This document shows positions 1 through 64,000 of a stretch of 64,000 nt of DNA, piece by piece. Source of the stretch: Candidatus Zixiibacteriota bacterium. GTDB taxonomy: Bacteria; Zixibacteria; MSB-5A5; CAIYYT01. The translations under genes were made by a program, and so were the position numbers. Position 1 is the first letter of the stretch. Each line of letters opens with the position of its first letter. The notes under the pieces were generated by a model that saw only the letters and a list, made by a program, of their open reading frames with translations, made no database searches and was not told the origin of the DNA. The stretch covers positions 70,181 to 134,180 of the forward strand of contig JADYYF010000109.1 in the NCBI GenBank assembly GCA_020853795.1, given 5' to 3'.

Positions 1-344
1 TCCAGACTGTCGGCACCCATCAGGAAATAGAACTCGGCGTCCGGAATCTCTTTGTGCAGCCGCTCCATCAAGGTCACAGTGTAGGATGGCGGCTTGAGAA
101 CTTCCTCGATGGCGGAAGCGCGGAAGCGATCGTTGCCGGCAATCGCCAGCCGGGTCATCTCCAGTCGATGCGCAAAGCCGGTGGGAATTACCTTGTGCGC
201 GACCGCCGGCGCAAAGGATGGCACAAACAAGACCCGGCTGAGCTTCAACTCATCCAGCGCCGATTGCGCCAAAATCAGATGCCCGATGTGAATGGGATCA
301 AACGCGCCCCCGAGTACGCCAATCTTTTCAGTCACCCTTCTCAC
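1..344 (-). CDS. nadD: Nicotinate-nucleotide adenylyltransferase NadD; 5' part only, gene continues beyond window start
   Basis: Reverse-complement translation of 1..344 gives VTEKIGVLGGAFDPIHIGHLILAQSALDELKLSRVLFVPSFAPAVAHK..., which carries the GxFDPxHxGH nucleotidyltransferase motif and the NadD N-terminus. Absent from the ORF track because it is truncated by the window edge. GTG start at about 335 or 344, overlapping the bamD-like stop. Confidence 0.8.
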   Translation of the reverse strand, partial: MRRVTEKIGVLGGAFDPIHIGHLILAQSALDELKLSRVLFVPSFAPAVAHKVIPTGFAHRLEMTRLAIAGNDRFRASAIEEVLKPPSYTVTLMERLHKEIPDAEFYFLMGADSL

Positions 345-1143
345 CGTTAAGTTGCGCGGCAGCGGTGGAGTCTTTCGCCGCCCGCGCCGCGATTTTACTC
401 TCCAGCTTGGCTTTCATCGCGGTCGCCTTGGCCGCTGCCGGCGCCTTGGGGAAGGCATTGAGCAGGTTGTTGAGCTTGTCGCGCGCGTCGGTAAGTTTGT
501 TGTCCTTCTCGTCGAGCTTCGCCAACAGCAGCAGCGCTTCCGGCGCAAACGGCGATTCGGGGTACTCGGTCACCAGGTCTTCCAGGTACAGCCGCGCTGA
601 CACGCGATTGCCCATGCGATAATACTGCCGACCCGCCAAGTACTGCTTGCTGACCAGCTTCTCAATCGCCCGCGACAAGAGCTGTTCTCCCTCGCTGCGG
701 CGGTCCGAGGCCGGGTAATCCTCCAGGAACGCTTTCAGTTCGCGGATCGCATCGTCATTATCGGACTGATCGAGACCAACGTGATTCGGCGCCGCTTCGA
801 AGTACGACTTGCCGATCATCAGCGCGGCGTCATCCAACAACTCCGAGCGCGGGAAGGAATTGATCAAGCGGCGGAATTCGGCCACGGCCAGATGATAGTC
901 CTCGTTGCCGAAGAACGTCATCGCGAAGTTATACTGGACGCTATCGATATAGCTCAGCCCCGGTGCGCTCAGCACCAGCCGCTGTAGCAGGGTCTGCGCC
1001 TTCTGGTACTTGCCCGCCTCCAGCTGCCGGAGTGCCTCGTCGTAGAGTACCCGCGGGTCCTGGCTCGATACCTGTGATTGCGAAGCGCATCCTGCCAGCA
1101 GCGCGGCCGTCAGCAGGAGCAATCCGATTGTGCGAAACTTCAT
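328..1143 (-). CDS. bamD: BamD/YfiO-like outer-membrane assembly lipoprotein with TPR-like repeats
   Basis: Lipoprotein signal peptide MKFRTIGLLLLTAALLAGC. Length 271 aa. TPR-like helical repeats (YQKAQTLLQRL..., YHLAVAEFRRLINSFP..., RQYYRMGNRVSARLYLEDLVTEYPESPFAPEALLLLAKL) typical of BamD. Confidence 0.65.
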   Translation of the reverse strand: MKFRTIGLLLLTAALLAGCASQSQVSSQDPRVLYDEALRQLEAGKYQKAQTLLQRLVLSAPGLSYIDSVQYNFAMTFFGNEDYHLAVAEFRRLINSFPRSELLDDAALMIGKSYFEAAPNHVGLDQSDNDDAIRELKAFLEDYPASDRRSEGEQLLSRAIEKLVSKQYLAGRQYYRMGNRVSARLYLEDLVTEYPESPFAPEALLLLAKLDEKDNKLTDARDKLNNLLNAFPKAPAAAKATAMKAKLESKIAARAAKDSTAAAQLNGEKGD

Positions 1144-1159
1144 CGTTCCCTTCCCAACT

Positions 1160-1774
1160 TCACCGTGAGGCGAAGAACAAATAGACCAGCGCCCCGGTGA
1201 TGCTTACGACAATCCCCGGTTCGACGACGCGTTGAAACAATGTCGGCGGCAACTCGGGCGATAACAGACTCCCGGGAGCGCGCGCCGCCCGCGCCTGCTC
1301 GAAGCTGAGCGTGTCGCGCACGGCGACAAGAGTCACTCCCGCCGCTCGCTGCACTTCGCCGCCAGGCTGGATGGTGCGGCCGTAACCCGCCAGAGCAAAG
1401 ACGCGCTCAACCTGTCCCTGTCGAAACAGGCCGGCGTCCGCATTGCGATAAGTAAGACTATAATCATTCACGTAGATCTGCAACAACAACTTCCCATCCC
1501 GTTCCTCACTCCCCAGATAGCCGGCAACTCCCTGGGCGTTCAGACGGCGCGCCAGGCCTTGGCGCAACGCTTCACCCAACGGGCCGGCGACGCTGTCGAT
1601 GGCCACGGCATCACGAGAGCCGACCAGCAAAGTCAAGATCAGACTGTCGGAGAACGTATCGATGCCCCGCTCGACAAATTGGCGATTGTCGATCGTCCCG
1701 GCCGCCGCGACGGCGACCAACAGAACGATCAGTAGCAGGCTAAATAGTAGGATCCTCGAAATCGTACTTTGCAC
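1160..1774 (-). CDS. Hypothetical N-terminally membrane-anchored protein
   Basis: N-terminal TM helix ILLFSLLLIVLLVAVAAAG followed by a soluble domain with no motif I recognise. Overlaps the next gene by about 35 nt. Confidence 0.5.
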   Translation of the reverse strand: MQSTISRILLFSLLLIVLLVAVAAAGTIDNRQFVERGIDTFSDSLILTLLVGSRDAVAIDSVAGPLGEALRQGLARRLNAQGVAGYLGSEERDGKLLLQIYVNDYSLTYRNADAGLFRQGQVERVFALAGYGRTIQPGGEVQRAAGVTLVAVRDTLSFEQARAARAPGSLLSPELPPTLFQRVVEPGIVVSITGALVYLFFASR

Positions 1775-2399
1775 AGAGCTCCTGGTAGCGCGCCATCACC
1801 TTCCGCAGATACTCCGAGGGGATTTGCTCCCCGGCCTTCAGGCGCGTGCGCAAATTGGTCTCACCCCAATTATATGCAACCAGAGCCTTGCGAACATCAC
1901 CGAATTTGAGGATCAATTCGAATAAGTAGCGGCTGCCCAGCCGGACGTTGTAGGCCGGGTCAAACAGCGAATCATTGCCGCGCCAGCCCAGGCCTGTGCG
2001 CCCCGCCACGTCGGCGGCCGTGGCCGGACGAATCTGCATCAAACCATGCGCCCCCTGATACGAAACCTGGCCGTTCTTCATCGAACTCTCGGTCAAGATC
2101 ACCGCCAGCAGCAGGCGCGGATCATAAAGGTAACGCTTGCTCTCCGAGTCGATCACCGCCGCCAGTGTCCCGATCTGCTCGGTCGTCAGCCCGACCTGGA
2201 AGTCCTCAATCACTTTGAGAATCTGCAGCTTCTCTTCCAGCTCCGTAATCCGCTTCTGCTGGAAGTGAATCGTCTGGCGATTGTCGTAGTACTCGTAAAC
2301 GAAATAGATGAGCACGCACGATTGGGCCAGATAAATCAGGAAGAACAGATAGGCGACGGGGCGCGAGAGTACGACTCCCAGTTTGCGTTCAAAACTCAT
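1740..2399 (-). CDS. Lytic transglycosylase (SLT domain), membrane-anchored
   Basis: N-terminal TM segment. SLT catalytic region ...AVILTESSMKNGQVSYQGAHGLMQIRPATA... (E-S ... GLMQI motif). Confidence 0.8.
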   Translation of the reverse strand: MSFERKLGVVLSRPVAYLFFLIYLAQSCVLIYFVYEYYDNRQTIHFQQKRITELEEKLQILKVIEDFQVGLTTEQIGTLAAVIDSESKRYLYDPRLLLAVILTESSMKNGQVSYQGAHGLMQIRPATAADVAGRTGLGWRGNDSLFDPAYNVRLGSRYLFELILKFGDVRKALVAYNWGETNLRTRLKAGEQIPSEYLRKVMARYQELCAKYDFEDPTI

Positions 2400-2408
2400 C
2401 TCAACCTC

Positions 2409-3740
2409 CTAACGGGGGGTGACGACATACTCGCCGACGAAACCCTCCGGGGTGAAGTCAGCGACGCGCACCGGATGGAAGCCAAGCGGTTGCGGCTTGC
2501 CCGCCGGCACGCGGATCGTGAAGTCGATCTCGGGGGCATCGCAGTAAAGGCGGCCCGTCAACGACATCGACGACGCGTCAAACTCCTCGATCAGCACCGG
2601 CAACTCCCGGCCGATCAGCGAAGCGTTGAACTCCTCAGCGTTCTCATTGATCAGCCGCGTCAGCTCTTCCTGGCGCTGGCGAATGATACGCTGCGAATGT
2701 ACGGTTTTGTAACGATAAGAAGCGGTTCCCTCTTCGTGGCTGTAGCCGAATACCCCGGCGCGATGAATCTTGTGCTCGACGACGAAATCGCAAAGCTCGT
2801 CAAAGTCCTTGGCGGTTTCGCCCGGGAAGCCGACGATGAACGTCGTGCGCCAGACCGTGTGCGGCAGCTTGGCGCGCAGCCGTTCAACCAGCTTCTCGAT
2901 ATGCTCGCGGTCGTAGCCGCGGTTCATCTTCTTCAGCAGTTTTGACGAGATGTGCTGAATCGGGCATTCGAGATATTGACAGAACTTCTCCGAAGACGCA
3001 AAGAAGTCAAGGATTTCATCGGTCAGGAAACGCGGGTGCAGGTAGAACGGCCGCAGCCAGAACCGGCCCGGCTTGTTCTCAATCATGGTCAACAGATCGA
3101 GCGGACGCCTGCCAAGGTCGAAACCGTAATAGGCCACGTCCTGCGCGATCAGATTCAGCTCGGCAACGCCGTGATCGAGCAGTCGATCAACGTCGGATTC
3201 AATCGCCTCCAGCTTGCGCGAGCGAAAATCGCCGCGCATCATCGGAATCGCGCAGTAGGAACAACGGCAGTCGCAGCCGTCGGCAATTTTCAGGTAGGCA
3301 AATGGCCGGTCGCGCAGCACCTGCACGGCATGCATCTCTTTATAGCGGCTCGGCGGCCGCGTGATGTAAGCCGAGTCGGCGTCCAGCACTTCGCCGATTT
3401 TCTCGAACTGGTCGATCCCGACCATTCCGTCGATTTCGGGGATTTCGGTCAGCAACTCGTTCGGGTAGCGCTGTGAGAGACAGCCGGAGACGATCAATCG
3501 CTGCTTCTTGCCGTTGGCACTCTTGACCGCCGCCAGCTTGAGAATCTCGTCAATTGACTCAGCCTTCGCCGACTGGATGAAGGCGCAGGTGTTGACCAGC
3601 AGATAATCCGCGTGCTCTGCCTCAGCGGTCACTTCGACGCCGCGCTGCTGCAAATGACCCAATATGACATCACCGTCTACCTCGTTCTTGGGACAGCCCA
3701 GACCCTTGAAGTAGACGCGTTTCTTACCATTAGATTTCAA
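2409..3740 (-). CDS. rimO: Ribosomal protein S12 methylthiotransferase RimO (radical SAM, MiaB family)
   Basis: N-terminal MTTase domain with GCPKN. Radical-SAM CxxxCxxC (CDCRCSYC). C-terminal TRAM domain. 443 aa. Confidence 0.85.
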   Translation of the reverse strand: MKSNGKKRVYFKGLGCPKNEVDGDVILGHLQQRGVEVTAEAEHADYLLVNTCAFIQSAKAESIDEILKLAAVKSANGKKQRLIVSGCLSQRYPNELLTEIPEIDGMVGIDQFEKIGEVLDADSAYITRPPSRYKEMHAVQVLRDRPFAYLKIADGCDCRCSYCAIPMMRGDFRSRKLEAIESDVDRLLDHGVAELNLIAQDVAYYGFDLGRRPLDLLTMIENKPGRFWLRPFYLHPRFLTDEILDFFASSEKFCQYLECPIQHISSKLLKKMNRGYDREHIEKLVERLRAKLPHTVWRTTFIVGFPGETAKDFDELCDFVVEHKIHRAGVFGYSHEEGTASYRYKTVHSQRIIRQRQEELTRLINENAEEFNASLIGRELPVLIEEFDASSMSLTGRLYCDAPEIDFTIRVPAGKPQPLGFHPVRVADFTPEGFVGEYVVTPR

Positions 3741-4363
3741 GGAATACGGACCTCTTCTACGCCGGCTGGGGTTTTGAAACGAAAGTCTTCCGGCTTCAGA
3801 GTTGCGCCCAGCTTCCAGTCGTGGAAGTCCAGGCTGATCTTGTTGTCGTTGATGTCCCGATACATGACTCTTCTAATCAAGTAAGTCTCTGGGTCAATCA
3901 ATACCTTCATCGATCGAACGTACTGGTCGTCCTTGAGCGAACGCAGGGACAGCCGATGGTACGGTTTCTTCTCGATCACTTCCGTGGAATCATAAGAAAG
4001 CTCGTAATGCTCCCTGAGTCTAAACAGATAATCAGCAGGAGTAACGAAATCGTCAAGTCTATTTGTGGGTTCCACGGTAACCTGACGATTTTCATCCGAA
4101 TACGTCCACAACGTATCGCCATCGGAGACAAAGACTTGTTCTGGAGTTTCGATCCTGTACTTTTTTGGGTATGCCAGCTTCATCGACCCCGTTGTACGCT
4201 CGTCATCGAAGAACTCGCCAGTCGAAACCACCTGTTCAAACTTAACAGAAAAGGTCTTCTTTTCTGAATAGACTGCCTCAGACTTATCAGCGATTTCCTT
4301 GGCAGTGATTGCCATTAACAGCGCCGGCAGCAAAGCCCACCAGACCAATATCCGAATCAACAT
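3737..4363 (-). CDS. lolA: LolA-like outer-membrane lipoprotein carrier protein
   Basis: Signal peptide plus about 200 aa LolA-like beta-barrel sequence. Sits immediately downstream of ftsK, the conserved ftsK-lolA synteny. By eye the GC (around 48%) is markedly lower than the flanks. Confidence 0.65.
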   Translation of the reverse strand: MLIRILVWWALLPALLMAITAKEIADKSEAVYSEKKTFSVKFEQVVSTGEFFDDERTTGSMKLAYPKKYRIETPEQVFVSDGDTLWTYSDENRQVTVEPTNRLDDFVTPADYLFRLREHYELSYDSTEVIEKKPYHRLSLRSLKDDQYVRSMKVLIDPETYLIRRVMYRDINDNKISLDFHDWKLGATLKPEDFRFKTPAGVEEVRIP

Positions 4364-4381
4364 CGTGGTTTATACCGTCGT

Positions 4382-6835
4382 TCAGACTGAAGGTTTGTCT
4401 TTTTTGAGCTGGTCGAGATAGCTCCGATCGACCAGGATCTCACGTGCCTTGGAGCCATCGTAGGGACCGACGACTCCCGCAGCCTCAAGTTGATCCATAA
4501 TGCGGGCGGCTCTCTGATATCCGATCCCCAGGCGGCGTTGCAGCAGCGACACCGATCCTTGTTTATGCCGGATCACTAATTCAGCGGCTTCGGGAAGCAG
4601 GACATCGTTATTATTGCGCTCGACGATCGCTTTCTCGGCATCCTCGGAGAAGGCGTCCATCGGTTTGGAATCGCCGGCATTCTCCTTGAGGAATCCTACA
4701 ATCGCCTCGGTCTCCTCTGAGGAGACATAAGCCCCGTGAACCCGCAGCGGTTCCGGCTCACCCGCCAGAAGTAAGAGCATGTCTCCCTGCCCCAAGAGCT
4801 TCTCCGCGCCGTTGGCATCGAGGATGGTGCGGCTATCAACCTTGGACGCCACCTGGAACGCGATGCGGGAGCTGAAGTTAGCCTTGATCAGTCCGGTGAT
4901 GACATCCACCGATGGCCGCTGGGTAGCCAGAATCAAATGGATCCCCACCGCCCGCGCCATCTGAGCCAGACGAGTTATCAGAAGTTCGATTTTTGACGCT
5001 GACGGCGACATCATCATGTCCGCCAGCTCGTCGACGACGATCAACAGGTATGGCAACTTCTCTGCGTCCTCGACCTTCGCGTTGTAATCGTCGAGCGAGC
5101 GCACCGACTGAGTCGCCAAACGACGATAGCGCTCCTCCATCTCATTGACAGCTCCGGCCAGCACCGATTCGGCCATTTTGGGCTTGGTAACAACCGGCCG
5201 CGCCAAAAATGGGATATCCGCATAAATCGACAGCTCCAGAATCTTGGGATCGATGAAGATGAACCGGAGCGTCTTGGGTGTGTGCCTGTACAGCAGGCTC
5301 GTGATAACCGCGTTCAGGCAGACCGACTTTCCTGAACCGGTGGCACCGGCAATCAGCAAATGCGGCATCCGGGCCAGATCAACCACATAGGGTGCCCCCA
5401 TCGTGGTCTTGCCCAGCGCCAGAGGCAGTTTGTATTTCGATCGTTGGAAGGCGTCGGAGTTGATTATCTCCCGCAAATAGACCTTCTGGGCTTTGCGATT
5501 GGGGATTTCAACTCCCACCGCCGATTTCCCCGGTACTGGAGCGATAATGCGAATCCGCGAAGCTTTGAGTGCCAAAGCCAGGTCATCGGCAAGGTTGACG
5601 ATCTGATTAATCTTGATGCCGGGGGCGGGCTTGAACTCGAAGCGCGTGATGATCGGCCCGGGGAATTTCTCGAGGCTGTTCGGAACGTACTCGACCCCGA
5701 AGGTCGTCAAAGTCTGGAGCAATGCGGCGCCGGTATCATAGAGGTCCATCACCGACTCAGATGGCTCGCCCAACGGCGGCATCTGCAGCAAATCGAGCGG
5801 CGGCATCAGGAAGCCGTCCTTGGAGACCCGCGTGGCGCGGACAATCTTGATCTTGCGCTTTTCCGCCTGATCCTCCAGCCGCAACGGCAACTGCTCCGGT
5901 TCCTTCCGCGGTGGGGGTGGTGTAACGGGCACTTCGTACACCGGTATCGCCTCCTCAGCGACTGGCTGAGCAGGATGCACCTCCGGTTCAAGCTCCGGTT
6001 CGATTGCCTTGGGAGGTCGCTTGATAAGCTCCCTCAGGCTCCCCATCCAAGTCTTCGACTGCTCCTTGAGATGAAACACTGCCGTCTTGGAGGAGCGCCC
6101 CGCAACCGATACTCCCGTGTCAAGACCCTTACGGATCGTTCCCGGCCGGAAGGGGACGATGGCAAAGAACAGAAAGATCAAGGTTGCGCCGAGAATTGCG
6201 AATCCGCCGGCGACGGCAAAAAGCGATTTGATCACCTGGGCGATCGACAGACCCAGCGCTCCGGACAGGCTGACCGTCAACGTCTCGGCAATGTGGGTGT
6301 TACTCAAGTCAAGCAGGTGGAGCAGCGTGCCCAAAACGAACACGAATGCAAAAACCACCAGCATCTTATTGCGAATCCACGAAGTCTGGTAGCCGAAGAG
6401 CATCTTCCAGCCGATCAGTATCAATACGAAGGTCAGAATAAAGGCGGAGCGGCCGACGCCGCGCAGAGTGTATTCTGCCACGAACGCACCGACGATTCCG
6501 GCAGCGTTTTCAACCCGCACATCAAGAAGCTCTGAGAAAGACAGTGAGCGTGGCTCGGGAAGTTCTTCATTGACGAGACTCTGCTCGCCTTGAGCCTGTG
6601 CCTGCTCCTGTTGGGCGGCGATTTCCAGCTCATCGCGATAGTCCCCCTCGCTGATGAGATAATCGGGGTCTTCACCGATGGTGGCCGGTGCGGCGGGCTC
6701 GGCGGGCGTAAACTGCTCAATGTCGCCCTGATGGTAGCTGGCGAGCGAGAGGAGCAGGAAGATCGCCAGGACAATCAACAGGAACCCGGTGATTTCGGGA
6801 CGATTGCCGGCGTGGAAAAAGGACTTTACACCCAT
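4382..6835 (-). CDS. ftsK: DNA translocase FtsK
   Basis: N-terminal multi-TM domain, Pro/Glu-rich linker, FtsK/SpoIIIE motor with Walker A GATGSGKSV, and a C-terminal gamma (winged-helix) domain. 817 aa. Confidence 0.95.
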   Translation of the reverse strand: MGVKSFFHAGNRPEITGFLLIVLAIFLLLSLASYHQGDIEQFTPAEPAAPATIGEDPDYLISEGDYRDELEIAAQQEQAQAQGEQSLVNEELPEPRSLSFSELLDVRVENAAGIVGAFVAEYTLRGVGRSAFILTFVLILIGWKMLFGYQTSWIRNKMLVVFAFVFVLGTLLHLLDLSNTHIAETLTVSLSGALGLSIAQVIKSLFAVAGGFAILGATLIFLFFAIVPFRPGTIRKGLDTGVSVAGRSSKTAVFHLKEQSKTWMGSLRELIKRPPKAIEPELEPEVHPAQPVAEEAIPVYEVPVTPPPPRKEPEQLPLRLEDQAEKRKIKIVRATRVSKDGFLMPPLDLLQMPPLGEPSESVMDLYDTGAALLQTLTTFGVEYVPNSLEKFPGPIITRFEFKPAPGIKINQIVNLADDLALALKASRIRIIAPVPGKSAVGVEIPNRKAQKVYLREIINSDAFQRSKYKLPLALGKTTMGAPYVVDLARMPHLLIAGATGSGKSVCLNAVITSLLYRHTPKTLRFIFIDPKILELSIYADIPFLARPVVTKPKMAESVLAGAVNEMEERYRRLATQSVRSLDDYNAKVEDAEKLPYLLIVVDELADMMMSPSASKIELLITRLAQMARAVGIHLILATQRPSVDVITGLIKANFSSRIAFQVASKVDSRTILDANGAEKLLGQGDMLLLLAGEPEPLRVHGAYVSSEETEAIVGFLKENAGDSKPMDAFSEDAEKAIVERNNNDVLLPEAAELVIRHKQGSVSLLQRRLGIGYQRAARIMDQLEAAGVVGPYDGSKAREILVDRSYLDQLKKDKPSV

Positions 6836-6956
6836 AGCGCCAAATCTACCCGCTGTTTATGCGGGCGTCAACAAGAACAAAAAAATTGCGGATGGCAGGA
6901 GAACAGCTGCCGCCTTGGACCCGACGTTTGTGGTCCCGACTGATGAAGCTTGGCGA

Positions 6957-9900
6957 TTATTGCTGGAAAGCGCCGATCCCGCCGAAGAGGGCGTCGCGGA
7001 TGCCTGATTCCGACTTCTCGAACTTGATGTCAGGAAGCAGCTTGACGTTGATCTTGAAGTAGTAGCCTTGGCGCGAGCCATCTGGAATCCAGGTGAAGCT
7101 CCCCTCCCAGCAATGGAGATCGCGATAAAGCTCGACGACGCGCTCCGTGCTTTCCTTGCCCCGGACATTATAATTCTGACGATACTGCAAGCGCCAATTC
7201 TTTGACGGCGAAAACGAGACCGCGAAGTCGATCCAGTGCGAAATCGAGGTGCGGCCGTCGATGAAGCGGTTTTCGCTGTAGCGCTCGGAGATCGAGTACT
7301 GCACCCGTGATTTCCCTGCCGCGGCCTCGGGGTCAAGCGGATTGGCCGCGATCGCCTCTCCCCGTCCGATCGGGAACATAAACGCCCCCGCGTAGCCGGT
7401 GCTGATACTGACCGTGCGCAGATAAGGACTCCACCAGCGCAGATCGCCGGTGCTCGGATTATACAGATCGTGGGTCATCGTCACCTGCATCGTCAGATTA
7501 CGGATGCTCGGAGACCGCAGACTTGAAGTCACATTCGACCACTTGCGCGTCGACGCCTCGAGGTTGTAGTTGGCGGAAATGTCGTAGTTCAGGAGACCGA
7601 CTTTGATCTCTTTGTCGCCCTTCATATACTTCAACTGGAAGGTATTGCTGACGCTCAGGCTGAGCGACCGCGAGCGTGAACCGCCGCCGCCGTAACCGGT
7701 GAAGCGGGCATACTCCTGGTTGCGCGTAATCGCCGGCTGGTAGTTGAAGGACACGTTGGGCGTGATGACATGCCGCAAGCCCACAATGCCGAAGACATTG
7801 GGCGCAACCGTGCCGTAGAGATTGGTCTGCAGGCTGACCGACGACGACCAGCTTTGGCGGCTGTGCAACGAATTGGTCTGCAGGTCGGCACTGTCGGCCT
7901 GGTCCGAATACGGCAAGTAGTACCAGTCGTCGCGGAACGAGATCGACGGCGACAAGGTCAGCACGCCGGCAGCTTTGAGCGGCGCATTCAGGCGCACCCC
8001 CTGGTCGAAGACGGCGTACTTCTTGCGCGAAGCCAGGCCATTGACCTCGAACTTGCTCCGCGAATTCTGCAGTCGGTTGTCGTAGGCGAAGTAGATGTCG
8101 TGATACCAGCGTTTGTCGGCCGTTTCCTTGGGTGAACCGAATAACTGGCGTTGCGGCAGGCTGAAGCTTACAGTGGGCAGGCGCTCGGAATGCGAATTGC
8201 GGTCGAGGTCGCGGGTCTGATCGACCGCCGCCGATAGCGAAGCCCGTTCCCAACTCTTGGAAATACTCATGTTCGAGGTGATCTGGCGCTGGAGACGATT
8301 GCTCAGGTCGGTAGAGTAATCAGTGAAATAGCGACTATCGGAAACGAATGTGCCGGAACCGGAAATCTTCACCGTTGGATCGAGCGTCTGATTGTGCGAA
8401 AACGTCAACTGCCCGCGCGTGCGCCGGGCGCGGTTAGTCCCGGAAAACTCGGTCTCGCGCGTGTATGAGCCGGAGATCGCGCCGCTGAGTTTGTAACGCA
8501 CCGCGTAGCGCGCGCCGGCATTGAATTTCAGACCGAAGTCGGAGACATCCACCGAAGTCTTCAGGTCCCAGTAGTCGCTCATCGCCCAGTAGTAGCCGAT
8601 ATTGTTGACGAACCGCGAGCCGCGCTCAAAGTTGCCGATCTGGAACGGCAGGAAGCCGGAGTGGCGATCCTTCTTGATCGAAAAGACAAAATACGGCAAC
8701 GCCAGCACCGGCAGCGTCTCGACGTAAAGCACCACCGGCCGCGCAAAGACTTTGTCGTCGGTCTTCAGCTTCATGCTCTTCGACGCGAAATGAAAATGCG
8801 GGTTGGAATCGTCGCAGGTCGTGTACCAGCCGTCTTTCACCAGGAATTCCCCTTCTTCCTCCTTGCGCAAGTCCTGACTCGAATAGTACGCCTGCTCCAG
8901 CTTGGTGCGGCTCTCCTTGATTTTGCCGCGGCGCGTGTTGAGATCGAAGACAAGCTGATCGCCCGTGATCGCCTCCGGACCGTCGCGTAACGTGAGCGGA
9001 ACATACCTGTGCGCGGCGGTGTCATCCTCGGCGTAGGCGTAAACAATCTTGCTGTTGAGATGATAGTCGATGCGATCCGCCTGTAGATTCATGCGCTTCT
9101 GCGTGACCTCGGCGGCCGTGTACAGTTTGATGATATTGTCGGCAATCTTGAACTTGATGCGGTCGGCCTTGTACGCAATCGTATCGACCGCCGTGACCTT
9201 GCCCAGCGAATCGCGGGCAGCGTCAGTCATGTAGTCGCCCTCCGCCGAAGTCACCACGGAGACTTCACTGAGTTGCCCGTTGATGAAGAGCAGCATCGTG
9301 GAATCGCCGGAGGCGACATTGCTGCTGCGCGCGGTGGTGTCCTCCGGCGCCGGCGTGTAGTAGGTGAAGCTGTTCCCCTGCGCCTTGATGACGTGGAGGA
9401 GGTCATCGGCAAAGAAGAAGTCGATCCGGTCAGCCGTAAGACGGCTCTGGTTGTACACGATCGTGTCGAGATCGGCCGCGGCCGGCTGGCGGAAAATCGC
9501 TTCGCCCTTTTCGTAGACTTCAATTTTCTCCAGATTCTTCTCGCGCGACTGGATGATCATCCGGCGGCCCGATAGTTCGCTGGCACGCTGCGAGGCGTGC
9601 ACCCTGCCGGTTAGCGTGATCTCTTCCCCGTCGATGCTCATGCTCGCCGTGTCGGCGGTCGCCTTCAGCGAACCCTGGAGAATCTTCACGGCTCCGGTGG
9701 CGTCGACGCGCTCCTCTCTGGAAAACATGCGGATCGTGTCGGCGGTGACTTCCGTCGGCACCCGCGGCTGGTCGAAGTCAACCACCAATTGGGGCTGGTC
9801 GGTGATAAGCATCGCCTGTTCGCGATCCTGGAAGATCGCTTTGCCGCCGGCAACGCGGACGTGGCGACGACGGTCTTCCACCACGACGCGACCCCAGGCG

Positions 9901-10205
9901 CGGGCGATTTCGGTGCGCTGATCATAGTACAGGCTATCGGCGCCCAAAATGCGCCCCGGCTGCTCGATCCGGACATTGCCGATTAGCCGGACATACTCCT
10001 GCGCCTCGTAAAGCACGGCATAGTCGGAGCGCAGATCGCTGGAATCCTTGACGAAGTGCACGTTGCCGATGAATTCCACCACATTGCCGATGGCCGTTTG
10101 CGTCGAGCGTAACTGGTCGGAGCCTTCGATACGGATCTTGCCGGCATGAGTGGTGCTCGGAATCGCAAGCAGCAAAAGGAGGGCAAGAGACGGCAGTCGA
10201 TGCAT
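6957..10205 (-). CDS. lptD: LPS-assembly protein LptD (OstA), large FCB-type form
   Basis: Signal peptide. Repeated OstA/LptA-like N-terminal beta-jellyroll segments (IRIEGSDQL..., ADTIRMFSREERVDATGAV..., ADRIDYHLN...). A large C-terminal beta-barrel ending ...WEGSFTWIPDGSRQGYYFKINVKLLPDIKF. Confidence 0.8.
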   Translation of the reverse strand: MHRLPSLALLLLLAIPSTTHAGKIRIEGSDQLRSTQTAIGNVVEFIGNVHFVKDSSDLRSDYAVLYEAQEYVRLIGNVRIEQPGRILGADSLYYDQRTEIARAWGRVVVEDRRRHVRVAGGKAIFQDREQAMLITDQPQLVVDFDQPRVPTEVTADTIRMFSREERVDATGAVKILQGSLKATADTASMSIDGEEITLTGRVHASQRASELSGRRMIIQSREKNLEKIEVYEKGEAIFRQPAAADLDTIVYNQSRLTADRIDFFFADDLLHVIKAQGNSFTYYTPAPEDTTARSSNVASGDSTMLLFINGQLSEVSVVTSAEGDYMTDAARDSLGKVTAVDTIAYKADRIKFKIADNIIKLYTAAEVTQKRMNLQADRIDYHLNSKIVYAYAEDDTAAHRYVPLTLRDGPEAITGDQLVFDLNTRRGKIKESRTKLEQAYYSSQDLRKEEEGEFLVKDGWYTTCDDSNPHFHFASKSMKLKTDDKVFARPVVLYVETLPVLALPYFVFSIKKDRHSGFLPFQIGNFERGSRFVNNIGYYWAMSDYWDLKTSVDVSDFGLKFNAGARYAVRYKLSGAISGSYTRETEFSGTNRARRTRGQLTFSHNQTLDPTVKISGSGTFVSDSRYFTDYSTDLSNRLQRQITSNMSISKSWERASLSAAVDQTRDLDRNSHSERLPTVSFSLPQRQLFGSPKETADKRWYHDIYFAYDNRLQNSRSKFEVNGLASRKKYAVFDQGVRLNAPLKAAGVLTLSPSISFRDDWYYLPYSDQADSADLQTNSLHSRQSWSSSVSLQTNLYGTVAPNVFGIVGLRHVITPNVSFNYQPAITRNQEYARFTGYGGGGSRSRSLSLSVSNTFQLKYMKGDKEIKVGLLNYDISANYNLEASTRKWSNVTSSLRSPSIRNLTMQVTMTHDLYNPSTGDLRWWSPYLRTVSISTGYAGAFMFPIGRGEAIAANPLDPEAAAGKSRVQYSISERYSENRFIDGRTSISHWIDFAVSFSPSKNWRLQYRQNYNVRGKESTERVVELYRDLHCWEGSFTWIPDGSRQGYYFKINVKLLPDIKFEKSESGIRDALFGGIGAFQQ

Positions 10206-10340
10206 GAACGTAAGTAAGGTGTTGTCAAAGGATTATACAATTCAGAAATGGGATAGCGGCGGCCAAGTTGATAGCACAGTGGCTTTGGCTTGCCTGCCCA
10301 ATTGGAGATGTCTGCCAGATGCGGAAGGGCTGCCCGGCGC

Positions 10341-11111
10341 TCACTCGGCGCGAACGTGATTGCGCAGAATCCCGACGCCTTCCACCTCGACCTCGACAAT
10401 GTCACCATCCTTCATCGGGCCGACCCCCTCCGGCGTGCCGGTAACGATCAGGTCGCCGGGGTTGAGCGTCATGACATGGCACATAAACGAGACCAAGCGC
10501 GGGATCGGGAAGATCATGTGCCGGCTGTTGGAGGATTGTCTCGTTTCACCGTTCAGGCGCGACGTGACATTCAACTCGGTATAGTCGAGATCGGTGACCA
10601 AATACGGCCCGACCGGGCAGAAGGTGTTGAAGCCTTTGCCGCGCGTCCACTGCACGTCCCTCTTCTGCAGGTCGCGGGCAGTCACATCATTGACACAGGT
10701 AACGCCGAAGATATTGCCGCGGACTTCGTCGGGATCGAGTTTGTGGCAGGTGCGCGCAATGACGATGCCGATTTCGCCTTCGTAGTCAACGCGTTTGCTC
10801 GCCGCCGGCATCAGGATCGTCTCCTCCGGACCGATCAATGCCGTCAACGGCTTCATAAACGTGACCGGTTCTTCCGGCACCGCATTCGCCGACTGGCTTT
10901 CCTTCACATGATCGGCGTAGTTCAACCCGACACACACGATTTTGGTCGGCGTAACCGGCGGCAAGAGCTTGGCTTTAGCCCGCGGGATGCGTTCGTCGGT
11001 CAGCTTGTGTTCAGCAAAGAGATCGCCGGTGATGATCCGGACAGTGTCGTTCTCGACCAGACCCCAGGTTGCGGCGCCATGGAAGTGAAAACGGCAGTAC
11101 TTCTTACTCAT
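10341..11111 (-). CDS. Fumarylacetoacetate hydrolase (FAH) family protein
   Basis: FAH fold motifs: ...KIVCVGLNYADH..., VDYEGEIGIVIAR, TGTPEGVGPMKDGD. Confidence 0.85.
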   Translation of the reverse strand: MSKKYCRFHFHGAATWGLVENDTVRIITGDLFAEHKLTDERIPRAKAKLLPPVTPTKIVCVGLNYADHVKESQSANAVPEEPVTFMKPLTALIGPEETILMPAASKRVDYEGEIGIVIARTCHKLDPDEVRGNIFGVTCVNDVTARDLQKRDVQWTRGKGFNTFCPVGPYLVTDLDYTELNVTSRLNGETRQSSNSRHMIFPIPRLVSFMCHVMTLNPGDLIVTGTPEGVGPMKDGDIVEVEVEGVGILRNHVRAE

Positions 11112-12060
11112 CGAGCAGTCCTTTCACATGTTGAACGACGGAGCGGCCCAAGGCATCACGATCATAGCCGCCTTCAAGAAACGAGATAACCTTGCCGCCG
11201 CAATACTGATTCGCAACCGAGCAGATCATCTTCGTGAAATGGTAGAAATCGAGATCATCAAAGCGCAACGCCGCCAACGGGTCGTCTTTGTGCGCGTCAA
11301 AGCCGGCGGAAACCAGGATCAACTCCGGTCGAAACGCGGTCATCGCTTCGCGCCACACCGGTTCGACCAGCTTCAGCGCGCTGTGGCCTTCGGTGCCGGC
11401 ATCGAGCGGAAAATTCAAATTCAGACCGCTCCCCTTGCCCTTCCCGGTTTCATGCGCGCCGCCAGAACCGGGATAGAAGGGCCATTGGTGCAGGCTGGTG
11501 ACATGAACCCGATCATCCTCATAGAAGGTCGACTGCGTCCCGTTGCCGTGATGGACGTCGAAGTCGAAAATGGCGATGCGGGAAAAATTCAGTTTCTCCA
11601 GTGCGAAGACCGCAGCCCCGGCAACGTTATTGAGCAGGCAGAAACCCATCGCGCGATTGTGCTCGGCGTGATGTCCGGGCGGTCGAACGGCACAGAACGC
11701 GCGGTCGATGTCCCGATGGGCGACCCTCTGCAGCGCCAACAGGCCAGAGCCGAAAGCGAGCAAGGCGGCGCGCGCCGAGTGCGGATTGACGTAAGTATCG
11801 GGGTCGATCAGGCGCAAGCCCACCGGCTTGAGATTCACCATGGCGTGAGCATAATCGCGGTCGTGACAGAGGCTGATCTCCTCGATCGTCGCCGGGCGCC
11901 CTTCCAACCTGACCATCTGGTCCATGACACCGGTATCGACGAGGGCACTTTCCACGGCACGCAAGCGGTCCGCGTTTTCCGGGTGGCCGTCGCAGTCATG
12001 GAGGAGACAATCGGGATGGGAGATATAAGCGACGCGCTTCATGATTGACAAGATCGACAA
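11104..12060 (-). CDS. Histone deacetylase / acetoin utilisation (AcuC) family deacetylase
   Basis: HDAC signature PPGHHAE ... FDFDVHHGNGTQ ... GGYD. 318 aa. Confidence 0.85.
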   Translation of the reverse strand: MSILSIMKRVAYISHPDCLLHDCDGHPENADRLRAVESALVDTGVMDQMVRLEGRPATIEEISLCHDRDYAHAMVNLKPVGLRLIDPDTYVNPHSARAALLAFGSGLLALQRVAHRDIDRAFCAVRPPGHHAEHNRAMGFCLLNNVAGAAVFALEKLNFSRIAIFDFDVHHGNGTQSTFYEDDRVHVTSLHQWPFYPGSGGAHETGKGKGSGLNLNFPLDAGTEGHSALKLVEPVWREAMTAFRPELILVSAGFDAHKDDPLAALRFDDLDFYHFTKMICSVANQYCGGKVISFLEGGYDRDALGRSVVQHVKGLLDE

Positions 12061-12084
12061 AACCGGCGGGGTTGCGCAAGCCGA

Positions 12085-13494
12085 TTAAGCAAGCGAGGCC
12101 TCGGCCGCGCCGCCATGAATTTCCTTGTGCTTCCACGTGCCGCGGCTGAACCAGATCAGCAGGACAATGCCTTTGACGATGGTGGTCAGCGTAATCGACC
12201 AGAAGACACCGCTGACACCCGCGTCCAGTCCGAAGCTGAAGTAATACGCCAACGGTACGCGGGCAACCGAGCCAACCACCGACACCAGCATCGCCGGCCA
12301 GGTGTAGCCGGCGCCGCTGAAGGCGCCCTCCATGACAATCTCGATCGCCATGAAACTCTGCGACAGCGCGAGGATCATCAGGTAGCTGGCCGCGATGTCG
12401 ATCACTTCCGGTTCCGGTACAAATCCCGAAGCGATCAAGCGCGGGATCGTCAAGAAGGCGATCGAAATGACGGCCGTGAAGACACCGGTATACAGCAACG
12501 CGTACCAGACCGATTTGGCCGCGCGATCCGGCTTCCCGGCGCCGAGATTCTGCCCCACCAACGTTGAGACCGCGATCGAGAAGCCGAAGCAGACCAGATA
12601 CGAAATCGATTCGCAGCGGTTGCCGATGCCGAGCGCCGCGTTGGCCTCGGTACCGAAGCTCGACACGATCTTGTTCATGAATAGGTAGGCGACCGAAAAC
12701 ACCACGCCGGCAGTAGCGAGCGGTGAACCGATCTTGATCATTTGCCACATCATGCGCAAATCGGGTCCGGTGTACTTCGGCCAGCTGAACTTGAACGTCA
12801 GCCGGCCGCGCTTGATCGCGATCAAATACAGCGTAAAGGCGAGCAAGTAGGCAATCGCCGTTGCCAACGCCGCGCCGGCCACGCCCAGCTTCGGAAACGG
12901 CCCCACGCCGAAAATCAACATCGGGTCAAGCACGATATTGAACACTGTCGCCGACGCACTGATCATCAATGGCGTGCGGGTGTCACCGGACGCCCGGAAC
13001 ATCGCCGAGAATAATTCCCCCAGCACGAGCGGGATGGTGACGGCAAAGACGATCCGCAGGTACATCGTGCCCATGTCAGTGACGTTGGCCGCGGTCTCCA
13101 TGACGTGGAACAGCCAGCGCACGGTGATGTAGCCGACGATCATCATAACCACGGCCGCGGCACTGCCGAGCACGATTGCCTGGCGCGCGGAATGCCCGAC
13201 CAGATCGAAATTGCGGGCGCCATAGAAGCGCGCAATCACTGCGACCGAACCGATCCAGACAATATCGAAGATGCTGAAGAAGGTCCAGAGGACGAACATC
13301 GAAGAGATGACGGCAGCCATCTCCGCCTTGCCGACGTGCCCGACCCAGAATGCGTCGGTGATCGTCAGCGCCGTGCGCAGCAGCATCGCCAACACCGCCG
13401 GCCAAGCCAGGCGCACAACTTGGCGCGGAATCGAGCCTTCAGTGATGTTGTGAAATCGGTCAGCCATTGGCAGGTGGTTCTCGAGGAGTGCCAA
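12085..13494 (-). CDS. MATE family efflux transporter
   Basis: 12-TM protein of 469 aa with a MATE/NorM-like N-terminus (...VVRLAWPAVLAMLLRTALTITDAFWVGHVG...). Confidence 0.8.
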   Translation of the reverse strand: MALLENHLPMADRFHNITEGSIPRQVVRLAWPAVLAMLLRTALTITDAFWVGHVGKAEMAAVISSMFVLWTFFSIFDIVWIGSVAVIARFYGARNFDLVGHSARQAIVLGSAAAVVMMIVGYITVRWLFHVMETAANVTDMGTMYLRIVFAVTIPLVLGELFSAMFRASGDTRTPLMISASATVFNIVLDPMLIFGVGPFPKLGVAGAALATAIAYLLAFTLYLIAIKRGRLTFKFSWPKYTGPDLRMMWQMIKIGSPLATAGVVFSVAYLFMNKIVSSFGTEANAALGIGNRCESISYLVCFGFSIAVSTLVGQNLGAGKPDRAAKSVWYALLYTGVFTAVISIAFLTIPRLIASGFVPEPEVIDIAASYLMILALSQSFMAIEIVMEGAFSGAGYTWPAMLVSVVGSVARVPLAYYFSFGLDAGVSGVFWSITLTTIVKGIVLLIWFSRGTWKHKEIHGGAAEASLA

Positions 13495-13496
13495 CC

Positions 13497-14816
13497 TCAG
13501 GCGCCGCTAAGCAGATCAAGCAGTTTCTGGAAATTCGTTCCCCAGCGCGCCCGTGCGGCGTCGACGCGGTCGACCTCGATCGCCGACACCGTTCCGAGAG
13601 CAGCCGCGGCAGCCATCAGAGCGCAAACCGGATCATCGCCGGTCGTGACGTTGTCCGCCCCTATTTCGCTGCGGCCTTCGAGCACGACGCCATCGGAGAT
13701 TTCGGCAACCTTGACACCGAAGGCGCGAATTAGATTCGAGACGCTGCGCCGGCGCGCTTCCTCGCGGTCGGTGTTGAAGGGCGAGGAGCGAATCACCGCC
13801 GTGCCGTCGGCGCGGGCGTTGGCCAGGGCGATGGCGCCGATCGCATCGGGGAACTCGTGCATCTGGTCGTAATGGACGCTGCGCGATTTGACCTGCGAGC
13901 GCGTAACCACAAGGCTCGGTCCCTCCGGCCCGCGTTCCGAGGCGACCTCGACCCCCATGCGCTTGAGTTGCGACAGCGGTGTCGCCGTGATATCGTCGGC
14001 GCGCACACTGCGCAGGATCAGCCGACCGCGGCCGTGATTGACCACGGCGGCGGCCAGATATGCGGCAAATTCGGCATCGGGGCGCAGGGAAATCTGTGCC
14101 GCGCCGGTCCGGACACCGCCGGCAATGGTAACGCGCGACCTGAATTCGAGCACTCGGGGAGCACGCTTCTGTAGACGGCGCTCCAATTCATCGGCGGCTT
14201 CCACCGTCGTCAGATCAGCGCGCGCAAATTCGGAAACAAATTGTTCGAAGAAATAGTCGAGGCGGCTGCTTTCAAAGAGGTCGTTAATTTCCGAGTGCCC
14301 GCCTTGCGCGGTCATGGCCAGCACCAACTGCGGCACCAGCTTGGCGCTCTCGCGCTTCAAGTAGTATTTGACTTCCTTCGCCAACGCGTGCCGCACCACC
14401 ACCTGCGGTTCCTTGCCGCCCGTGAACTCGAGTTCGGCACCCATGCGGCGAAACGCCAGCACCAGATTTTGCAGCGTCTCGTCGAAATCGTCGATCACTG
14501 CCAGGCGCGACCCGGCGCGCGTCGCCGCGAGTGTTAACGCATAGCGAAACAGCTCGTAATCTGGCAGCTTGGTCAGGTAGGTGAACGGCATCGATGTGCG
14601 CGGTACGGCGGTGACGGAATTGCCGTCCCAGGTCAATTCAATACCACCCGAGTTCAGGAACGGCTCAAAGGCGGCGAGCAATTCAGTTCGTTCGACGTTG
14701 GTGATCGTCGTCGGCTCGGTCCGGAGGGCGGCAAACGACAGCGCCGCGAGCGTGGACACGTAGTCGGCGACCGGCTCGATGACCAGTGCGTATTCTTTGG
14801 GTCGAATGAATTTCAT
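13497..14816 (-). CDS. EPSP synthase (AroA)-like enolpyruvyl-transferase-fold protein, apparently catalytically degenerate
   Basis: The N-terminus (VIEPVADYVSTLAALSFAALRTEPTTITNV...) and C-terminus (TGDDPVCALMAAAAALGTVSAIEVDRVDAARARWGTNFQKLLDLLS) run parallel to AroA. Compare E. coli AroA ...[43 protein letters not shown]. The conserved LPGSKS lysine and the NDHRMAM His/Arg are replaced. Start is taken at the internal MKFIRPKE (ATG at 14816), which lies one nucleotide downstream of the argS stop codon (14818-14820). Confidence 0.45.
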   Translation of the reverse strand: MKFIRPKEYALVIEPVADYVSTLAALSFAALRTEPTTITNVERTELLAAFEPFLNSGGIELTWDGNSVTAVPRTSMPFTYLTKLPDYELFRYALTLAATRAGSRLAVIDDFDETLQNLVLAFRRMGAELEFTGGKEPQVVVRHALAKEVKYYLKRESAKLVPQLVLAMTAQGGHSEINDLFESSRLDYFFEQFVSEFARADLTTVEAADELERRLQKRAPRVLEFRSRVTIAGGVRTGAAQISLRPDAEFAAYLAAAVVNHGRGRLILRSVRADDITATPLSQLKRMGVEVASERGPEGPSLVVTRSQVKSRSVHYDQMHEFPDAIGAIALANARADGTAVIRSSPFNTDREEARRRSVSNLIRAFGVKVAEISDGVVLEGRSEIGADNVTTGDDPVCALMAAAAALGTVSAIEVDRVDAARARWGTNFQKLLDLLSGA

Positions 14817-14817
14817 C

Positions 14818-16530
14818 TTACATCCGCTCCAGCGGCTCAATGCCAAGCAAGCGCAAGCCGTCGCCGATAATCGTGCGCACGGCAAACGCCATCTGCATCC
14901 GGGCGCAGGTCAGCTCGGTGTTGTCGGTGATGATCCTGATGCGTTGCCAATAGCTGTTGAAGGCAGCCGCCAGATCGATCAAGTAGTCGGCGAGGATGTT
15001 GGTTTCGTAGACTTCCGTGATCAGTTGCAGGCGCTGCCCGTATAGCTCGAACTTCTTGATGATCTGCTTCTCTTCGTCGGCCAGCAGCGAGAAATCGGCA
15101 CTTAAGTCGGGCAGCGGGTGGCCGAATTTTTGGATCAGGGACGAGAGACGCGCGTGCGTGTACTGCAGATATGGACCGGTCTCGCCCTTGAACGACAGCG
15201 CCTCCTCCCAGACGAAATTCACGTCCTTGTTACGACGGACCCGCAATTGTGTGAAAATAATCGCGGCCACGGCCACGCGCTCGGCCGTCCAATCGACTTC
15301 GGCCACCTCCTGGTTTTCGCGCAGGATGATTTCCCGCGCCAGTTCCTTGGCCTGCTGCAGGACATCATCAAAGAAGATTAGCGTGCCCGCCCGCGTCGAC
15401 ATCGCACGATCGCCGAACTTAACCCAGCCGAAATCGACATGCACGGCGTCCGTGACCCAGGTGTTCCCCATCAACTCGGCGACCTTGAAGAACTGCTGGA
15501 AGTGCAGTTTCTGCGCGGTGCCGACGACATATAGCATCTTGTCGAAATTGAATTTCGCTTTGCGGTAAATCAGTGCCGCCAGATCGCGCGTGGCGTAAAG
15601 CGACGCATCGTCGGAACGCTTCATCAAACAGGCCGGCAGGTTGTACTGCTCCAGATCAACAATCCAGGCGCCCTCGCTCTGCTTGAGCAAACCCAATTCG
15701 TTCAAGCGTGCGACGACCGGCTCCATCTTGTCCCGGTAGTACGACTCGCCGGTGTTATAGTCGAAATGGACATGGAGCATCTCATAGATGCGATTGAAAT
15801 CCGCCATGCTGTAGTCGATGAATCGCTGCCAAACTTGTGTGTTCTCAGCGTCGCCCTGTTCAAGTTTGCGAAATTCGGCGCGACCGCGTTCTTCGAGCGC
15901 CGGATCGGACTTGGCGGCATCATGAAACCGGACATACAGCTTGTACAGGTCGGCGATCGGATTCGGCGCGAACGTGTAGTCCCCACCCCAGAGCTTGTAA
16001 GCTGCGATCAGATTGCCAAATTGCGTGCCCCAGTCGCCGAGGTGATTGATACGAATCACTTCGTATCCGCGCTTGGCGTAGACGCGCGCCAACGTCGCGC
16101 CGATAATGGTTGAGCGCAGATGGCCGATGCCGAATGGTTTGGCAATGTTGACGGAAGAATACTCTACCACTACGCGCCGGCCCGCACCCTCGCGCTTGGA
16201 ACCGTACTCGTCGCCGGATTTCAGGACCTCGACCAAGGCGCTCGCGACTACCGCGTCGGTGGCAATGTAGAAGTTCAAGTACCCGCCCAGAGGGACGACC
16301 TTGGTTATGCCGGCGGGCAGGTTCTCTGAGAAGAAGTTCTTGAAGAGTTCCGCTGCGATCGCCGGCGGTGCTTTGCGCAACTGCTTGGCGAAACGAAAAC
16401 ACGGTAGCGCCAGATCGCCATGCTCGGGATCCTTGGGAAGCTCGAACATCGCGACGATGTCTTCGGCGGAAACGCCTACAGCGTCGACAATTGCGCTCGC
16501 AATTTGATGTTTTAGTTCAACCGTGCTCAT
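14818..16530 (-). CDS. argS: Arginine--tRNA ligase
   Basis: 570 aa class I aaRS with an ArgRS N-terminal add-on domain, a HIGH-like region and a C-terminal DALR anticodon-binding domain. Confidence 0.9.
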   Translation of the reverse strand: MSTVELKHQIASAIVDAVGVSAEDIVAMFELPKDPEHGDLALPCFRFAKQLRKAPPAIAAELFKNFFSENLPAGITKVVPLGGYLNFYIATDAVVASALVEVLKSGDEYGSKREGAGRRVVVEYSSVNIAKPFGIGHLRSTIIGATLARVYAKRGYEVIRINHLGDWGTQFGNLIAAYKLWGGDYTFAPNPIADLYKLYVRFHDAAKSDPALEERGRAEFRKLEQGDAENTQVWQRFIDYSMADFNRIYEMLHVHFDYNTGESYYRDKMEPVVARLNELGLLKQSEGAWIVDLEQYNLPACLMKRSDDASLYATRDLAALIYRKAKFNFDKMLYVVGTAQKLHFQQFFKVAELMGNTWVTDAVHVDFGWVKFGDRAMSTRAGTLIFFDDVLQQAKELAREIILRENQEVAEVDWTAERVAVAAIIFTQLRVRRNKDVNFVWEEALSFKGETGPYLQYTHARLSSLIQKFGHPLPDLSADFSLLADEEKQIIKKFELYGQRLQLITEVYETNILADYLIDLAAAFNSYWQRIRIITDNTELTCARMQMAFAVRTIIGDGLRLLGIEPLERM

Positions 16531-16634
16531 TATCTTCCGCTACCACCATCGGAAGCCCCTTCCTCGCGGTGAGAAGAGACCGCCCACAATCAGAGTGTCA
16601 TATATACCGGTTTTTGGCGCGCAGACAAACGCTT

Positions 16635-17918
16635 TTAGCGGGCGCAGGAAATATCCAGTATCCAGCGATTGGCGCTCTTACGCTCGGCACAGGCAAAGAA
16701 GTAATAGTACGATCCCGCCGAGAGGATATAGAGCCCGATCGCAACGAGGAACACCGGTACATAGCCCCCCTTCTCGATCATCGATCCGCCGATCTGCGCA
16801 GTAAGCGCCCAACTGACCGCCCAGGCGATCGAGGCCAGCGAATTGACCAGGCCGTGCTGTTCCTCCGGCACCGATTCCATCATGAAAGCCGTCGAGACGG
16901 GGCTGCCCATGTTCATTAAGGCCCCACGCAGCATGAACGCCCAAAAAGCCAGGTCGAGATTCTCAGTGAAGCACAAAATCAGCATGAACGGGATCGACAG
17001 CACCTCGGTCAGCACGACGGTGCGGACAAAGCCGAGCTTGCGCTTGATGACTGGCACGGCCATAACGGCGACAATCATAGCAATCGACAGCAACGAGAAG
17101 TAGACACCGATGCGGGCGGCATCGAGCCCGAAACGATCGCGAAAATAGAGATTCAGGAACGGTATGATCAGCCCGGCGCCGGTACCCAGCAGAAAATACG
17201 GCGTCATCAGTTTAGCCAGCAATCGCCAGTTGTTCCGGATTGAGTTCCAGTTGAAGGCGCGGGCGACCTCATCCGGCGCGGGCGCCTTGGCTTTGATGAA
17301 TGAATACGCGACGATTGACAGCAGTCCGACCAGGCAAGTTATCAAGACCGCGGTGCGATAGGCCTGCAAATTGGCCTCAAGCGACGGCATGGAGACGGCG
17401 AAAGCCCGTTGCAGGACCTCGTGCAGGTAGCCGCCGCCGATCGAGCCGATAATAGCCGCGGTCATCCAGGTCGAGTAGTTGACGCTGAAGACCAGCGTTC
17501 GCTCCTGCTCGGTCGTGTTCCGCATGATAAACGGCGCGGCGGCGATGCCGCGAATCTGGTTTGCAAATCCGAATACAAAAGCCGAAGTCAGGATCAGCCA
17601 TTGCATGCCGGTATGGCACATCATGAAAAACGACGCGGCAACAACGACAGCAGATGCGATCAAAATCGGCTTGATCTTGTACCGCGCCGCCAAATAGGCC
17701 GCCGGCAACGCCGCCGCGACGCCGCCAAACGAATTGAACGCCAGCGTGCGGCCGATAAAGGTCTCCCGAAAGCCGGCGTCCTTGAGATAGAGATTCAACA
17801 ACAACGACATCGACGCCTGGACGATGCCGATCATCAGCCCGCCTAATACGAAGAGGTGGATGTTGTGGGTGATCAGCTTAAGATCAGCGATGTATTCCGA
17901 AACGAGCTTTCTCATCAC
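16635..17918 (-). CDS. MFS transporter
   Basis: 427 aa with 12 predicted TM helices and MFS-like topology. Confidence 0.75.
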   Translation of the reverse strand: MMRKLVSEYIADLKLITHNIHLFVLGGLMIGIVQASMSLLLNLYLKDAGFRETFIGRTLAFNSFGGVAAALPAAYLAARYKIKPILIASAVVVAASFFMMCHTGMQWLILTSAFVFGFANQIRGIAAAPFIMRNTTEQERTLVFSVNYSTWMTAAIIGSIGGGYLHEVLQRAFAVSMPSLEANLQAYRTAVLITCLVGLLSIVAYSFIKAKAPAPDEVARAFNWNSIRNNWRLLAKLMTPYFLLGTGAGLIIPFLNLYFRDRFGLDAARIGVYFSLLSIAMIVAVMAVPVIKRKLGFVRTVVLTEVLSIPFMLILCFTENLDLAFWAFMLRGALMNMGSPVSTAFMMESVPEEQHGLVNSLASIAWAVSWALTAQIGGSMIEKGGYVPVFLVAIGLYILSAGSYYYFFACAERKSANRWILDISCAR

Positions 17919-18793
17919 CGCGTGAAAACAAACTCACCGGCGGCGACGAACTGCGACGGGCCGCTCAGCTGCACGGGCTGATCGAGCGATGGAATCGCGA
18001 CCTGCAACCTCCCCGCGGGCGAGACTACCGTCACACTGTGATTGAGCCAACCATTGGCAATTCCGGCCGCGACGACTGCCGAGGCGCCTGTACCGGAGGC
18101 TGAGGTCTCGCCGACGCCGCGTTCCCAGATGCGAATTTCAACGCGGCGACGGTTGATGATGCGGGCAAACTCGACGTTAACGCGCTTCGGAAAGCGCCGG
18201 TCCCATTCAACTTCCCTGCCAAAGCTCCGCCAGTCAAAATCAAAGCGATCGACGAAAAACACGATATGAGGATTACCGACGCTGACCGCGGTCCCGAGCA
18301 GCGCGCCGGCAGCGACCTTGAACTCCTGCGATATGAAGAACCGCGAGCGAGTCCGCAGCGGGATCAGCCGCGCGCGAAATTCCGGCACGGCCATCGCGGC
18401 ACGGATCTGCATCAGCGGCGACTTGCGCCCCCGGGCATAAACATGATTTTCGGCGGTCGCGGATCTGATGACAAACTCTCGCTCTTTCGCCAGACCGAAG
18501 CAGTAGAGATGATGCGCCAGAATCCGCAAACCATTACCGGAAATCTCGGCCTCGCTACCGTCGGCGTTGAAAATGCGCATTCGGTGTCGGCCGCGCGGAC
18601 TGTCGTGCAGTATAACGCCGTCGGCACCGACAGCATGGTGGCGGTCACAGATCGCGCGAACGAAAGCAGCGAGTGATTTGCGGACGCGAGTCAGATGACT
18701 GGCGTCGAGGACGAGGAAGTCATTGCCGAGCGCATGGTATTTGGCAAAGGGAATGCCGAGTGCAGGTGACGGGCTCATAGGCAACTGATACAA
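17915..18793 (-). CDS. dapF: Diaminopimelate epimerase
   Basis: KYHALGNDFLVLD (the DapF GNDF motif), GNPHIVFFV, and the catalytic Cys-region SGTGA. Confidence 0.85.
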   Translation of the reverse strand: MYQLPMSPSPALGIPFAKYHALGNDFLVLDASHLTRVRKSLAAFVRAICDRHHAVGADGVILHDSPRGRHRMRIFNADGSEAEISGNGLRILAHHLYCFGLAKEREFVIRSATAENHVYARGRKSPLMQIRAAMAVPEFRARLIPLRTRSRFFISQEFKVAAGALLGTAVSVGNPHIVFFVDRFDFDWRSFGREVEWDRRFPKRVNVEFARIINRRRVEIRIWERGVGETSASGTGASAVVAAGIANGWLNHSVTVVSPAGRLQVAIPSLDQPVQLSGPSQFVAAGEFVFTR

Positions 18794-18834
18794 ATCTGAT
18801 TGGCTGCGGGCAAGCGCTTTGTCGCGTGGCGCAA

Positions 18835-20052
18835 TCAGCAGTAGCGCTCGAAGACGCGGCCAAGACGCCGGATGCCTTCAACGATGTTCTCCGCCGTCGA
18901 ACTGGCAAAATTGAGCCGCATCGTGTTGTCGCCGGAGCCGTCCGGATGGAACGGCCGACCCGGCACGAACGCAACCCCCTCATTAACGGCCTGCTGGAAG
19001 ATCATCGTCGAGGAGACATGCTCAGGCAACTGCACCCACAAGAACAGCCCACCATCGGGGAACGGCCAGGTGACATTGGCCGGGAAGTGCTCTTTCATGG
19101 CATTGATCATGATCTCCCGGCGCGCCGCATACGAGGCACGAATAATCTCGATGTGCGGCTCGAGAAATCCACGCTTGAGAAACTCGGCGACGACAAATTG
19201 CGTGAAGGTGGCGGAGTGCAGATCGACCGCCTGCTTCGCCTTCTCGATGATCTTGATCGCCGACACCGGCGCGCAAATCCAGCCCACGCGCAGACCCGGA
19301 GAAATCAACTTCGAAAACGTGCCCAACTGGATCACGGCGTCACCGCCCAGCCCGCGCAGCGACGGCTGCGGCGTGCCGGAATAGCGCAGCTCGCCGTAGG
19401 GGTTGTCGTCGATCAAAGCCACCTGGTGGCGGAAGACGAGACTCATCAGGGCCTTGCGGCGCTGGTACGACAGCGTTATGCCGGACGGATTCTGGAAGTT
19501 GGGGACGACGTAGATCAACTTCGGATTGAAAAGCCGAATCTTCTCTTCGAGTTGGTCAATGATCATACCGTCATTGTCCATCTGGACGGGCGCATACCGG
19601 CATTGATAAAAATTGAAAGCTTGCAGAGCACCCAGGTAGGTCGGCAATTCGGTGATGACATAGTCGCCGGGCTCAATAAAAACGCGGCCGATCAGGTCCA
19701 GACCCTGCTGCGAGCCGGTGGTGATCAGGATATTTTCCGCCGTGACCGGTAGTCCCTGTTTGGAGATGCGCTCGGCCAGCAGTTCGCGCAGCAACGGCAC
19801 ACCTTGCGACAGCGAATACTGCAGAGCCGGCGCGGCATGATCGGTCATGACGGCATCGATACACTCGTAGATCGCATCAACCGGAAAGAGTTCCGCCGCC
19901 GGCAAACCGCCGGCAAAATTGATGATACCGGGCTTGTTGGACAACTTCAGCGTTTCGCGGATGACCGAAGCCTCAAGCGAGGTCGCCAGTTTTGAAAAGG
20001 GCCAGTTGAACACGGTACTTGTACTCTCCTTTGTAGCATCGGCGAGTGTCAT
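18835..20052 (-). CDS. PLP-dependent aminotransferase, class I/II (LysN/MocR-like catalytic domain)
   Basis: TFSKLISPGLRVGWI Schiff-base lysine motif. 405 aa. Confidence 0.8.
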   Translation of the reverse strand: MTLADATKESTSTVFNWPFSKLATSLEASVIRETLKLSNKPGIINFAGGLPAAELFPVDAIYECIDAVMTDHAAPALQYSLSQGVPLLRELLAERISKQGLPVTAENILITTGSQQGLDLIGRVFIEPGDYVITELPTYLGALQAFNFYQCRYAPVQMDNDGMIIDQLEEKIRLFNPKLIYVVPNFQNPSGITLSYQRRKALMSLVFRHQVALIDDNPYGELRYSGTPQPSLRGLGGDAVIQLGTFSKLISPGLRVGWICAPVSAIKIIEKAKQAVDLHSATFTQFVVAEFLKRGFLEPHIEIIRASYAARREIMINAMKEHFPANVTWPFPDGGLFLWVQLPEHVSSTMIFQQAVNEGVAFVPGRPFHPDGSGDNTMRLNFASSTAENIVEGIRRLGRVFERYC

Positions 20053-20109
20053 ACCATCAATTAACGCAAAAATCGATTTAAGTCAAATACATTGAGTATG
20101 TTGTCGACA

Positions 20110-21297
20110 TCAGTCGTCCTCGGGAAAACCGCCGGCGCGCTTGATGATCCCGTTACCAAATTTGGTGCGGAGGTCGTGAATGGTAGCATTTAACCTCTCT
20201 TCCTTTGCGCGACCATCGTCAAATAGCTCCAACTGGCGCAGCTCCTCGCGTTGAATCAGGCGGCTGGAGCGGACGCCAATCAACCTAACTCCTTTGCTGA
20301 CAACCCTATCAACGGGCACAAGCTTGGCAACGGTAGATAGGATCTCGCCGTAGCTGTCAGTGGGAGCGGCCAAAGTTTGTTCGCGTGTAATGGTCTTGAA
20401 ACTGGGATAACGCATCCTGATGCCGACCGTGCGCGCCAACCAACCGCCCCGGTACAGCCGTATGACTACTTTCTCGGTCAGACCGGCGATCAGCGCGTGA
20501 AGAAAATCCGGGTCAAAGGTATTCTTCGCCAGCGTCGTTTCGTGCGAGATCGACTTCTCGATATGCTCTTCGTCGATCAGCGCAACATGGCGGTCATCAA
20601 CGCCGCGAGCGCGCTCTGCGAGCGAGAATCCGAATTCACCGAGCGCGAGCTTGAGCGTCGCGGCATTCAGATTCGCCAGATCCCCGATCGTGCGCACGCC
20701 ATGACGCAACAGCCGCTCGTAGGTCACGGGCCCGACACCCCACACTTTGTCGACACTTAGCGGAAACACCTGCGTCTCGATTGTTTCCGGCTCGATGATC
20801 GTGAGTCCATCCGGCTTGTTCAAGCCACTGGCGAGTTTGGCCAACAGCTTGTTCGGTCCGATTCCAACCGTACAGGTAATCCCGACGCGCTCGAAAATCG
20901 CGGCCTTGATCTGCAGAGCGACCTCGCGCGGCGCACCCAGCAGGCGTTCCGTGCCGGACAGGTCAAGGAAGGCCTCATCCACCGAGATCATCTCCACGGC
21001 GGGTGAAAACTGCGCCAGCGTGTCGTGTATCAGATTGGAAGCATAATGGTAAGCGCCGAAGTCGCCGTGCAGGAAGATCGCCTCGCGGCAGTGGCGATAG
21101 GCTTCTGCGGCGGGCATGGCCGAATGGATGCCGAAGACGCGCGCCTCATACGAAGCCGTCGACACCACACCGCGGCCCGTGGGACTCCCGCCGACGATGA
21201 CCGGCTTGCCCTTGAGGCCGGGATTGTTCCGCTGCTCGATGGCAGCAAAGAAAGCGTCCATGTCGACGTGCAGGACAGTGCGGTGATCGAGCGGCAT
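20110..21297 (-). CDS. dinB: DNA polymerase IV
   Basis: VLHVDMDAFFAAIEQ (the Y-family D-x-D motif) and the palm/fingers/little-finger architecture. 395 aa. Confidence 0.9.
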   Translation of the reverse strand: MPLDHRTVLHVDMDAFFAAIEQRNNPGLKGKPVIVGGSPTGRGVVSTASYEARVFGIHSAMPAAEAYRHCREAIFLHGDFGAYHYASNLIHDTLAQFSPAVEMISVDEAFLDLSGTERLLGAPREVALQIKAAIFERVGITCTVGIGPNKLLAKLASGLNKPDGLTIIEPETIETQVFPLSVDKVWGVGPVTYERLLRHGVRTIGDLANLNAATLKLALGEFGFSLAERARGVDDRHVALIDEEHIEKSISHETTLAKNTFDPDFLHALIAGLTEKVVIRLYRGGWLARTVGIRMRYPSFKTITREQTLAAPTDSYGEILSTVAKLVPVDRVVSKGVRLIGVRSSRLIQREELRQLELFDDGRAKEERLNATIHDLRTKFGNGIIKRAGGFPEDD

Positions 21298-21485
21298 AAG
21301 TACAAGGAATAGGAATCGGCGAAGATGTCAATCACAGAAGGGTTTCGTGGACTGGCTCGGTAGCGGGGAAAGGCATGAACTTCATGAACATTGTCGCTCG
21401 GGTCTCAAGTGCTGCTGCCAGTCGACCCTCGCGAACACTCTCGGAAGCGCGAAACCCGACACCCTCCCGACAGATTCAAGTCCGG

Positions 21486-22256
21486 TTACAACTTCAATCG
21501 CAGGCTGATAAAATACGAATCGAGCGCCTTGACCTCTTCGGCAAACTTCGGGGAAACGAGTCGGATCAGATCGTACGCGGTCGTGCCGGCGCCAAGGTAG
21601 TACTCCGATTCGACGCGGCCTTGCGCGTTGTGAGATATCGAATAGCCCACACCAACGTGGCCGTAGTAGATGCGGTAGGTCCCCCACCAGATGAAATTGG
21701 CGAACTCCTCGTTCTCGTTGGCGAGGAATTTGTTCTCAAAATCCCACGGCGGACGTTTGACGCAGAACTTCATGTCGAAGTTGTTCGGGTAGCGCTGCCT
21801 CAAGAGCGCCCAGCCGATGCCGCCGTAGTCGAACAGCAGATCGCTGACGCCGAGTCCCTGGTCGGGGTTGAAGGCATCCATCGGAAACTCGACCAACGTC
21901 ACCACCAGTCCCGCCTGCAGTGCCGAGTACTTGGTGATCTGGTCCTCCGGCATCTTGAGAATACGAAACAGCCAGCCGAAGCCCTCGGTCAGTTTGTAGC
22001 CGGCGTAGAAGTGGCTGACCTCGTCGGTCAGTGCGATGTTATCATGAAATTCGTTCTTGAAGTGAAACCTGCCGTTTGGCGCGCCCCACGTCTCTTCGAA
22101 ATAGAAGTATGCCGCCGTTCCAAACACCACGTTGCCAACGATCAAGTTGCGCTGGAAATGCGACGGCGGGTTGACGCGCAGACTATCGAGCTTCTGACCG
22201 CGGGCAACGGCGACCAGCAAGAGCGCCAACAGCGCGCATCGGGCTACGGCTCGCAC
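21486..22256 (-). CDS. Hypothetical secreted protein
   Basis: Signal peptide ALLALLLVAVARGQ. No recognised domain. Confidence 0.5.
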   Translation of the reverse strand: MRAVARCALLALLLVAVARGQKLDSLRVNPPSHFQRNLIVGNVVFGTAAYFYFEETWGAPNGRFHFKNEFHDNIALTDEVSHFYAGYKLTEGFGWLFRILKMPEDQITKYSALQAGLVVTLVEFPMDAFNPDQGLGVSDLLFDYGGIGWALLRQRYPNNFDMKFCVKRPPWDFENKFLANENEEFANFIWWGTYRIYYGHVGVGYSISHNAQGRVESEYYLGAGTTAYDLIRLVSPKFAEEVKALDSYFISLRLKL

Positions 22257-24445
22257 GGCAGCGGCGCGCCCTCAAAGAGATGGTTTACGAACAGGATCAG
22301 GTCGACCAGATTGAAGCGGCTGTCGCAGTTTGGATCGACGACGCGCAGCGGGACATTGATCGGCGCGCCGCGATAAAGCACGCGCACCATCTCGATCAGG
22401 TCGGCGATCGACAGCATTTCGTCCATGGTGATGTCGCCCGATTCATACCCGGCGGTGGTGCCGTAAGTAACCACAAAACGTTCGGCGCGCTGCGTCAGCC
22501 CGCTTGCGAATACCGACACACCCACCGGCGTGGTCTCGCGGCGCCGGCCGCTGATCGTCAGAAACGAGATCCTGGTTTCGCCGACCCCGAGCACCAACTG
22601 CGGTGGCGACGCGGTGACATAGAGCGGCTCGTCGGTGACGATATTGATTTCGGTGGCAAAATCAGTGGTGTTCGTGAACGAGAGCGTGCGTTCCGCAAAG
22701 GCGTCGGCTAATGGCTCAACAGTCACCGCGAGCGTGTCCTTGTAAATCGCCTCGGGCATATCTCCGAGACTGCCAACCTGGATCCTTCCTCCGACCAACT
22801 CGCCCTGTGGCTGATCGAGATCGACAACCAGGTAGAGCGGATCGGTCAACTGCGAGAGTTTCTGATTGACCCAGGTAATCGGCTCTTCGCCATACTCCTT
22901 GTAGGAAGTGATGATCGGGTCAATGCCGCCATCAACGCTGCTTAACGTTCCGTCGCCGTCCTTGTCAAGGTAGATCCCTTCGTAGTAAATGCTCGTGCCG
23001 ACTGCGCCAATAACGATGGGGCACGCCAATTTGTCCCTGAACACATAATCGTCGCCGTCGGGCACGAAGCGGTTAATCTTCTGGGTGCTGTCCAGGGTAA
23101 ATGAGATTGATGTGAACCAATAACCCGGAGCGACATACGGAATGCGCAGGTAGCGCCCGGCATAATCCATCGAGCCTCCGAGATATCGGCCACCCCAATT
23201 GCGGCCGGGGCGAATGCGCCCGCTGTTGATCGCCCATCCCGCAGAGTAGGCTTCCGTCTCAACCCGCATCGTGTCTGACTGATACGCCTCCCGCAACCGC
23301 CCGACAAATTCCAACAGCTTCCCGACCCCGTCGCGGTTGGAGTTGCCCCGCGCCACAATCAGCGCGGTTGTCAACGTCATGCTCTCCCCCGGGCGCAGCG
23401 TATCCGGGATCGTGTTCAGCAAAAAACGATAGTCGCGCGAGAGATCGGCGACCCAACCGGTCGAATCCACCGGATTACCGCCAAAAGGGTAGAGCGTCGG
23501 CAGCGATGTGTTTGGATCAAAGTATGGCTGCCCATCGGGGCGCAGGCCCTTGATCACGTTGATCACATCGGGCAGCGTGTCGACCGCAATGCACTCCGGA
23601 TACTGGCTGCGACAGCCGTAGTAATAGTTCGCCGACAGCGCGCGGTTGCGCAGCATCGTCATGCCGACCACAGGCGTAAAATCGCCGTAGTCCGAGTCGT
23701 AGTCGGCCTCGTCGTAAACATAGGCGCATTGCAAGGCTTGATTGGTTCCCAGCCGGTCATTGGTCGAAAAACCGATATCGGGATCAGCGTAGATCGAAAT
23801 GATGCAGGAATCGATGATAGAATCACTGACATTCGTAATCGTGTAGTCGAAGAAAATCACCTGCGCCATCAGTGTGTCGTAGAGCTGATAGGTGTTATCC
23901 CAGGTGTACGCATGCAACCGTACGTCCACGCCGAGCGACTGAACGCTTGAGAACCCCTGAAAAATATGCGATGCCGAATCCCCGTCGTGGAACATCGTCC
24001 AGAGCCCCTGCCCGCCCAATTGCAGCGGCTGGCCGAGGGCGTTAATCGGCGCACCGAGCGCGACCGGCCAATTGCGGTAGTCGTCGTTGAGTTCGTAGTT
24101 CTCACCGCGGGTGATTTTGTAGATCGGAAAAGCCGAGTCGGCGTCGGTTCCTGCCGGCTGCCACGGCCCCGGTTTGAATTCGCTTTCATCGCCGGAGATT
24201 GTAATCCGCCACTCGTTGTTGACCTTCCCCGCTACCCAGATGCCGCCACCTGCCATCAGGGCGCGGCGACTGCTGCCCGGATAATAGAGCCCGGCGGGAT
24301 TGTTGCGCGTCAGGTAGGGATCGTAGCCGAACGTGCCGTTGTTATGCACGAAGAGCGTCATGGCGCCGTCATCTAGCGTACGCACAACCTGCCCCAAGGC
24401 TGCGCTGCAAAGTGCGCATACAAGCATGAGTAGACGAAATCGCAT
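22244..24445 (-). CDS. Secreted hypothetical protein with C-terminal dockerin-like domain
   Basis: Probable start at MRFRLLMLVCALCSAALG (signal peptide). The C-terminal about 60 aa (GDITMDEMLSIADLIEMVRVLYRG ... DPNCDSRFNLVDLILFVNHLFEG) match the dockerin Ca-binding loop pattern DxNxDxxxNxxD...G. Confidence 0.6.
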   Translation of the reverse strand: MRFRLLMLVCALCSAALGQVVRTLDDGAMTLFVHNNGTFGYDPYLTRNNPAGLYYPGSSRRALMAGGGIWVAGKVNNEWRITISGDESEFKPGPWQPAGTDADSAFPIYKITRGENYELNDDYRNWPVALGAPINALGQPLQLGGQGLWTMFHDGDSASHIFQGFSSVQSLGVDVRLHAYTWDNTYQLYDTLMAQVIFFDYTITNVSDSIIDSCIISIYADPDIGFSTNDRLGTNQALQCAYVYDEADYDSDYGDFTPVVGMTMLRNRALSANYYYGCRSQYPECIAVDTLPDVINVIKGLRPDGQPYFDPNTSLPTLYPFGGNPVDSTGWVADLSRDYRFLLNTIPDTLRPGESMTLTTALIVARGNSNRDGVGKLLEFVGRLREAYQSDTMRVETEAYSAGWAINSGRIRPGRNWGGRYLGGSMDYAGRYLRIPYVAPGYWFTSISFTLDSTQKINRFVPDGDDYVFRDKLACPIVIGAVGTSIYYEGIYLDKDGDGTLSSVDGGIDPIITSYKEYGEEPITWVNQKLSQLTDPLYLVVDLDQPQGELVGGRIQVGSLGDMPEAIYKDTLAVTVEPLADAFAERTLSFTNTTDFATEINIVTDEPLYVTASPPQLVLGVGETRISFLTISGRRRETTPVGVSVFASGLTQRAERFVVTYGTTAGYESGDITMDEMLSIADLIEMVRVLYRGAPINVPLRVVDPNCDSRFNLVDLILFVNHLFEGAPLPCEP
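22247..22438 (-). other. Dockerin-like module (C-terminus of the 745 aa protein)
   Basis: Two EF-hand-like loops as described for the parent CDS. Confidence 0.5.
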
Positions 24446-24588
24446 GTCTGCCGAATATACGCATTCGATTGCGCGGCGCAAAATGGTGACTTCAGGAAGT
24501 TGTGGGGCAGGCCTCCTAACGGAAATACTGTGAATGACGGCTCATCTTTGAGGAGACCTGCCATTCGTCCAAGTCGCCGGCCCCGGCC

Positions 24589-27441
24589 CTACTTAAGCAG
24601 CAAGACCTTGATCGTGCGGGATTGGTCGTCCGCCTGCAGGCGAACGAAATAGATTCCGGTCGGCAGCGTCTCGCCGGTATCGGCGTCGCCATCCCACGTG
24701 GCGTAGTAGCCGCCGATCCGCTGTTCGCCGGTGAAGATCGTCTTCACCTGCTGCCCGAGAATGTTGAGCACGCGCAGGTCGACCAACGATGATTGGCTCA
24801 GTGTGTACGGAATGATCGTTGCGGCATTGAAGGGGTTTGGATAATTCGGACCAAGAGTGAAATCCGTCGGCATAATCGGGCTTTCGACCGGATACACCGG
24901 CGTCGAGGAGGTAATCGCGGCACTTCCTGCCAGAGCGACCGGTGCTGAAATCGCGCCGGAAGTGTCGCGAACGACGCCGCTCAATTCAATCGGGTATTCT
25001 CCGTCGGCGACATCGCTGCCCGCGGTGAAGTGCAGAATCGCAATCGCACTGGAGCCTTCAGCCAGCGGATCGCTCATCGGCGATGAGGCAACAGCCACCG
25101 ACGTGATTCCCAGCATCGTGGGCGCACTCGACTGCCAGGTCAGAACGCCGCCGCTGCGCAGCGTAGTACTCACCGAGTCGAGAGTCATCGCTGCATCATC
25201 AAACGTGAGATCGAAAGCAACGCTATCGACCGCCAGGTAATTTCGCAGACTGAGCGCCACCTCAAACGGCTGACCAACCGCAGCATTAATCGCCTCCAAA
25301 GCGAGCGTGTCAGGTGGACGCAGAACTGTGGCGTGAACCACTGCCATTAACGGAGAATTCACAGCCGCCGGATCGCTGATCGTCAGATGCGCATAGTGCT
25401 CACCAACCTGAAGCAGCGCGGTATTAATCGACACGGAAACTACGCCGTCGCCAAGCATCGCCTCCGGCGTGGTCGCCACCCAGGTGGCATCGGGAACAAT
25501 CATCCAATCGATCGTGCCGGTACCGGAATTGTAGATCACCAGTTCCTGCGCCGGCACGGATGTACCCGCAAGAAAGCCAAAATGCAGCGTATCGGGATCG
25601 ATTGTCAGGATCGGCGCATTGACGATGTAGTTCAAGTTGACCGTGAACTGCTGCGGAGAATTGGCCGCCTGCGACGAGGTCACGGTGATCGCCGCACTGT
25701 ATTCACCTGGCCCGGGCAAGGAGTCGGTTTCAAAAATCAGATCAACTGCGCTCGGCGCCGTTCCGGACACCTGCGACAATTTCAGCCAATTCGGCGCGCC
25801 ACTGGCGGACCAGTCTAATGTTCCGGTTCCGGAATTTTCAATCATTACGTACCGGTCGTCCGGTGGCGCTGAACCGAATTGGGTTTGGACATCTATTGAG
25901 GAGGGGGTAATGCTCAAGACCGGCGCGGTGATGCTGAGCGCAACCACCACGGTGCGTGACGAGTCTTTGCCGGAGGCATCGCTGATGGTGATGCGCCCCG
26001 CATGGTCGCCATAGGCCAGGCCGGCAATGTTGACCGCGACGGCAAGCGTGGCCGGCGCTGCGCCGGCAGTCGGCGTTACGGTCAGCCATGGCTGGTTGTC
26101 GGTCACGCTGTAGTTGAGTATACCGTAGCCCTGATTATTCACGAGCAATTGCTGGCTCGGCGGATTGGAGCCGCCCTGCTGCGCGGAAAATGTCAGCGAA
26201 GTCGGCGTCACAACGATTGCCGGCGCGCCGTACTCGGTGATCTTGGCGTAGACATCGAAGCTGCCGTTACGATCGTCGGTCCAGGTGTAGTAGATATTGA
26301 TCCCGTCCATAGTGACGTTCGGGAACGACTGCGTCGCGGTGCCGGCGTCACTGTTGACGCGATAGTTGCCGGCGAGCGAACTGCCCTCGGCGCGATAGTA
26401 CTGTGCATAAATGTCGTTGTTGCCGAGGCGGTCGTCGCGCCAGGCGATGATGAAGTTACCGAAGTAGTCCATCGCGACCGAGGCTTCGGCCTGATTCACC
26501 GCCCCGCCATCGACGTTGACCCGGTAGTTGTCGGACCGCGCCGTGCCGTTCGCCCAGTAGTTGCGGGCGTAAACATCGGGGTTGTTCGGATAGACGCCGT
26601 TGCGATAGTCGATCCAGGCGATCGTGAAATTGCCGTTGTAGTCGCAAGCGACATCGGCAAAGACGCACTTGTTGTTCGTGATATTGTCGTTGACGAGAAA
26701 ATTCGTGCCCTGCGCGACCCCGGAGACATTGAAGCGCTGCGCCATGATGTTGTCGCGGCCGGAGCGGTTGTCATACCAGGTGACGATGAAATCGCCATCC
26801 CCGTCAACCGCGATCTTGGGATTGTGCTGGTAGGCCGCGCCGGCGTCGTCGTTGACGCGGAAGTTGGCGCCCAGCTTGGTGCCCGACTTGTGATAGCGCT
26901 GGGCGTAGATGTCGTAATTGCCGTTGCGGTTGTCCTCCCAGACCACCACGTAATTGCCGAAATCATCACAGTCGATATCCTGCCAGCCCTGCGTCTCGAC
27001 TCCAAAATCGTCGTTGACTTTGGTGTTGGTCGAAACCAGCGAGCCGTCGGCGTTGAAGCGCTGTCCGTAGATATCGCCGTTGAATGGATAGCCTGTGATG
27101 CGGAAATCCTGCCAGACGACGATGAACTTACCCAGTTGATCTTTCATCAACGAGGGCCGCAGTTGCTCATTGCCCACGGGATCGTCATTGACACGACGAT
27201 TTGAGCCGGAGCGATTGCCGAGGTGGTCGAAGGCTTGGAGGTAAATGTCGTTATCGCCATTGCGCTTGTCGTACCAGGAGACGACGAAGTTGCCGTCGAG
27301 GTCGACCGCGATATGCGAGTATCCCTGATAGGCGGTACCGAAATCGTCATTAACGCGGAAATCGGCGACGTCGCAGCGTCCATCTGCGAACCAGAGGATG
27401 CAGACCAAAAAGAAGCAAATCAGGGCAAAACGTGCTTTCAT
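24589..27441 (-). CDS. T9SS-sorted surface protein: seven roughly 50-aa tandem repeats, three BACON/Ig-like domains, one cohesin-like domain and a Por-secretion C-terminal sorting domain
   Basis: Signal peptide. Seven repeats of the form [FY]RVNDDxGxxxQxxPxIAxDxxGNFVVxWxDxRNGxxDIYAQR[FY]. BACON-like segments (TSLTFSAQQGG...LLVNNQGYGILNYSVT...PWLTVTP...). Cohesin-like segment AAVGQPFEVALSLRNYLAVDSVAFDLTFDDAAMTLDSV...GSSAIAILHFTAGSDVADGEYPIEL. T9SS CTD ...GPNYPNPFNAATIIPY...GIYFVRLQADDQSRTIKVLLLK. Confidence 0.75.
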   Translation of the reverse strand: MKARFALICFFLVCILWFADGRCDVADFRVNDDFGTAYQGYSHIAVDLDGNFVVSWYDKRNGDNDIYLQAFDHLGNRSGSNRRVNDDPVGNEQLRPSLMKDQLGKFIVVWQDFRITGYPFNGDIYGQRFNADGSLVSTNTKVNDDFGVETQGWQDIDCDDFGNYVVVWEDNRNGNYDIYAQRYHKSGTKLGANFRVNDDAGAAYQHNPKIAVDGDGDFIVTWYDNRSGRDNIMAQRFNVSGVAQGTNFLVNDNITNNKCVFADVACDYNGNFTIAWIDYRNGVYPNNPDVYARNYWANGTARSDNYRVNVDGGAVNQAEASVAMDYFGNFIIAWRDDRLGNNDIYAQYYRAEGSSLAGNYRVNSDAGTATQSFPNVTMDGINIYYTWTDDRNGSFDVYAKITEYGAPAIVVTPTSLTFSAQQGGSNPPSQQLLVNNQGYGILNYSVTDNQPWLTVTPTAGAAPATLAVAVNIAGLAYGDHAGRITISDASGKDSSRTVVVALSITAPVLSITPSSIDVQTQFGSAPPDDRYVMIENSGTGTLDWSASGAPNWLKLSQVSGTAPSAVDLIFETDSLPGPGEYSAAITVTSSQAANSPQQFTVNLNYIVNAPILTIDPDTLHFGFLAGTSVPAQELVIYNSGTGTIDWMIVPDATWVATTPEAMLGDGVVSVSINTALLQVGEHYAHLTISDPAAVNSPLMAVVHATVLRPPDTLALEAINAAVGQPFEVALSLRNYLAVDSVAFDLTFDDAAMTLDSVSTTLRSGGVLTWQSSAPTMLGITSVAVASSPMSDPLAEGSSAIAILHFTAGSDVADGEYPIELSGVVRDTSGAISAPVALAGSAAITSSTPVYPVESPIMPTDFTLGPNYPNPFNAATIIPYTLSQSSLVDLRVLNILGQQVKTIFTGEQRIGGYYATWDGDADTGETLPTGIYFVRLQADDQSRTIKVLLLK
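24913..25305 (-). other. Cohesin-like domain within the 950 aa T9SS protein
   Basis: About 130 aa with the cohesin-type pattern VGxxFxVxxSLxN...V.S..FxLxYD...L...SV...G........G....AIA.L.F.....G...I.L. Confidence 0.5.
26330..27370 (-). repeat. Seven in-frame tandem coding repeats of about 150 nt each (likely beta-propeller blades)
   Basis: Protein-level periodicity of about 47-55 aa with a conserved RVNDD ... GNFVV.W.D.R.G..DIYAQRF core. Nucleotide copies are diverged. Confidence 0.7.
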
Positions 27442-27669
27442 GCCCCTGATGCAAGATCAAACAGCGTGCCGAAGTGAAAGCCGGGCTAAGTCGTTGGGGA
27501 AGAGACAGTCAGAGTTTAACCGGGCGACGTTGGGTGGAAGAGATTTCCTCATTGGTAGGAACTGCCCTCTTATTTGGCACGCTCCTGCTGTCGGTTGTGG
27601 ACCGCCGTTGCGAGAGATCGCCAACAGCTTTGAGCAATCAGTGGGCAGCCGAGTTGAGGCGGCTGCGCG

Positions 27670-28296
27670 TTAGACGAACTCGGCTTCCTCCTTTTCGCGA
27701 AGGAAGACTACTCCGAGAATGATTGACGTGATCGGAACGAGAATCAGTGCCAGCGGCGAGAGCAGAATTGTCACTTCGAGTATTCCCGCCGCGAGGGTTA
27801 AATACACGTATGCCGCTAACAAGTCACTCATCTGCTCTCTGAGTTTGAGCAGGCGCACTGCAATCATGATATCGACAATCCCCACCGTCACCATCGCTAC
27901 CGAGAAGAGGCCGAGCATCATGACGATCTGCATCAGCTCCGGCAGATTCGTCAGCAGCAGCATCGTCTTGAGCATCAACCCCAATACCTGAAATCCTATC
28001 AACCACCAGATCGAGATTGTAATGAGGAGATCAACACCGTGGTAGCGGAAGCGTTCATGCAGCAACTGCCGGAACATGATGATGACATACACCGCCAGGG
28101 CTGTCGAAATGAGTCCAAGGAAGTCAGCCGGACCGACAATGGGACCTTTGATGTGAAAGGTCCGTGCTCCGATGATACCCTGCACGATTCCGACGATGAA
28201 CTGCAGTGGAAACAACACCGCCGCAATGATCGACATCCAGCCCGCGAGCAAATAGCGGTTGCTCGTGCTGACGACCATCTCTTCTGCCTGCATCAT
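27670..28296 (-). CDS. Multi-TM membrane protein (DUF2975-like)
   Basis: Start at MMQAEEM (ATG at 28296) with GGAGG 7 nt upstream. ATGA overlap with the stop of the upstream XRE gene. Four or more TM helices. The pairing with a YozG-like XRE regulator is typical of DUF2975. Confidence 0.6.
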   Translation of the reverse strand: MMQAEEMVVSTSNRYLLAGWMSIIAAVLFPLQFIVGIVQGIIGARTFHIKGPIVGPADFLGLISTALAVYVIIMFRQLLHERFRYHGVDLLITISIWWLIGFQVLGLMLKTMLLLTNLPELMQIVMMLGLFSVAMVTVGIVDIMIAVRLLKLREQMSDLLAAYVYLTLAAGILEVTILLSPLALILVPITSIILGVVFLREKEEAEFV

Positions 28297-28517
28297 TTTG
28301 AACCTCCGTCTTGATCCGCTGTGTACTCGAGGAGGTCGCCGGGCTGACATTCCAGCACGCGACAGATGGCATTCAACGATGAGAAGCGGATTCCTTTAGA
28401 TTTCTCAGTCTTAAAAAGTGATAGCGCGGTTAACGTAAGACCAACCCGGTCCGCCAACTCGGTCAGCGACATCTTGCGCTTGGCAAGCATTACGTCAAGA
28501 TTTATTCGTATCGCCAT
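28293..28517 (-). CDS. XRE-family (Cro/C1-type) HTH transcriptional regulator, YozG-like
   Basis: 74 aa. HTH region MSLTELADRVGLTLTALSLFKTEKSKGIRFSSLNAICRVLECQPGDLLEY. Confidence 0.8.
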   Translation of the reverse strand: MAIRINLDVMLAKRKMSLTELADRVGLTLTALSLFKTEKSKGIRFSSLNAICRVLECQPGDLLEYTADQDGGSK

Positions 28518-28539
28518 GACAGGAGATAATACGAAGATC

Positions 28540-28554
28540 TTAACTAAAAGTTAA
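28540..28554. promoter_or_regulatory. Perfect inverted repeat TTAACTaaaAGTTAA, 23-39 nt upstream of the XRE start codon; candidate autoregulatory operator
   Basis: Palindrome in the AT-rich spacer 28518..28623, which also contains TATAAT-like hexamers. Confidence 0.4.
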
Positions 28555-28623
28555 AACATTCTTAGTTTCACTTATAATATTTCAATTTATACTAAAATGG
28601 CCTGGATTTGGGGAGCTTCTCGT

Positions 28624-29532
28624 TCAGTGCGATCGCCGCGACACTGTGGCAAGGTGATGCTCGACCTCGTCGAGCTGATCAAAGATCACCGCATCGGCGA
28701 TCCAGCCCTCGCACGGATCGACGTCTTCAGGGATATAGAAGCGACCGGTCGAATCCAGTGACGCGGAAGCCACCTGGATGCAGGCCAGAATGGCATCGAG
28801 TGTGTCGCCAGACGGGTCGCTGATCGCAGCACCTACGACAACCGGGTCAATTGACACCGAGATGTGATAAGAGTGCTCGAATTGAGGAGTGCTTATCCCA
28901 CGCAAAATTGCCTGGCGTGCCTCAAGCTGAGAGATAGTCTGTTTCTTCTTGGAATCGTTCTTGTAAGTCGTCTGGCCGATCAGAAGTCGAGCCGGCACCG
29001 CCGGATATGATTCGCAGATGACGCAATCAGATTCCGAGGGTCGACACGGCAAGACGGACGCTTCCGAGTTAAGCAGCAGCCTGACACCTTCAAAGTACAT
29101 CTTGCCTACGGGGGGATTGTTCAGCTTGAGCGGGCTCTTGGCTCTTGTGGGCCGGTCGGTACGCCGAAGGAGCTCCTTCTGGCCGTCCGGTTGGCCCGCC
29201 TTGAAAGCCACTAACACCGATTCGAATTCGCCCTTACTCATCTTCGAGACGCGTTCTGCCTGGTCCGCCCATGAACCGCTCCACCCGACCGCCTCGAGAA
29301 AATTGCGCGGCAAGCCAAAAGGAAAATCGAGCCCGGCGATCCAGGGGCCGCGCGAACTCAAGAGAGCTCGGACACCGTCAAAGTCGGGGATCGTGGCGAG
29401 TGATTCAATTACGAGCCGGTTACCGGTCAGAGCACCGTGCGCAACGGTAATCGGTTTGGACTTACGCGGAGCGCTGGTGAAGTCGAGGCCCAGGATCTGC
29501 ATACTGACAGCATCGGAGAATGCACCGGTCAT
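28624..29532 (-). CDS. DUF429-family protein (predicted RNase H-like fold)
   Basis: N-terminus MQILGLDFTSAP... resembles the DUF429 start. 302 aa with no other recognisable motif. Confidence 0.5.
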   Translation of the reverse strand: MTGAFSDAVSMQILGLDFTSAPRKSKPITVAHGALTGNRLVIESLATIPDFDGVRALLSSRGPWIAGLDFPFGLPRNFLEAVGWSGSWADQAERVSKMSKGEFESVLVAFKAGQPDGQKELLRRTDRPTRAKSPLKLNNPPVGKMYFEGVRLLLNSEASVLPCRPSESDCVICESYPAVPARLLIGQTTYKNDSKKKQTISQLEARQAILRGISTPQFEHSYHISVSIDPVVVGAAISDPSGDTLDAILACIQVASASLDSTGRFYIPEDVDPCEGWIADAVIFDQLDEVEHHLATVSRRSH

Positions 29533-29535
29533 GAC

Positions 29536-29571
29536 ACCCCCAAAAAAGAAAGGGCTGCTTGATGCAGCCCT
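29536..29571 (-). terminator. Rho-independent terminator downstream of the bS22-like gene
   Basis: Minus-strand sense reads GGGCTGCATCAAGCAGCCC (7 bp GC-rich stem) followed by TTTCTTTTTT. It starts immediately after the TAG stop and ends 6 nt before the DUF429 ATG. Confidence 0.6.
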
Positions 29572-29668
29572 AACGACCTAATTTCTTTTTATGACGATCG
29601 CGTCTTCTTCTCTTCTTACGCTTATGCGTCTTGATCTTCTGACGTTTCCGTTTTTTGCCGCTCGGCAT
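29570..29668 (-). CDS. Small basic protein, bS22-like 30S ribosomal protein (32 aa), not in ORF track
   Basis: ATG at 29668 with GGAGG 5 nt upstream. Translation MPSGKKRKRQKIKTHKRKKRRRRDRHKKKLGR, then stop TAG at 29570-29572. It resembles mycobacterial bS22 (recalled from memory as [33 protein letters not shown]) including the terminal KLG[KR]. It is followed by an intrinsic terminator. Confidence 0.55.
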   Translation of the reverse strand: MPSGKKRKRQKIKTHKRKKRRRRDRHKKKLGR

Positions 29669-29744
29669 TAAACCTCCGTAATAGTACTCTTAAGCAAACA
29701 GACCGCCAATATAGGAGTCTGCGCCCGCAACGCAAGCAGAATTC

Positions 29745-30038
29745 TTACTGACCCGCCAGCGGCAATTTGGTGATCAGATCCTTGAATTCGTTCGACGGCT
29801 TGAACACCGGCACCTTGCGGTCCGGCACTGGCACTTCCTCGCCCGTCCGCGGATTCCGGGCTTTGCGCGCCTTTCTCAACTTAATCTTGAAGGTGCCAAA
29901 GCCGCGAATTTCAATATTCTGCATTTCTTCCATGGATTTCTTAATCGTGTCCAGGAACGAATCCACCACGACAGCCACGTCGGTACGGGTCAGTCCGGTG
30001 CGTTCGGCGACACGCTCGACAAGATCAGCTTTGGTCAT
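29745..30038 (-). CDS. hup: HU/IHF-family DNA-binding protein
   Basis: MTKADLVERVAERTGLTRTDVAVVVDSFLDTIKKSM...IRGFGTFKI...RNPRTGEEV is the canonical HU fold sequence. 97 aa. Confidence 0.9.
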   Translation of the reverse strand: MTKADLVERVAERTGLTRTDVAVVVDSFLDTIKKSMEEMQNIEIRGFGTFKIKLRKARKARNPRTGEEVPVPDRKVPVFKPSNEFKDLITKLPLAGQ

Positions 30039-30133
30039 TTCGGGTCACTCTCCTCCGACATCATATCCGTTAAACTTCTTTCTTCCTTGCTCCACTTCTG
30101 CCGTTTACTGCCGTTGCCCTGCCCTAATCAAGA

Positions 30134-31042
30134 TTAGTTGAAAATATAGCGCAACTGCGGATAAATCAGGTTATCGCCGCGGGCCAGCAGACCCGACAAG
30201 TCCAAATTCAACAGCCCCTCCACCAGATCCCACAGCGAGGCCCGCCGACGCGGAATTTCACGGACACTGTCGGGGTCCTTCCCCAACCCGCACATCTCGC
30301 CGGCGATGTCAAGGGCATCCTCAAACGTGCCCAGCGTATCGACCAACCCAAGCCGGTACGCCTGCCGCCCCGAATACACCGAGCCGTCCGCCAGGCTGAT
30401 CACCTCGTCGCGACCCATGTCGCGGTTATCGACGATCGCCTGCACAAACTGGTCGTACGTGTCGTCCACCACCGCCTGTAGCATGGTCGAGTCCGCCTCC
30501 GTTGGCGCCCGGAACGGCGAACCGACGTCCTTGCGTCCTCCCGACTTGATCGTCTGGTACTTGATCCCCACCTTGTTGAACATCTCTTCAATGACGGGAT
30601 ATTGAAAAATCACTCCGATCGATCCGGTAATCGTCCCCTGATTGGCGACAATCCGGTCGGCTGCGCAGGCGATATAGTAACCGCCGGAAGCGCACACTGA
30701 ACTCATCGACGCCACAATCGGCTTCTTCGTCTCGGCTTTGACCTTGAGAATCTTTTCGTAGATCTCCTGCGAGGGCGTCACGCCGCCGCCGGGGGAATTG
30801 ATATGCAGGAGGATCGCTTGAACGCTGTTGTCGTCCGCCCAGCGGTCAAGCTGGCGGACGATATCGGTAGAGGACTCGATAACACCGTAGATATTGATGA
30901 TGGCGACCTTCTTACCGAATGACGGCAAACCGTCGCTGGAGCCGCCCCGACCCAGCATGACAAATGCAATGATCATTCCAAAGAAGAGCAGGAAGCTCCC
31001 CCCGATCACGACTCCGATTATGATGTCCCGCGCCTTTGCCAT
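30134..31042 (-). CDS. sppA: Signal peptide peptidase SppA (36K type)
   Basis: N-terminal TM. ClpP/crotonase-like S49 peptidase region ...INSPGGGVTPSQEIY...SMSSVCASGGYYIACAADRIVA... Confidence 0.85.
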   Translation of the reverse strand: MAKARDIIIGVVIGGSFLLFFGMIIAFVMLGRGGSSDGLPSFGKKVAIINIYGVIESSTDIVRQLDRWADDNSVQAILLHINSPGGGVTPSQEIYEKILKVKAETKKPIVASMSSVCASGGYYIACAADRIVANQGTITGSIGVIFQYPVIEEMFNKVGIKYQTIKSGGRKDVGSPFRAPTEADSTMLQAVVDDTYDQFVQAIVDNRDMGRDEVISLADGSVYSGRQAYRLGLVDTLGTFEDALDIAGEMCGLGKDPDSVREIPRRRASLWDLVEGLLNLDLSGLLARGDNLIYPQLRYIFN

Positions 31043-31052
31043 TCCTGAGCGT

Positions 31053-33128
31053 TTAACCTCGCTTGACTTTGAGTCGATCTCCGACTTTCACGCGCTTGGA
31101 TGAAAGCCCGTTCAACGTCACAATGTCTTCCACTGTCGTTCCAAACGATTTGGCAATGTCCCAAAGGGTGTCGCCGGCCTTGACCACGTAAACGAGCACA
31201 CCGCCCGAACGCGATTTCTTGCCGGCCGAGGCTGTCGACTTACTCGCGGACTTGCTGCTCGCGCTGGCACCCGATGCCGGAACATTGATCAACTGCCCGA
31301 CCCGAAGATAGTCGATGGTATGCATACCGTTGATCGACGCGATGTCCTGCACGGAAGTTCCGTACTTCTGAGCGATTTTGTCCAGCGTATCCCCCTTGCG
31401 AACTTTGTAGGTCATGATCTTGCCGGAGGACGCCTTGCTGCCCGCCGCCTTCGTTCCCGACGCGTTGACTTTGAGCTTCTGCCCGGGATGAAGCTCAGAA
31501 TAGGGTCCCAACCCGTTCAGGGAGCGCAAATCGTTCACCGTCGTGCCGTGCGCTTCCGCGATCTGCCAGAGGTTATCGCCCTTGCGCACCGTGTAGGTGC
31601 CGTTGGCCGCCAGCGCCGACGACTTCGAGCCGGAGCCGGATTTCTTGCCGCTGCTCGATCCGCCCGATCGCGCCAGCTCCGGATTCTGAATCGGGACCAG
31701 CAAGTGGCGACCCGCGATCAGCTTGCTCTTGGTCGAAGCGTTATTCGCGGCTGCCAGGCTCTTGGCCGAAACTCCGTATTTCTTGGCGATACTGGCCCAC
31801 GTCTCGCCGCGACGAATCGTATGCTGCTCCATGCCGGAGGCCTTCGGTTTCTCAAAACCGTCATAGGCCGCCCAAAACGCCGTCTCCATGTTGGTCGGAA
31901 TTCGCAGCCGATATGAGCCGGCATTCGGCGGTGTGACATTGCGCAGCAACTCGGGGTTCAGGTGTTGAAGATACTCAAGGCTCGTCCCGAGCGAACGTGC
32001 AACGTCACGAAGATCGACGCACTTGTCGATGGTCACCGTCTCGTAGTCAATCGGCTCTTCGAAGTACGACGCAAAACCGTATTTCTCAGGATTCTTGGCG
32101 ATGATCGTCGCCGCCAGGAACAACGGAACATAGTCCTTGGTTTCACGCGCCAGACTCCGGAGACGGAAATAGTCGGTGGTGTTCTCGCGCTTGACCGCAC
32201 GATCGACCCGACCCTCGCCGGCATTGTACGCCGCCAGAGCCAAGTACCAGTCACCATAACGATTGTAAAGGAAAGTCAGGTAGCGTGCGGCGGCCCGCGT
32301 CGACTTCTCGAAATCGCGCCGCTCATCATACCACCAATTACGATAAAGTCCGTATTGTTTTCCGGTTCCAGAGATGAACTGCCACGGTCCAACCGCGGCT
32401 GCCCAGGAGTAGGCATTGGTCTTGTATCCAGATTCGATCAGAGGCAGGTATACCAAATCGCGCGGCAGGCCTTCTTCCTCAAGGATCCGGATCATGGTCG
32501 AAGAATACTTGCCCGAACGCGTCAAAGCCGCTTGGAAGAAATCGCGCGCCAGCGTCTGGAAGTATATGATACAATTCTCGACCTTTTCGTTGACTATCAC
32601 CGGAACATCGAATACTGCGGTCTTGTCAACGTCAGTAACTACCGGCTCTTCCCGAAGTTTGCTGAAGTCATCGATTTCCAAAAACCGATCGACAAAAGCG
32701 GAGCTGGAGGTCTCTCCGGGAAGAGTTGCGAGGTAAAGCAAGGTCAGCTTGTATTCCGAGCGAATGTCGCCCAACAACTTAAAGTAGCGTTGGCCGATTT
32801 CACTTTCGTCCGTCGGATCAACGTCGAGGTCGGAAAGAATCGTCAGGGCGCGTTCAAAATTGTACTGGGCTTCCTGCCACTGTTCCTGCGAGTTAGCCTG
32901 AACTCCGTATTGAAAATACTCTTCGGCGAGGTTCAATTCGTTCTGCGCGGCGACTACCGCCTCGTTATTCGCTGGAATCGATTCACTGACATTCGCTTGA
33001 GAGGATGGAGACTCGGCCTCAGTAGATATATTTGTCGCAACGGCCAAAGTGCGATTTTCCCGCACTGCCGACGAACACCCCGCCACCACCAACATCACCA
33101 CCGCGACAAAATATAACAAACGAGGCAT
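31053..33128 (-). CDS. mltD: Membrane-bound lytic murein transglycosylase D-like (SLT domain plus four LysM domains)
   Basis: Lipoprotein signal MPRLLYFVAVVMLVVAGC (start at about 33128 with a GGGAGGAAG RBS). SLT domain (...ESGYKTNAYSWAAAVGPWQF...). Four LysM repeats (TYTVRKGDNLWQIA..., YKVRKGDTLDKIAQKYG..., YVVKAGDTLWDIAKSFG...). Confidence 0.8.
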   Translation of the reverse strand: MPRLLYFVAVVMLVVAGCSSAVRENRTLAVATNISTEAESPSSQANVSESIPANNEAVVAAQNELNLAEEYFQYGVQANSQEQWQEAQYNFERALTILSDLDVDPTDESEIGQRYFKLLGDIRSEYKLTLLYLATLPGETSSSAFVDRFLEIDDFSKLREEPVVTDVDKTAVFDVPVIVNEKVENCIIYFQTLARDFFQAALTRSGKYSSTMIRILEEEGLPRDLVYLPLIESGYKTNAYSWAAAVGPWQFISGTGKQYGLYRNWWYDERRDFEKSTRAAARYLTFLYNRYGDWYLALAAYNAGEGRVDRAVKRENTTDYFRLRSLARETKDYVPLFLAATIIAKNPEKYGFASYFEEPIDYETVTIDKCVDLRDVARSLGTSLEYLQHLNPELLRNVTPPNAGSYRLRIPTNMETAFWAAYDGFEKPKASGMEQHTIRRGETWASIAKKYGVSAKSLAAANNASTKSKLIAGRHLLVPIQNPELARSGGSSSGKKSGSGSKSSALAANGTYTVRKGDNLWQIAEAHGTTVNDLRSLNGLGPYSELHPGQKLKVNASGTKAAGSKASSGKIMTYKVRKGDTLDKIAQKYGTSVQDIASINGMHTIDYLRVGQLINVPASGASASSKSASKSTASAGKKSRSGGVLVYVVKAGDTLWDIAKSFGTTVEDIVTLNGLSSKRVKVGDRLKVKRG

Positions 33129-33181
33129 TAAAGACTTCCTCCCTGAAAGCATGGAGACTGTAAGCTGTTGGAAGATATGAC

Positions 33182-34132
33182 TTAGCATAATTTCCTGTCA
33201 AGTTTAAATTTGTCGAACCAGCCGAACATTTTTTGCCGCCAACCGGAAGACTCCAATTCGATTGTTTCGGCTCGAACCTGATGACGAAACCAGGTCAACT
33301 GTCGTTTAGCATAGTTGCGGGTCCGTTGCTTGATCAATTCGATACATCGATCATGACCAAACTGACCGTCCCAGAAGTCGAGAACTTCACGATATCCAAC
33401 TGTTCGTCGCAAAACCGGCGAGTCGGCAAGACCCGCCGCGCAGAGTTGATCGACTTCTGCGATCAATCCGTCCCGTATCATATTATCGACCCGCAAATTG
33501 ATAATTTGATAAAGTTTTTCCCTTGAACGGCTTAAGAGAAATAAGAGAAATTCATACCGACTCGGAGGATACGTACCGGACTTTGCAAGTTCGCTTTTGG
33601 TCAAGCCGGTTAAGTTATGGATTTCCAATGCCCTAACCAGGCGCGGCCGATTTCCCGCCGGAATTACCCTCGCTGCCTCCGAATCGATCCCGGCGAGCTG
33701 GCTATGAAGCTCTGCTGCCGAAAACGCTTCCAAACGCGCCCGAAAATCCGGGTCGGCCGGTGGTGTTTCAAAAAGCCCCACCACCAGAGCCCTGAGATAC
33801 AGCCCGGATCCGCCAACAACCAGGGGGACCCGACCTTTCGAAAAGACCTCGGTAAATGCGGCGTCAGCATCCTCGCGATAACGCGCTGCCGAGTAGACTG
33901 CATCAGGTTCGACGTAATCGATCAGGTGATAAGGTCGGCCGGCGAGTTCAGTCCGGGTCGGCTTGGCTGTACCGATGTTGAGTCGGCGGTAAATCTGGCG
34001 GGAATCGCAAGAGACGACTTCCAAATTGAAACGGTCGACGAGTTCCAGCGCAACGGCGGTCTTGCCGACGGCGGTCGGTCCGACCAGCACCGGGATGATC
34101 GGCTTAACCAAGGCGCCCGAATCTGACATCAA
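33182..34132 (-). CDS. miaA: tRNA dimethylallyltransferase
   Basis: P-loop VLVGPTAVGKT. IPP transferase family. 316 aa. Confidence 0.9.
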   Translation of the reverse strand: MMSDSGALVKPIIPVLVGPTAVGKTAVALELVDRFNLEVVSCDSRQIYRRLNIGTAKPTRTELAGRPYHLIDYVEPDAVYSAARYREDADAAFTEVFSKGRVPLVVGGSGLYLRALVVGLFETPPADPDFRARLEAFSAAELHSQLAGIDSEAARVIPAGNRPRLVRALEIHNLTGLTKSELAKSGTYPPSRYEFLLFLLSRSREKLYQIINLRVDNMIRDGLIAEVDQLCAAGLADSPVLRRTVGYREVLDFWDGQFGHDRCIELIKQRTRNYAKRQLTWFRHQVRAETIELESSGWRQKMFGWFDKFKLDRKLC

Positions 34133-35960
34133 GATCGTGTCGCGACAGGCGAATCATCGTGGGCCGGCCATGGGGACAAACGTACGGATTCTCGGCAGTC
34201 ATCAAGTTCTCAAATAGCGCACGCATCGCAACCTCGGTGAGTCTATCGCCAGACATGATTGCACCCCGGCAGGCAAACGAGGCGGCCCGCTTCTGGAAAC
34301 GCTTCTGTTCATCACCTTTCAACTCGGAGAAATCATCCAGCAGTTCGCGGAAGAGTGTCTCAGGATTCTTGCCGCCGAGGACCGACGGGACGGCTTCAAG
34401 CTGCACCTGGCGAGGCCCGAAAGCGCTAACGACAAAACCAAGCGCCGCAAACGACTCCTGTTCGCGATTGAAGGTGAAGTAATCTTCCGGTTCAAGATGT
34501 ACCGGAATCGGGAAAAGCAGGCGCTGGCTGGCAATAGCATGATGGCCGAGCGACTTGAGTGCCAGCTCGTAGAGAATGCGCTCATGAGCGGCGTGCTGGT
34601 CGATGATTAGCACCGCGTCGGCTGTAATCGCAATGATGTAGAGCAGATTGAATTGATGCAGACGCGCGTCGCCTTTCATCGTGGCCGCTAAGTGGGTGCG
34701 CTCGGTCGGCTGTCCAGGTGGAATCGTGACAACGGCCGGCACAGCTTCCCCTTGCGGCGAAGGCAGTTCCGCTTGCCCGGCCTGCCCGGTCGGTATCGGC
34801 GTAAAAATCGCCGCCAACGCATGTTCCCCACGTTCCGAGCCGAGTTCCTTCTCGAAGAAACTTCCCAGCGAGCGGCGCAGGTCAACTTCACGCGCATAGC
34901 CGGAGTAATCCTCGCCCCTGCGGCCGGACGCTGCACCAAATCCGGGAACGATGTTCCCCTGCAGGAGCGACTCGCGCACCAAGCTGTAAAGCGCATGAAA
35001 AATGGCGCGCTCATCGGCAAAGCGAACTTCCGACTTGGCCGGATGCACGTTGACGTCAACCAGCGCCGGATCGATCGCGATGAAGACGGCACCCTGCGGA
35101 TACAACCCGCCCGCGAGAAATTCTCCATAGGCGGAAGTGATTGCGGCAAAGAGCGACTTGGAATCGATACGGCGGCCATTGACAAGTATCATAATCCGCG
35201 AGCGGCTGCGCCGACAGGCCTCCGGTTTTGAAAGATAAATCTCGACGCGCAGTGCATCCGCGGCGCGCTCACCGCGAACGAATTTTGCAGCGTTGGCGAC
35301 GCCGAACAACTGCCCGGCGCGGGCGAATCTATCGGCGGTTGCCGCCAGATCGACGAGACGCTGGCCGTCGGAGTCGAGGATGAATTCGCACTGCGGATTG
35401 CCGAGCGCAATCGACTCGACCACTTCAATCACCCGGCGCACTTCTGCCGAAGCCGACTTGAGGAATTTCCGGCGCGCGGGCGTGTTGAAGAACAAATTGC
35501 GCACGGTAATCGTCGTGCCATAGTCGCATCCGACCTCCGACTCGCCGACCACTTCCCCGCCGTCGATCTCCAGCCGGTAGCCGGAGGCGGCGCCACGATT
35601 GCGCGATTTGACCGCGAACTGCGACACCGAGGTGATCGACGGCAGCGCTTCGCCGCGGAATCCGAACGACTTGATATTGAAGAGGTCTTCCGGCTTATCG
35701 ATCTTGCTGGTGGCGTGGCGGCAGACGGCAAGGCGAAGATCTTCCGGGGTCATGCCGTAACCATTGTCGTTGACCTCGATCCGGCCCAGCCCGCCCTCGG
35801 CGATGTCGATCCGCACCGAGGTGGCCTCGGCATCAAGGCTATTCTCGATCAACTCCTTGACCACGGAGGCCGGCCGCTCAATCACTTCGCCGGCGGCGAT
35901 CTTGTTGATCAGCACGTTGGGCAGCAGCTTAATCCGCGTGGCCATTATCCTTCTCCGCAA
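34104..35960 (-). CDS. mutL: DNA mismatch repair protein MutL
   Basis: GHKL ATPase N-terminus (...AGEVIERPASVVKELIENSLDA...) and a MutL C-terminal dimerisation domain. 618 aa. Confidence 0.9.
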   Translation of the reverse strand: MRRRIMATRIKLLPNVLINKIAAGEVIERPASVVKELIENSLDAEATSVRIDIAEGGLGRIEVNDNGYGMTPEDLRLAVCRHATSKIDKPEDLFNIKSFGFRGEALPSITSVSQFAVKSRNRGAASGYRLEIDGGEVVGESEVGCDYGTTITVRNLFFNTPARRKFLKSASAEVRRVIEVVESIALGNPQCEFILDSDGQRLVDLAATADRFARAGQLFGVANAAKFVRGERAADALRVEIYLSKPEACRRSRSRIMILVNGRRIDSKSLFAAITSAYGEFLAGGLYPQGAVFIAIDPALVDVNVHPAKSEVRFADERAIFHALYSLVRESLLQGNIVPGFGAASGRRGEDYSGYAREVDLRRSLGSFFEKELGSERGEHALAAIFTPIPTGQAGQAELPSPQGEAVPAVVTIPPGQPTERTHLAATMKGDARLHQFNLLYIIAITADAVLIIDQHAAHERILYELALKSLGHHAIASQRLLFPIPVHLEPEDYFTFNREQESFAALGFVVSAFGPRQVQLEAVPSVLGGKNPETLFRELLDDFSELKGDEQKRFQKRAASFACRGAIMSGDRLTEVAMRALFENLMTAENPYVCPHGRPTMIRLSRHDLDVRFGRLG

Positions 35961-38541
35961 GTTTCTTCAGCTCGTTGACCAGGTTCAGCGCTTCGATCGG
36001 CGTCAGGCTGTCGACGTCGACGGAGCGCAGTCGCTTCAAGGTCTCCGGCTCGGTCGATTCGAACAGCCGCATCTGGTTTGGGTTGACATAGTGATAGCGA
36101 CTGCGAGTCTTGAGCGGCGCAAATGTGCCCGACTCCAATTCCGCCAAAATCTCCTTGGCGCGGGCTGTCAATGTGCCGGGAATTCCCGCCAGCTTGGCCA
36201 CCTCAATCCCGAAGCTGTCATCACAACCGCCCGGTACGACCTTCCTGAGGAATACGATGCGATCGCGGTGGCGACGCACCTGTACCTGGAAATTGCGAAT
36301 ACGCGCGCAGAGATTCGCAAGTTCTGTTAGTTCGTGAAAGTGGGTGGCGAAAATCGTGCGCGACTTGAGCCGCGTATCGTTGTGCAGCGCCTCGCACAAC
36401 GCCCAGGCAATCGCCAGACCGTCATAGGTCGAAGTGCCGCGCCCGACCTCATCGAGCAGGATCAGACTCTGCGGCGTGGCATTGTTGAGGATTCGCGCCG
36501 TCTCGTTCATCTCCACCAGAAAGGTCGATTCGCCCATCGTCAGACGGTCCGAAGCGCCGACGCGCGTGAAGACGCGATCGACAATCCCGATCGTGGCCTT
36601 TTCGGCAGGCACGAAACCGCCCGCCTGGGCCATGATTACGATCAGCCCGACTTGCCGCAGATATGTGGACTTCCCCGCCATGTTCGGTCCGGTGAGAAGT
36701 TGAATTTGCGCGTCCCGGGCATCGAGCCGGGTATCATTGCCCACAAAATCGCCGCGCGGCAGAATCTGCTCGATCACCGGATGGCGCCCCTCGATGATTT
36801 CCAGGATCGGCTCGGTCGTCAACTGCGGACGCACGTACCCATAGCGCCGTGCCGCCAGCGCAAAAGCCAGCAGCGTCTCCAGCTCGCCGACGATTTGGCC
36901 GGCGCGACTGATCTGCTCGCCGTGGGCGGCGACGCGATCGCGCAGCTCGAGGAACAACTCCTCCTCCAGGCGATTGATGCCGTCTTCGGCGGCAAGAATC
37001 AACTCTTCCTTCTTCTTCAGTTCATCCGTGATATACCGCTCGGCGTTGACCAACGTCTGCTTGCGGATGAAGTGTGGCGGGACTGCTGCCAACTGACCCT
37101 TCGAGACTTCAATGTAATAACCGAACACCTGATTGAAGCCGACCTTGAGATTGCCGATTCCGGTCTCGGTGCGCAGCTTCTCCTGCAGGCCGGAGATGTA
37201 ATCGACCGCGTCCTTAATTGACGACTTGAGGCGGTCCAACTTCTCGCTGCTCCCGGTACGAATTAAGCCGCCGGAGTTGGCCAGGATCGGCGGCTCATCG
37301 ACGAGTGCCAAGGCAATATCGCCGACCACCGCCTGCAATTCCGGCAGCCGCTTCGCCAATGACGCCAGAAGCGGAACACCACAACTCGCCAACAAGCCGG
37401 AGATCTCCGGCAGTCGCCGCAAGCTGCCCGCCAGCGCAACAAGGTCGCGCGGGTTCGCCTTGCGATTGCCGAGCTTGCCCGCCATCCGTTCCAGATCGAT
37501 CAGGTCGGCAAGCGCGCGTGCCATACCTTCGCGTAATTCGTCTTCGCGATAAAACCGTTCGACCGCCTGTTGACGCGCGAGGATGCGTTCGATGTTCTTC
37601 AGCGGCGCCACGAGCCAGCGCGCCAGCGTGCGTTTGCCCATTCCCGTGCGACAGAAATCGAGCAGCCCGAACAGCGTGTGCTCGCGTTTGTCGCTGGAAT
37701 TGGATTGCAGCAGTTCCAAATTGCGAACGGTGGCAGCATCGAGATAGACGTGATCGGGATCATCTGCCAGCCGTGGCGGCGATAGATGCCCCGGCGCCGC
37801 GAATTTCATCTCTTCGATATACGAGAAAAGCGCACCCAGCGCGGCGGTCGCCCGCGGCGCATGGTTGAGTTCGAACGCCTCGAGCGAAGCGACCTCATAG
37901 AAGTTCTTGAGCTTCTCCGTCGCGAAGTCGACTTGGAAGCGCCACGACTCCAGCTTTGTCGGCGCCGCCGCCAATCGCGCCAAATGTCGGACCAGGCTCA
38001 CGGTGTCCTCATCGGAGATCAGGACTTCCGACGGTGCCAGCGATTCAATCCGGTCCAACGTTCCGGCCAGATCACCTTCATAAAACGTTACCGCGCCGGT
38101 GGTGATGTCTACGGCGCCGAAGCCGAGCCGGTCGGGCTGGTTGGTATGAATCGCCAGCAATAGACTGTCGCGTTCGGCGGGCAGTGCGCTGTCGATCGTG
38201 ATCGTGCCGGGCGTAATAATCTCGATTACTTTCCGCTTGACGAGTCCCTTCGCCAATTTGGGATCCTCCACCTGCTCGCAGATAACGACCTTGAGGCCGG
38301 CACGGATCAACTGCGTCAGATACTTCTCGGCCGAGTGATACGGCACACCGGCCAACGGCAGGCGCGTCGTCTGGCCGTGCGCGCGCGAGGTCAGCGCAAT
38401 ACCGAGAATCGGCGCGGCAATCTCGGCGTCGCGGCCAAACATCTCGTAGAAATCCCCCATGCGGAAAAAGAGGATCTTGTCGGGGTGTTGTTTCTTGATG
38501 GCAAAGTACTGCTCAAGCAGCGGCGTGGTCTTGTCGGACAT
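35929..38541 (-). CDS. mutS: DNA mismatch repair protein MutS
   Basis: N-terminal mismatch-binding domain (...TPLLEQYFAIKKQHPDKILFFRMGDFYEMF...) and Walker A GPNMAGKST. 870 aa. Confidence 0.95.
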   Translation of the reverse strand: MSDKTTPLLEQYFAIKKQHPDKILFFRMGDFYEMFGRDAEIAAPILGIALTSRAHGQTTRLPLAGVPYHSAEKYLTQLIRAGLKVVICEQVEDPKLAKGLVKRKVIEIITPGTITIDSALPAERDSLLLAIHTNQPDRLGFGAVDITTGAVTFYEGDLAGTLDRIESLAPSEVLISDEDTVSLVRHLARLAAAPTKLESWRFQVDFATEKLKNFYEVASLEAFELNHAPRATAALGALFSYIEEMKFAAPGHLSPPRLADDPDHVYLDAATVRNLELLQSNSSDKREHTLFGLLDFCRTGMGKRTLARWLVAPLKNIERILARQQAVERFYREDELREGMARALADLIDLERMAGKLGNRKANPRDLVALAGSLRRLPEISGLLASCGVPLLASLAKRLPELQAVVGDIALALVDEPPILANSGGLIRTGSSEKLDRLKSSIKDAVDYISGLQEKLRTETGIGNLKVGFNQVFGYYIEVSKGQLAAVPPHFIRKQTLVNAERYITDELKKKEELILAAEDGINRLEEELFLELRDRVAAHGEQISRAGQIVGELETLLAFALAARRYGYVRPQLTTEPILEIIEGRHPVIEQILPRGDFVGNDTRLDARDAQIQLLTGPNMAGKSTYLRQVGLIVIMAQAGGFVPAEKATIGIVDRVFTRVGASDRLTMGESTFLVEMNETARILNNATPQSLILLDEVGRGTSTYDGLAIAWALCEALHNDTRLKSRTIFATHFHELTELANLCARIRNFQVQVRRHRDRIVFLRKVVPGGCDDSFGIEVAKLAGIPGTLTARAKEILAELESGTFAPLKTRSRYHYVNPNQMRLFESTEPETLKRLRSVDVDSLTPIEALNLVNELKKLAEKDNGHAD

Positions 38542-39627
38542 TTACAGCGCGACGACCGTGACGGTCTGTTGGGTGACGCGCTCAAAGCGCTGTTTGAAGC
38601 GGGCGGCGGCATCAGCCGAATTAAAGCGACCGACATCCACTACGAAATGCGGGCGATCGCCGGATTCCAGTTCCGTCATCCGCGCGGTATAGCCCTGCGC
38701 AAGCAGCCGCTGGTGGACGCGGCGCGCATCAGCCTCGCGGTCAAATTCACCAACGCGCACGGCAAATAGCTGTGCCAGCGATCGTGGTGTGCGATTGGCC
38801 GGCATCGTGAACGCAACCGTCACTGCAGCTGGGTCATCTGTCGGTGCGGCGCCGGTAAGAGCGGCAAATTGCGGCGCCTCACCGATCAAGCGCTCACGCA
38901 TCGATTTTGCCGATGGGGCTTCGTCCGTGACTTCGAGCAGCTCCGCCAATCGCGCCACCGCCGGCGCAAAATAGGGATTCTCCGGGCGTGTCGCAAAGCG
39001 CGCCAGCAACTCCTTGGCGGCACCGAGTTTCTTGCGTGCGGCGAATGATTCGGCAAGCAACCAGAGCGCCTGCGAATTCACATCGGGATCGGAAGACTCT
39101 TTCAGCAAACGTCGCAATTGACCCTCCGCCGCGCGATCTTCCCCGCGGGCGAGGTCGAGACGAGCAGTCAGAAGCTGCAACGGCTCACAGCGCTGCACGT
39201 GAACGCACGAACGCAAAGCACGGTGGGCCGCCACAGCACCGGCATTGCAATTGCCGGCCAGCAGACAATACTGCGCATAGAACTCCGCCATGCGGCACCG
39301 CAACTCAGCGGGCGGATCATTATCGAGCAGCGCGCGCACGCGCGCGGCCGCTTGATCGCCGTCCGGATTCAACAGCGCGTGGCGAAACTCCCAGCCGTAG
39401 TGATCCGGCGTAAACGCTGCCTCCCGCAACGCCAGGCGGGCGGCAGTGAGTTCGCCGGCCTGCAGGCACTCGTCGACGCGCGCCAACTGGTCGGAAGCCA
39501 TAGCGCCGACCGCGGCGGACACAGTCAACCAGAGCCCGGCCGCCAAAGTGCGCAGCGCGCGATCAGGTGCGCTGACGGGCCGCCTCTTGGCTGAAGTAGA
39601 GGTTCTCCAGTATTTCGAATGCTTCAT
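38542..39627 (-). CDS. Secreted TPR-like protein with C-terminal SPOR (peptidoglycan-binding) domain
   Basis: C-terminal ...VTVAFTMPANRTPRSLAQLFAVRVGEFDREADARRVHQRLLAQGYTARMT...FVVDVGRFNSADAAARFKQRF is a SPOR fold. The ORF extends to 39813 but overlaps lapB-like. Start is chosen at MKHSKYW (39627), which has an AAGGA RBS and a signal peptide; the alternative is MASDQ at 39501. Confidence 0.55.
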   Translation of the reverse strand: MKHSKYWRTSTSAKRRPVSAPDRALRTLAAGLWLTVSAAVGAMASDQLARVDECLQAGELTAARLALREAAFTPDHYGWEFRHALLNPDGDQAAARVRALLDNDPPAELRCRMAEFYAQYCLLAGNCNAGAVAAHRALRSCVHVQRCEPLQLLTARLDLARGEDRAAEGQLRRLLKESSDPDVNSQALWLLAESFAARKKLGAAKELLARFATRPENPYFAPAVARLAELLEVTDEAPSAKSMRERLIGEAPQFAALTGAAPTDDPAAVTVAFTMPANRTPRSLAQLFAVRVGEFDREADARRVHQRLLAQGYTARMTELESGDRPHFVVDVGRFNSADAAARFKQRFERVTQQTVTVVAL

Positions 39628-40633
39628 TGATCCGTCCTTGCCCGCGATAGATGCGCGCGACACCGATATGAGCCGGCGCGTACGCGGGATGGGCGTTAAT
39701 GATCTGCCGGAAGTAGTCCAGCGCCTGGGCGCGATCGCCCTTCTTCTCGTAAAGCTCGGCCAGCGCCATGGCGGCGCTGATATTGTTGGGATCGCGCTCG
39801 AGGATGCCCTCAAAGACGCTCGAGATCATGTTGAATTGCCCGAGATCGAAAAACGAGCGGCGCAGTCGATCAAAGACGACATGCGCCTGATCTGGATTCT
39901 TCTCCACGAACGTCATCCACGCCTTGACGGCGTCTTCGACCCGCTCCTCGGTAATGTACGAATCACCGACTTTGACCCAGACGTCATGGCGGGTGGGGTC
40001 GAGATGATAAGCGGTCTTGTACAGCGTGCGCGCTTTGCGGCCCTTGCCGCGCTGCGCCAGCAAATCAGCCAGACGACTCTTGACATCGGCGAGACGGTTA
40101 CGAAAGAGCGTCGGCTCCCGCTTGAACAGCTTCTCAGCGACCGCCTCCGAGTCCTCCCACTTCTCCGTCTTGCCAAGCAGATCGAGCAGTTGGACACCCG
40201 ACTTGAGATTGGCCGGGTCGCGATCGTATTCCTTCTTCAGCAGCGCAACGGCCTTCTCCAACTGGCCGTCGGCGACAAAGTCGTCTATCAAATGATGCTG
40301 CACCGCCTGGCGCTGCGCCGGCGTAATATCGCCGCGCATCAGCAGGTCGGAATGAACCTGAATCGCCTGCTTGGCCTTGCCACGGTCAGCGAGAATCCGC
40401 CCCAGACGCAAATAGGCGTCGATATTGTGCGTGTCTTGCGCGACCACATCCTTGAGCTTGTGGAACGCCGCCACCTGGTCGCCTTCCAAAAGCGACTGCA
40501 GCGCGGATACGTACAGGCTGGCGTCCTTGGCGCGCTCGCGGCGGCGCCGGCGCACCTGCAACGAAAACAGCGCAATCAGCAACAGGACGAGGGCAACGCC
40601 GATGATGTAGTAGTACATGTTAAAATCGAACAT
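39563..40633 (-). CDS. LapB/YciM-like TPR membrane protein (no C-terminal rubredoxin-like CxxC domain)
   Basis: N-terminal TM YYIIGVALVLLLIALFSL, then 8-9 TPR repeats. Immediately downstream of a LapA-like gene. The C-terminus ...ENLYFSQEAARQRT lacks cysteines. Confidence 0.55.
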   Translation of the reverse strand: MFDFNMYYYIIGVALVLLLIALFSLQVRRRRRERAKDASLYVSALQSLLEGDQVAAFHKLKDVVAQDTHNIDAYLRLGRILADRGKAKQAIQVHSDLLMRGDITPAQRQAVQHHLIDDFVADGQLEKAVALLKKEYDRDPANLKSGVQLLDLLGKTEKWEDSEAVAEKLFKREPTLFRNRLADVKSRLADLLAQRGKGRKARTLYKTAYHLDPTRHDVWVKVGDSYITEERVEDAVKAWMTFVEKNPDQAHVVFDRLRRSFFDLGQFNMISSVFEGILERDPNNISAAMALAELYEKKGDRAQALDYFRQIINAHPAYAPAHIGVARIYRGQGRINEAFEILENLYFSQEAARQRT

Positions 40634-40635
40634 GG

Positions 40636-40950
40636 CTAAATCGAGTCGATCTGATCAATTTGTCGGTTTCGCAACGACGTGATTTCCGCTTCCAGCCGCT
40701 TGACCAAGCGTCGATTGGCGGCCGATTCCGAGGAAATCCGGAAGAAATACGTAACCGCGAGCAAAAAGCTGGCGATCATTCCCGCGCCGAACGCCACCAG
40801 CAACACCCCCCAGAGCGGCGCGTCCAGATGGCGGTAATGAATGAACATCAGGTCGAAGGCGATATCGACGCGCTGATTCGCGTTGGCAATGAAGAAGGCG
40901 ATCGCGAAAATCAGAAACACGATCATGAGGAACATTCTAACGGCCCACAT
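40636..40950 (-). CDS. LapA/YciS-like (DUF1049) small inner-membrane protein
   Basis: 104 aa with two TM helices followed by a coiled-coil tail (RRLVKRLEAEITSLRNRQ). Position directly upstream of the LapB-like gene. Confidence 0.55.
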   Translation of the reverse strand: MWAVRMFLMIVFLIFAIAFFIANANQRVDIAFDLMFIHYRHLDAPLWGVLLVAFGAGMIASFLLAVTYFFRISSESAANRRLVKRLEAEITSLRNRQIDQIDSI

Positions 40951-41000
40951 AGTCCTCCTCCATAGCCTGACTCAAGCGCGACACTGCGCCGCAGCGAACG

Positions 41001-41723
41001 TTACTCGCCACTCTCCAGCGGCGCCGCGGTCGAATCACCGGCGGCTTGATCAAAGGTCACCGAATTGATAAACGCCTCAAACTCGGGCTGCAACTCGTTT
41101 TCAAACTGCCGCTCGCAGACCAACTCCATGTACACCAGGGCGCCCTCCAGCGGAATCAGATAAACCCAGCCGGAACGAAATTCGCGCACCAGTTCCGGCA
41201 CCGACCGGCCTTCCGGCTGCACCTGCACCGCATACTCGCGGCGCATCTGGTATTGCACGGCGTCACGGCCGCCAATCTTGACGTTCTGCACCCGCAACTG
41301 CTCTGCCGGATTCGGCGCTCCCCGCTGGAAGAAAACCGACTTATTCAGAATCTTGTCGCGAAACGAGTCCTTGGTAAGGCCGCTGCGCAGCGAATCGACG
41401 AAGGCCGTGGTCGGCAGCGTATTGGAATCGGCAAAAACCATGACGATGGGGCGCAGCGCCTCTTCCGGATTGTCGCGCAAGCGCGCCGGGACCCGCGTCC
41501 GCTTGTACAGGAAGCTGATGCGCTCCGGCGAATATTCGTCGCGCAAACCGCCGTCGCGCCATTCCTTGGGCATCGTGATCGAAAAACCAAAGCGATTGTC
41601 CGTGAAGACGCCTTTGTTCAAGACGCCAACCTTTTCCTTCTTGGCCTGCGCCGTGAGCCCCATCCCCAATACGAGGATCGCCGTCAGCGCGAGCCCGGCA
41701 ATTCTTGCCATTCGTATCTTCAC
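41001..41723 (-). CDS. Hypothetical secreted protein
   Basis: Signal peptide MKIRMARIAGLALTAILVLGMGLTAQA. No recognised domain. Confidence 0.5.
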   Translation of the reverse strand: MKIRMARIAGLALTAILVLGMGLTAQAKKEKVGVLNKGVFTDNRFGFSITMPKEWRDGGLRDEYSPERISFLYKRTRVPARLRDNPEEALRPIVMVFADSNTLPTTAFVDSLRSGLTKDSFRDKILNKSVFFQRGAPNPAEQLRVQNVKIGGRDAVQYQMRREYAVQVQPEGRSVPELVREFRSGWVYLIPLEGALVYMELVCERQFENELQPEFEAFINSVTFDQAAGDSTAAPLESGE

Positions 41724-41810
41724 AGCAAACTCCCACCGGTTATAAGACTCATCAATTTATACCCTTAACGCTGATCAGGTCAAGCATTTAAATGTTCACG
41801 CGGTCGCAAG

Positions 41811-43937
41811 CTACTTGAGCAAGACAACCTTGCGCGTGACCACTTGCCCTGCCCCAGCGACGCGCACAAAATAGATGCCGGAAGCAACCGCATGGCCGCT
41901 TTGATCAACACCGTCCCAGGTCACGGTACTGCCGGTGGCGAGCGCCAACGTCTGGCGGCAAATCGTCTGACCGAGCGAATTGACCACCATGAGGTCAACC
42001 GCAACGGGCGCGATCGCAGTAATCTGCGCGGTCGTAGTGGAGTTGAAGGGATTTGGGTAGAACGGCGTGAGATCGATGCGCGCGCGCTGACTCCCGGGAG
42101 CAGGCGCATGGCGTTCGCTACCGTCATAGACCGATAGGCGCGACGATGAGAGCACCAGCAGTCGATCTCCCCCGGCCGCCAGCCGATAAGCTCCGTGGCT
42201 GTTCTCGATCGTGTACACGGGTCCCGGCGCATACGGATCGGCAAAATCCAGATAGCGCACGCCACCGACGGCATCGGCGATCAGCAGAATCTGCGCAACG
42301 GAATCGTAGCGAAGATCAAATGCCGAGGTCATGACCAAGGGCAGCTGTATCGGAGTTACCGCGCCGGTCGCAGCATCGAATTCCAGAACGCTGACTCCTG
42401 ATGGGGCTGCGACCACGATGATTCGATCTCCGGCGATCGCAAACGCCCGCGGCCGCTCGGGCAGATCAACGGTGGCCGGCGTTGCCGCAGGATCATCCAG
42501 GGATATGATGGCGCCTTCCCCGCGTTCCGACGCAAGCAACAGCAACGACTCGCCCATCTGACTGCCCGAAACCGCAAAGTCGACGGAGTGACTGCTTAAG
42601 AATTCCACCGCCAGCGATTGGCGATCGAAAGCGTAACTCATCGAACCGCGCGCATGAACGACGACGAGTTCCAGCTTGTCGACGCCCGCTTCACGCAGAT
42701 AGACTGCTGAGACTGGCTCCGCGGTGTAGACAACTGCCGAAGGTCGCAGGTCGTTGCCGCGGTCAAATTCGAAAAGATAGACTTGTTCGGAACCGGCTTG
42801 AGCTGCGACGATCACATCACCCGCCGCCGTCAGCCGATTGAAGAATCCACCAACTCCAACCGTCTTCGCCTCCCTCTCACTATTGCCAAGCAATCGCAAG
42901 CGACCACCGGAGTCGGCATACAGCAATCCGCGATCGGTTGCGGCAAACGCCAATGGCGTTTCCGGCGGGACAAATCGGGAGGCTTCGCCGACCGACTCGC
43001 CGCCAACCGTGATCACAGCGATCTGTCCCGACTCATCGCGAATGTAGAATCTGGTCTTGCCGTCAACGCTCAGCCCTTCGCACTGTGCCACCGGATAACC
43101 AACCGCAATTGTCGCTGCCTCTGTTGGATTATCGAAATCGACGATGCGGCACAGACCGTCGGGACCGCCGGCAATCAAGAATCTGGAAACGGCGGCAAGC
43201 TGAGTGACGGCGAAATCGCAAACAACTGAATCGACTCCGTTGACGCGGCCATCTTGCAGATGGAACAAGTCGACACTCTGACCGCCGTCGCAAATCGCAA
43301 AGCCATCCGCGATCGGCGCCACGGCCGTCGGCGGCGTCTCGCGCAGAATACGTTCTACCGGCGACATCTCTGAAGATCTGAGGTCGTAAACATCGATTCC
43401 GTTGAGGCGATCAAGGGCAAGCAGAAAGCGGCCGTGAAGCGCCAACCCGATGTAGTAGGCGCCACCCGTGAATCGCGCCATCTCGCGCAGGCGACCCGGC
43501 ATCGAGGCATCGTACAGGGCGATTCCCGCCACGCCCAATGCCGCAAAGAGCGTGTCATGGCGCGCCGTGGCGGCATGAATCGTGTCGGCCAGAAGGTACT
43601 CGACCGGCGCCGTCAGGGCCGACTCTCGCCAATTGAGCACGGCAAGACGACGCTGACGCGAGTAAACGTAGGCTCGGTCGCCGGCGGCGGTGATGCCGGC
43701 AAATTCGCTGGCCAGCGTGATGGCCGCATCTGGTACGAGGCGGGGTTGCGCGTTCAGCGGCAGCCGCAGCACCTGACGATCGCCGAGAGCCAGCACAAAG
43801 TCGGGCGCTACGGCAAACGACCGCGCCCCGCCGAGCGGAATTGTCGTCACCGGCTCGAACATCTCCGGACCGACGTCCGCCCAAACCGGCATTGACAACC
43901 ATTGGAGCAGGACCAGGACCAATCGCAGCCACTTCAT
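41811..43937 (-). CDS. T9SS-sorted beta-propeller-like protein (LVIVD-type repeats)
   Basis: Signal peptide. Recurring strand motifs such as IALYDASMP, IDVYDLRSSEMSP, RIVDFDNPTEA, YLFEFDRGNDLRP, VRYLDFADPYAP and LSVYDGSERHAP. T9SS CTD ...FYPNPFNSTTTAQI...GIYFVRVAGAGQVVTRKVVLLK. Confidence 0.65.
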   Translation of the reverse strand: MKWLRLVLVLLQWLSMPVWADVGPEMFEPVTTIPLGGARSFAVAPDFVLALGDRQVLRLPLNAQPRLVPDAAITLASEFAGITAAGDRAYVYSRQRRLAVLNWRESALTAPVEYLLADTIHAATARHDTLFAALGVAGIALYDASMPGRLREMARFTGGAYYIGLALHGRFLLALDRLNGIDVYDLRSSEMSPVERILRETPPTAVAPIADGFAICDGGQSVDLFHLQDGRVNGVDSVVCDFAVTQLAAVSRFLIAGGPDGLCRIVDFDNPTEAATIAVGYPVAQCEGLSVDGKTRFYIRDESGQIAVITVGGESVGEASRFVPPETPLAFAATDRGLLYADSGGRLRLLGNSEREAKTVGVGGFFNRLTAAGDVIVAAQAGSEQVYLFEFDRGNDLRPSAVVYTAEPVSAVYLREAGVDKLELVVVHARGSMSYAFDRQSLAVEFLSSHSVDFAVSGSQMGESLLLLASERGEGAIISLDDPAATPATVDLPERPRAFAIAGDRIIVVAAPSGVSVLEFDAATGAVTPIQLPLVMTSAFDLRYDSVAQILLIADAVGGVRYLDFADPYAPGPVYTIENSHGAYRLAAGGDRLLVLSSSRLSVYDGSERHAPAPGSQRARIDLTPFYPNPFNSTTTAQITAIAPVAVDLMVVNSLGQTICRQTLALATGSTVTWDGVDQSGHAVASGIYFVRVAGAGQVVTRKVVLLK

Positions 43938-46900
43938 TTCAACAACACCATTCTGCGCGTCTCGTTGACGTTGTTCATGCGCAAGCGGTAGAAGTAGACA
44001 CCCGATGCCACCTCTCGGCCGTGGAAATCGCGGCCGTTCCAGTCGAAACGGTGAAACCCCGCCGGCAGGAACCTGTCAACGAGTGTGGCAACGGTCTGGC
44101 CCAGGAGATTGATGATCTCAATCTTGACCGGTGCGGCGGTGACAACGTCGACTTCAATGACCGTCGTCTGATTGAACGGATTCGGATAGTTTTGCGCCAG
44201 ACGAAACGTGGTCGGCAACGGTGGCGGTTGCGGCGTGCGCGGACGCGCCAGGCTCGGCAACATCCCGGTGTTGCGAGTATCACCGAGGAATGTCCCCCAT
44301 GCTACCGCCGAATCAGACGCGACCGTCGGCAAGTCCCAACTGTAGATGCGCCCATCGGAAGATCCAATGTAGATTTCCAGCAATGAGTCGCCGTCGAAAT
44401 CGCCCACCACCGGCGTATGCGGCGCATATGTGACGACCCCGGGATTGGCGAAGGTGTAAACCGGCCAGCCGGGCGTCGTCGTGCCGTCGGTCTCCCAGCA
44501 CAGCAGTCGTTCCGGCTTGCCGATGAGCAAGGCGCCGCCGCGCGAGACGATCTCGAACTGGCCGTCATTGTCGACGTCGAGCACGAGCGGGTTGGACAGC
44601 GAGTTGATCGTGCCGGCCAGGAAGCCATCGTTACGGCCAAATTCATTGGCCAGCAGCGGCCGGCCGTCGCCGTGCCACACGAACACCTCGCCGCCGTCGA
44701 GCGCGCTGAATGCGCAGATCAATTCTGGAATCGAGTCGTTGTCCAGGTCGGCCGCCGCCGGATATGAGGTCAGCCACTGGATCTTCTCCGGAAACAACTT
44801 GGGCCAGCCGGGCAGGTCGGAACCGTCGGCTTCGATAATTCGCACCGCCATCGCCAGGTTGCTCGAATACCAGTGCGCGAAAGCAATCTCGGGAACGGCA
44901 TCGTTGTCAAAGTCTGCAAGTACGCCGCCGAAGATACCGTCCGAGGAAAAGATGCGCGCACCAAGGTCGGCATTGTACGGCGCGCCGTTCTTGCCGGAAT
45001 ACAGGTAGACACCACCATCGGCGCCGGCGGCGGTATAGAGCGTGCCAACATCGCGGTAGCCGTCACCGTCAAAGTCGTAAGCAAACAAGAATGCCGCGGT
45101 TGAACCGCCGTAATCCTTAAAGCGGCCCGATTCGCTCAGCCGTGCAAAGAGCCCGCGCGTGGTACGGAAATAGCTCGAGCCGTCGGCGTGCCAGCAATAG
45201 ATCTCCCCGGCGCTGTTGACGAAGAGAACTTCCATCTCGCCGTCGCCGTCAAGATCGGAAACAAGTGGGGTAGGATAGGAGTTGAACTGCAAACCGGTAT
45301 TGACCGCCTTCGGCCAGCCCGGCAAAGACTCGCCCTCTCCATTGACGACAATGACGCCGCGATCAGAAATCGATACGATCTCGTCGCGACCATCATTATC
45401 CAGATCACAAAGTGCCGGTGACGATTCGTAGGTGTTGCCGAAATGCGGATCAATCGTGCGCAGACCGGGCTGGTCGTAGTCGTTGATCAGCAATCCGGCG
45501 CGCGAACCGGTGACGATTTCGCGCCCCGGATCTGCGTCAAGATTGCCGGCGGCAGAGGTCAGATGCGGCCGCGCCGGCAGCGCCAGCGGGTAGCCGGCCG
45601 CCACGGTCGATTTGATCACGATGCGATTGGAAACGGCGTGCTCACCTGCATCATCAGTCAAGGTCAAGGTCAGGAATCCGCGTCCCGGCGGAAGTTGACC
45701 CACTGTCCATTCGGCCAATTCGCGGCGATAACTGATTTCCGTCGAAAACTTGATCAACGTTTCCTGCTTCGGATTCGATTCCGGCGCATACGTGAGCCGA
45801 TAGGAATCGAAAGTCGGCGACGAAGCCGAACCGACGATATTCGCAACCGAATAGACAGTATCGCCGTCGTGCGGCGTCAGCAATTCAACCACGACCGAGT
45901 TCGCAATCCGAATTGTCGTTGTGAACGCGATGCTGGTACCCACGCGCAGGCGCAGATCCGCATCGCCGTCATACGGGCTGCTGTCCCAGCGTGCCAGCAG
46001 ATTGCGCACGATGTCGCCAGGTCCCGTTGCAATCGTAGTCCAGTCACCGGTCGCAGCCGGCCGTACTTCGAGCACGAAACTACTACCCAGCTGCGATACC
46101 GCCGAACCGCGCAGATTGACAACTCCTGTCACCAATGCATTTGGGTGTGGTGACTCGATCTCGGCATATTCGTCCTGCAGCAATCCCACCGCACGGCCCA
46201 GGTTGATGCGCCCCCACCCGGCGTACGGACTGAAATTCCCCTGCAAGCGACCGTCCGGATCGGCAATCTTGTCGGCACTGCCCATCAGCAGTTGCTCGAC
46301 CGAATCGCGCGGCAAACCGGGCGCGACCGATAGAATGAAAGCCGCCGAAGCGGCGACGTGCGGGGCCGCCATGCTCGTGCCGTCGGCGAGATAATAGAAC
46401 TCATCGATGATGCGGATTTCCGGCTCTCCCTGCGCCGCATACAGATCGGTGCGCGCCGCCCGCAGCGAAAGAATATTCTCGCCCGGCGCGGCAACATCAA
46501 GCCAGTCGCCATAGGTCGAAAATGTTGTCACGCGATCAGCCGAACCGGTGGCACCGACCGTCAGGACGTGGTCGAGACGGGCGGGAAAAAACGGTGTCGA
46601 GGTCCCCGAATTGCCCGCCGCCGCCACAAAAACTACGCCGCGATCGGCGGCGTACTGCACCGCCTCCGCCAGAATTGTCGAATAGTACGGCGATCCCCAC
46701 GAGGCATTGATCACCTTGGCGCCCTGATTCACGGCATAGATGATCGCCTGTGCGCTGGCGGACGCGAGCGCATTCGGGAAGATCTTGAGACACATCACTT
46801 CGACGTTGCGCGCCACACCCTCGATACCAATGCCGTTTCCGGCAACGGCGCCGACGATCCCTGCCACATGCGTGCCGTGGCCGATGGTGTCGACCGGGTC

Positions 46901-47665
46901 GGGATCGGGTGAGACGGAAATTCCCTCCATCACATCACCGGAGAAATCATAGCCGACGGTGTCGTCGATATAACCGTTGAAATCGTCGTCGAAGCCTGGA
47001 ATGCCGTTCGTCTCAGCCGGATTGTGCCAGATATGCCCCTGTAAGTCGGGATGATGGTAGTCCACGCCGGTGTCGATGATCGCGACACGCACGCGGCTGC
47101 GATCGGCCGGTGCGGAACTGACTTGCCCCCAGCCGATGTCCGCGCCGGGTGTGCCGGTGAATAACCGCAGCGAATCATTCTCGAATCCGGGCACCCGCAC
47201 GATTCCGAGATATGGCTGGCCGGTATTGACCAATCCCCATTGGTTCGGGAGAAGCGGATCGGCGAAAAGCTGCATGTAGTAGTCGCGTTCAACATACTCG
47301 ACCGCAGGGTCGGCGGCGAGAATCGATTCGGCAATCGCCCGCGTCGAATCCGAGTTGAACTCGACAATATTTACCCGTGCCAGACCTTCGGCATCAGGGT
47401 GCACCAGTTGCGCGGACGGCACGAGCGGCTCAACAGCGCGCGCACCGGCGACGGCCGCGACCTTGTTCAATTGAGATGAAGCAGCCCCGGGACGAAACTT
47501 GACGATCAGTCGGCTGGGATGATAGTCGGAAGCGTTGAGACCACCGTGCGCGACGAGCGCCAGCAATGCAGCGGTCAGGACGATCCGACCCACCCGCATC
47601 AGCAGTCGCGTCTCGGTGGCAGGAGTTTGTGATTGGTTCGGGCGCACGGTGACAATATCGCTCAT
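43934..47665 (-). CDS. Subtilisin-like (S8) serine protease with FG-GAP/VCBS-type repeats and T9SS C-terminal sorting domain
   Basis: Probable start at MRVGRIVLTAALLALVAHG. I9-like propeptide. Catalytic triad contexts AIIDTGVDYHHPDL, GHGTHVAGIVGA, DGTSMAAPHVAASAAFI. Seven or more Ca-binding repeats (DLDNDGRDEIV, DLDGDGEMEVLF, DFDGDGYRDV, DVDNDGQFEIV, DFDGDSLLEIYIG). CTD ...AQNYPNPFNQTTVIEV...GVYFYRLRMNNVNETRRMVLLK. Confidence 0.85.
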   Translation of the reverse strand: MSDIVTVRPNQSQTPATETRLLMRVGRIVLTAALLALVAHGGLNASDYHPSRLIVKFRPGAASSQLNKVAAVAGARAVEPLVPSAQLVHPDAEGLARVNIVEFNSDSTRAIAESILAADPAVEYVERDYYMQLFADPLLPNQWGLVNTGQPYLGIVRVPGFENDSLRLFTGTPGADIGWGQVSSAPADRSRVRVAIIDTGVDYHHPDLQGHIWHNPAETNGIPGFDDDFNGYIDDTVGYDFSGDVMEGISVSPDPDPVDTIGHGTHVAGIVGAVAGNGIGIEGVARNVEVMCLKIFPNALASASAQAIIYAVNQGAKVINASWGSPYYSTILAEAVQYAADRGVVFVAAAGNSGTSTPFFPARLDHVLTVGATGSADRVTTFSTYGDWLDVAAPGENILSLRAARTDLYAAQGEPEIRIIDEFYYLADGTSMAAPHVAASAAFILSVAPGLPRDSVEQLLMGSADKIADPDGRLQGNFSPYAGWGRINLGRAVGLLQDEYAEIESPHPNALVTGVVNLRGSAVSQLGSSFVLEVRPAATGDWTTIATGPGDIVRNLLARWDSSPYDGDADLRLRVGTSIAFTTTIRIANSVVVELLTPHDGDTVYSVANIVGSASSPTFDSYRLTYAPESNPKQETLIKFSTEISYRRELAEWTVGQLPPGRGFLTLTLTDDAGEHAVSNRIVIKSTVAAGYPLALPARPHLTSAAGNLDADPGREIVTGSRAGLLINDYDQPGLRTIDPHFGNTYESSPALCDLDNDGRDEIVSISDRGVIVVNGEGESLPGWPKAVNTGLQFNSYPTPLVSDLDGDGEMEVLFVNSAGEIYCWHADGSSYFRTTRGLFARLSESGRFKDYGGSTAAFLFAYDFDGDGYRDVGTLYTAAGADGGVYLYSGKNGAPYNADLGARIFSSDGIFGGVLADFDNDAVPEIAFAHWYSSNLAMAVRIIEADGSDLPGWPKLFPEKIQWLTSYPAAADLDNDSIPELICAFSALDGGEVFVWHGDGRPLLANEFGRNDGFLAGTINSLSNPLVLDVDNDGQFEIVSRGGALLIGKPERLLCWETDGTTTPGWPVYTFANPGVVTYAPHTPVVGDFDGDSLLEIYIGSSDGRIYSWDLPTVASDSAVAWGTFLGDTRNTGMLPSLARPRTPQPPPLPTTFRLAQNYPNPFNQTTVIEVDVVTAAPVKIEIINLLGQTVATLVDRFLPAGFHRFDWNGRDFHGREVASGVYFYRLRMNNVNETRRMVLLK

Positions 47666-47710
47666 TCGTCTGATAGACGCAAGACGGAGCCGGTGCGCGT
47701 AATGAAATCG

Positions 47711-48577
47711 CTATTGCTCGGTACGCGGCAGAACCGCCCAATGCAGCTTCGTGCGCAGAATCTGATAAAATGAATTGTGGGCGAACGTCACCAGATGAGT
47801 GGCATGCGGAGCGCGGCGGATCGTCACCTCCGCGCCATTGCGGAGATTGACGGAAATCTGGCCGTCGATCGTCAACAGGCTATTGTGCGCCGGCGATAAG
47901 ACGCGAATGCGAACGACGTCGTTGCCGTCAAACAGCAGCGGCCGCGCCGCCAGCGACTGCGGCGCAATCGGCGAAGAAACGATCGCCCGCATCAGCGGAT
48001 TAAGGATTGGACCGCCGACGGCGGAGTTGTACGCCGTCGAGCCGGTGGGCGTGCTGATGATCAGGCCATCGGCGCGATAAGTCGAGATGAACTCGTCGTT
48101 GACGTACAAATCAAGCTGGATCAGGCGCGCCAGACTGCCGCGATCGACAACTACGTCATTGAGCGCGAAGTACCGCGTATCGGCCAGGTCGTCATTGACT
48201 CCCGCCTCCAGCAGCATCCGCTCTTCGATCTTGTGATTGCCGACAGCGACATCCTGCAAGCGGGACTCGACCTCGTCCGCGGAGATTTGCGTCAGAAAGC
48301 CGAGCGAGCCAAGATTCACGCCGAGAATCGGCGTCTGCAAATCGGCGATCTCGCGCGCGGAGGCCAATAACGTGCCGTCGCCGCCCATCGAGATCAGCAT
48401 CTCGCACCAGGGCGCCAGCTGCCCGCGTGGCATCACCTTCGCCGGATCGGGCGCCAAATCGCGCAAGGCTTCGGAAACGCGGTAGTCGTGATGATTCTGG
48501 TCAATCCAGGTAATGACGCGCTTGACGACGGTGTCGGCGCCAACTCGTTTGCGGTTGGCGATGATTCCAAAGCGCAT
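47711..48577 (-). CDS. nadK: NAD kinase
   Basis: GGDGT motif (SMGGDGTLL) and the NAD kinase fold. 288 aa. Confidence 0.9.
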   Translation of the reverse strand: MRFGIIANRKRVGADTVVKRVITWIDQNHHDYRVSEALRDLAPDPAKVMPRGQLAPWCEMLISMGGDGTLLASAREIADLQTPILGVNLGSLGFLTQISADEVESRLQDVAVGNHKIEERMLLEAGVNDDLADTRYFALNDVVVDRGSLARLIQLDLYVNDEFISTYRADGLIISTPTGSTAYNSAVGGPILNPLMRAIVSSPIAPQSLAARPLLFDGNDVVRIRVLSPAHNSLLTIDGQISVNLRNGAEVTIRRAPHATHLVTFAHNSFYQILRTKLHWAVLPRTEQ

Positions 48578-50529
48578 CAGAGTTTGCCCTTGGCGGCAAT
48601 GCGTAGATTAGCGATGCGGTTGACGACGCCGGGCGCAGCGGCTTCGCTCGACTCCGCGTTGCCGCTCAAAAACGAGGAGATGCTGTCGGCGATACCCTCC
48701 GGATCAAGCGCTAACAGCTTGAATAACTCGTTGCGCGAGCCATGCTCAACGAATTCGTCCGGCAGACCCAAACGGCGCAAGTGGATATCCTGTCGGGCAT
48801 GATCGTTGAGCCAGTCATTGATGCCGGAACCGAATCCGCCGATCAGCGAGCCTTCTTCAATCGTGATCAATTTGGAAAATCGCTGCGTAATTTCCGTCAG
48901 CATCTTCTCGTCGAACGGTTTGACGAATCGACAATTGTAGACGGCCGGCTTGAAGCCGCGCTTCTCCAGCAATGGCGCCGCTGCCAGCGCCTGCGCCACC
49001 ATCGTGCCGACGGCGAGAATCGCGCCATCCTTGCCGTCACGTGCCTGCTCCCAGGTACCCCACTCAAATTCGGGACGATCAAGCTGTAATTGCCCTTCAG
49101 GGATGTCGGCCCGCGGCCAGCGAATGGCGGTCGGCGCGGTGAGATTCTTCATGGCCAGATGCAGGCTCTGGCGCAGTTCGGTGCCGTCCTTCGGCGCAAT
49201 GATCACCATGTTGGGTACCGGGCGCAGGTAAGAGATATCAAACGCACCATGATGCGTCGGACCGTCGTTGCCCGCTAAACCGGCGCGATCGAGTGCAAAC
49301 AGCACCGGAAATCCCTGCAGGGCGATATCGTGGATCAACGGATCGTAAGCGCGTTGGAGGAACGTCGAATAGACCGCAAAGACCGGCTTCTTGCCTTCGC
49401 GCGCCAACCCGGCCGCAAATACCGCGCCATGCTGTTCGGCAATGCCAACATCGAAGAACCGCTCCGGAAATTCGTGCGCGAAATCGATCAGGCCGGTTCC
49501 GGTCGGCATCGCCGCCGTGATGGCCACCAGCTCGGGATGCAGCTTGCCAAGCTCGATCATGGTTTGGCCAAAGACCTTTGTATACGCCACCCCCGCCGCC
49601 TTGTCGGACTTGCCTGTGACCTTGTCGAATTTGTTGACGCCATGCAGCTTGCAGACGTCCTCTTCGGCCGGTTTGTATCCCTTCCCCTTCTGCGTGCGAA
49701 TATGCAACAACAGCGGGCCGTGCAGCGTCGCCAACTGGCCGAGCGTCTTGACCAGTCCCTGCACATCGTGGCCGTCGATCGGACCGAAGTAGCGGAAACC
49801 GAGCTTTTCGAAAATCACGCCCGGCACCAGCACACCCTTGACCGCCTCATCGAGTCGCCCGACCATCGTCCGGATCGCCGAACCCTTGCGCAACCGGCCG
49901 GTCAGTTCCCACAAGTGGTCTTTGATCTTGTTGTAAGTCTGGTCCGTCAGCAATTCGGTCAGGTATTCGGAGAGTGCACCGACGTTTTTGTCAATCGACA
50001 TCGAATTGTCATTCAGGACGACTATCATGTCGCGGCCCGAATGCCCAAGATTGTTCATCGCTTCAAACGCCATCCCGCCCGTGAGCGCGCCGTCGCCGAT
50101 GATGGCGATGACGTGATTCTTCTTCTCGGACAGATCGCGACTCACCGCCATGCCGTACGCGGCGGAAATCGAAGTGGAAGCGTGGCCGGCACCGTAAGAA
50201 TCGTGTTCCGATTCTGTGATCTTGGCGAAGCCCGACAATCCGCCAAACTGGCGAATGCTGGGCATCTGGTCCAGGCGCCCAGTGAGCATCTTGTGGACGT
50301 AGCTCTGGTGGCCGGTGTCCCAGACCAGGCGATCAGTCGGGCTGTCGAAGACGTAATGGAGCGCGATCGAGAGCTCTACCACCCCGAGGTTGCCGCCAAG
50401 GTGGCCGCCAACCTGGGAAAGAATCGAGAGCAACTCCTCGCGGATCTCAGCCGCCAAGTCGCTGAGCGACTCCGGCGGAAGCTTCTTGAGGTCTTGCGGA
50501 GACTTAATCGAACGCAGGTAATTGGTCAT
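48577..50529 (-). CDS. dxs: 1-deoxy-D-xylulose-5-phosphate synthase
   Basis: Transketolase-like protein with a TPP-binding region (...GHASTSISAAYGMAV...IIGDGALTGGMAFEAMN...). 650 aa. Confidence 0.95.
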   Translation of the reverse strand: MTNYLRSIKSPQDLKKLPPESLSDLAAEIREELLSILSQVGGHLGGNLGVVELSIALHYVFDSPTDRLVWDTGHQSYVHKMLTGRLDQMPSIRQFGGLSGFAKITESEHDSYGAGHASTSISAAYGMAVSRDLSEKKNHVIAIIGDGALTGGMAFEAMNNLGHSGRDMIVVLNDNSMSIDKNVGALSEYLTELLTDQTYNKIKDHLWELTGRLRKGSAIRTMVGRLDEAVKGVLVPGVIFEKLGFRYFGPIDGHDVQGLVKTLGQLATLHGPLLLHIRTQKGKGYKPAEEDVCKLHGVNKFDKVTGKSDKAAGVAYTKVFGQTMIELGKLHPELVAITAAMPTGTGLIDFAHEFPERFFDVGIAEQHGAVFAAGLAREGKKPVFAVYSTFLQRAYDPLIHDIALQGFPVLFALDRAGLAGNDGPTHHGAFDISYLRPVPNMVIIAPKDGTELRQSLHLAMKNLTAPTAIRWPRADIPEGQLQLDRPEFEWGTWEQARDGKDGAILAVGTMVAQALAAAPLLEKRGFKPAVYNCRFVKPFDEKMLTEITQRFSKLITIEEGSLIGGFGSGINDWLNDHARQDIHLRRLGLPDEFVEHGSRNELFKLLALDPEGIADSISSFLSGNAESSEAAAPGVVNRIANLRIAAKGKL

Positions 50530-50564
50530 ATATCGATGATACTCGCAATCGTCACAATTGTTCG

Positions 50565-51461
50565 TTACTGTTCGCGGGCCAGGATATAGTCTGCCAGTTT
50601 CACGAATATCTCCTTTTCCCCAAACCCTGTCAACATATCCTTGGCCTCGGCAATGAGTTGCGCGGCCAGCTCGCGCGAACGTTCGAGGCCGACCACCTTT
50701 GGGTACGTGGCCTTTTCCAGACGCGTATCGGCGCCGACCGTCTTGCCCAACGCCTCAAAATCGCCCTCGATATCAAGGATATCATCAACGATCTGAAACG
50801 CCAGCCCCAGTCGCTCGCCGTAGCGCGTCAGTTGCCCTACGACCCCGTCGGGGGCATGCGCCAGCAGCGCGCCGATCTTGACCGAGGCGGCAATCAGGGC
50901 CGCCGTCTTGTGGCGATGAATCCATTCCACATCAGCGAGCGTCACCGCTTTGCCCTCCGCCTGGACGTCGGCAACCTGGCCGCCGATCATCCCCTGCGTG
51001 CCGATCGCCCGACCGACTTCAATGACTACGCGCGAATCGCCCGATTCGGCAAGAATTTCGAACGCCAGCGCGTGCAAGGCATCTCCCGCCAGCACGGCAA
51101 TATACTCGGAAAACTGCTTGTGCAGCGTCGGTTGGCCGCGGCGAAAATCATCGTCGTCCATGCACGGCAGATCGTCGTGGATCAGCGAATAGGTATGGAG
51201 CAATTCCAGCGCGGCCGCGTAACGATAAATGATCTCTTCGCTGCCGCCGCAGGCATAGTATGCCGAAACCGCCAGCACGGGGCGCAGCCGCTTCCCGCCT
51301 GCCAGTACCGAGTAGCGCATCGCGGCGTGCAGTTCTTGTGGCGGCGTCGTGGCCGGAGGCAGCATCGATTCAAGATATCGGTCGACCTTGACGCGCACGG
51401 CCTGGAATGGCGGCGTATCCAGCTTCACGGCATCAGGCATCGGCGCCGCCGAAGTTCTCAA
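50565..51461 (-). CDS. ispA: Polyprenyl (farnesyl/geranylgeranyl) diphosphate synthase
   Basis: First Asp-rich motif LIHDDLPCMDDDDFRRG and second motif IVDDILD. Confidence 0.9.
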   Translation of the reverse strand: MRTSAAPMPDAVKLDTPPFQAVRVKVDRYLESMLPPATTPPQELHAAMRYSVLAGGKRLRPVLAVSAYYACGGSEEIIYRYAAALELLHTYSLIHDDLPCMDDDDFRRGQPTLHKQFSEYIAVLAGDALHALAFEILAESGDSRVVIEVGRAIGTQGMIGGQVADVQAEGKAVTLADVEWIHRHKTAALIAASVKIGALLAHAPDGVVGQLTRYGERLGLAFQIVDDILDIEGDFEALGKTVGADTRLEKATYPKVVGLERSRELAAQLIAEAKDMLTGFGEKEIFVKLADYILAREQ

Positions 51462-51666
51462 GTTTGAACTGGTCGTTTTCCGCGACGAGCTTCTTGATCT
51501 CGGCCTCGACCGCAGTCAAGCGTTCACCGCAGAGTTTCGACAGCCGCATCCCCTCCTGGAAGAGCTTGATCGCCTCTTCCAGCGGCAGATCACCCTGCTC
51601 TAGCTTGCTGACGACCTCTTCCAGCCGGCGCAGGTTATCCTCAAAGCCTGTAGTTTTTTCCGCCAA
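51433..51666 (-). CDS. xseB: Exodeoxyribonuclease VII small subunit
   Basis: 77 aa. FEDNLRRLEEVVSKLEQGDLPLEEAIKLFQEG is the canonical XseB sequence. Confidence 0.9.
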   Translation of the reverse strand: MAEKTTGFEDNLRRLEEVVSKLEQGDLPLEEAIKLFQEGMRLSKLCGERLTAVEAEIKKLVAENDQFKLENFGGADA

Positions 51667-51747
51667 ATTCGCCTCTCAGTAAATCTTGGGAAACGGCATT
51701 ATAACCGAAAAAACGCGCTGCGCAACCCTCTAATCCGGCGCGATGAG

Positions 51748-52947
51748 CTAATCAATGGTTGCATCGCGCTGGCCGTCGCCGAAGCTGATCTCCACTCCAT
51801 CGCCCGTATTCAATGATGCCGCCTGCTTGACGATGGCGAGATCCGCTTTGCGGCGCACCACCGCATAGCCCCGCTTGAGTACGTTGTCCGGCGACAGCGC
51901 TTCCAGCTTATGCTTCAAGGTTTCGTATCGTCCGCCGTGGCGCAGCATCAGTTTCTCGGCGGCATGGCGCATTGCGGAAGTCCCTTCGTCGAGGCGCTGC
52001 GCAAACGGCTCGAGAATCGTCGCCGGCCTGACAAAAACCCGCGAGCGAACTACGCGTTGAAGCCGTTCCCGGCGCAATTCCGCCGCTCGAGCCAGCGCGC
52101 GTGTCAGTCGCGACGAAGCCGCCGCCACTCCCTGCAGCAGTGCCGTCGCGTCAAACGTCGCCAGTTCCGCCGCCGCCGATGGTGTCGCGGCGCGCAAATC
52201 GGCCACAAAATCCGCAATCGAGAAATCGATCTCATGCCCGACGGCGGAGATAATCGGGATTTCCGACTCGGAGATGGCTCGTGCAACGACTTCCTCATTG
52301 AATGCCCACAGGTCCTCCAGCGAGCCGCCGCCGCGGCCGACAATCAGCACATCGACCTGTCCGTAACGGTTGAACTCGCGGATCGCCGCTGTAATGTCCT
52401 CCGCTGCACCGTCACCCTGAACCTTGGTCGGTCGCAAAATCAATCGCACCGACGGCGCCCGCCGCCGGCAAATATTCAGTACGTCGCGGATCGCCGCGCC
52501 GGTCGGCGAAGTTACGATCCCGATCGCCGCCGGAAACTGCGGAATCGGCCGCTTACGCGTTTCATCGAATAGCCCTTCCGCCGCCAATTTCGCCTTAAGC
52601 TTTTGGAACTGCTCTTCCAGAGTACCGATTCCTTTCGGCAACAAGCGCACCACGCGCAACTGGTAGTAGCCGCCCTTCTCGTAGAGCGTGATATCACCAA
52701 ATGCGCGCACCTTCTGCCCATCCTTCGGTTCGAACGTCAACCCCTGGCCGGAAAACTTCCAGATTACCGCCTTGAGTTGAGCCCCGGCATCCTTAAGGGT
52801 GAAATACCGATGGCCCGACGAATGGTGAAGGTAGTTCGAGATTTCCCCCTCAACCCATACCGATACAAACTCACCTTCGAGAATCCCCTTGATCTCCCGC
52901 GTGATGTCCGAAACCGAATAGACGTGCGCGGAATCTTGCTCAACCAT
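51748..52947 (-). CDS. xseA: Exodeoxyribonuclease VII large subunit
   Basis: N-terminal OB fold (...VWVEGEISNYLHHSSGHRYFTLKD...) and the XseA catalytic region. 399 aa. Confidence 0.9.
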   Translation of the reverse strand: MVEQDSAHVYSVSDITREIKGILEGEFVSVWVEGEISNYLHHSSGHRYFTLKDAGAQLKAVIWKFSGQGLTFEPKDGQKVRAFGDITLYEKGGYYQLRVVRLLPKGIGTLEEQFQKLKAKLAAEGLFDETRKRPIPQFPAAIGIVTSPTGAAIRDVLNICRRRAPSVRLILRPTKVQGDGAAEDITAAIREFNRYGQVDVLIVGRGGGSLEDLWAFNEEVVARAISESEIPIISAVGHEIDFSIADFVADLRAATPSAAAELATFDATALLQGVAAASSRLTRALARAAELRRERLQRVVRSRVFVRPATILEPFAQRLDEGTSAMRHAAEKLMLRHGGRYETLKHKLEALSPDNVLKRGYAVVRRKADLAIVKQAASLNTGDGVEISFGDGQRDATID

Positions 52948-53180
52948 GTTACCGATTATACACCTTTCAATCGCTCAAGCAATCACAATGAGGCGCTTCC
53001 GGTGTAGGCGCCGACGACGGTTGGAAGCTCTCGGTTAACCTTCTGAACAACAGATTGTTGCAGCGACCGAGTATTGAAACAGGTCGGAATCTATGTCAAG
53101 AATACCGACACTGCTTCATCTCATGTGTTAGATCACTCGGATAAGATGATGATTAGCAACGAACAATGGAGGCGTGGATT

Positions 53181-53196
53181 TGGCACAAAGATTGCA
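53181..53196 (+). promoter_or_regulatory. Sigma-54 (RpoN)-type -24/-12 promoter match TGGCAC-N5-TTGCA on the plus strand
   Basis: Exact match to the GG-N10-GC core and flanking consensus (TGGCACG-N4-TTGCW) in a roughly 45% GC intergenic spacer. About 50 nt upstream of a plus-strand intrinsic terminator. Confidence 0.4.
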
Positions 53197-53243
53197 TTGT
53201 ATATCAGCATCTTGGCCAGTAGTGTCTTACCAATCTATCCACT

Positions 53244-53280
53244 GGCGGAGGTCTTAGCAACCTCCGCCAATTCTTTTTTC
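53244..53280 (+). terminator. Rho-independent terminator oriented for plus-strand transcription
   Basis: Plus strand reads GGCGGAGG-tcttagcaa-CCTCCGCC (8 bp perfect stem) followed by AATTCTTTTTTC. On the minus strand no U-tract follows the hairpin. Confidence 0.6.
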
Positions 53281-53309
53281 AGGCAGTTTCCCCTCAGATC
53301 AGGCCGCAC

Positions 53310-55517
53310 TCACAGGTAGTCGCCACACTCACAGCTCGGCGCCGGCGGCGGTCCGCCCGCGAAGATGAAATTGATAATATAGACCGCATCGGAGATGTTC
53401 ACGGCGCCACTGCAATCCAGATCGCCTGACCCGATCGCATGCGGCATCGGACTTGGTCCGCCGGAGAACACGTAGCTGACGATGTAGACGGCATCGCTGA
53501 TGCTGTACGCATCGTCGCCGTTGGCATCCCCCACCTTCCATGTGCATAGATTGACCGTCAGGTTCTCTACCGAGCTAAACGCCGACCACTGCGCTTCAGC
53601 ATCCTTGGCGCGGACACGATAGAAGTACTCCCCGGCGCTGAGTCCAGCAACATGATAGGTCGTGTCGGTGATGCTGTTGGAAAGCATCGTCTCAGTCGCA
53701 TAGCCTTCAACTGGATAAATGTCGTCAATCCACCAGCCGGGATCATTGACGAAGCCATCCGTGACATAGCGGAACCGCAAATTGATATCTTGCCCGACAT
53801 ACGCGGCCAGACTGAACTTCGCTTCAACCCACGAGGACGATAGTCCCGTGATGCCGTTACCGAGATTGTTGCCGTTGGGATTGGTGTTGGTTGTAATGTT
53901 GCCCGGGATGCTCGCCCACGTCGAACCGCTGTTGGTGGAGACTTCCACGTAGCCGTAGTCCCAATTGGTCTCGATATCATACCAGGTCCAGAACTTGAGG
54001 CTGTCGCCGGCTTGGACGCTCAGCTTGTTAAAAGCGGACAACCGATTGTTGAGATTCGCCGCCGAGCCGCCAAAATACGATTTCGTGCCGGAGTGGGCGC
54101 GGGTCGTCGAGACTGTAAAACCATTGGTGATCCAGTTGCCGCTGATGGCCTCGATGTTGTCCGTAGTGCGAGTGAATCCCTGCAACTGCCACAATTCGTA
54201 GGACACCGCCGGATTGACGGTGTCGGCATGATGCCAGTAGACATCCGTGGCATTCGCTTCAATGATGCCCAGCGGATAAATCTGTGGCTGCGCCGGTACC
54301 CGAAGCCTCTCCGGCTTGTCGGCGATCCGGGCCACAAACAGATTGGGATAAACATTGGCCTGCACGAGCGGTGTGATGCGGGATGTTGGCGGCCAGAAGT
54401 CGTCCGACTGCGTGCCCACCTCGATCGTGACGGCGTAGGTCTTGTTCTTCAGCGTCTGCTCCCCATAGCCCCAGTCATCGGTGGAACCATTGACTGGATA
54501 TAGCAACTGCCACGGCGGCCCGATTGCATAATTGGTCTGAGCGCGGATCGAATCCCCCATTGTCTGGAAGATGTCGTTGTCGGGCGTGTAGATCTGATCA
54601 TAGCCCCACGGCCACAGGAAGTAGTTGCCATAGGAGTGATAGCTTAAGGCAATGACGAAATTGTGCGAGATTATGAAATCGCGAATCCGCTGCGTCTCCG
54701 GTTCCGAGAAGGCCGAAGCCCCGCGATACGTCTCGTCGCTGCCAATCGGCGATGATCCCTCATCATCATAGCCCCATTGATATCCGAAATTGCGATTCAG
54801 GTCGATACCATACGAACCGTCGCCGTTGTTACGCCGGTTCTTGCGCCACAAACCGCCCCCGCCCGGCTCAATCACCTCGTTGTGATAGTAGCCGTCCGGA
54901 TTGACGACGGTCGAGAAGAACAACTCGCGATTGTTCACCAGGTACGTCACTTGCGGATCGGTGCCGTAGTTGTTGGTCAGATAACGCATGAAGTAGATCA
55001 GCAGTTCAGGCGTAATCACCTCGCGCGCATGGATCGCGCCGTAGTAGTACACTTCCGGCTCGTCCTCGTCGATCAAGGCATTATCCGATATCTTCATCAC
55101 GTAAATTGGGCGACCCTCGATCGTGTTGCCGATCGACCACTTGCCGCGCACGATCAGCGGGTTCTGATTCGCAATCGAATCCATCGCCAGGTAAATTTCG
55201 GAAAGCGTACGATACCCGCCCATGTCGCGCGACGGATCAAATCGGCTCTGGAAGAAGGCGGTAAGGTCGGGGGCTTCGACGCTATACCGCAATCCGTGTT
55301 GCTCCAGTCGGGCAATCTCCTCCGGAGCGACCAGCACATCGATGTACTTCTCACCCTGGTAGACTTCGTCCATTCTTAGAGACTTGAGCGCCAGATAATC
55401 GGCGCGGCTCTCGATGGCGACGCGCACCTTCGCCAGGCGCTCACCGGCTCCCTGCGCGATCGCAGCCCCGATCAACAGTGATAATGTCAGGAAAATGACA
55501 ATAGCTCGTCTTGTCAT
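53310..55517 (-). CDS. M14-family zinc carboxypeptidase with C-terminal tandem dockerin-like repeats
   Basis: Probable start at MTRRAIVIFLTLSLLIGAAIAQG (the ORF extends to 55568). M14 zinc ligands: HAREVITPE (HxxE) with a downstream histidine. C-terminus GDANGDDAYSISDAVYIVSYVFSGG ... GDLDCSGAVNISDAVYIINFIFAGG is two dockerin-type Ca-binding loops. Confidence 0.75.
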   Translation of the reverse strand: MTRRAIVIFLTLSLLIGAAIAQGAGERLAKVRVAIESRADYLALKSLRMDEVYQGEKYIDVLVAPEEIARLEQHGLRYSVEAPDLTAFFQSRFDPSRDMGGYRTLSEIYLAMDSIANQNPLIVRGKWSIGNTIEGRPIYVMKISDNALIDEDEPEVYYYGAIHAREVITPELLIYFMRYLTNNYGTDPQVTYLVNNRELFFSTVVNPDGYYHNEVIEPGGGGLWRKNRRNNGDGSYGIDLNRNFGYQWGYDDEGSSPIGSDETYRGASAFSEPETQRIRDFIISHNFVIALSYHSYGNYFLWPWGYDQIYTPDNDIFQTMGDSIRAQTNYAIGPPWQLLYPVNGSTDDWGYGEQTLKNKTYAVTIEVGTQSDDFWPPTSRITPLVQANVYPNLFVARIADKPERLRVPAQPQIYPLGIIEANATDVYWHHADTVNPAVSYELWQLQGFTRTTDNIEAISGNWITNGFTVSTTRAHSGTKSYFGGSAANLNNRLSAFNKLSVQAGDSLKFWTWYDIETNWDYGYVEVSTNSGSTWASIPGNITTNTNPNGNNLGNGITGLSSSWVEAKFSLAAYVGQDINLRFRYVTDGFVNDPGWWIDDIYPVEGYATETMLSNSITDTTYHVAGLSAGEYFYRVRAKDAEAQWSAFSSVENLTVNLCTWKVGDANGDDAYSISDAVYIVSYVFSGGPSPMPHAIGSGDLDCSGAVNISDAVYIINFIFAGGPPPAPSCECGDYL
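53313..53537 (-). other. Tandem dockerin-like repeats (C-terminus of the M14 peptidase)
   Basis: Two 22-24 aa repeats with the D-x-[ND]-x-D-x-x-x-x-[SN]-x-x-D-[AL]-[VI] pattern. Confidence 0.55.
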
Positions 55518-55594
55518 GTGCGGGCTCCTCAGATGTAAAAGCAACGGCGTGGTGATATTACCGGCCAAAACCGGATTTCAAGAGCCAATATAGC

Positions 55595-57520
55595 TTACAC
55601 GCGGGATTCAGCAAGAGGGTTTTGCCTCGCGTCGGCGCCGGCCCACTCGGGACTGAGCGGCAAGCGGACCGTGAATGTCGTTCCCGCGCCGACGGTCGAG
55701 TCGCAGTCGATGCGGCCCCCGTGCGCCAACACCCATTTTTGAACCAGCGCCAATCCGAGACCGGTGCCGTCAGCTTTGCCGCTTGTATAGAACGGTGTGA
55801 AGATGTGCTCAAGGATGTCCGGCATGATGCCGCGGCCACGATCGATGACCCTGAAGATCACCTCGTTCTGACCGAGATCGTCGGTGATGTCGACGGCGAT
55901 CACTTCCCCGTCGGGCGAGGCATGAATTCCGTTCTGGACAAGATTAGTCAGAATATTCAGCAGCAGCACCTGATCCGCCAGCAACTGCCGCAGTTGTGGT
56001 GGTCGGGAAATCGACAAACGCAAACTCCGCAGCTCCAATTGCTGCTGGAAGTGACGCTTAAGAGCGGCAGCCAGTTCATCAAAATCAACCTCGGCGATCG
56101 CCAACTCCGAGGGTCGACTTAAGCGCAGAAATCGATCGAGCATATCGCCGGTCGCCCGCGCCTCTTTGAGAATATTCTCCGCCACGGCTGCGGAGTTTGG
56201 CTCGATCGTCGATTGTCGGCCCAGCAATTGCGCGAAGCCGACAATCGCGCCCATCGAATTGCGCAGTTGGTGCGCGAGCCCCGCCGACATTTCACCCAGC
56301 GCCGCCATGTGTTCTTTTAACATCATCGCTGCTTCGAGGCGTTTCAGCTCCGTCAGATTATTGATCATGATCATCGCGCCCCGCAAGTGGCCTTCATTGT
56401 CGCGCAATACGGAACTGCTGAGACTGATCCAGAGCCGCTCGCCGGCGCCGTTCTCGATCTGCGTTTCGGTGATCCGGTTCGCCTGCGCCGACTGCAGCGT
56501 TGAAGAAAACAAGTCGCCCAGCATCGGATAGGTAGCAAACGCCTCGCGATAGTCCTTGCCCGTTAGCATCTGCGGATCAAGCGCAAGGATCGAGCCGGCA
56601 GCCGCATTGAAATGCGTGAGCTTGCCGGTTGTGTCACAGCTGATCACACCCGACGGCATACTGCGCAGGACATACTCATTGTAGCGTTCAAGGCTGGCGG
56701 CGCGCTGCTTTTGCTCGGCATAGAGCTCCTGCAGTTTCTTTTCCTTAACCTGAAGCTCCGCAATCACCTTCTGGAAAGTCGCCACCGCAAAATCCACCGA
56801 CTCCCCGCGCTCGGGCGCGGCAACCTCAGCGGCAATCGCCTCGTTCTTGATCTGCCGGTACGGTTTGAATGTAATCTTCAACAGCAGCAGTGCGATCGTC
56901 GAGGCCGCCAACAGGCTGATGATTTGAAATAACGTGTTCAGCTTTGCGAACCGCGCCAGTTCCCCTTGCGTGTCGGCATCCAGCGCCGCAAACAACGTCA
57001 GCGGTTGGCCGGAGTCCGTGACAAAATGGAAGAAGGCACCGCGCTCGAAGCGATTTGTCGCAACCGCAAACGACTCCGTGATCGTCAGCGGCAGCGCCGC
57101 GCGCACGCCGCCCGCAACCGACTTCGGCAAGGCGTACGCGCGCCGGATCGAACTCAGTTGCTCGGGCGTGATCAGCACCGACGACCCCGATGCCGTGTCG
57201 CGAAGCAAGTCGGTCTCCACCAGGAGGAGTTGTTCAAAACCAGCCGCCAGCGCCAGGTCGCGCACCGCCGAACTCTGCAGGCGTTCGCGCGGACTGGAAC
57301 TGAGCGTTGCGGCAATCAAGTTCAGATTCTGCGCCGTCTGCAGGCGCAGGCTCTCATCACTGACGGCGGTGGTCTCGTTGAAGAAGCGCAGTGAATTCAG
57401 GTTGGCGATCAAGATCAGGACAAACAGGAAACCCAGGGTGATGCGAATGCGAATTTCGTAGCTGAGCCCCAAGTATCGAAATATGCGGCTCTCCCGTGGC
57501 GGACGGCTGGAATCGGTCAT
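55595..57520 (-). CDS. Sensor histidine kinase (two TM, periplasmic sensor, PAS domain, HisKA and HATPase_c)
   Basis: H-box ...MAALGEMSAGLAHQLRNSMGAI.... N/G boxes (...NLVQNGIHASPDG..., GTGLGLALVQKWVLAHGGRI). 641 aa. No response-regulator gene is adjacent in the window. Confidence 0.85.
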   Translation of the reverse strand: MTDSSRPPRESRIFRYLGLSYEIRIRITLGFLFVLILIANLNSLRFFNETTAVSDESLRLQTAQNLNLIAATLSSSPRERLQSSAVRDLALAAGFEQLLLVETDLLRDTASGSSVLITPEQLSSIRRAYALPKSVAGGVRAALPLTITESFAVATNRFERGAFFHFVTDSGQPLTLFAALDADTQGELARFAKLNTLFQIISLLAASTIALLLLKITFKPYRQIKNEAIAAEVAAPERGESVDFAVATFQKVIAELQVKEKKLQELYAEQKQRAASLERYNEYVLRSMPSGVISCDTTGKLTHFNAAAGSILALDPQMLTGKDYREAFATYPMLGDLFSSTLQSAQANRITETQIENGAGERLWISLSSSVLRDNEGHLRGAMIMINNLTELKRLEAAMMLKEHMAALGEMSAGLAHQLRNSMGAIVGFAQLLGRQSTIEPNSAAVAENILKEARATGDMLDRFLRLSRPSELAIAEVDFDELAAALKRHFQQQLELRSLRLSISRPPQLRQLLADQVLLLNILTNLVQNGIHASPDGEVIAVDITDDLGQNEVIFRVIDRGRGIMPDILEHIFTPFYTSGKADGTGLGLALVQKWVLAHGGRIDCDSTVGAGTTFTVRLPLSPEWAGADARQNPLAESRV

Positions 57521-57562
57521 AATGTTATTATCGGCGAAGGGCGGGGTTGCGTGCAGGCGGGG

Positions 57563-58405
57563 CTAATTCAACGCCAGAAATTGGCTGACGTAGTAGTCAA
57601 CCAGCAAATTGCCGAAGAAGAGCGCCAGCAGGCCGGCCAGCGACAAAAACGGTCCGAACGGAATCATGCGCCCGGCCGCCGACTGCCGCGCGATCACCAT
57701 GCGCAGGACGGCGTAGATCAGGCCGAAAACCGCAGCCGCAAAGAAGATGAGAAAGAGGTTCTTCCAACCGAGAAATGCGCCGAGCACCGCGGCCAGTTTG
57801 ATGTCGCCGCCTCCCAACGACTCCTTTTTGAGGAAATAGTCTCCCAGGATCGCGAGGAGATAGAGTGTCAGCCCGCCGGCCAGAAGCCCGACCAGCGATT
57901 CCAGCGGCGAAATCAGCGGGTTCACAAACGAGAGTGCCAACCCCAGCACCATTCCGGGATAGGTAATCTTGTCGGGAATGATATAGTATTTGAAGTCGAT
58001 AAACGTAATCACCAGCAGTAGCGCGAAAAAGACAATCGCGACCAGCGATTGGTAGCTGATGCCGTAGAGCAGGAAGACCACCAAGAAGAACGCAGCAGTC
58101 AGCAGTTCAACCAGCGGATATCGCCAGGAAATATGCCGCCGGCATTTGCGGCATTTGCCCAGCAGGATGATATAACTGAGCAAGGGAATATTGTCGTACC
58201 AACGGATCAGCAGCCCGCAGTGGGGACAATGCGACCGCCCAAACACGAAATCTTCGCTCCGCGGCAGACGGTAAATGAGAACGTTCAAGAATGAACCAAT
58301 GAACGCGCCCAGGCAGAAGGCGTAGATGCCGATCAAGGTTTCGGGCTGCATGATAGAAATAGTATCGGCGAAATCGCCGAAAGTTGCAGACAGTTTTCTT
58401 CGCAA
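57563..58405 (-). CDS. pilD: Prepilin peptidase (type IV leader peptidase / N-methyltransferase, A24 family)
   Basis: N-terminal zinc-finger-like CPHCGLLIRWYDNIPLLSYIILLGKCRKC (DiS-P-DiS domain) and a multi-TM A24 peptidase body. Confidence 0.85.
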   Translation of the reverse strand: MRRKLSATFGDFADTISIMQPETLIGIYAFCLGAFIGSFLNVLIYRLPRSEDFVFGRSHCPHCGLLIRWYDNIPLLSYIILLGKCRKCRRHISWRYPLVELLTAAFFLVVFLLYGISYQSLVAIVFFALLLVITFIDFKYYIIPDKITYPGMVLGLALSFVNPLISPLESLVGLLAGGLTLYLLAILGDYFLKKESLGGGDIKLAAVLGAFLGWKNLFLIFFAAAVFGLIYAVLRMVIARQSAAGRMIPFGPFLSLAGLLALFFGNLLVDYYVSQFLALN

Positions 58406-58426
58406 AATCCCGTCGATTTTGTGGCC

Positions 58427-59167
58427 TTAGAGGCTGTAAACAACCGCGCTCAGCAGCACCACCGGCGCCAATTCCGCGCGCAGACGTCGTTCTCCCAACA
58501 GCACCGGTGTCGCACCCGCGCGAATCAGGGTATCCTCCTCGATTCGGCTGAACCCCTCCTCCGGGCCGGTCAGAAGCAGAATCTTGTTGGCCGCGGCCGG
58601 CAACACCTCCCCGCTAAGAGCCGTCCCTTTCAAGCTACCAACAATCGCCGCATCATAGCTACCGATCGTCCCGGCCAGATCCGCCACGTCGCGCGGCGCG
58701 TTGATCTCCGGCAGCACCGTCCGCAGCGATTGCTTCATCGAGCTGATCGCCACCTTGCGCCACCGTTCCAGCCGCACCTGGGCCTTTTCGCCGGTGAGCT
58801 TGCCGGGAGAGTTCTTGGCCAGGATCGGCACGAACGCGGCCGCGCCCAATTGCGTGCACTGGTCGATAATCTGATCCGCTTTCGATGGCTGCGGCATTCC
58901 AAAACCGATCGTGATCGCGACCGGTAGTTCATTGACGCGTTCGGCAGAACTGATGACCTGCGCGCGCACGAGCCGATTCTCAAAAGCGGTGAGCTTCATT
59001 TGATAGAGACGGCCGCAACCATCCGTGGCGGCAATCCGATCGCCGATGTAAAGGCGAAACGACTTGAGAATGTGGTCGCTTTCTTCGCGCGAGAACAGAC
59101 AGGTGTCGCGGTCGAGTTGCCGGGGTTCGAAGTAGAAGTGGGTGGCGGCGCTATGCTTTGATGACAC
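58427..59167 (-). CDS. rsmE: 16S rRNA (uracil1498-N3)-methyltransferase RsmE
   Basis: 246 aa. N-terminal PUA-like and C-terminal SPOUT domains with typical RsmE sequence. Confidence 0.75.
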   Translation of the reverse strand: MSSKHSAATHFYFEPRQLDRDTCLFSREESDHILKSFRLYIGDRIAATDGCGRLYQMKLTAFENRLVRAQVISSAERVNELPVAITIGFGMPQPSKADQIIDQCTQLGAAAFVPILAKNSPGKLTGEKAQVRLERWRKVAISSMKQSLRTVLPEINAPRDVADLAGTIGSYDAAIVGSLKGTALSGEVLPAAANKILLLTGPEEGFSRIEEDTLIRAGATPVLLGERRLRAELAPVVLLSAVVYSL

Positions 59168-60017
59168 GGCAACAAATCCATTCGTTCTTGCGCGTGATCA
59201 GATTGCCCCGAACCCGCTTGAGACTGAGGAAGCTCAGAAATTCGGCCTCCTGGTCCGTGAGGATTCCGGAGAGAATCATCACGCCCCCGGTCTTGAGGCT
59301 GCGCATGAAGTTCTCGAACAGATTGTAGATTTCATCCTTGATCAGGTTGCTGACCACCACGTCGTAGTAGCCGCTGCGATTGACCTTTTCCATCGAACCG
59401 AATTGAATTTGCACGATCGGTTCAACCTGATTGATCACCACGTTTTCTCTGGCGTTCTCGATCGCGGCCAGGTCAATGTCAAGGCCGAGCGCCTCGGATG
59501 CCCCCAGCTTGGCGGCGAGAATACTCAGGATACCCGACCCGCAGCCGAGATCGAGCAGCTTATCGCCGGGCTTGATATCCTTGAGCAACTGCGCCACGCA
59601 CAACTGCGTGGTCTCGTGATGGCCCGTACCAAAAGCCATCTTCGGTTCGATCGTGATCTGCAGCTTGTCGCCGTAATCGGCCTCGTCCCAGGTGGACTTG
59701 ACCACGACGTTGTCGATGATGATCGACCGAAACGACTGTTGGTATTGCTTGATCCAGTCGATGTCGTCGATCGCCTTGACCGAGATGACGGCATCGAGAT
59801 TCTCCGCGCGTGCGATGCCGACGCGGACGAGATACTTGCCGAGCGATTCCACCTTGTCCCGCGACTCTTCTTCAATCGGAAGATAGAATTTGACGTGGAA
59901 ATCGGCATCGGAGACCTCCGTCACCAGTCCTTGCGATAGCGATTCGGTAATGTATGACGTGACGATGTCCTCATTGGTGGGATCGCACTTGATGCTGACT
60001 TCAAGGTAACCGGCCAA
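59151..60017 (-). CDS. prmA: Ribosomal protein L11 methyltransferase
   Basis: SAM-binding motif LDLGCGSGILSILAAKLGA and PrmA domain architecture. 288 aa. Confidence 0.85.
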   Translation of the reverse strand: MAGYLEVSIKCDPTNEDIVTSYITESLSQGLVTEVSDADFHVKFYLPIEEESRDKVESLGKYLVRVGIARAENLDAVISVKAIDDIDWIKQYQQSFRSIIIDNVVVKSTWDEADYGDKLQITIEPKMAFGTGHHETTQLCVAQLLKDIKPGDKLLDLGCGSGILSILAAKLGASEALGLDIDLAAIENARENVVINQVEPIVQIQFGSMEKVNRSGYYDVVVSNLIKDEIYNLFENFMRSLKTGGVMILSGILTDQEAEFLSFLSLKRVRGNLITRKNEWICCRVIKA

Positions 60018-60019
60018 TG

Positions 60020-61195
60020 TCAGACTCCCAGCGATTCCCGCAGCCGTTCAAGGATCGACTTGGTCTCGCGGGCGGGCGGCATGTCGCCCTCCAACCGGCG
60101 GAGTTTTTCGTAAAGCTGTTTCTGTTCCGACGAGAGATTTTGCGGCGTCCAGACCGTGATCTTGACGAGCAAATCCCCCCGTCCGGCGGAACGCAGTCGA
60201 CCCAGTCCCTGGCCGCGCAATTTCAGAATCTTGCCGTCCTGCGTGCCGGCTGGAACCTTGAGTTTGACTGCGCTGTCCAGCGTCTCCACATCGATCTCCG
60301 CGCCGAGCACCGCCGCCGCCATCGTGATCGGGATCTCCGTGATGAGATCATTGCCCTGGCGAATGAAGCGTTCGTGCGGTTTCTCCTCGATCAGCACGAT
60401 CAAATCGCCCGACTCGCCTCCGCGCATCCCGGCATTGCCCTCCCCGCGCAGCGGGATATAGTTCCCCTCGGCAACCCCCGCCGGGACTTTGACCGTGATG
60501 GTCGCCTGCTCCTCGACCCGGCCCGAACCGGCACAGGTACCGCACGGCGTGGTTATCACCTCGCCGGAGCCGCCGCAATTCGAGCAGGTCGAAACATTGA
60601 TGAACTGGCCGAACATCGACCGCGACACGTGGCGGACTTCGCCGGCACCGTTGCAGACGCGACAGCGTTCGCGCGAAGCTCCGGCCGCGGCGCCCGAACC
60701 GTGACACGTCTGACAACGCTTGAAGCGGCGGAATTTGATGACTTTCTCGGTACCGAAAGCGATTTCTTCGAGGGTCAGTTTCAGCCGGACCTTGATATCC
60801 TCGCCATGGAACGACTGGCGGCGATCGCCGCGGCGCGAAGAACCGCCGCCGAACATTTCATCGAAGATCGAGCCGCCCATGCCGAAGTCGCGCATGAAGG
60901 CGCGCAGCGCGTCGTTGATGTCGAAACCTTGGCCGAAGCCGCCGCCGTAGTTGCCTGCTCCCTGACCGGCGCCGACACCGGCATGCCCGAATTGATCGTA
61001 GCGCGCCCGCGTCTGCGGATCCTTAAGCACTTCGTAGGCCTCGGTCGCCTCCTTGAATTTCTCCTCGGCGGCCTTGTCGCCCGGGTTCTTGTCCGGGTGA
61101 TACTGAATCGCAAGCTTGCGATAGGCTTTCTTGATGTCTTCTTCGGTGGCCGACTTCGACACGCCGAGAATCTCGTAATAATCTCGTTTAGCCAT
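60020..61195 (-). CDS. dnaJ: Chaperone DnaJ
   Basis: J domain ([33 protein letters not shown]), G/F-rich region and four CxxCxGxG zinc-finger repeats. Confidence 0.95.
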
Positions 61196-61229
61196 GTGCG
61201 TTGGCGATGACCTCCATCAGCGCGTTCGG

Positions 61230-63161
61230 CTACTTTTTCTTGTCGTCGTCAACGACTTCGTAATCGGCATCCACCGCGCCGCTGCCGCCCTCCGCACCTT
61301 GCGCTTGCGGGCCGCTCTCCGGCTGCGGGCCGCCGCCCGGCGCCCCCTGTGCCTGTTGCTGGGCAGTCTGCTTGTAAATCTGTTCGGCAATCTTGTGCGA
61401 GGCATTCATCAGGTCTTCCATCTTCTGATTGATGATCTCGACCGACTCCGTTTGCATCGCCGCCGCCAGCCGTTCCTTCGCCTCCACGATCGCCTTCCGG
61501 TCGTCCTCGGAGACCTTGTCGCCGTAATCCTTGAGCGTCTTTTCCGTTGAGTAGATCAACTGATCGGCCTTGTTGCGGGCGTCGATCAGTTCCCGCTTGC
61601 GGTGGTCGGCCTCGGTATTCGCCTCGGCATCCTTGACCATGCGCTGAATCTCTTGCTCCGACAGGCCGGACGAGGTTTCGATCTTGATCTTCTGCTCCTT
61701 GCCGGTACCCAGATCCTTGGCCGAGACATGGACGATGCCGTTGGCATCGATATCGAACGCCACCTCGATTTGCGGCACCCCGCGCGGCGCCGGCGGAATT
61801 CCGACCAGATCGAACCGCCCCAACGTCCGATTGTCGATCGCCATTTCGCGCTCGCCCTGCAACACGTGGATATTGACCGCCGGCTGGTTGTCGGACGCCG
61901 TCGAAAATACCTGCGCTTTGCGCGTCGGAATCGTCGTGTTGCGCTCGATCAGGCGCGTCATCACACCGCCAAGCGTCTCGATTCCCAGCGACAGCGGCGT
62001 CACATCGAGCAACAGCACATCCTTGACTTCCCCGCCCAATACGCCGGCCTGAATCGCCGCGCCGATCGCGACGACTTCGTCCGGATTTACGCCCTTGTGG
62101 GGCTCGCGTCCGAACAGCTCGCGCACTACCTGCTGCACCTTCGGCATCCGCGTCATGCCGCCGACGAGAACCACCTCGCTGATCTGCGATGGCGACAAAC
62201 CCGCGTCCGCCAGGCAGCGTTTGCACGGCTCGACTGAACGCTGAATCAGGTCTTCACACAACTGCTCCAGCTTGGCGCGGGTGATCGTCAGATCGAGATG
62301 CTTCGGCCCCGACTGGTCGGCCGTGATAAACGGCAGGTTCACCTGCGTCTGCATCGTCGTCGACAACTCGCACTTGGCTTTCTCCGCCGCCTCTTTCAGA
62401 CGCTGCAGCGCCATGCGATCCTTGCGCAGGTCGATCCCCTCCTGACGCTTGAACTCGTCGGCAATGAAATCGATCAGGCGCTGGTCGAAATCGTCGCCGC
62501 CGAGATGCGTGTCGCCGTTGGTCGCCAGAACTTCGAACACCGAGTCCCCGAGTTCGAGAATCGAGATATCGAACGTGCCGCCGCCCAGATCGTAGACGGC
62601 GATCTTCTGATTCTTCTGCTTGTCGAGACCGTAGGCCAGCGCCGCCGCCGTCGGCTCGTTGATGATGCGCAGCACTTCCAGTCCCGCGATCCGGCCGGCA
62701 TCTTTGGTGGCCTGCCGCTGACTGTCGTTGAAATAGGCCGGCACCGTGATCACCGCCTGTGTGATGGCTTGACCCAGGTACGACTCGGCCGCGCCCTTGA
62801 GATTCTGCAAGATCAACGCCGAAATCTCCGGCGGCGAATACAGCTTCCCCTGGATTTCGACGCGGCAATCGCCGCTTTCATTCTCGGTGACGTGATACGG
62901 GACAAGCTTCTCCTCGGAACTGACCTCGGAATGACGGCGCCCCATGAAACGCTTAATCGAGAAGACCGTGTTGGTCGGATTCTTGATCGCCTGGCGCTTC
63001 GCGACTTGCCCCACCAGCTTCTCACCGCTCTCGGTGAATCCTACGACCGACGGCGTGGTCCGCCCACCGTCCTGGTTGGGAATGACCACCGGCTGCCCGC
63101 CTTCCATCACCGCTACACAGGAATTCGTGGTGCCCAGATCTATGCCAATAATCTTGCCCAT
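61230..63161 (-). CDS. dnaK: Chaperone DnaK (Hsp70)
   Basis: [18 protein letters not shown]... Hsp70 signatures. 643 aa. Confidence 0.97.
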
Positions 63162-63228
63162 TCTCGCTAAACCTCCGTCACGCCTTCCACAGCGCGCCTA
63201 AAAGTATCAATTAAACGCCGGACGGCAA

Positions 63229-63795
63229 TTACTTGTTTTCGTCCTTCGGCTCCGCCGCCTTCACAACGCCGACCTTGGCGTGGCGGATTACCTTGTCGTT
63301 GAGTTCGTAGCCGGGCTGAATCTCGATGGCGATGGTGTCGGGCTCCTGGTCGGCCGCTTCGACTTGCATCATGGCCTCGTGCAAGTTCGGATCGAACTTC
63401 TGTCCCACCGACTCGAACCGCTTCAGGCCAGCCCGGCCCAGGATCGCCGTCAGGCGGTCGAACACCAGTGTCATGCCCTTGTGATAAGCTTCAAAGTCGG
63501 GCTTCTCTTCCCGGCTCTTGAACGCCCGCTCGAAGTTGTCCAGCACCTCCAGTAGTTCGCCGACCAGGCTCTCGTTGGCGGTCTTGACCAGGCTTGCGAA
63601 CTCGCGCGTGGTGCGCTTGCGATAATTGTCGAACTCCGCTGCCAGCCGCAGATAATCGTTCTTCTGCTCTTCCAGTTGGCGCTGGACTGCGCTCGCTTCG
63701 TCAACCATCTCGGACGCAGCCGCCTCGGCCAGTGCCTCTTCGCCCGACTTCTGGTCGATCGCTTCTTCCGTCAGCTTGTTATCTGTCTCACCCAT
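63229..63795 (-). CDS. grpE: Nucleotide exchange factor GrpE
   Basis: GrpE coiled-coil and beta-domain sequence (...DYLRLAAEFDNYRKR...). Start is chosen at MGETDNK (ATG at about 63795 with an AGGGAA RBS). The ORF continues upstream to 63948. Confidence 0.85.
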   Translation of the reverse strand: MGETDNKLTEEAIDQKSGEEALAEAAASEMVDEASAVQRQLEEQKNDYLRLAAEFDNYRKRTTREFASLVKTANESLVGELLEVLDNFERAFKSREEKPDFEAYHKGMTLVFDRLTAILGRAGLKRFESVGQKFDPNLHEAMMQVEAADQEPDTIAIEIQPGYELNDKVIRHAKVGVVKAAEPKDENK

Positions 63796-63803
63796 GCCGT
63801 TCC

Positions 63804-64000
63804 CTATCGTGAAAGAATTTCGGAGAGCACCTTGGCCGTGTAATCCACCACCGACATCAGCTTCGCATACTCCATCCGGGTCGGCCCGATCACGCCGATC
63901 GTGCCGCGCGTCTCGCCGATCTGGTATGTATGGATGACGGCGGAACAACCCTTCATGCCGTTGATGTTCGACTCGGCGCCGATCGTGACGCTGAGACCCT
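63804..64000 (-). CDS. hrcA: Heat-inducible transcription repressor HrcA, C-terminal part only
   Basis: Reverse-complement translation ends ...IGVIGPTRMEYAKLMSVVDYTAKVLSEILSR*. The conserved HrcA IGPTRM[DE]Y motif is present. Stop at about 63804. Gene continues beyond the window end. Confidence 0.75.
   Translation of the reverse strand, partial: GLSVTIGAESNINGMKGCSAVIHTYQIGETRGTIGVIGPTRMEYAKLMSVVDYTAKVLSEILSR

Follow-up and report, generated by a model that had tools for sequence, protein, structure and literature searches.

Closest described systems and the P950 locus

Cohesin and dockerin modules outside cellulosomes have been known since 2009 across all three domains of life. OlpA and OlpC of Clostridium (Acetivibrio) thermocellum (PDB 3ul4 and 4dh2) are single-cohesin anchoring proteins. 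Two larger systems are predictions from genomes alone. In freshwater Planctomycetes (Nemodlikiaceae), the predicted 'planctosome' is a proteolytic outer-membrane cohesin-dockerin assembly in which M12B and M14 peptidases carry dockerin tags (Andrei et al. 2019, PMC6461901). For Ca. Stygibacter (Cloacimonadota, FCB group), a cellulosome-like complex was proposed from genome data, in which a 3,755 aa scaffoldin combines tandem cohesins, CBM2/CBM3 modules and a T9SS sorting domain, and S8 and C25 peptidases as well as other hydrolases are dockerin-tagged (Williams et al. 2021, PMC8542988).

The locus described here lies in the window, by which we mean the whole 64 kb stretch of DNA that was analysed. 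The host is an uncultured sediment-type bacterium; its MAG is labelled 'candidate division Zixibacteria' at NCBI and near-identical MAGs are labelled Ignavibacteria, in agreement with the FCB-group placement made in a first reading of the DNA (hereafter, the earlier note). The open reading frames of the three proteins on which that reading was built, here called P950, P745 and M14, are all present on the minus strand at the positions it gave, and its domain calls on them stand up to HMM, profile and model evidence. The genes considered are as follows:

24589..27441, minus strand: P950, predicted secreted T9SS cargo protein, 950 aa
22244..24481, minus strand: P745, secreted; conserved ~670 aa body, then a C-terminal dockerin
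21486..22256, minus strand: P256, third gene of the triad, with a signal peptide and a weak DUF2279 match
53310..55568, minus strand: M14 carboxypeptidase, secreted; InhA-like MAM domain, dockerin at the C-terminus

As in OlpA and OlpC, one cohesin on a cell-surface anchor would hold a single dockerin-bearing protein directly at the surface, and 3ul4_A and 4dh2 are among the best Foldseek fold matches of the modelled P950 cohesin. The anchors differ, consisting of SLH repeats in a Gram-positive wall in OlpA/OlpC and of a T9SS sorting domain at a diderm outer membrane in P950. Unlike OlpA/OlpC, P950 also carries propeller and BACON domains, and its presumed partner P745, a product of the same operon, does not belong to the glycoside hydrolases. 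By analogy, the P950–P745 pair is a putative diderm, T9SS-anchored counterpart of OlpA/OlpC-type anchors. With Ca. Stygibacter the locus shares an FCB-group diderm host, a cohesin protein whose C-terminal domain serves T9SS-type surface attachment, and dockerin-tagged peptidases, whereas P950 has, in place of the multiple cohesins and CBMs of that scaffoldin, a single cohesin without any CBM, and a syntenic partner of its own. The planctosome is likewise a non-cellulosomal outer-membrane cohesin-dockerin system for polypeptide degradation with a dockerin-tagged M14 carboxypeptidase; it differs in phylum, in its lamin-tail anchor, where P950 has a T9SS sorting domain, and in having an adaptor with both dockerin and cohesin. 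The earlier note did not recognise such a surface system as a described one, but as a concept it has precedents (PMC6461901, PMC8542988); P950–P745 belongs, as a small relative, with the cellulosome-like systems already predicted and is no new kind of machine, and it leaves the current view of cohesin-dockerin biology unchanged.

Domain architecture of P950

P950 (GenBank MCC6963345.1, with the sole annotation 'T9SS type A sorting domain-containing protein') runs from a signal peptide through a seven-repeat propeller and three BACON/Ig domains to a cohesin and a sorting domain:

26242..27369, minus strand: seven propeller-like repeats of ~53 aa each (aa 25-400)
25327..26241, minus strand: three BACON/Ig-like domains (aa 401-705)
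24907..25308, minus strand: divergent cohesin (aa 712-845), directly ahead of the T9SS sorting domain
24592..24843, minus strand: type A T9SS C-terminal sorting domain (aa 867-950)

Both the propeller repeats and the BACON/Ig domains had been proposed before, in the same numbers, and were recovered here. On reading of the sequence, every one of the seven repeats contains the motif (R/K/L)VN(D/S/V)(D/N), and matches to the TIGR04275 beta-propeller repeat back them in HMM searches; the propeller is the most conserved part of P950, with 73-93% identity among orthologs. BACON_2 matched at E=1.5e-15, together with BACON and choice-of-anchor D. The previously proposed T9SS sorting domain was also recovered: aa 867-947 of 950 score 37.8 bits against TIGR04183 (cutoff 23), and the C-terminus is also matched by Por_Secre_tail and FlgD_ig of Pfam. 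Judged from these matches, P950 is a predicted type A T9SS cargo.

P950 carries a divergent cohesin

Pfam Cohesin (PF00963) matched aa 714-829 of P950 over profile positions 4-123 of 139 (E=3.3e-4), coinciding with the segment 24913..25305 (aa 713-843) in which the earlier note had suspected a cohesin; the score of 21.3 bits misses the PF00963 gathering score of 24.1 bits. A related protein, P0007, which also has the layout of BACON, cohesin and T9SS tail, passes at 25.3 bits. A phmmer search with the P950 cohesin against 1.8 billion representative proteins returned 30 relatives, multi-cohesin scaffoldins among them. Of the top ten, nine were scanned and had Pfam Cohesin or T9SS-tail matches; Pfam Cohesin scores are 92-270 bits in six of these nine, including two that have T9SS tails as well. 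The nearest relatives include P0009 and P0010 (locus L087; E=1e-11 and 1.1e-10), uncharacterised metagenomic T9SS-tailed scaffoldins in which, as in P950, cohesins are followed by the T9SS tail; dockerin-bearing genes adjoin, and in L087 they follow a six-cohesin T9SS-tailed scaffoldin. They differ in carrying four to six cohesins and HYDIN-like Ig domains, and their loci include adaptors with cohesins and a dockerin, so that each, in contrast to P950 with its one site, is a genuine multi-site scaffold.

Profile and fold comparisons point in the same direction. With a profile built from orthologs only (A2), the best four PDB matches were all cohesins, led by 4uyp_A (E=1.5e-3), and with a wider profile of 36 sequences (A3) 25 cohesin chains were matched, 2xdh_A being the best (3.5e-14). 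The AF2 model of the segment is all-beta with pLDDT 91 and pTM 0.81, from an input alignment that contained canonical cohesins, which may bias the model toward the cohesin fold. When this model was compared with the PDB using Foldseek, the best 50 matches were all cohesins (E down to 5e-10, TM-scores 0.6-0.8), and the model fits the cohesin-type beta-sandwich (jelly-roll) fold of about nine strands. Two outcomes that the earlier note had named as speaking against its reading, an absent cohesin HMM match and a non-cohesin fold, were looked for and did not occur. Taking the near-threshold HMM match, the ortholog profile and the cohesin-only Foldseek matches together, we assign aa 712-845 as a genuine but divergent cohesin. 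No second cohesin was found with the cohesin HMM on P950 or anywhere in the 64 kb window.

P745 and M14 end in dockerin modules of two subtypes

The two dockerin modules of the window lie at the C-termini of P745 and M14:

22247..22447, minus strand: P745 dockerin module (aa 679-745), two Ca-loop/helix repeats
53328..53540, minus strand: M14 dockerin module (aa 677-747 of the 752 aa ORF)

P745 has 745 aa from its probable start, an ATG at 24445, and an alternative upstream TTG extends it to 24481. Its body of ~670 aa has no match in Pfam, NCBIfam or the PDB, even with a profile of ten orthologs, and these searches gave no protease family match. Its C-terminus bears the EF-hand-like loops DITMDEMLSIAD and DPNCDSRFNLVD, separated by 33 aa, the former with T at position 3. 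The first Ca loop is degenerate in the window's copy (DITMDE...); orthologs have canonical GDxDNDG and DADCD loops. In the helix after loop 1, the M, R, L and R of MVRILYR are invariant across orthologs.

M14 (GenBank MCC6963366.1, annotated 'immune inhibitor A') has its probable start at 55517. It scores 234 bits (E=3.2e-69) against Peptidase_M14 (PF00246), above the gathering score, and its InhA-like MAM domain is matched at 2e-33. The dockerin loops are DANGDDAYSISD and DLDCSGAVNISD, and the motif GDAxGDG..(I/V)SDAVYLINYIFxGGPxP marks a common, internally symmetric subtype: a profile from five M14-type tails matched 457 proteins, most of which already have a PF00404 match.

In both tails the loops come in pairs, with D at positions 1, 5 and 12, N/D/T at position 3 and a helix after each loop; this is the type I dockerin layout of two ~22-residue segments, each a 12-residue Ca loop and a helix. 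Arguing against chance, a paired-loop regular expression applied to all 212 ORFs in the window that reach 80 aa matched P745 and M14 only, in each case as two loops at the very C-terminus. Against the gathering score of Pfam Dockerin_1 (PF00404), 22.9 bits, both fall short (M14 16.2 bits, E=0.012; isolated P745 tail 14.4 bits, E=0.044), and dockerins of related loci pass (L009 31.1, L002 26.9 and L020 36.0 bits). Dockerin_1 is nevertheless the top family for nine of nine orthologous P745 tails (best E=6e-5). PDB dockerins are the best sequence matches of the M14 tail, and of the 18 best PDB matches of the M14-type profile 17 are dockerins or dockerin-bearing proteins, with 4dh2_B first at 1.9e-5. 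The P745-type profile alone is marginal, with 5lxv_B best at 0.013 and EF-hand proteins among the weaker matches. The two tails are similar by BLASTP (E=6.7e-6) and their profiles cross-match at 1e-5 to 1e-10, so that homology to solved dockerins is direct for the M14 type and runs through these cross-matches for the P745 type. On this sequence evidence both tails are assigned to the dockerin family as two homologous subtypes. The two repeats that the earlier note had seen at the end of M14 and the double Ca loop at the end of P745 thus keep their dockerin identity at scores below the Pfam threshold, the latter as a divergent form.

The sub-threshold Pfam scores could, taken by themselves, mean that the cohesin-like segment and the tails resemble these families by chance and are not real domains. 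Profile, transitive and fold evidence concur against this, and matches to known cohesins and dockerins in profile searches and Foldseek effectively refute it.

P950 and P745 are encoded side by side in related genomes

The gene order P950–P745–P256 is conserved in 15 of 16 related loci, over which P950 identity falls from 96% to ~58%, and P745 is directly downstream of P950 in 15 of the 16; in the sole exception an IS4 transposase is inserted upstream. P256 has 256 aa and shares 13 nt at its start with the end of P745, and no terminator-like site was found on the coding strand between the triad genes; P950 and P745 apparently share one transcription unit. These loci document the operon-like arrangement and the conserved synteny of the domains identified above, a synteny that signifies functional linkage of P950 and P745 and is not proof of physical docking. 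In more distant propeller homologs, for example that of L014, the cohesin and the adjacent P745 gene are both absent. Within P950 no other domain evolves as fast as the cohesin, with 32-38% identity where the propeller has 73-81%, and P745 diverges to a similar level (41-47%), which fits co-evolving partners. From these patterns, P745 is the likeliest partner of the P950 cohesin.

Alternatively, the modules may be homologous to cohesins and dockerins and not pair at all: the tails could be Ca-stabilised caps or bind other ligands, the cohesin could be an Ig-like spacer and the operon could reflect a shared pathway. All three window modules score below Pfam thresholds, no PDB dockerin is matched by the P745-type profile at better than E=0.013, and dockerins are far more numerous than cohesins in these lineages, all of which speaks for such a reading. 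We nonetheless regard it as unlikely: the model shows a cohesin fold at high confidence, the cohesin gene lies beside the dockerin gene in nearly all of the loci, the invariant residues of MVRILYR are as expected for a binding face, and the adjacency recurs in the unrelated architectures of L087 and L020, the latter from KSB1, where two T9SS-tailed proteins, one carrying a dockerin and the other a cohesin, are encoded next to each other.

A proposed single-site anchor on the outer membrane

Our working model, held with confidence a little above even, is that P950 acts as a surface anchor, that P950 and P745 form a 1:1 cohesin-dockerin pair and that M14 docks elsewhere. Specifically, the type A sorting domain would direct export of P950 across the outer membrane via the T9SS, after which P950 probably remains on the cell surface with its single divergent cohesin as the membrane-proximal module. 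Most likely, this cohesin and the P745 dockerin would form a calcium-dependent heterodimer, tethering the P745 body beside the propeller and BACON part of P950, which is probably ligand-binding. Because P950 carries one cohesin and the window holds no other, P950 is a single-site anchor and not the multi-enzyme scaffold that the earlier note had envisaged; a cellulosome-like complex is built on a multi-cohesin scaffoldin. Because M14 is 26 kb away and has a different dockerin subtype, it is not specifically tied to the P950 cohesin, and its dockerin is more likely to bind a different cohesin protein, encoded at another site in the genome. Several points count against this model: all three window modules score below the Pfam thresholds; the first Ca loop of this P745 copy is degenerate; T9SS cargo is sometimes released and not anchored; demonstrated partners of non-cellulosomal cohesin and dockerin modules are often missing; and P745 and M14 have signal peptides and lack a T9SS sorting domain.

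We also considered that P950 could be the hub of a proteolytic assembly, with M14, P745 and other dockerin-bearing hydrolases competing or exchanging at its single cohesin. Such a hub would accommodate the dockerin-tagged M14 peptidase in the same genome, the homology of the two dockerin subtypes and the proteolytic cohesin-dockerin assemblies proposed elsewhere (PMC6461901, PMC8542988). M14 is the one hydrolase with a dockerin in the window, and the related MAG loci around P950 orthologs add dockerin-tagged secreted proteins, namely a class-3 lipase with an N-terminal dockerin (L002 and L010) and a beta-helix protein (L009). However, P950 carries one cohesin and the window no other, M14 lies 26 kb away and no synteny of M14 with P950 was observed, the M14 subtype is common to hundreds of proteins whereas the P950 cohesin and the P745-type tail co-vary in position, and multi-cohesin T9SS scaffoldins that could serve M14-type dockerins exist in related data. 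We consider a hub improbable. Of the cellulosome-like proteolytic surface assembly first proposed for this locus, the cohesin, the dockerins and the T9SS cargo stand; the assembly itself is not supported, given one cohesin, a likeliest partner whose body matches no protease family and an M14 peptidase that nothing ties specifically to this cohesin.

If the pairing in our working model is real, P950–P745 would offer a compact system for studying how cohesins and dockerins dock at the outer membrane of a diderm bacterium, for which two proteins, one T9SS-anchored and one an operon-encoded partner, suffice, and a one-to-one pair would be easier to produce and assay than a scaffoldin of 3,755 aa. 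The locus also points to the P745 body as a conserved secreted domain without known relatives.

Export of dockerin proteins

The locus raises the question of the route by which dockerin proteins that lack a sorting domain pass the outer membrane. Among the examined loci, the sorting domain is on the cohesin-bearing anchor and seven of eight dockerin proteins are without one. Those with a Sec signal peptide and no sorting domain, namely P745, M14 and the lipase and beta-helix proteins of related loci, might hitch-hike, binding the cohesin of a sorting-domain partner in the periplasm and crossing the T9SS translocon as a folded complex; the cohesin-dockerin pair would then serve as an adaptor for secretion in addition to tethering at the surface. 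We consider this very doubtful. Type II export of the dockerin proteins followed by extracellular capture is just as compatible and simpler.

Two further proteins with T9SS-type tails, with scores below the Pfam cutoff, are encoded at 41811..47665, and these tails imply, indirectly and at the level of sequence, a T9SS in the host genome.

A divergent cohesin in a T9SS cargo protein

The cohesin-bearing protein P950 and its two downstream neighbours, P745 and P256, are encoded on the minus strand by three genes that run in the same direction, and no terminator-like site was found between them on the coding strand. The genes considered here are the following:

24589..27441, minus strand: P950, a 950 aa T9SS cargo protein (GenBank MCC6963345.1, where the sole annotation is 'T9SS type A sorting domain-containing protein')
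22244..24481, minus strand: P745, a dockerin-tailed protein, for which the ATG at 24445 is the more plausible start
21486..22256, minus strand: P256, with a signal peptide and a weak DUF2279 match (19 bits); its first 13 nt overlap the end of P745
53310..55517: M14, a secreted carboxypeptidase with a C-terminal dockerin, annotated in GenBank as 'immune inhibitor A'

The window (GC 58.5%) holds ~45 real genes in 64 kb, essentially all on the minus strand and including dnaK and dnaJ. The long ORFs on its plus strand, such as 60017..61210 opposite dnaJ, are antisense artefacts that stem from the high GC content, and neither tRNA nor Rfam RNA searches gave a match anywhere in the 64 kb. The taxonomic labels clash: the source MAG is listed in GenBank as 'candidate division Zixibacteria', and near-identical and related MAG contigs, with P950 identities of up to 96%, are labelled 'uncultured Ignavibacteria bacterium'. 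Under either label, the source organism belongs to the FCB group, as the earlier note had stated.

The architecture that had been proposed for P950, with seven propeller-like repeats, three BACON/Ig-like domains, a cohesin and a T9SS sorting domain, was recovered in full:

aa 25-400: seven propeller repeats of ~53 aa each (TIGR04275 propeller-repeat matches)
after the propeller: three BACON/Ig domains (BACON_2, 1.5e-15)
aa 714-829: cohesin (Pfam Cohesin, 21.3 bits, model positions 4-123 of 139)
aa 867-947: type A T9SS sorting domain (TIGR04183, 37.8 bits, cutoff 23)

The Pfam score of the cohesin segment lies below the gathering score of 24.1. Exhaustive phmmer comparison with 1.8 billion representative proteins identified 30 relatives at E < 1e-3, and six of the ten best score 92-270 bits on Pfam Cohesin. 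Among these six are a classical scaffoldin with an SLH anchor (P0008), two proteins that each combine several cohesins with a T9SS tail (P0009 and P0010) and one, P0011, in which two cohesins accompany a dockerin. Profiles were required to connect the segment to solved structures: phmmer with the single segment returned nothing relevant among PDB sequences, and word-indexed homolog searches yielded only fragmentary matches, one for the segment and six for the ortholog profile. The profile built exclusively from eight orthologous cohesin segments had cohesins as its top four PDB sequence matches (best 4uyp_A, E=1.5e-3), and a 36-sequence profile matched 25 solved cohesins (best 3.5e-14). With the latter alignment, AlphaFold2 generated an all-beta cohesin model (pLDDT 91, pTM 0.81), and a Foldseek comparison of the model with the PDB returned cohesins at each of the top 50 ranks (E down to 5e-10, TM-scores 0.6-0.8). 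Because this alignment contained canonical cohesins, the model is not independent of the corresponding profile evidence. A single-sequence AlphaFold2 model of the segment was uninformative (pLDDT 57) and was discarded. As judged from its relatives, the two profiles and the predicted fold, we conclude that the segment is a genuine, divergent cohesin. It is the only one in P950, and the cohesin HMM found no other in the window, which argues against the multi-enzyme scaffold that had been suggested for this protein.

Dockerin tails of two predicted subtypes

When the window ORFs of at least 80 aa (212 in all) were scanned with a regular expression for a calcium loop plus a downstream amphipathic helix, only M14 and P745 matched; each carries two copies of the loop-helix pattern, spaced by 33-35 aa, at its very C-terminal end. 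On Pfam Dockerin_1 the M14 tail reaches 16.2 bits and so falls short of the gathering score (22.9), yet its best PDB sequence matches are dockerins. A profile of five M14-type tails matches solved dockerins at 1.9e-5 and retrieves 457 database proteins, most of which already carry PF00404 and several of which are named 'dockerin type I repeat-containing protein [Zixibacteria]'. The P745 tail is more divergent than that of M14, and loop 1 of the window copy is degenerate (DITMDE..., with T at position 3). Its orthologs have canonical GDxDNDG and DADCD loops, and Dockerin_1 is the top Pfam family for nine of nine orthologous tails (best 6e-5).

The two tail types also recognize each other, with mutual profile matches of 1e-5 to 1e-10 and a BLASTP match of 6.7e-6 within the window. 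Repeats 1 and 2 of M14-type tails share ~57% identity over 28 aligned positions (counted from sequence); those of P745-type tails are asymmetric, with ~36% identity, and the first helix (MVRILYR) has M, R, L and R invariant across orthologs. Together, the profile and BLASTP matches support that both tails are dockerin-family modules, as had been supposed, and point to two subtypes.

Cysteines recur at equivalent sites in both subtypes. In the alignments of both the P745-type (22247..22447) and the M14-type (53328..53540) tails, the second calcium loop has an invariant Cys as its fourth residue (DxxC), and a Cys near the C-terminus (..LPC) is invariant in the former and present in four of five of the latter. 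This pattern is suggestive of a disulfide clasp. To our knowledge, such a clasp has not been seen in classical clostridial dockerins.

P745 and P256

The body of P745 (~670 aa; 22448..24445, aa 13-678) is conserved and secreted, and D, G, W and Y are invariant at many of its positions, as in the motif IYADPDIGF. It matched nothing in Pfam, NCBIfam or PDB sequences, also when a 10-ortholog profile was used, and may therefore represent an undescribed domain family; no sign that P745 is a protease emerged from these searches. A metagenome scan for distant P745 relatives recovered five loci only, too few for a presence/absence comparison with the cohesin; the single distant relative (L085, 28% identity) is truncated ahead of its C-terminus. 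P256 follows the P745 ortholog in nearly every related locus in which the downstream DNA is present and is a conserved third component of the triad.

Linkage of P950 and P745

The order and orientation of P950, P745 and P256 are kept in 12 genome loci and three metagenome loci, in which P950 identity ranges from 96% to ~58%. The sole P745 ortholog without an upstream P950 is at locus L083, where an IS4-family DDE transposase (4018..5364) lies directly upstream. MAG SRP323723_co1_129 carries two triads (L001 and L003), with 96% and 82% identity to the window P950, reflecting either two strains binned together or a duplication of the triad.

Among P950 orthologs outside the window's own clade, identity is 73-82% in the propeller, 55-64% in the BACON region, 47-68% in the sorting domain and only 32-38% in the cohesin. 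P745 orthologs are 41-47% identical, close to the cohesin figure, in a sample of only ~3 independent clades in which co-evolution is not separable from shared phylogeny. Distant propeller homologs, such as that at L014 (BNR, PKD and a T9SS tail), are devoid of a cohesin and have no P745 next to them. Synteny and divergence pattern are circumstantial evidence, of the kind expected of a dedicated, co-evolving P950-P745 pair.

A possible mechanism and its known counterparts

The mechanism that we consider most likely, with slightly better than even confidence in it as a whole, is that P950 is exported by the T9SS and probably stays attached to the outer membrane, where its membrane-proximal cohesin would capture the P745 dockerin in a calcium-dependent manner and thereby bring the P745 module next to the propeller and BACON domains of P950. 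The attachment step is inferred from the established T9SS biology of type A sorting domains (Lasica et al. 2017, as cited in PMC8542988). P745 and M14 have Sec signal peptides and no sorting domain. A simple answer to how such proteins reach the surface is that they are exported by type II secretion and then captured; more speculatively, P745 might bind P950 and hitch-hike with it through the T9SS.

P950 and P745 resemble a minimal cohesin-dockerin case with one partner on each side. The closest functional analogues of P950 are OlpA and OlpC of C. thermocellum, single-cohesin anchoring proteins whose cohesins are among the top fold matches; P950 differs in having a T9SS sorting domain in place of the SLH anchor. 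The pair would offer a tractable two-protein test case with a conserved, uncharacterised partner domain.

The earlier note had envisaged a cellulosome-like proteolytic surface assembly, of a kind not yet described, in which the P950 cohesin would hold both P745 and M14. The domains of this proposal stand, but the system is smaller, the likeliest partner is another protein, and the idea has precedents. M14 is encoded 26 kb away and has a common dockerin subtype, for which multi-cohesin T9SS-tailed scaffoldins, as in metagenome locus L087, would be more natural receptors. Comparable assemblies have been published as in-silico predictions: the planctosome, with dockerin-tagged M12B and M14 peptidases on the outer membrane (PMC6461901), and the complex of Ca. 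Stygibacter (Cloacimonadota), in which a multi-cohesin scaffoldin ends in a sorting domain and S8 and C25 peptidases are dockerin-tagged (PMC8542988). In rumen metagenomes, dockerin proteins linked to protein catabolism, predicted peptidases among them, have been described (PMC6487960). The Melioribacter genome paper reports no cellulase gene with a dockerin or scaffoldin domain, and none of the papers searched mentions Zixibacteria together with dockerin.

Related cohesin-dockerin loci

L087 (1..11454, metagenome ERZ23498360, GC 45%) encodes a six-cohesin scaffoldin with a T9SS tail. Downstream come a dockerin-bearing beta-helix/NosD protein and further cohesin ORFs, of which at least two have a C-terminal dockerin as well and are of the adaptor type. 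The locus resembles a complete multi-enzyme system whose anchor bears a T9SS tail. Closer to the triad, a class-3 lipase encoded ~2 kb upstream of the P950 ortholog (L002, 5815..7674; L010, 6046..7884) has an N-terminal dockerin, right after the signal peptide, that scores above the Pfam threshold, as does the dockerin of a beta-helix/NosD-like protein near the P950 ortholog of L009. In L020 (KSB1), a protein with BACON, dockerin and T9SS tail adjoins one with cohesin and T9SS tail. Based on these examples, cohesin-dockerin use is predicted to be widespread in these lineages.

Two more T9SS-type C-terminal tails, below the Pfam cutoff, are encoded in the window at 41811..47665 (minus strand) by genes with overlapping stop and start:

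43934..47665, minus strand: S8 subtilase of 1243 aa with FG-GAP repeats and a T9SS-type tail
41811..43937, minus strand: 708 aa protein with a T9SS-type tail and no other recognisable domain

One secreted peptidase of this organism (S8) thus carries a T9SS-type tail, and another (M14) has a dockerin in its place.
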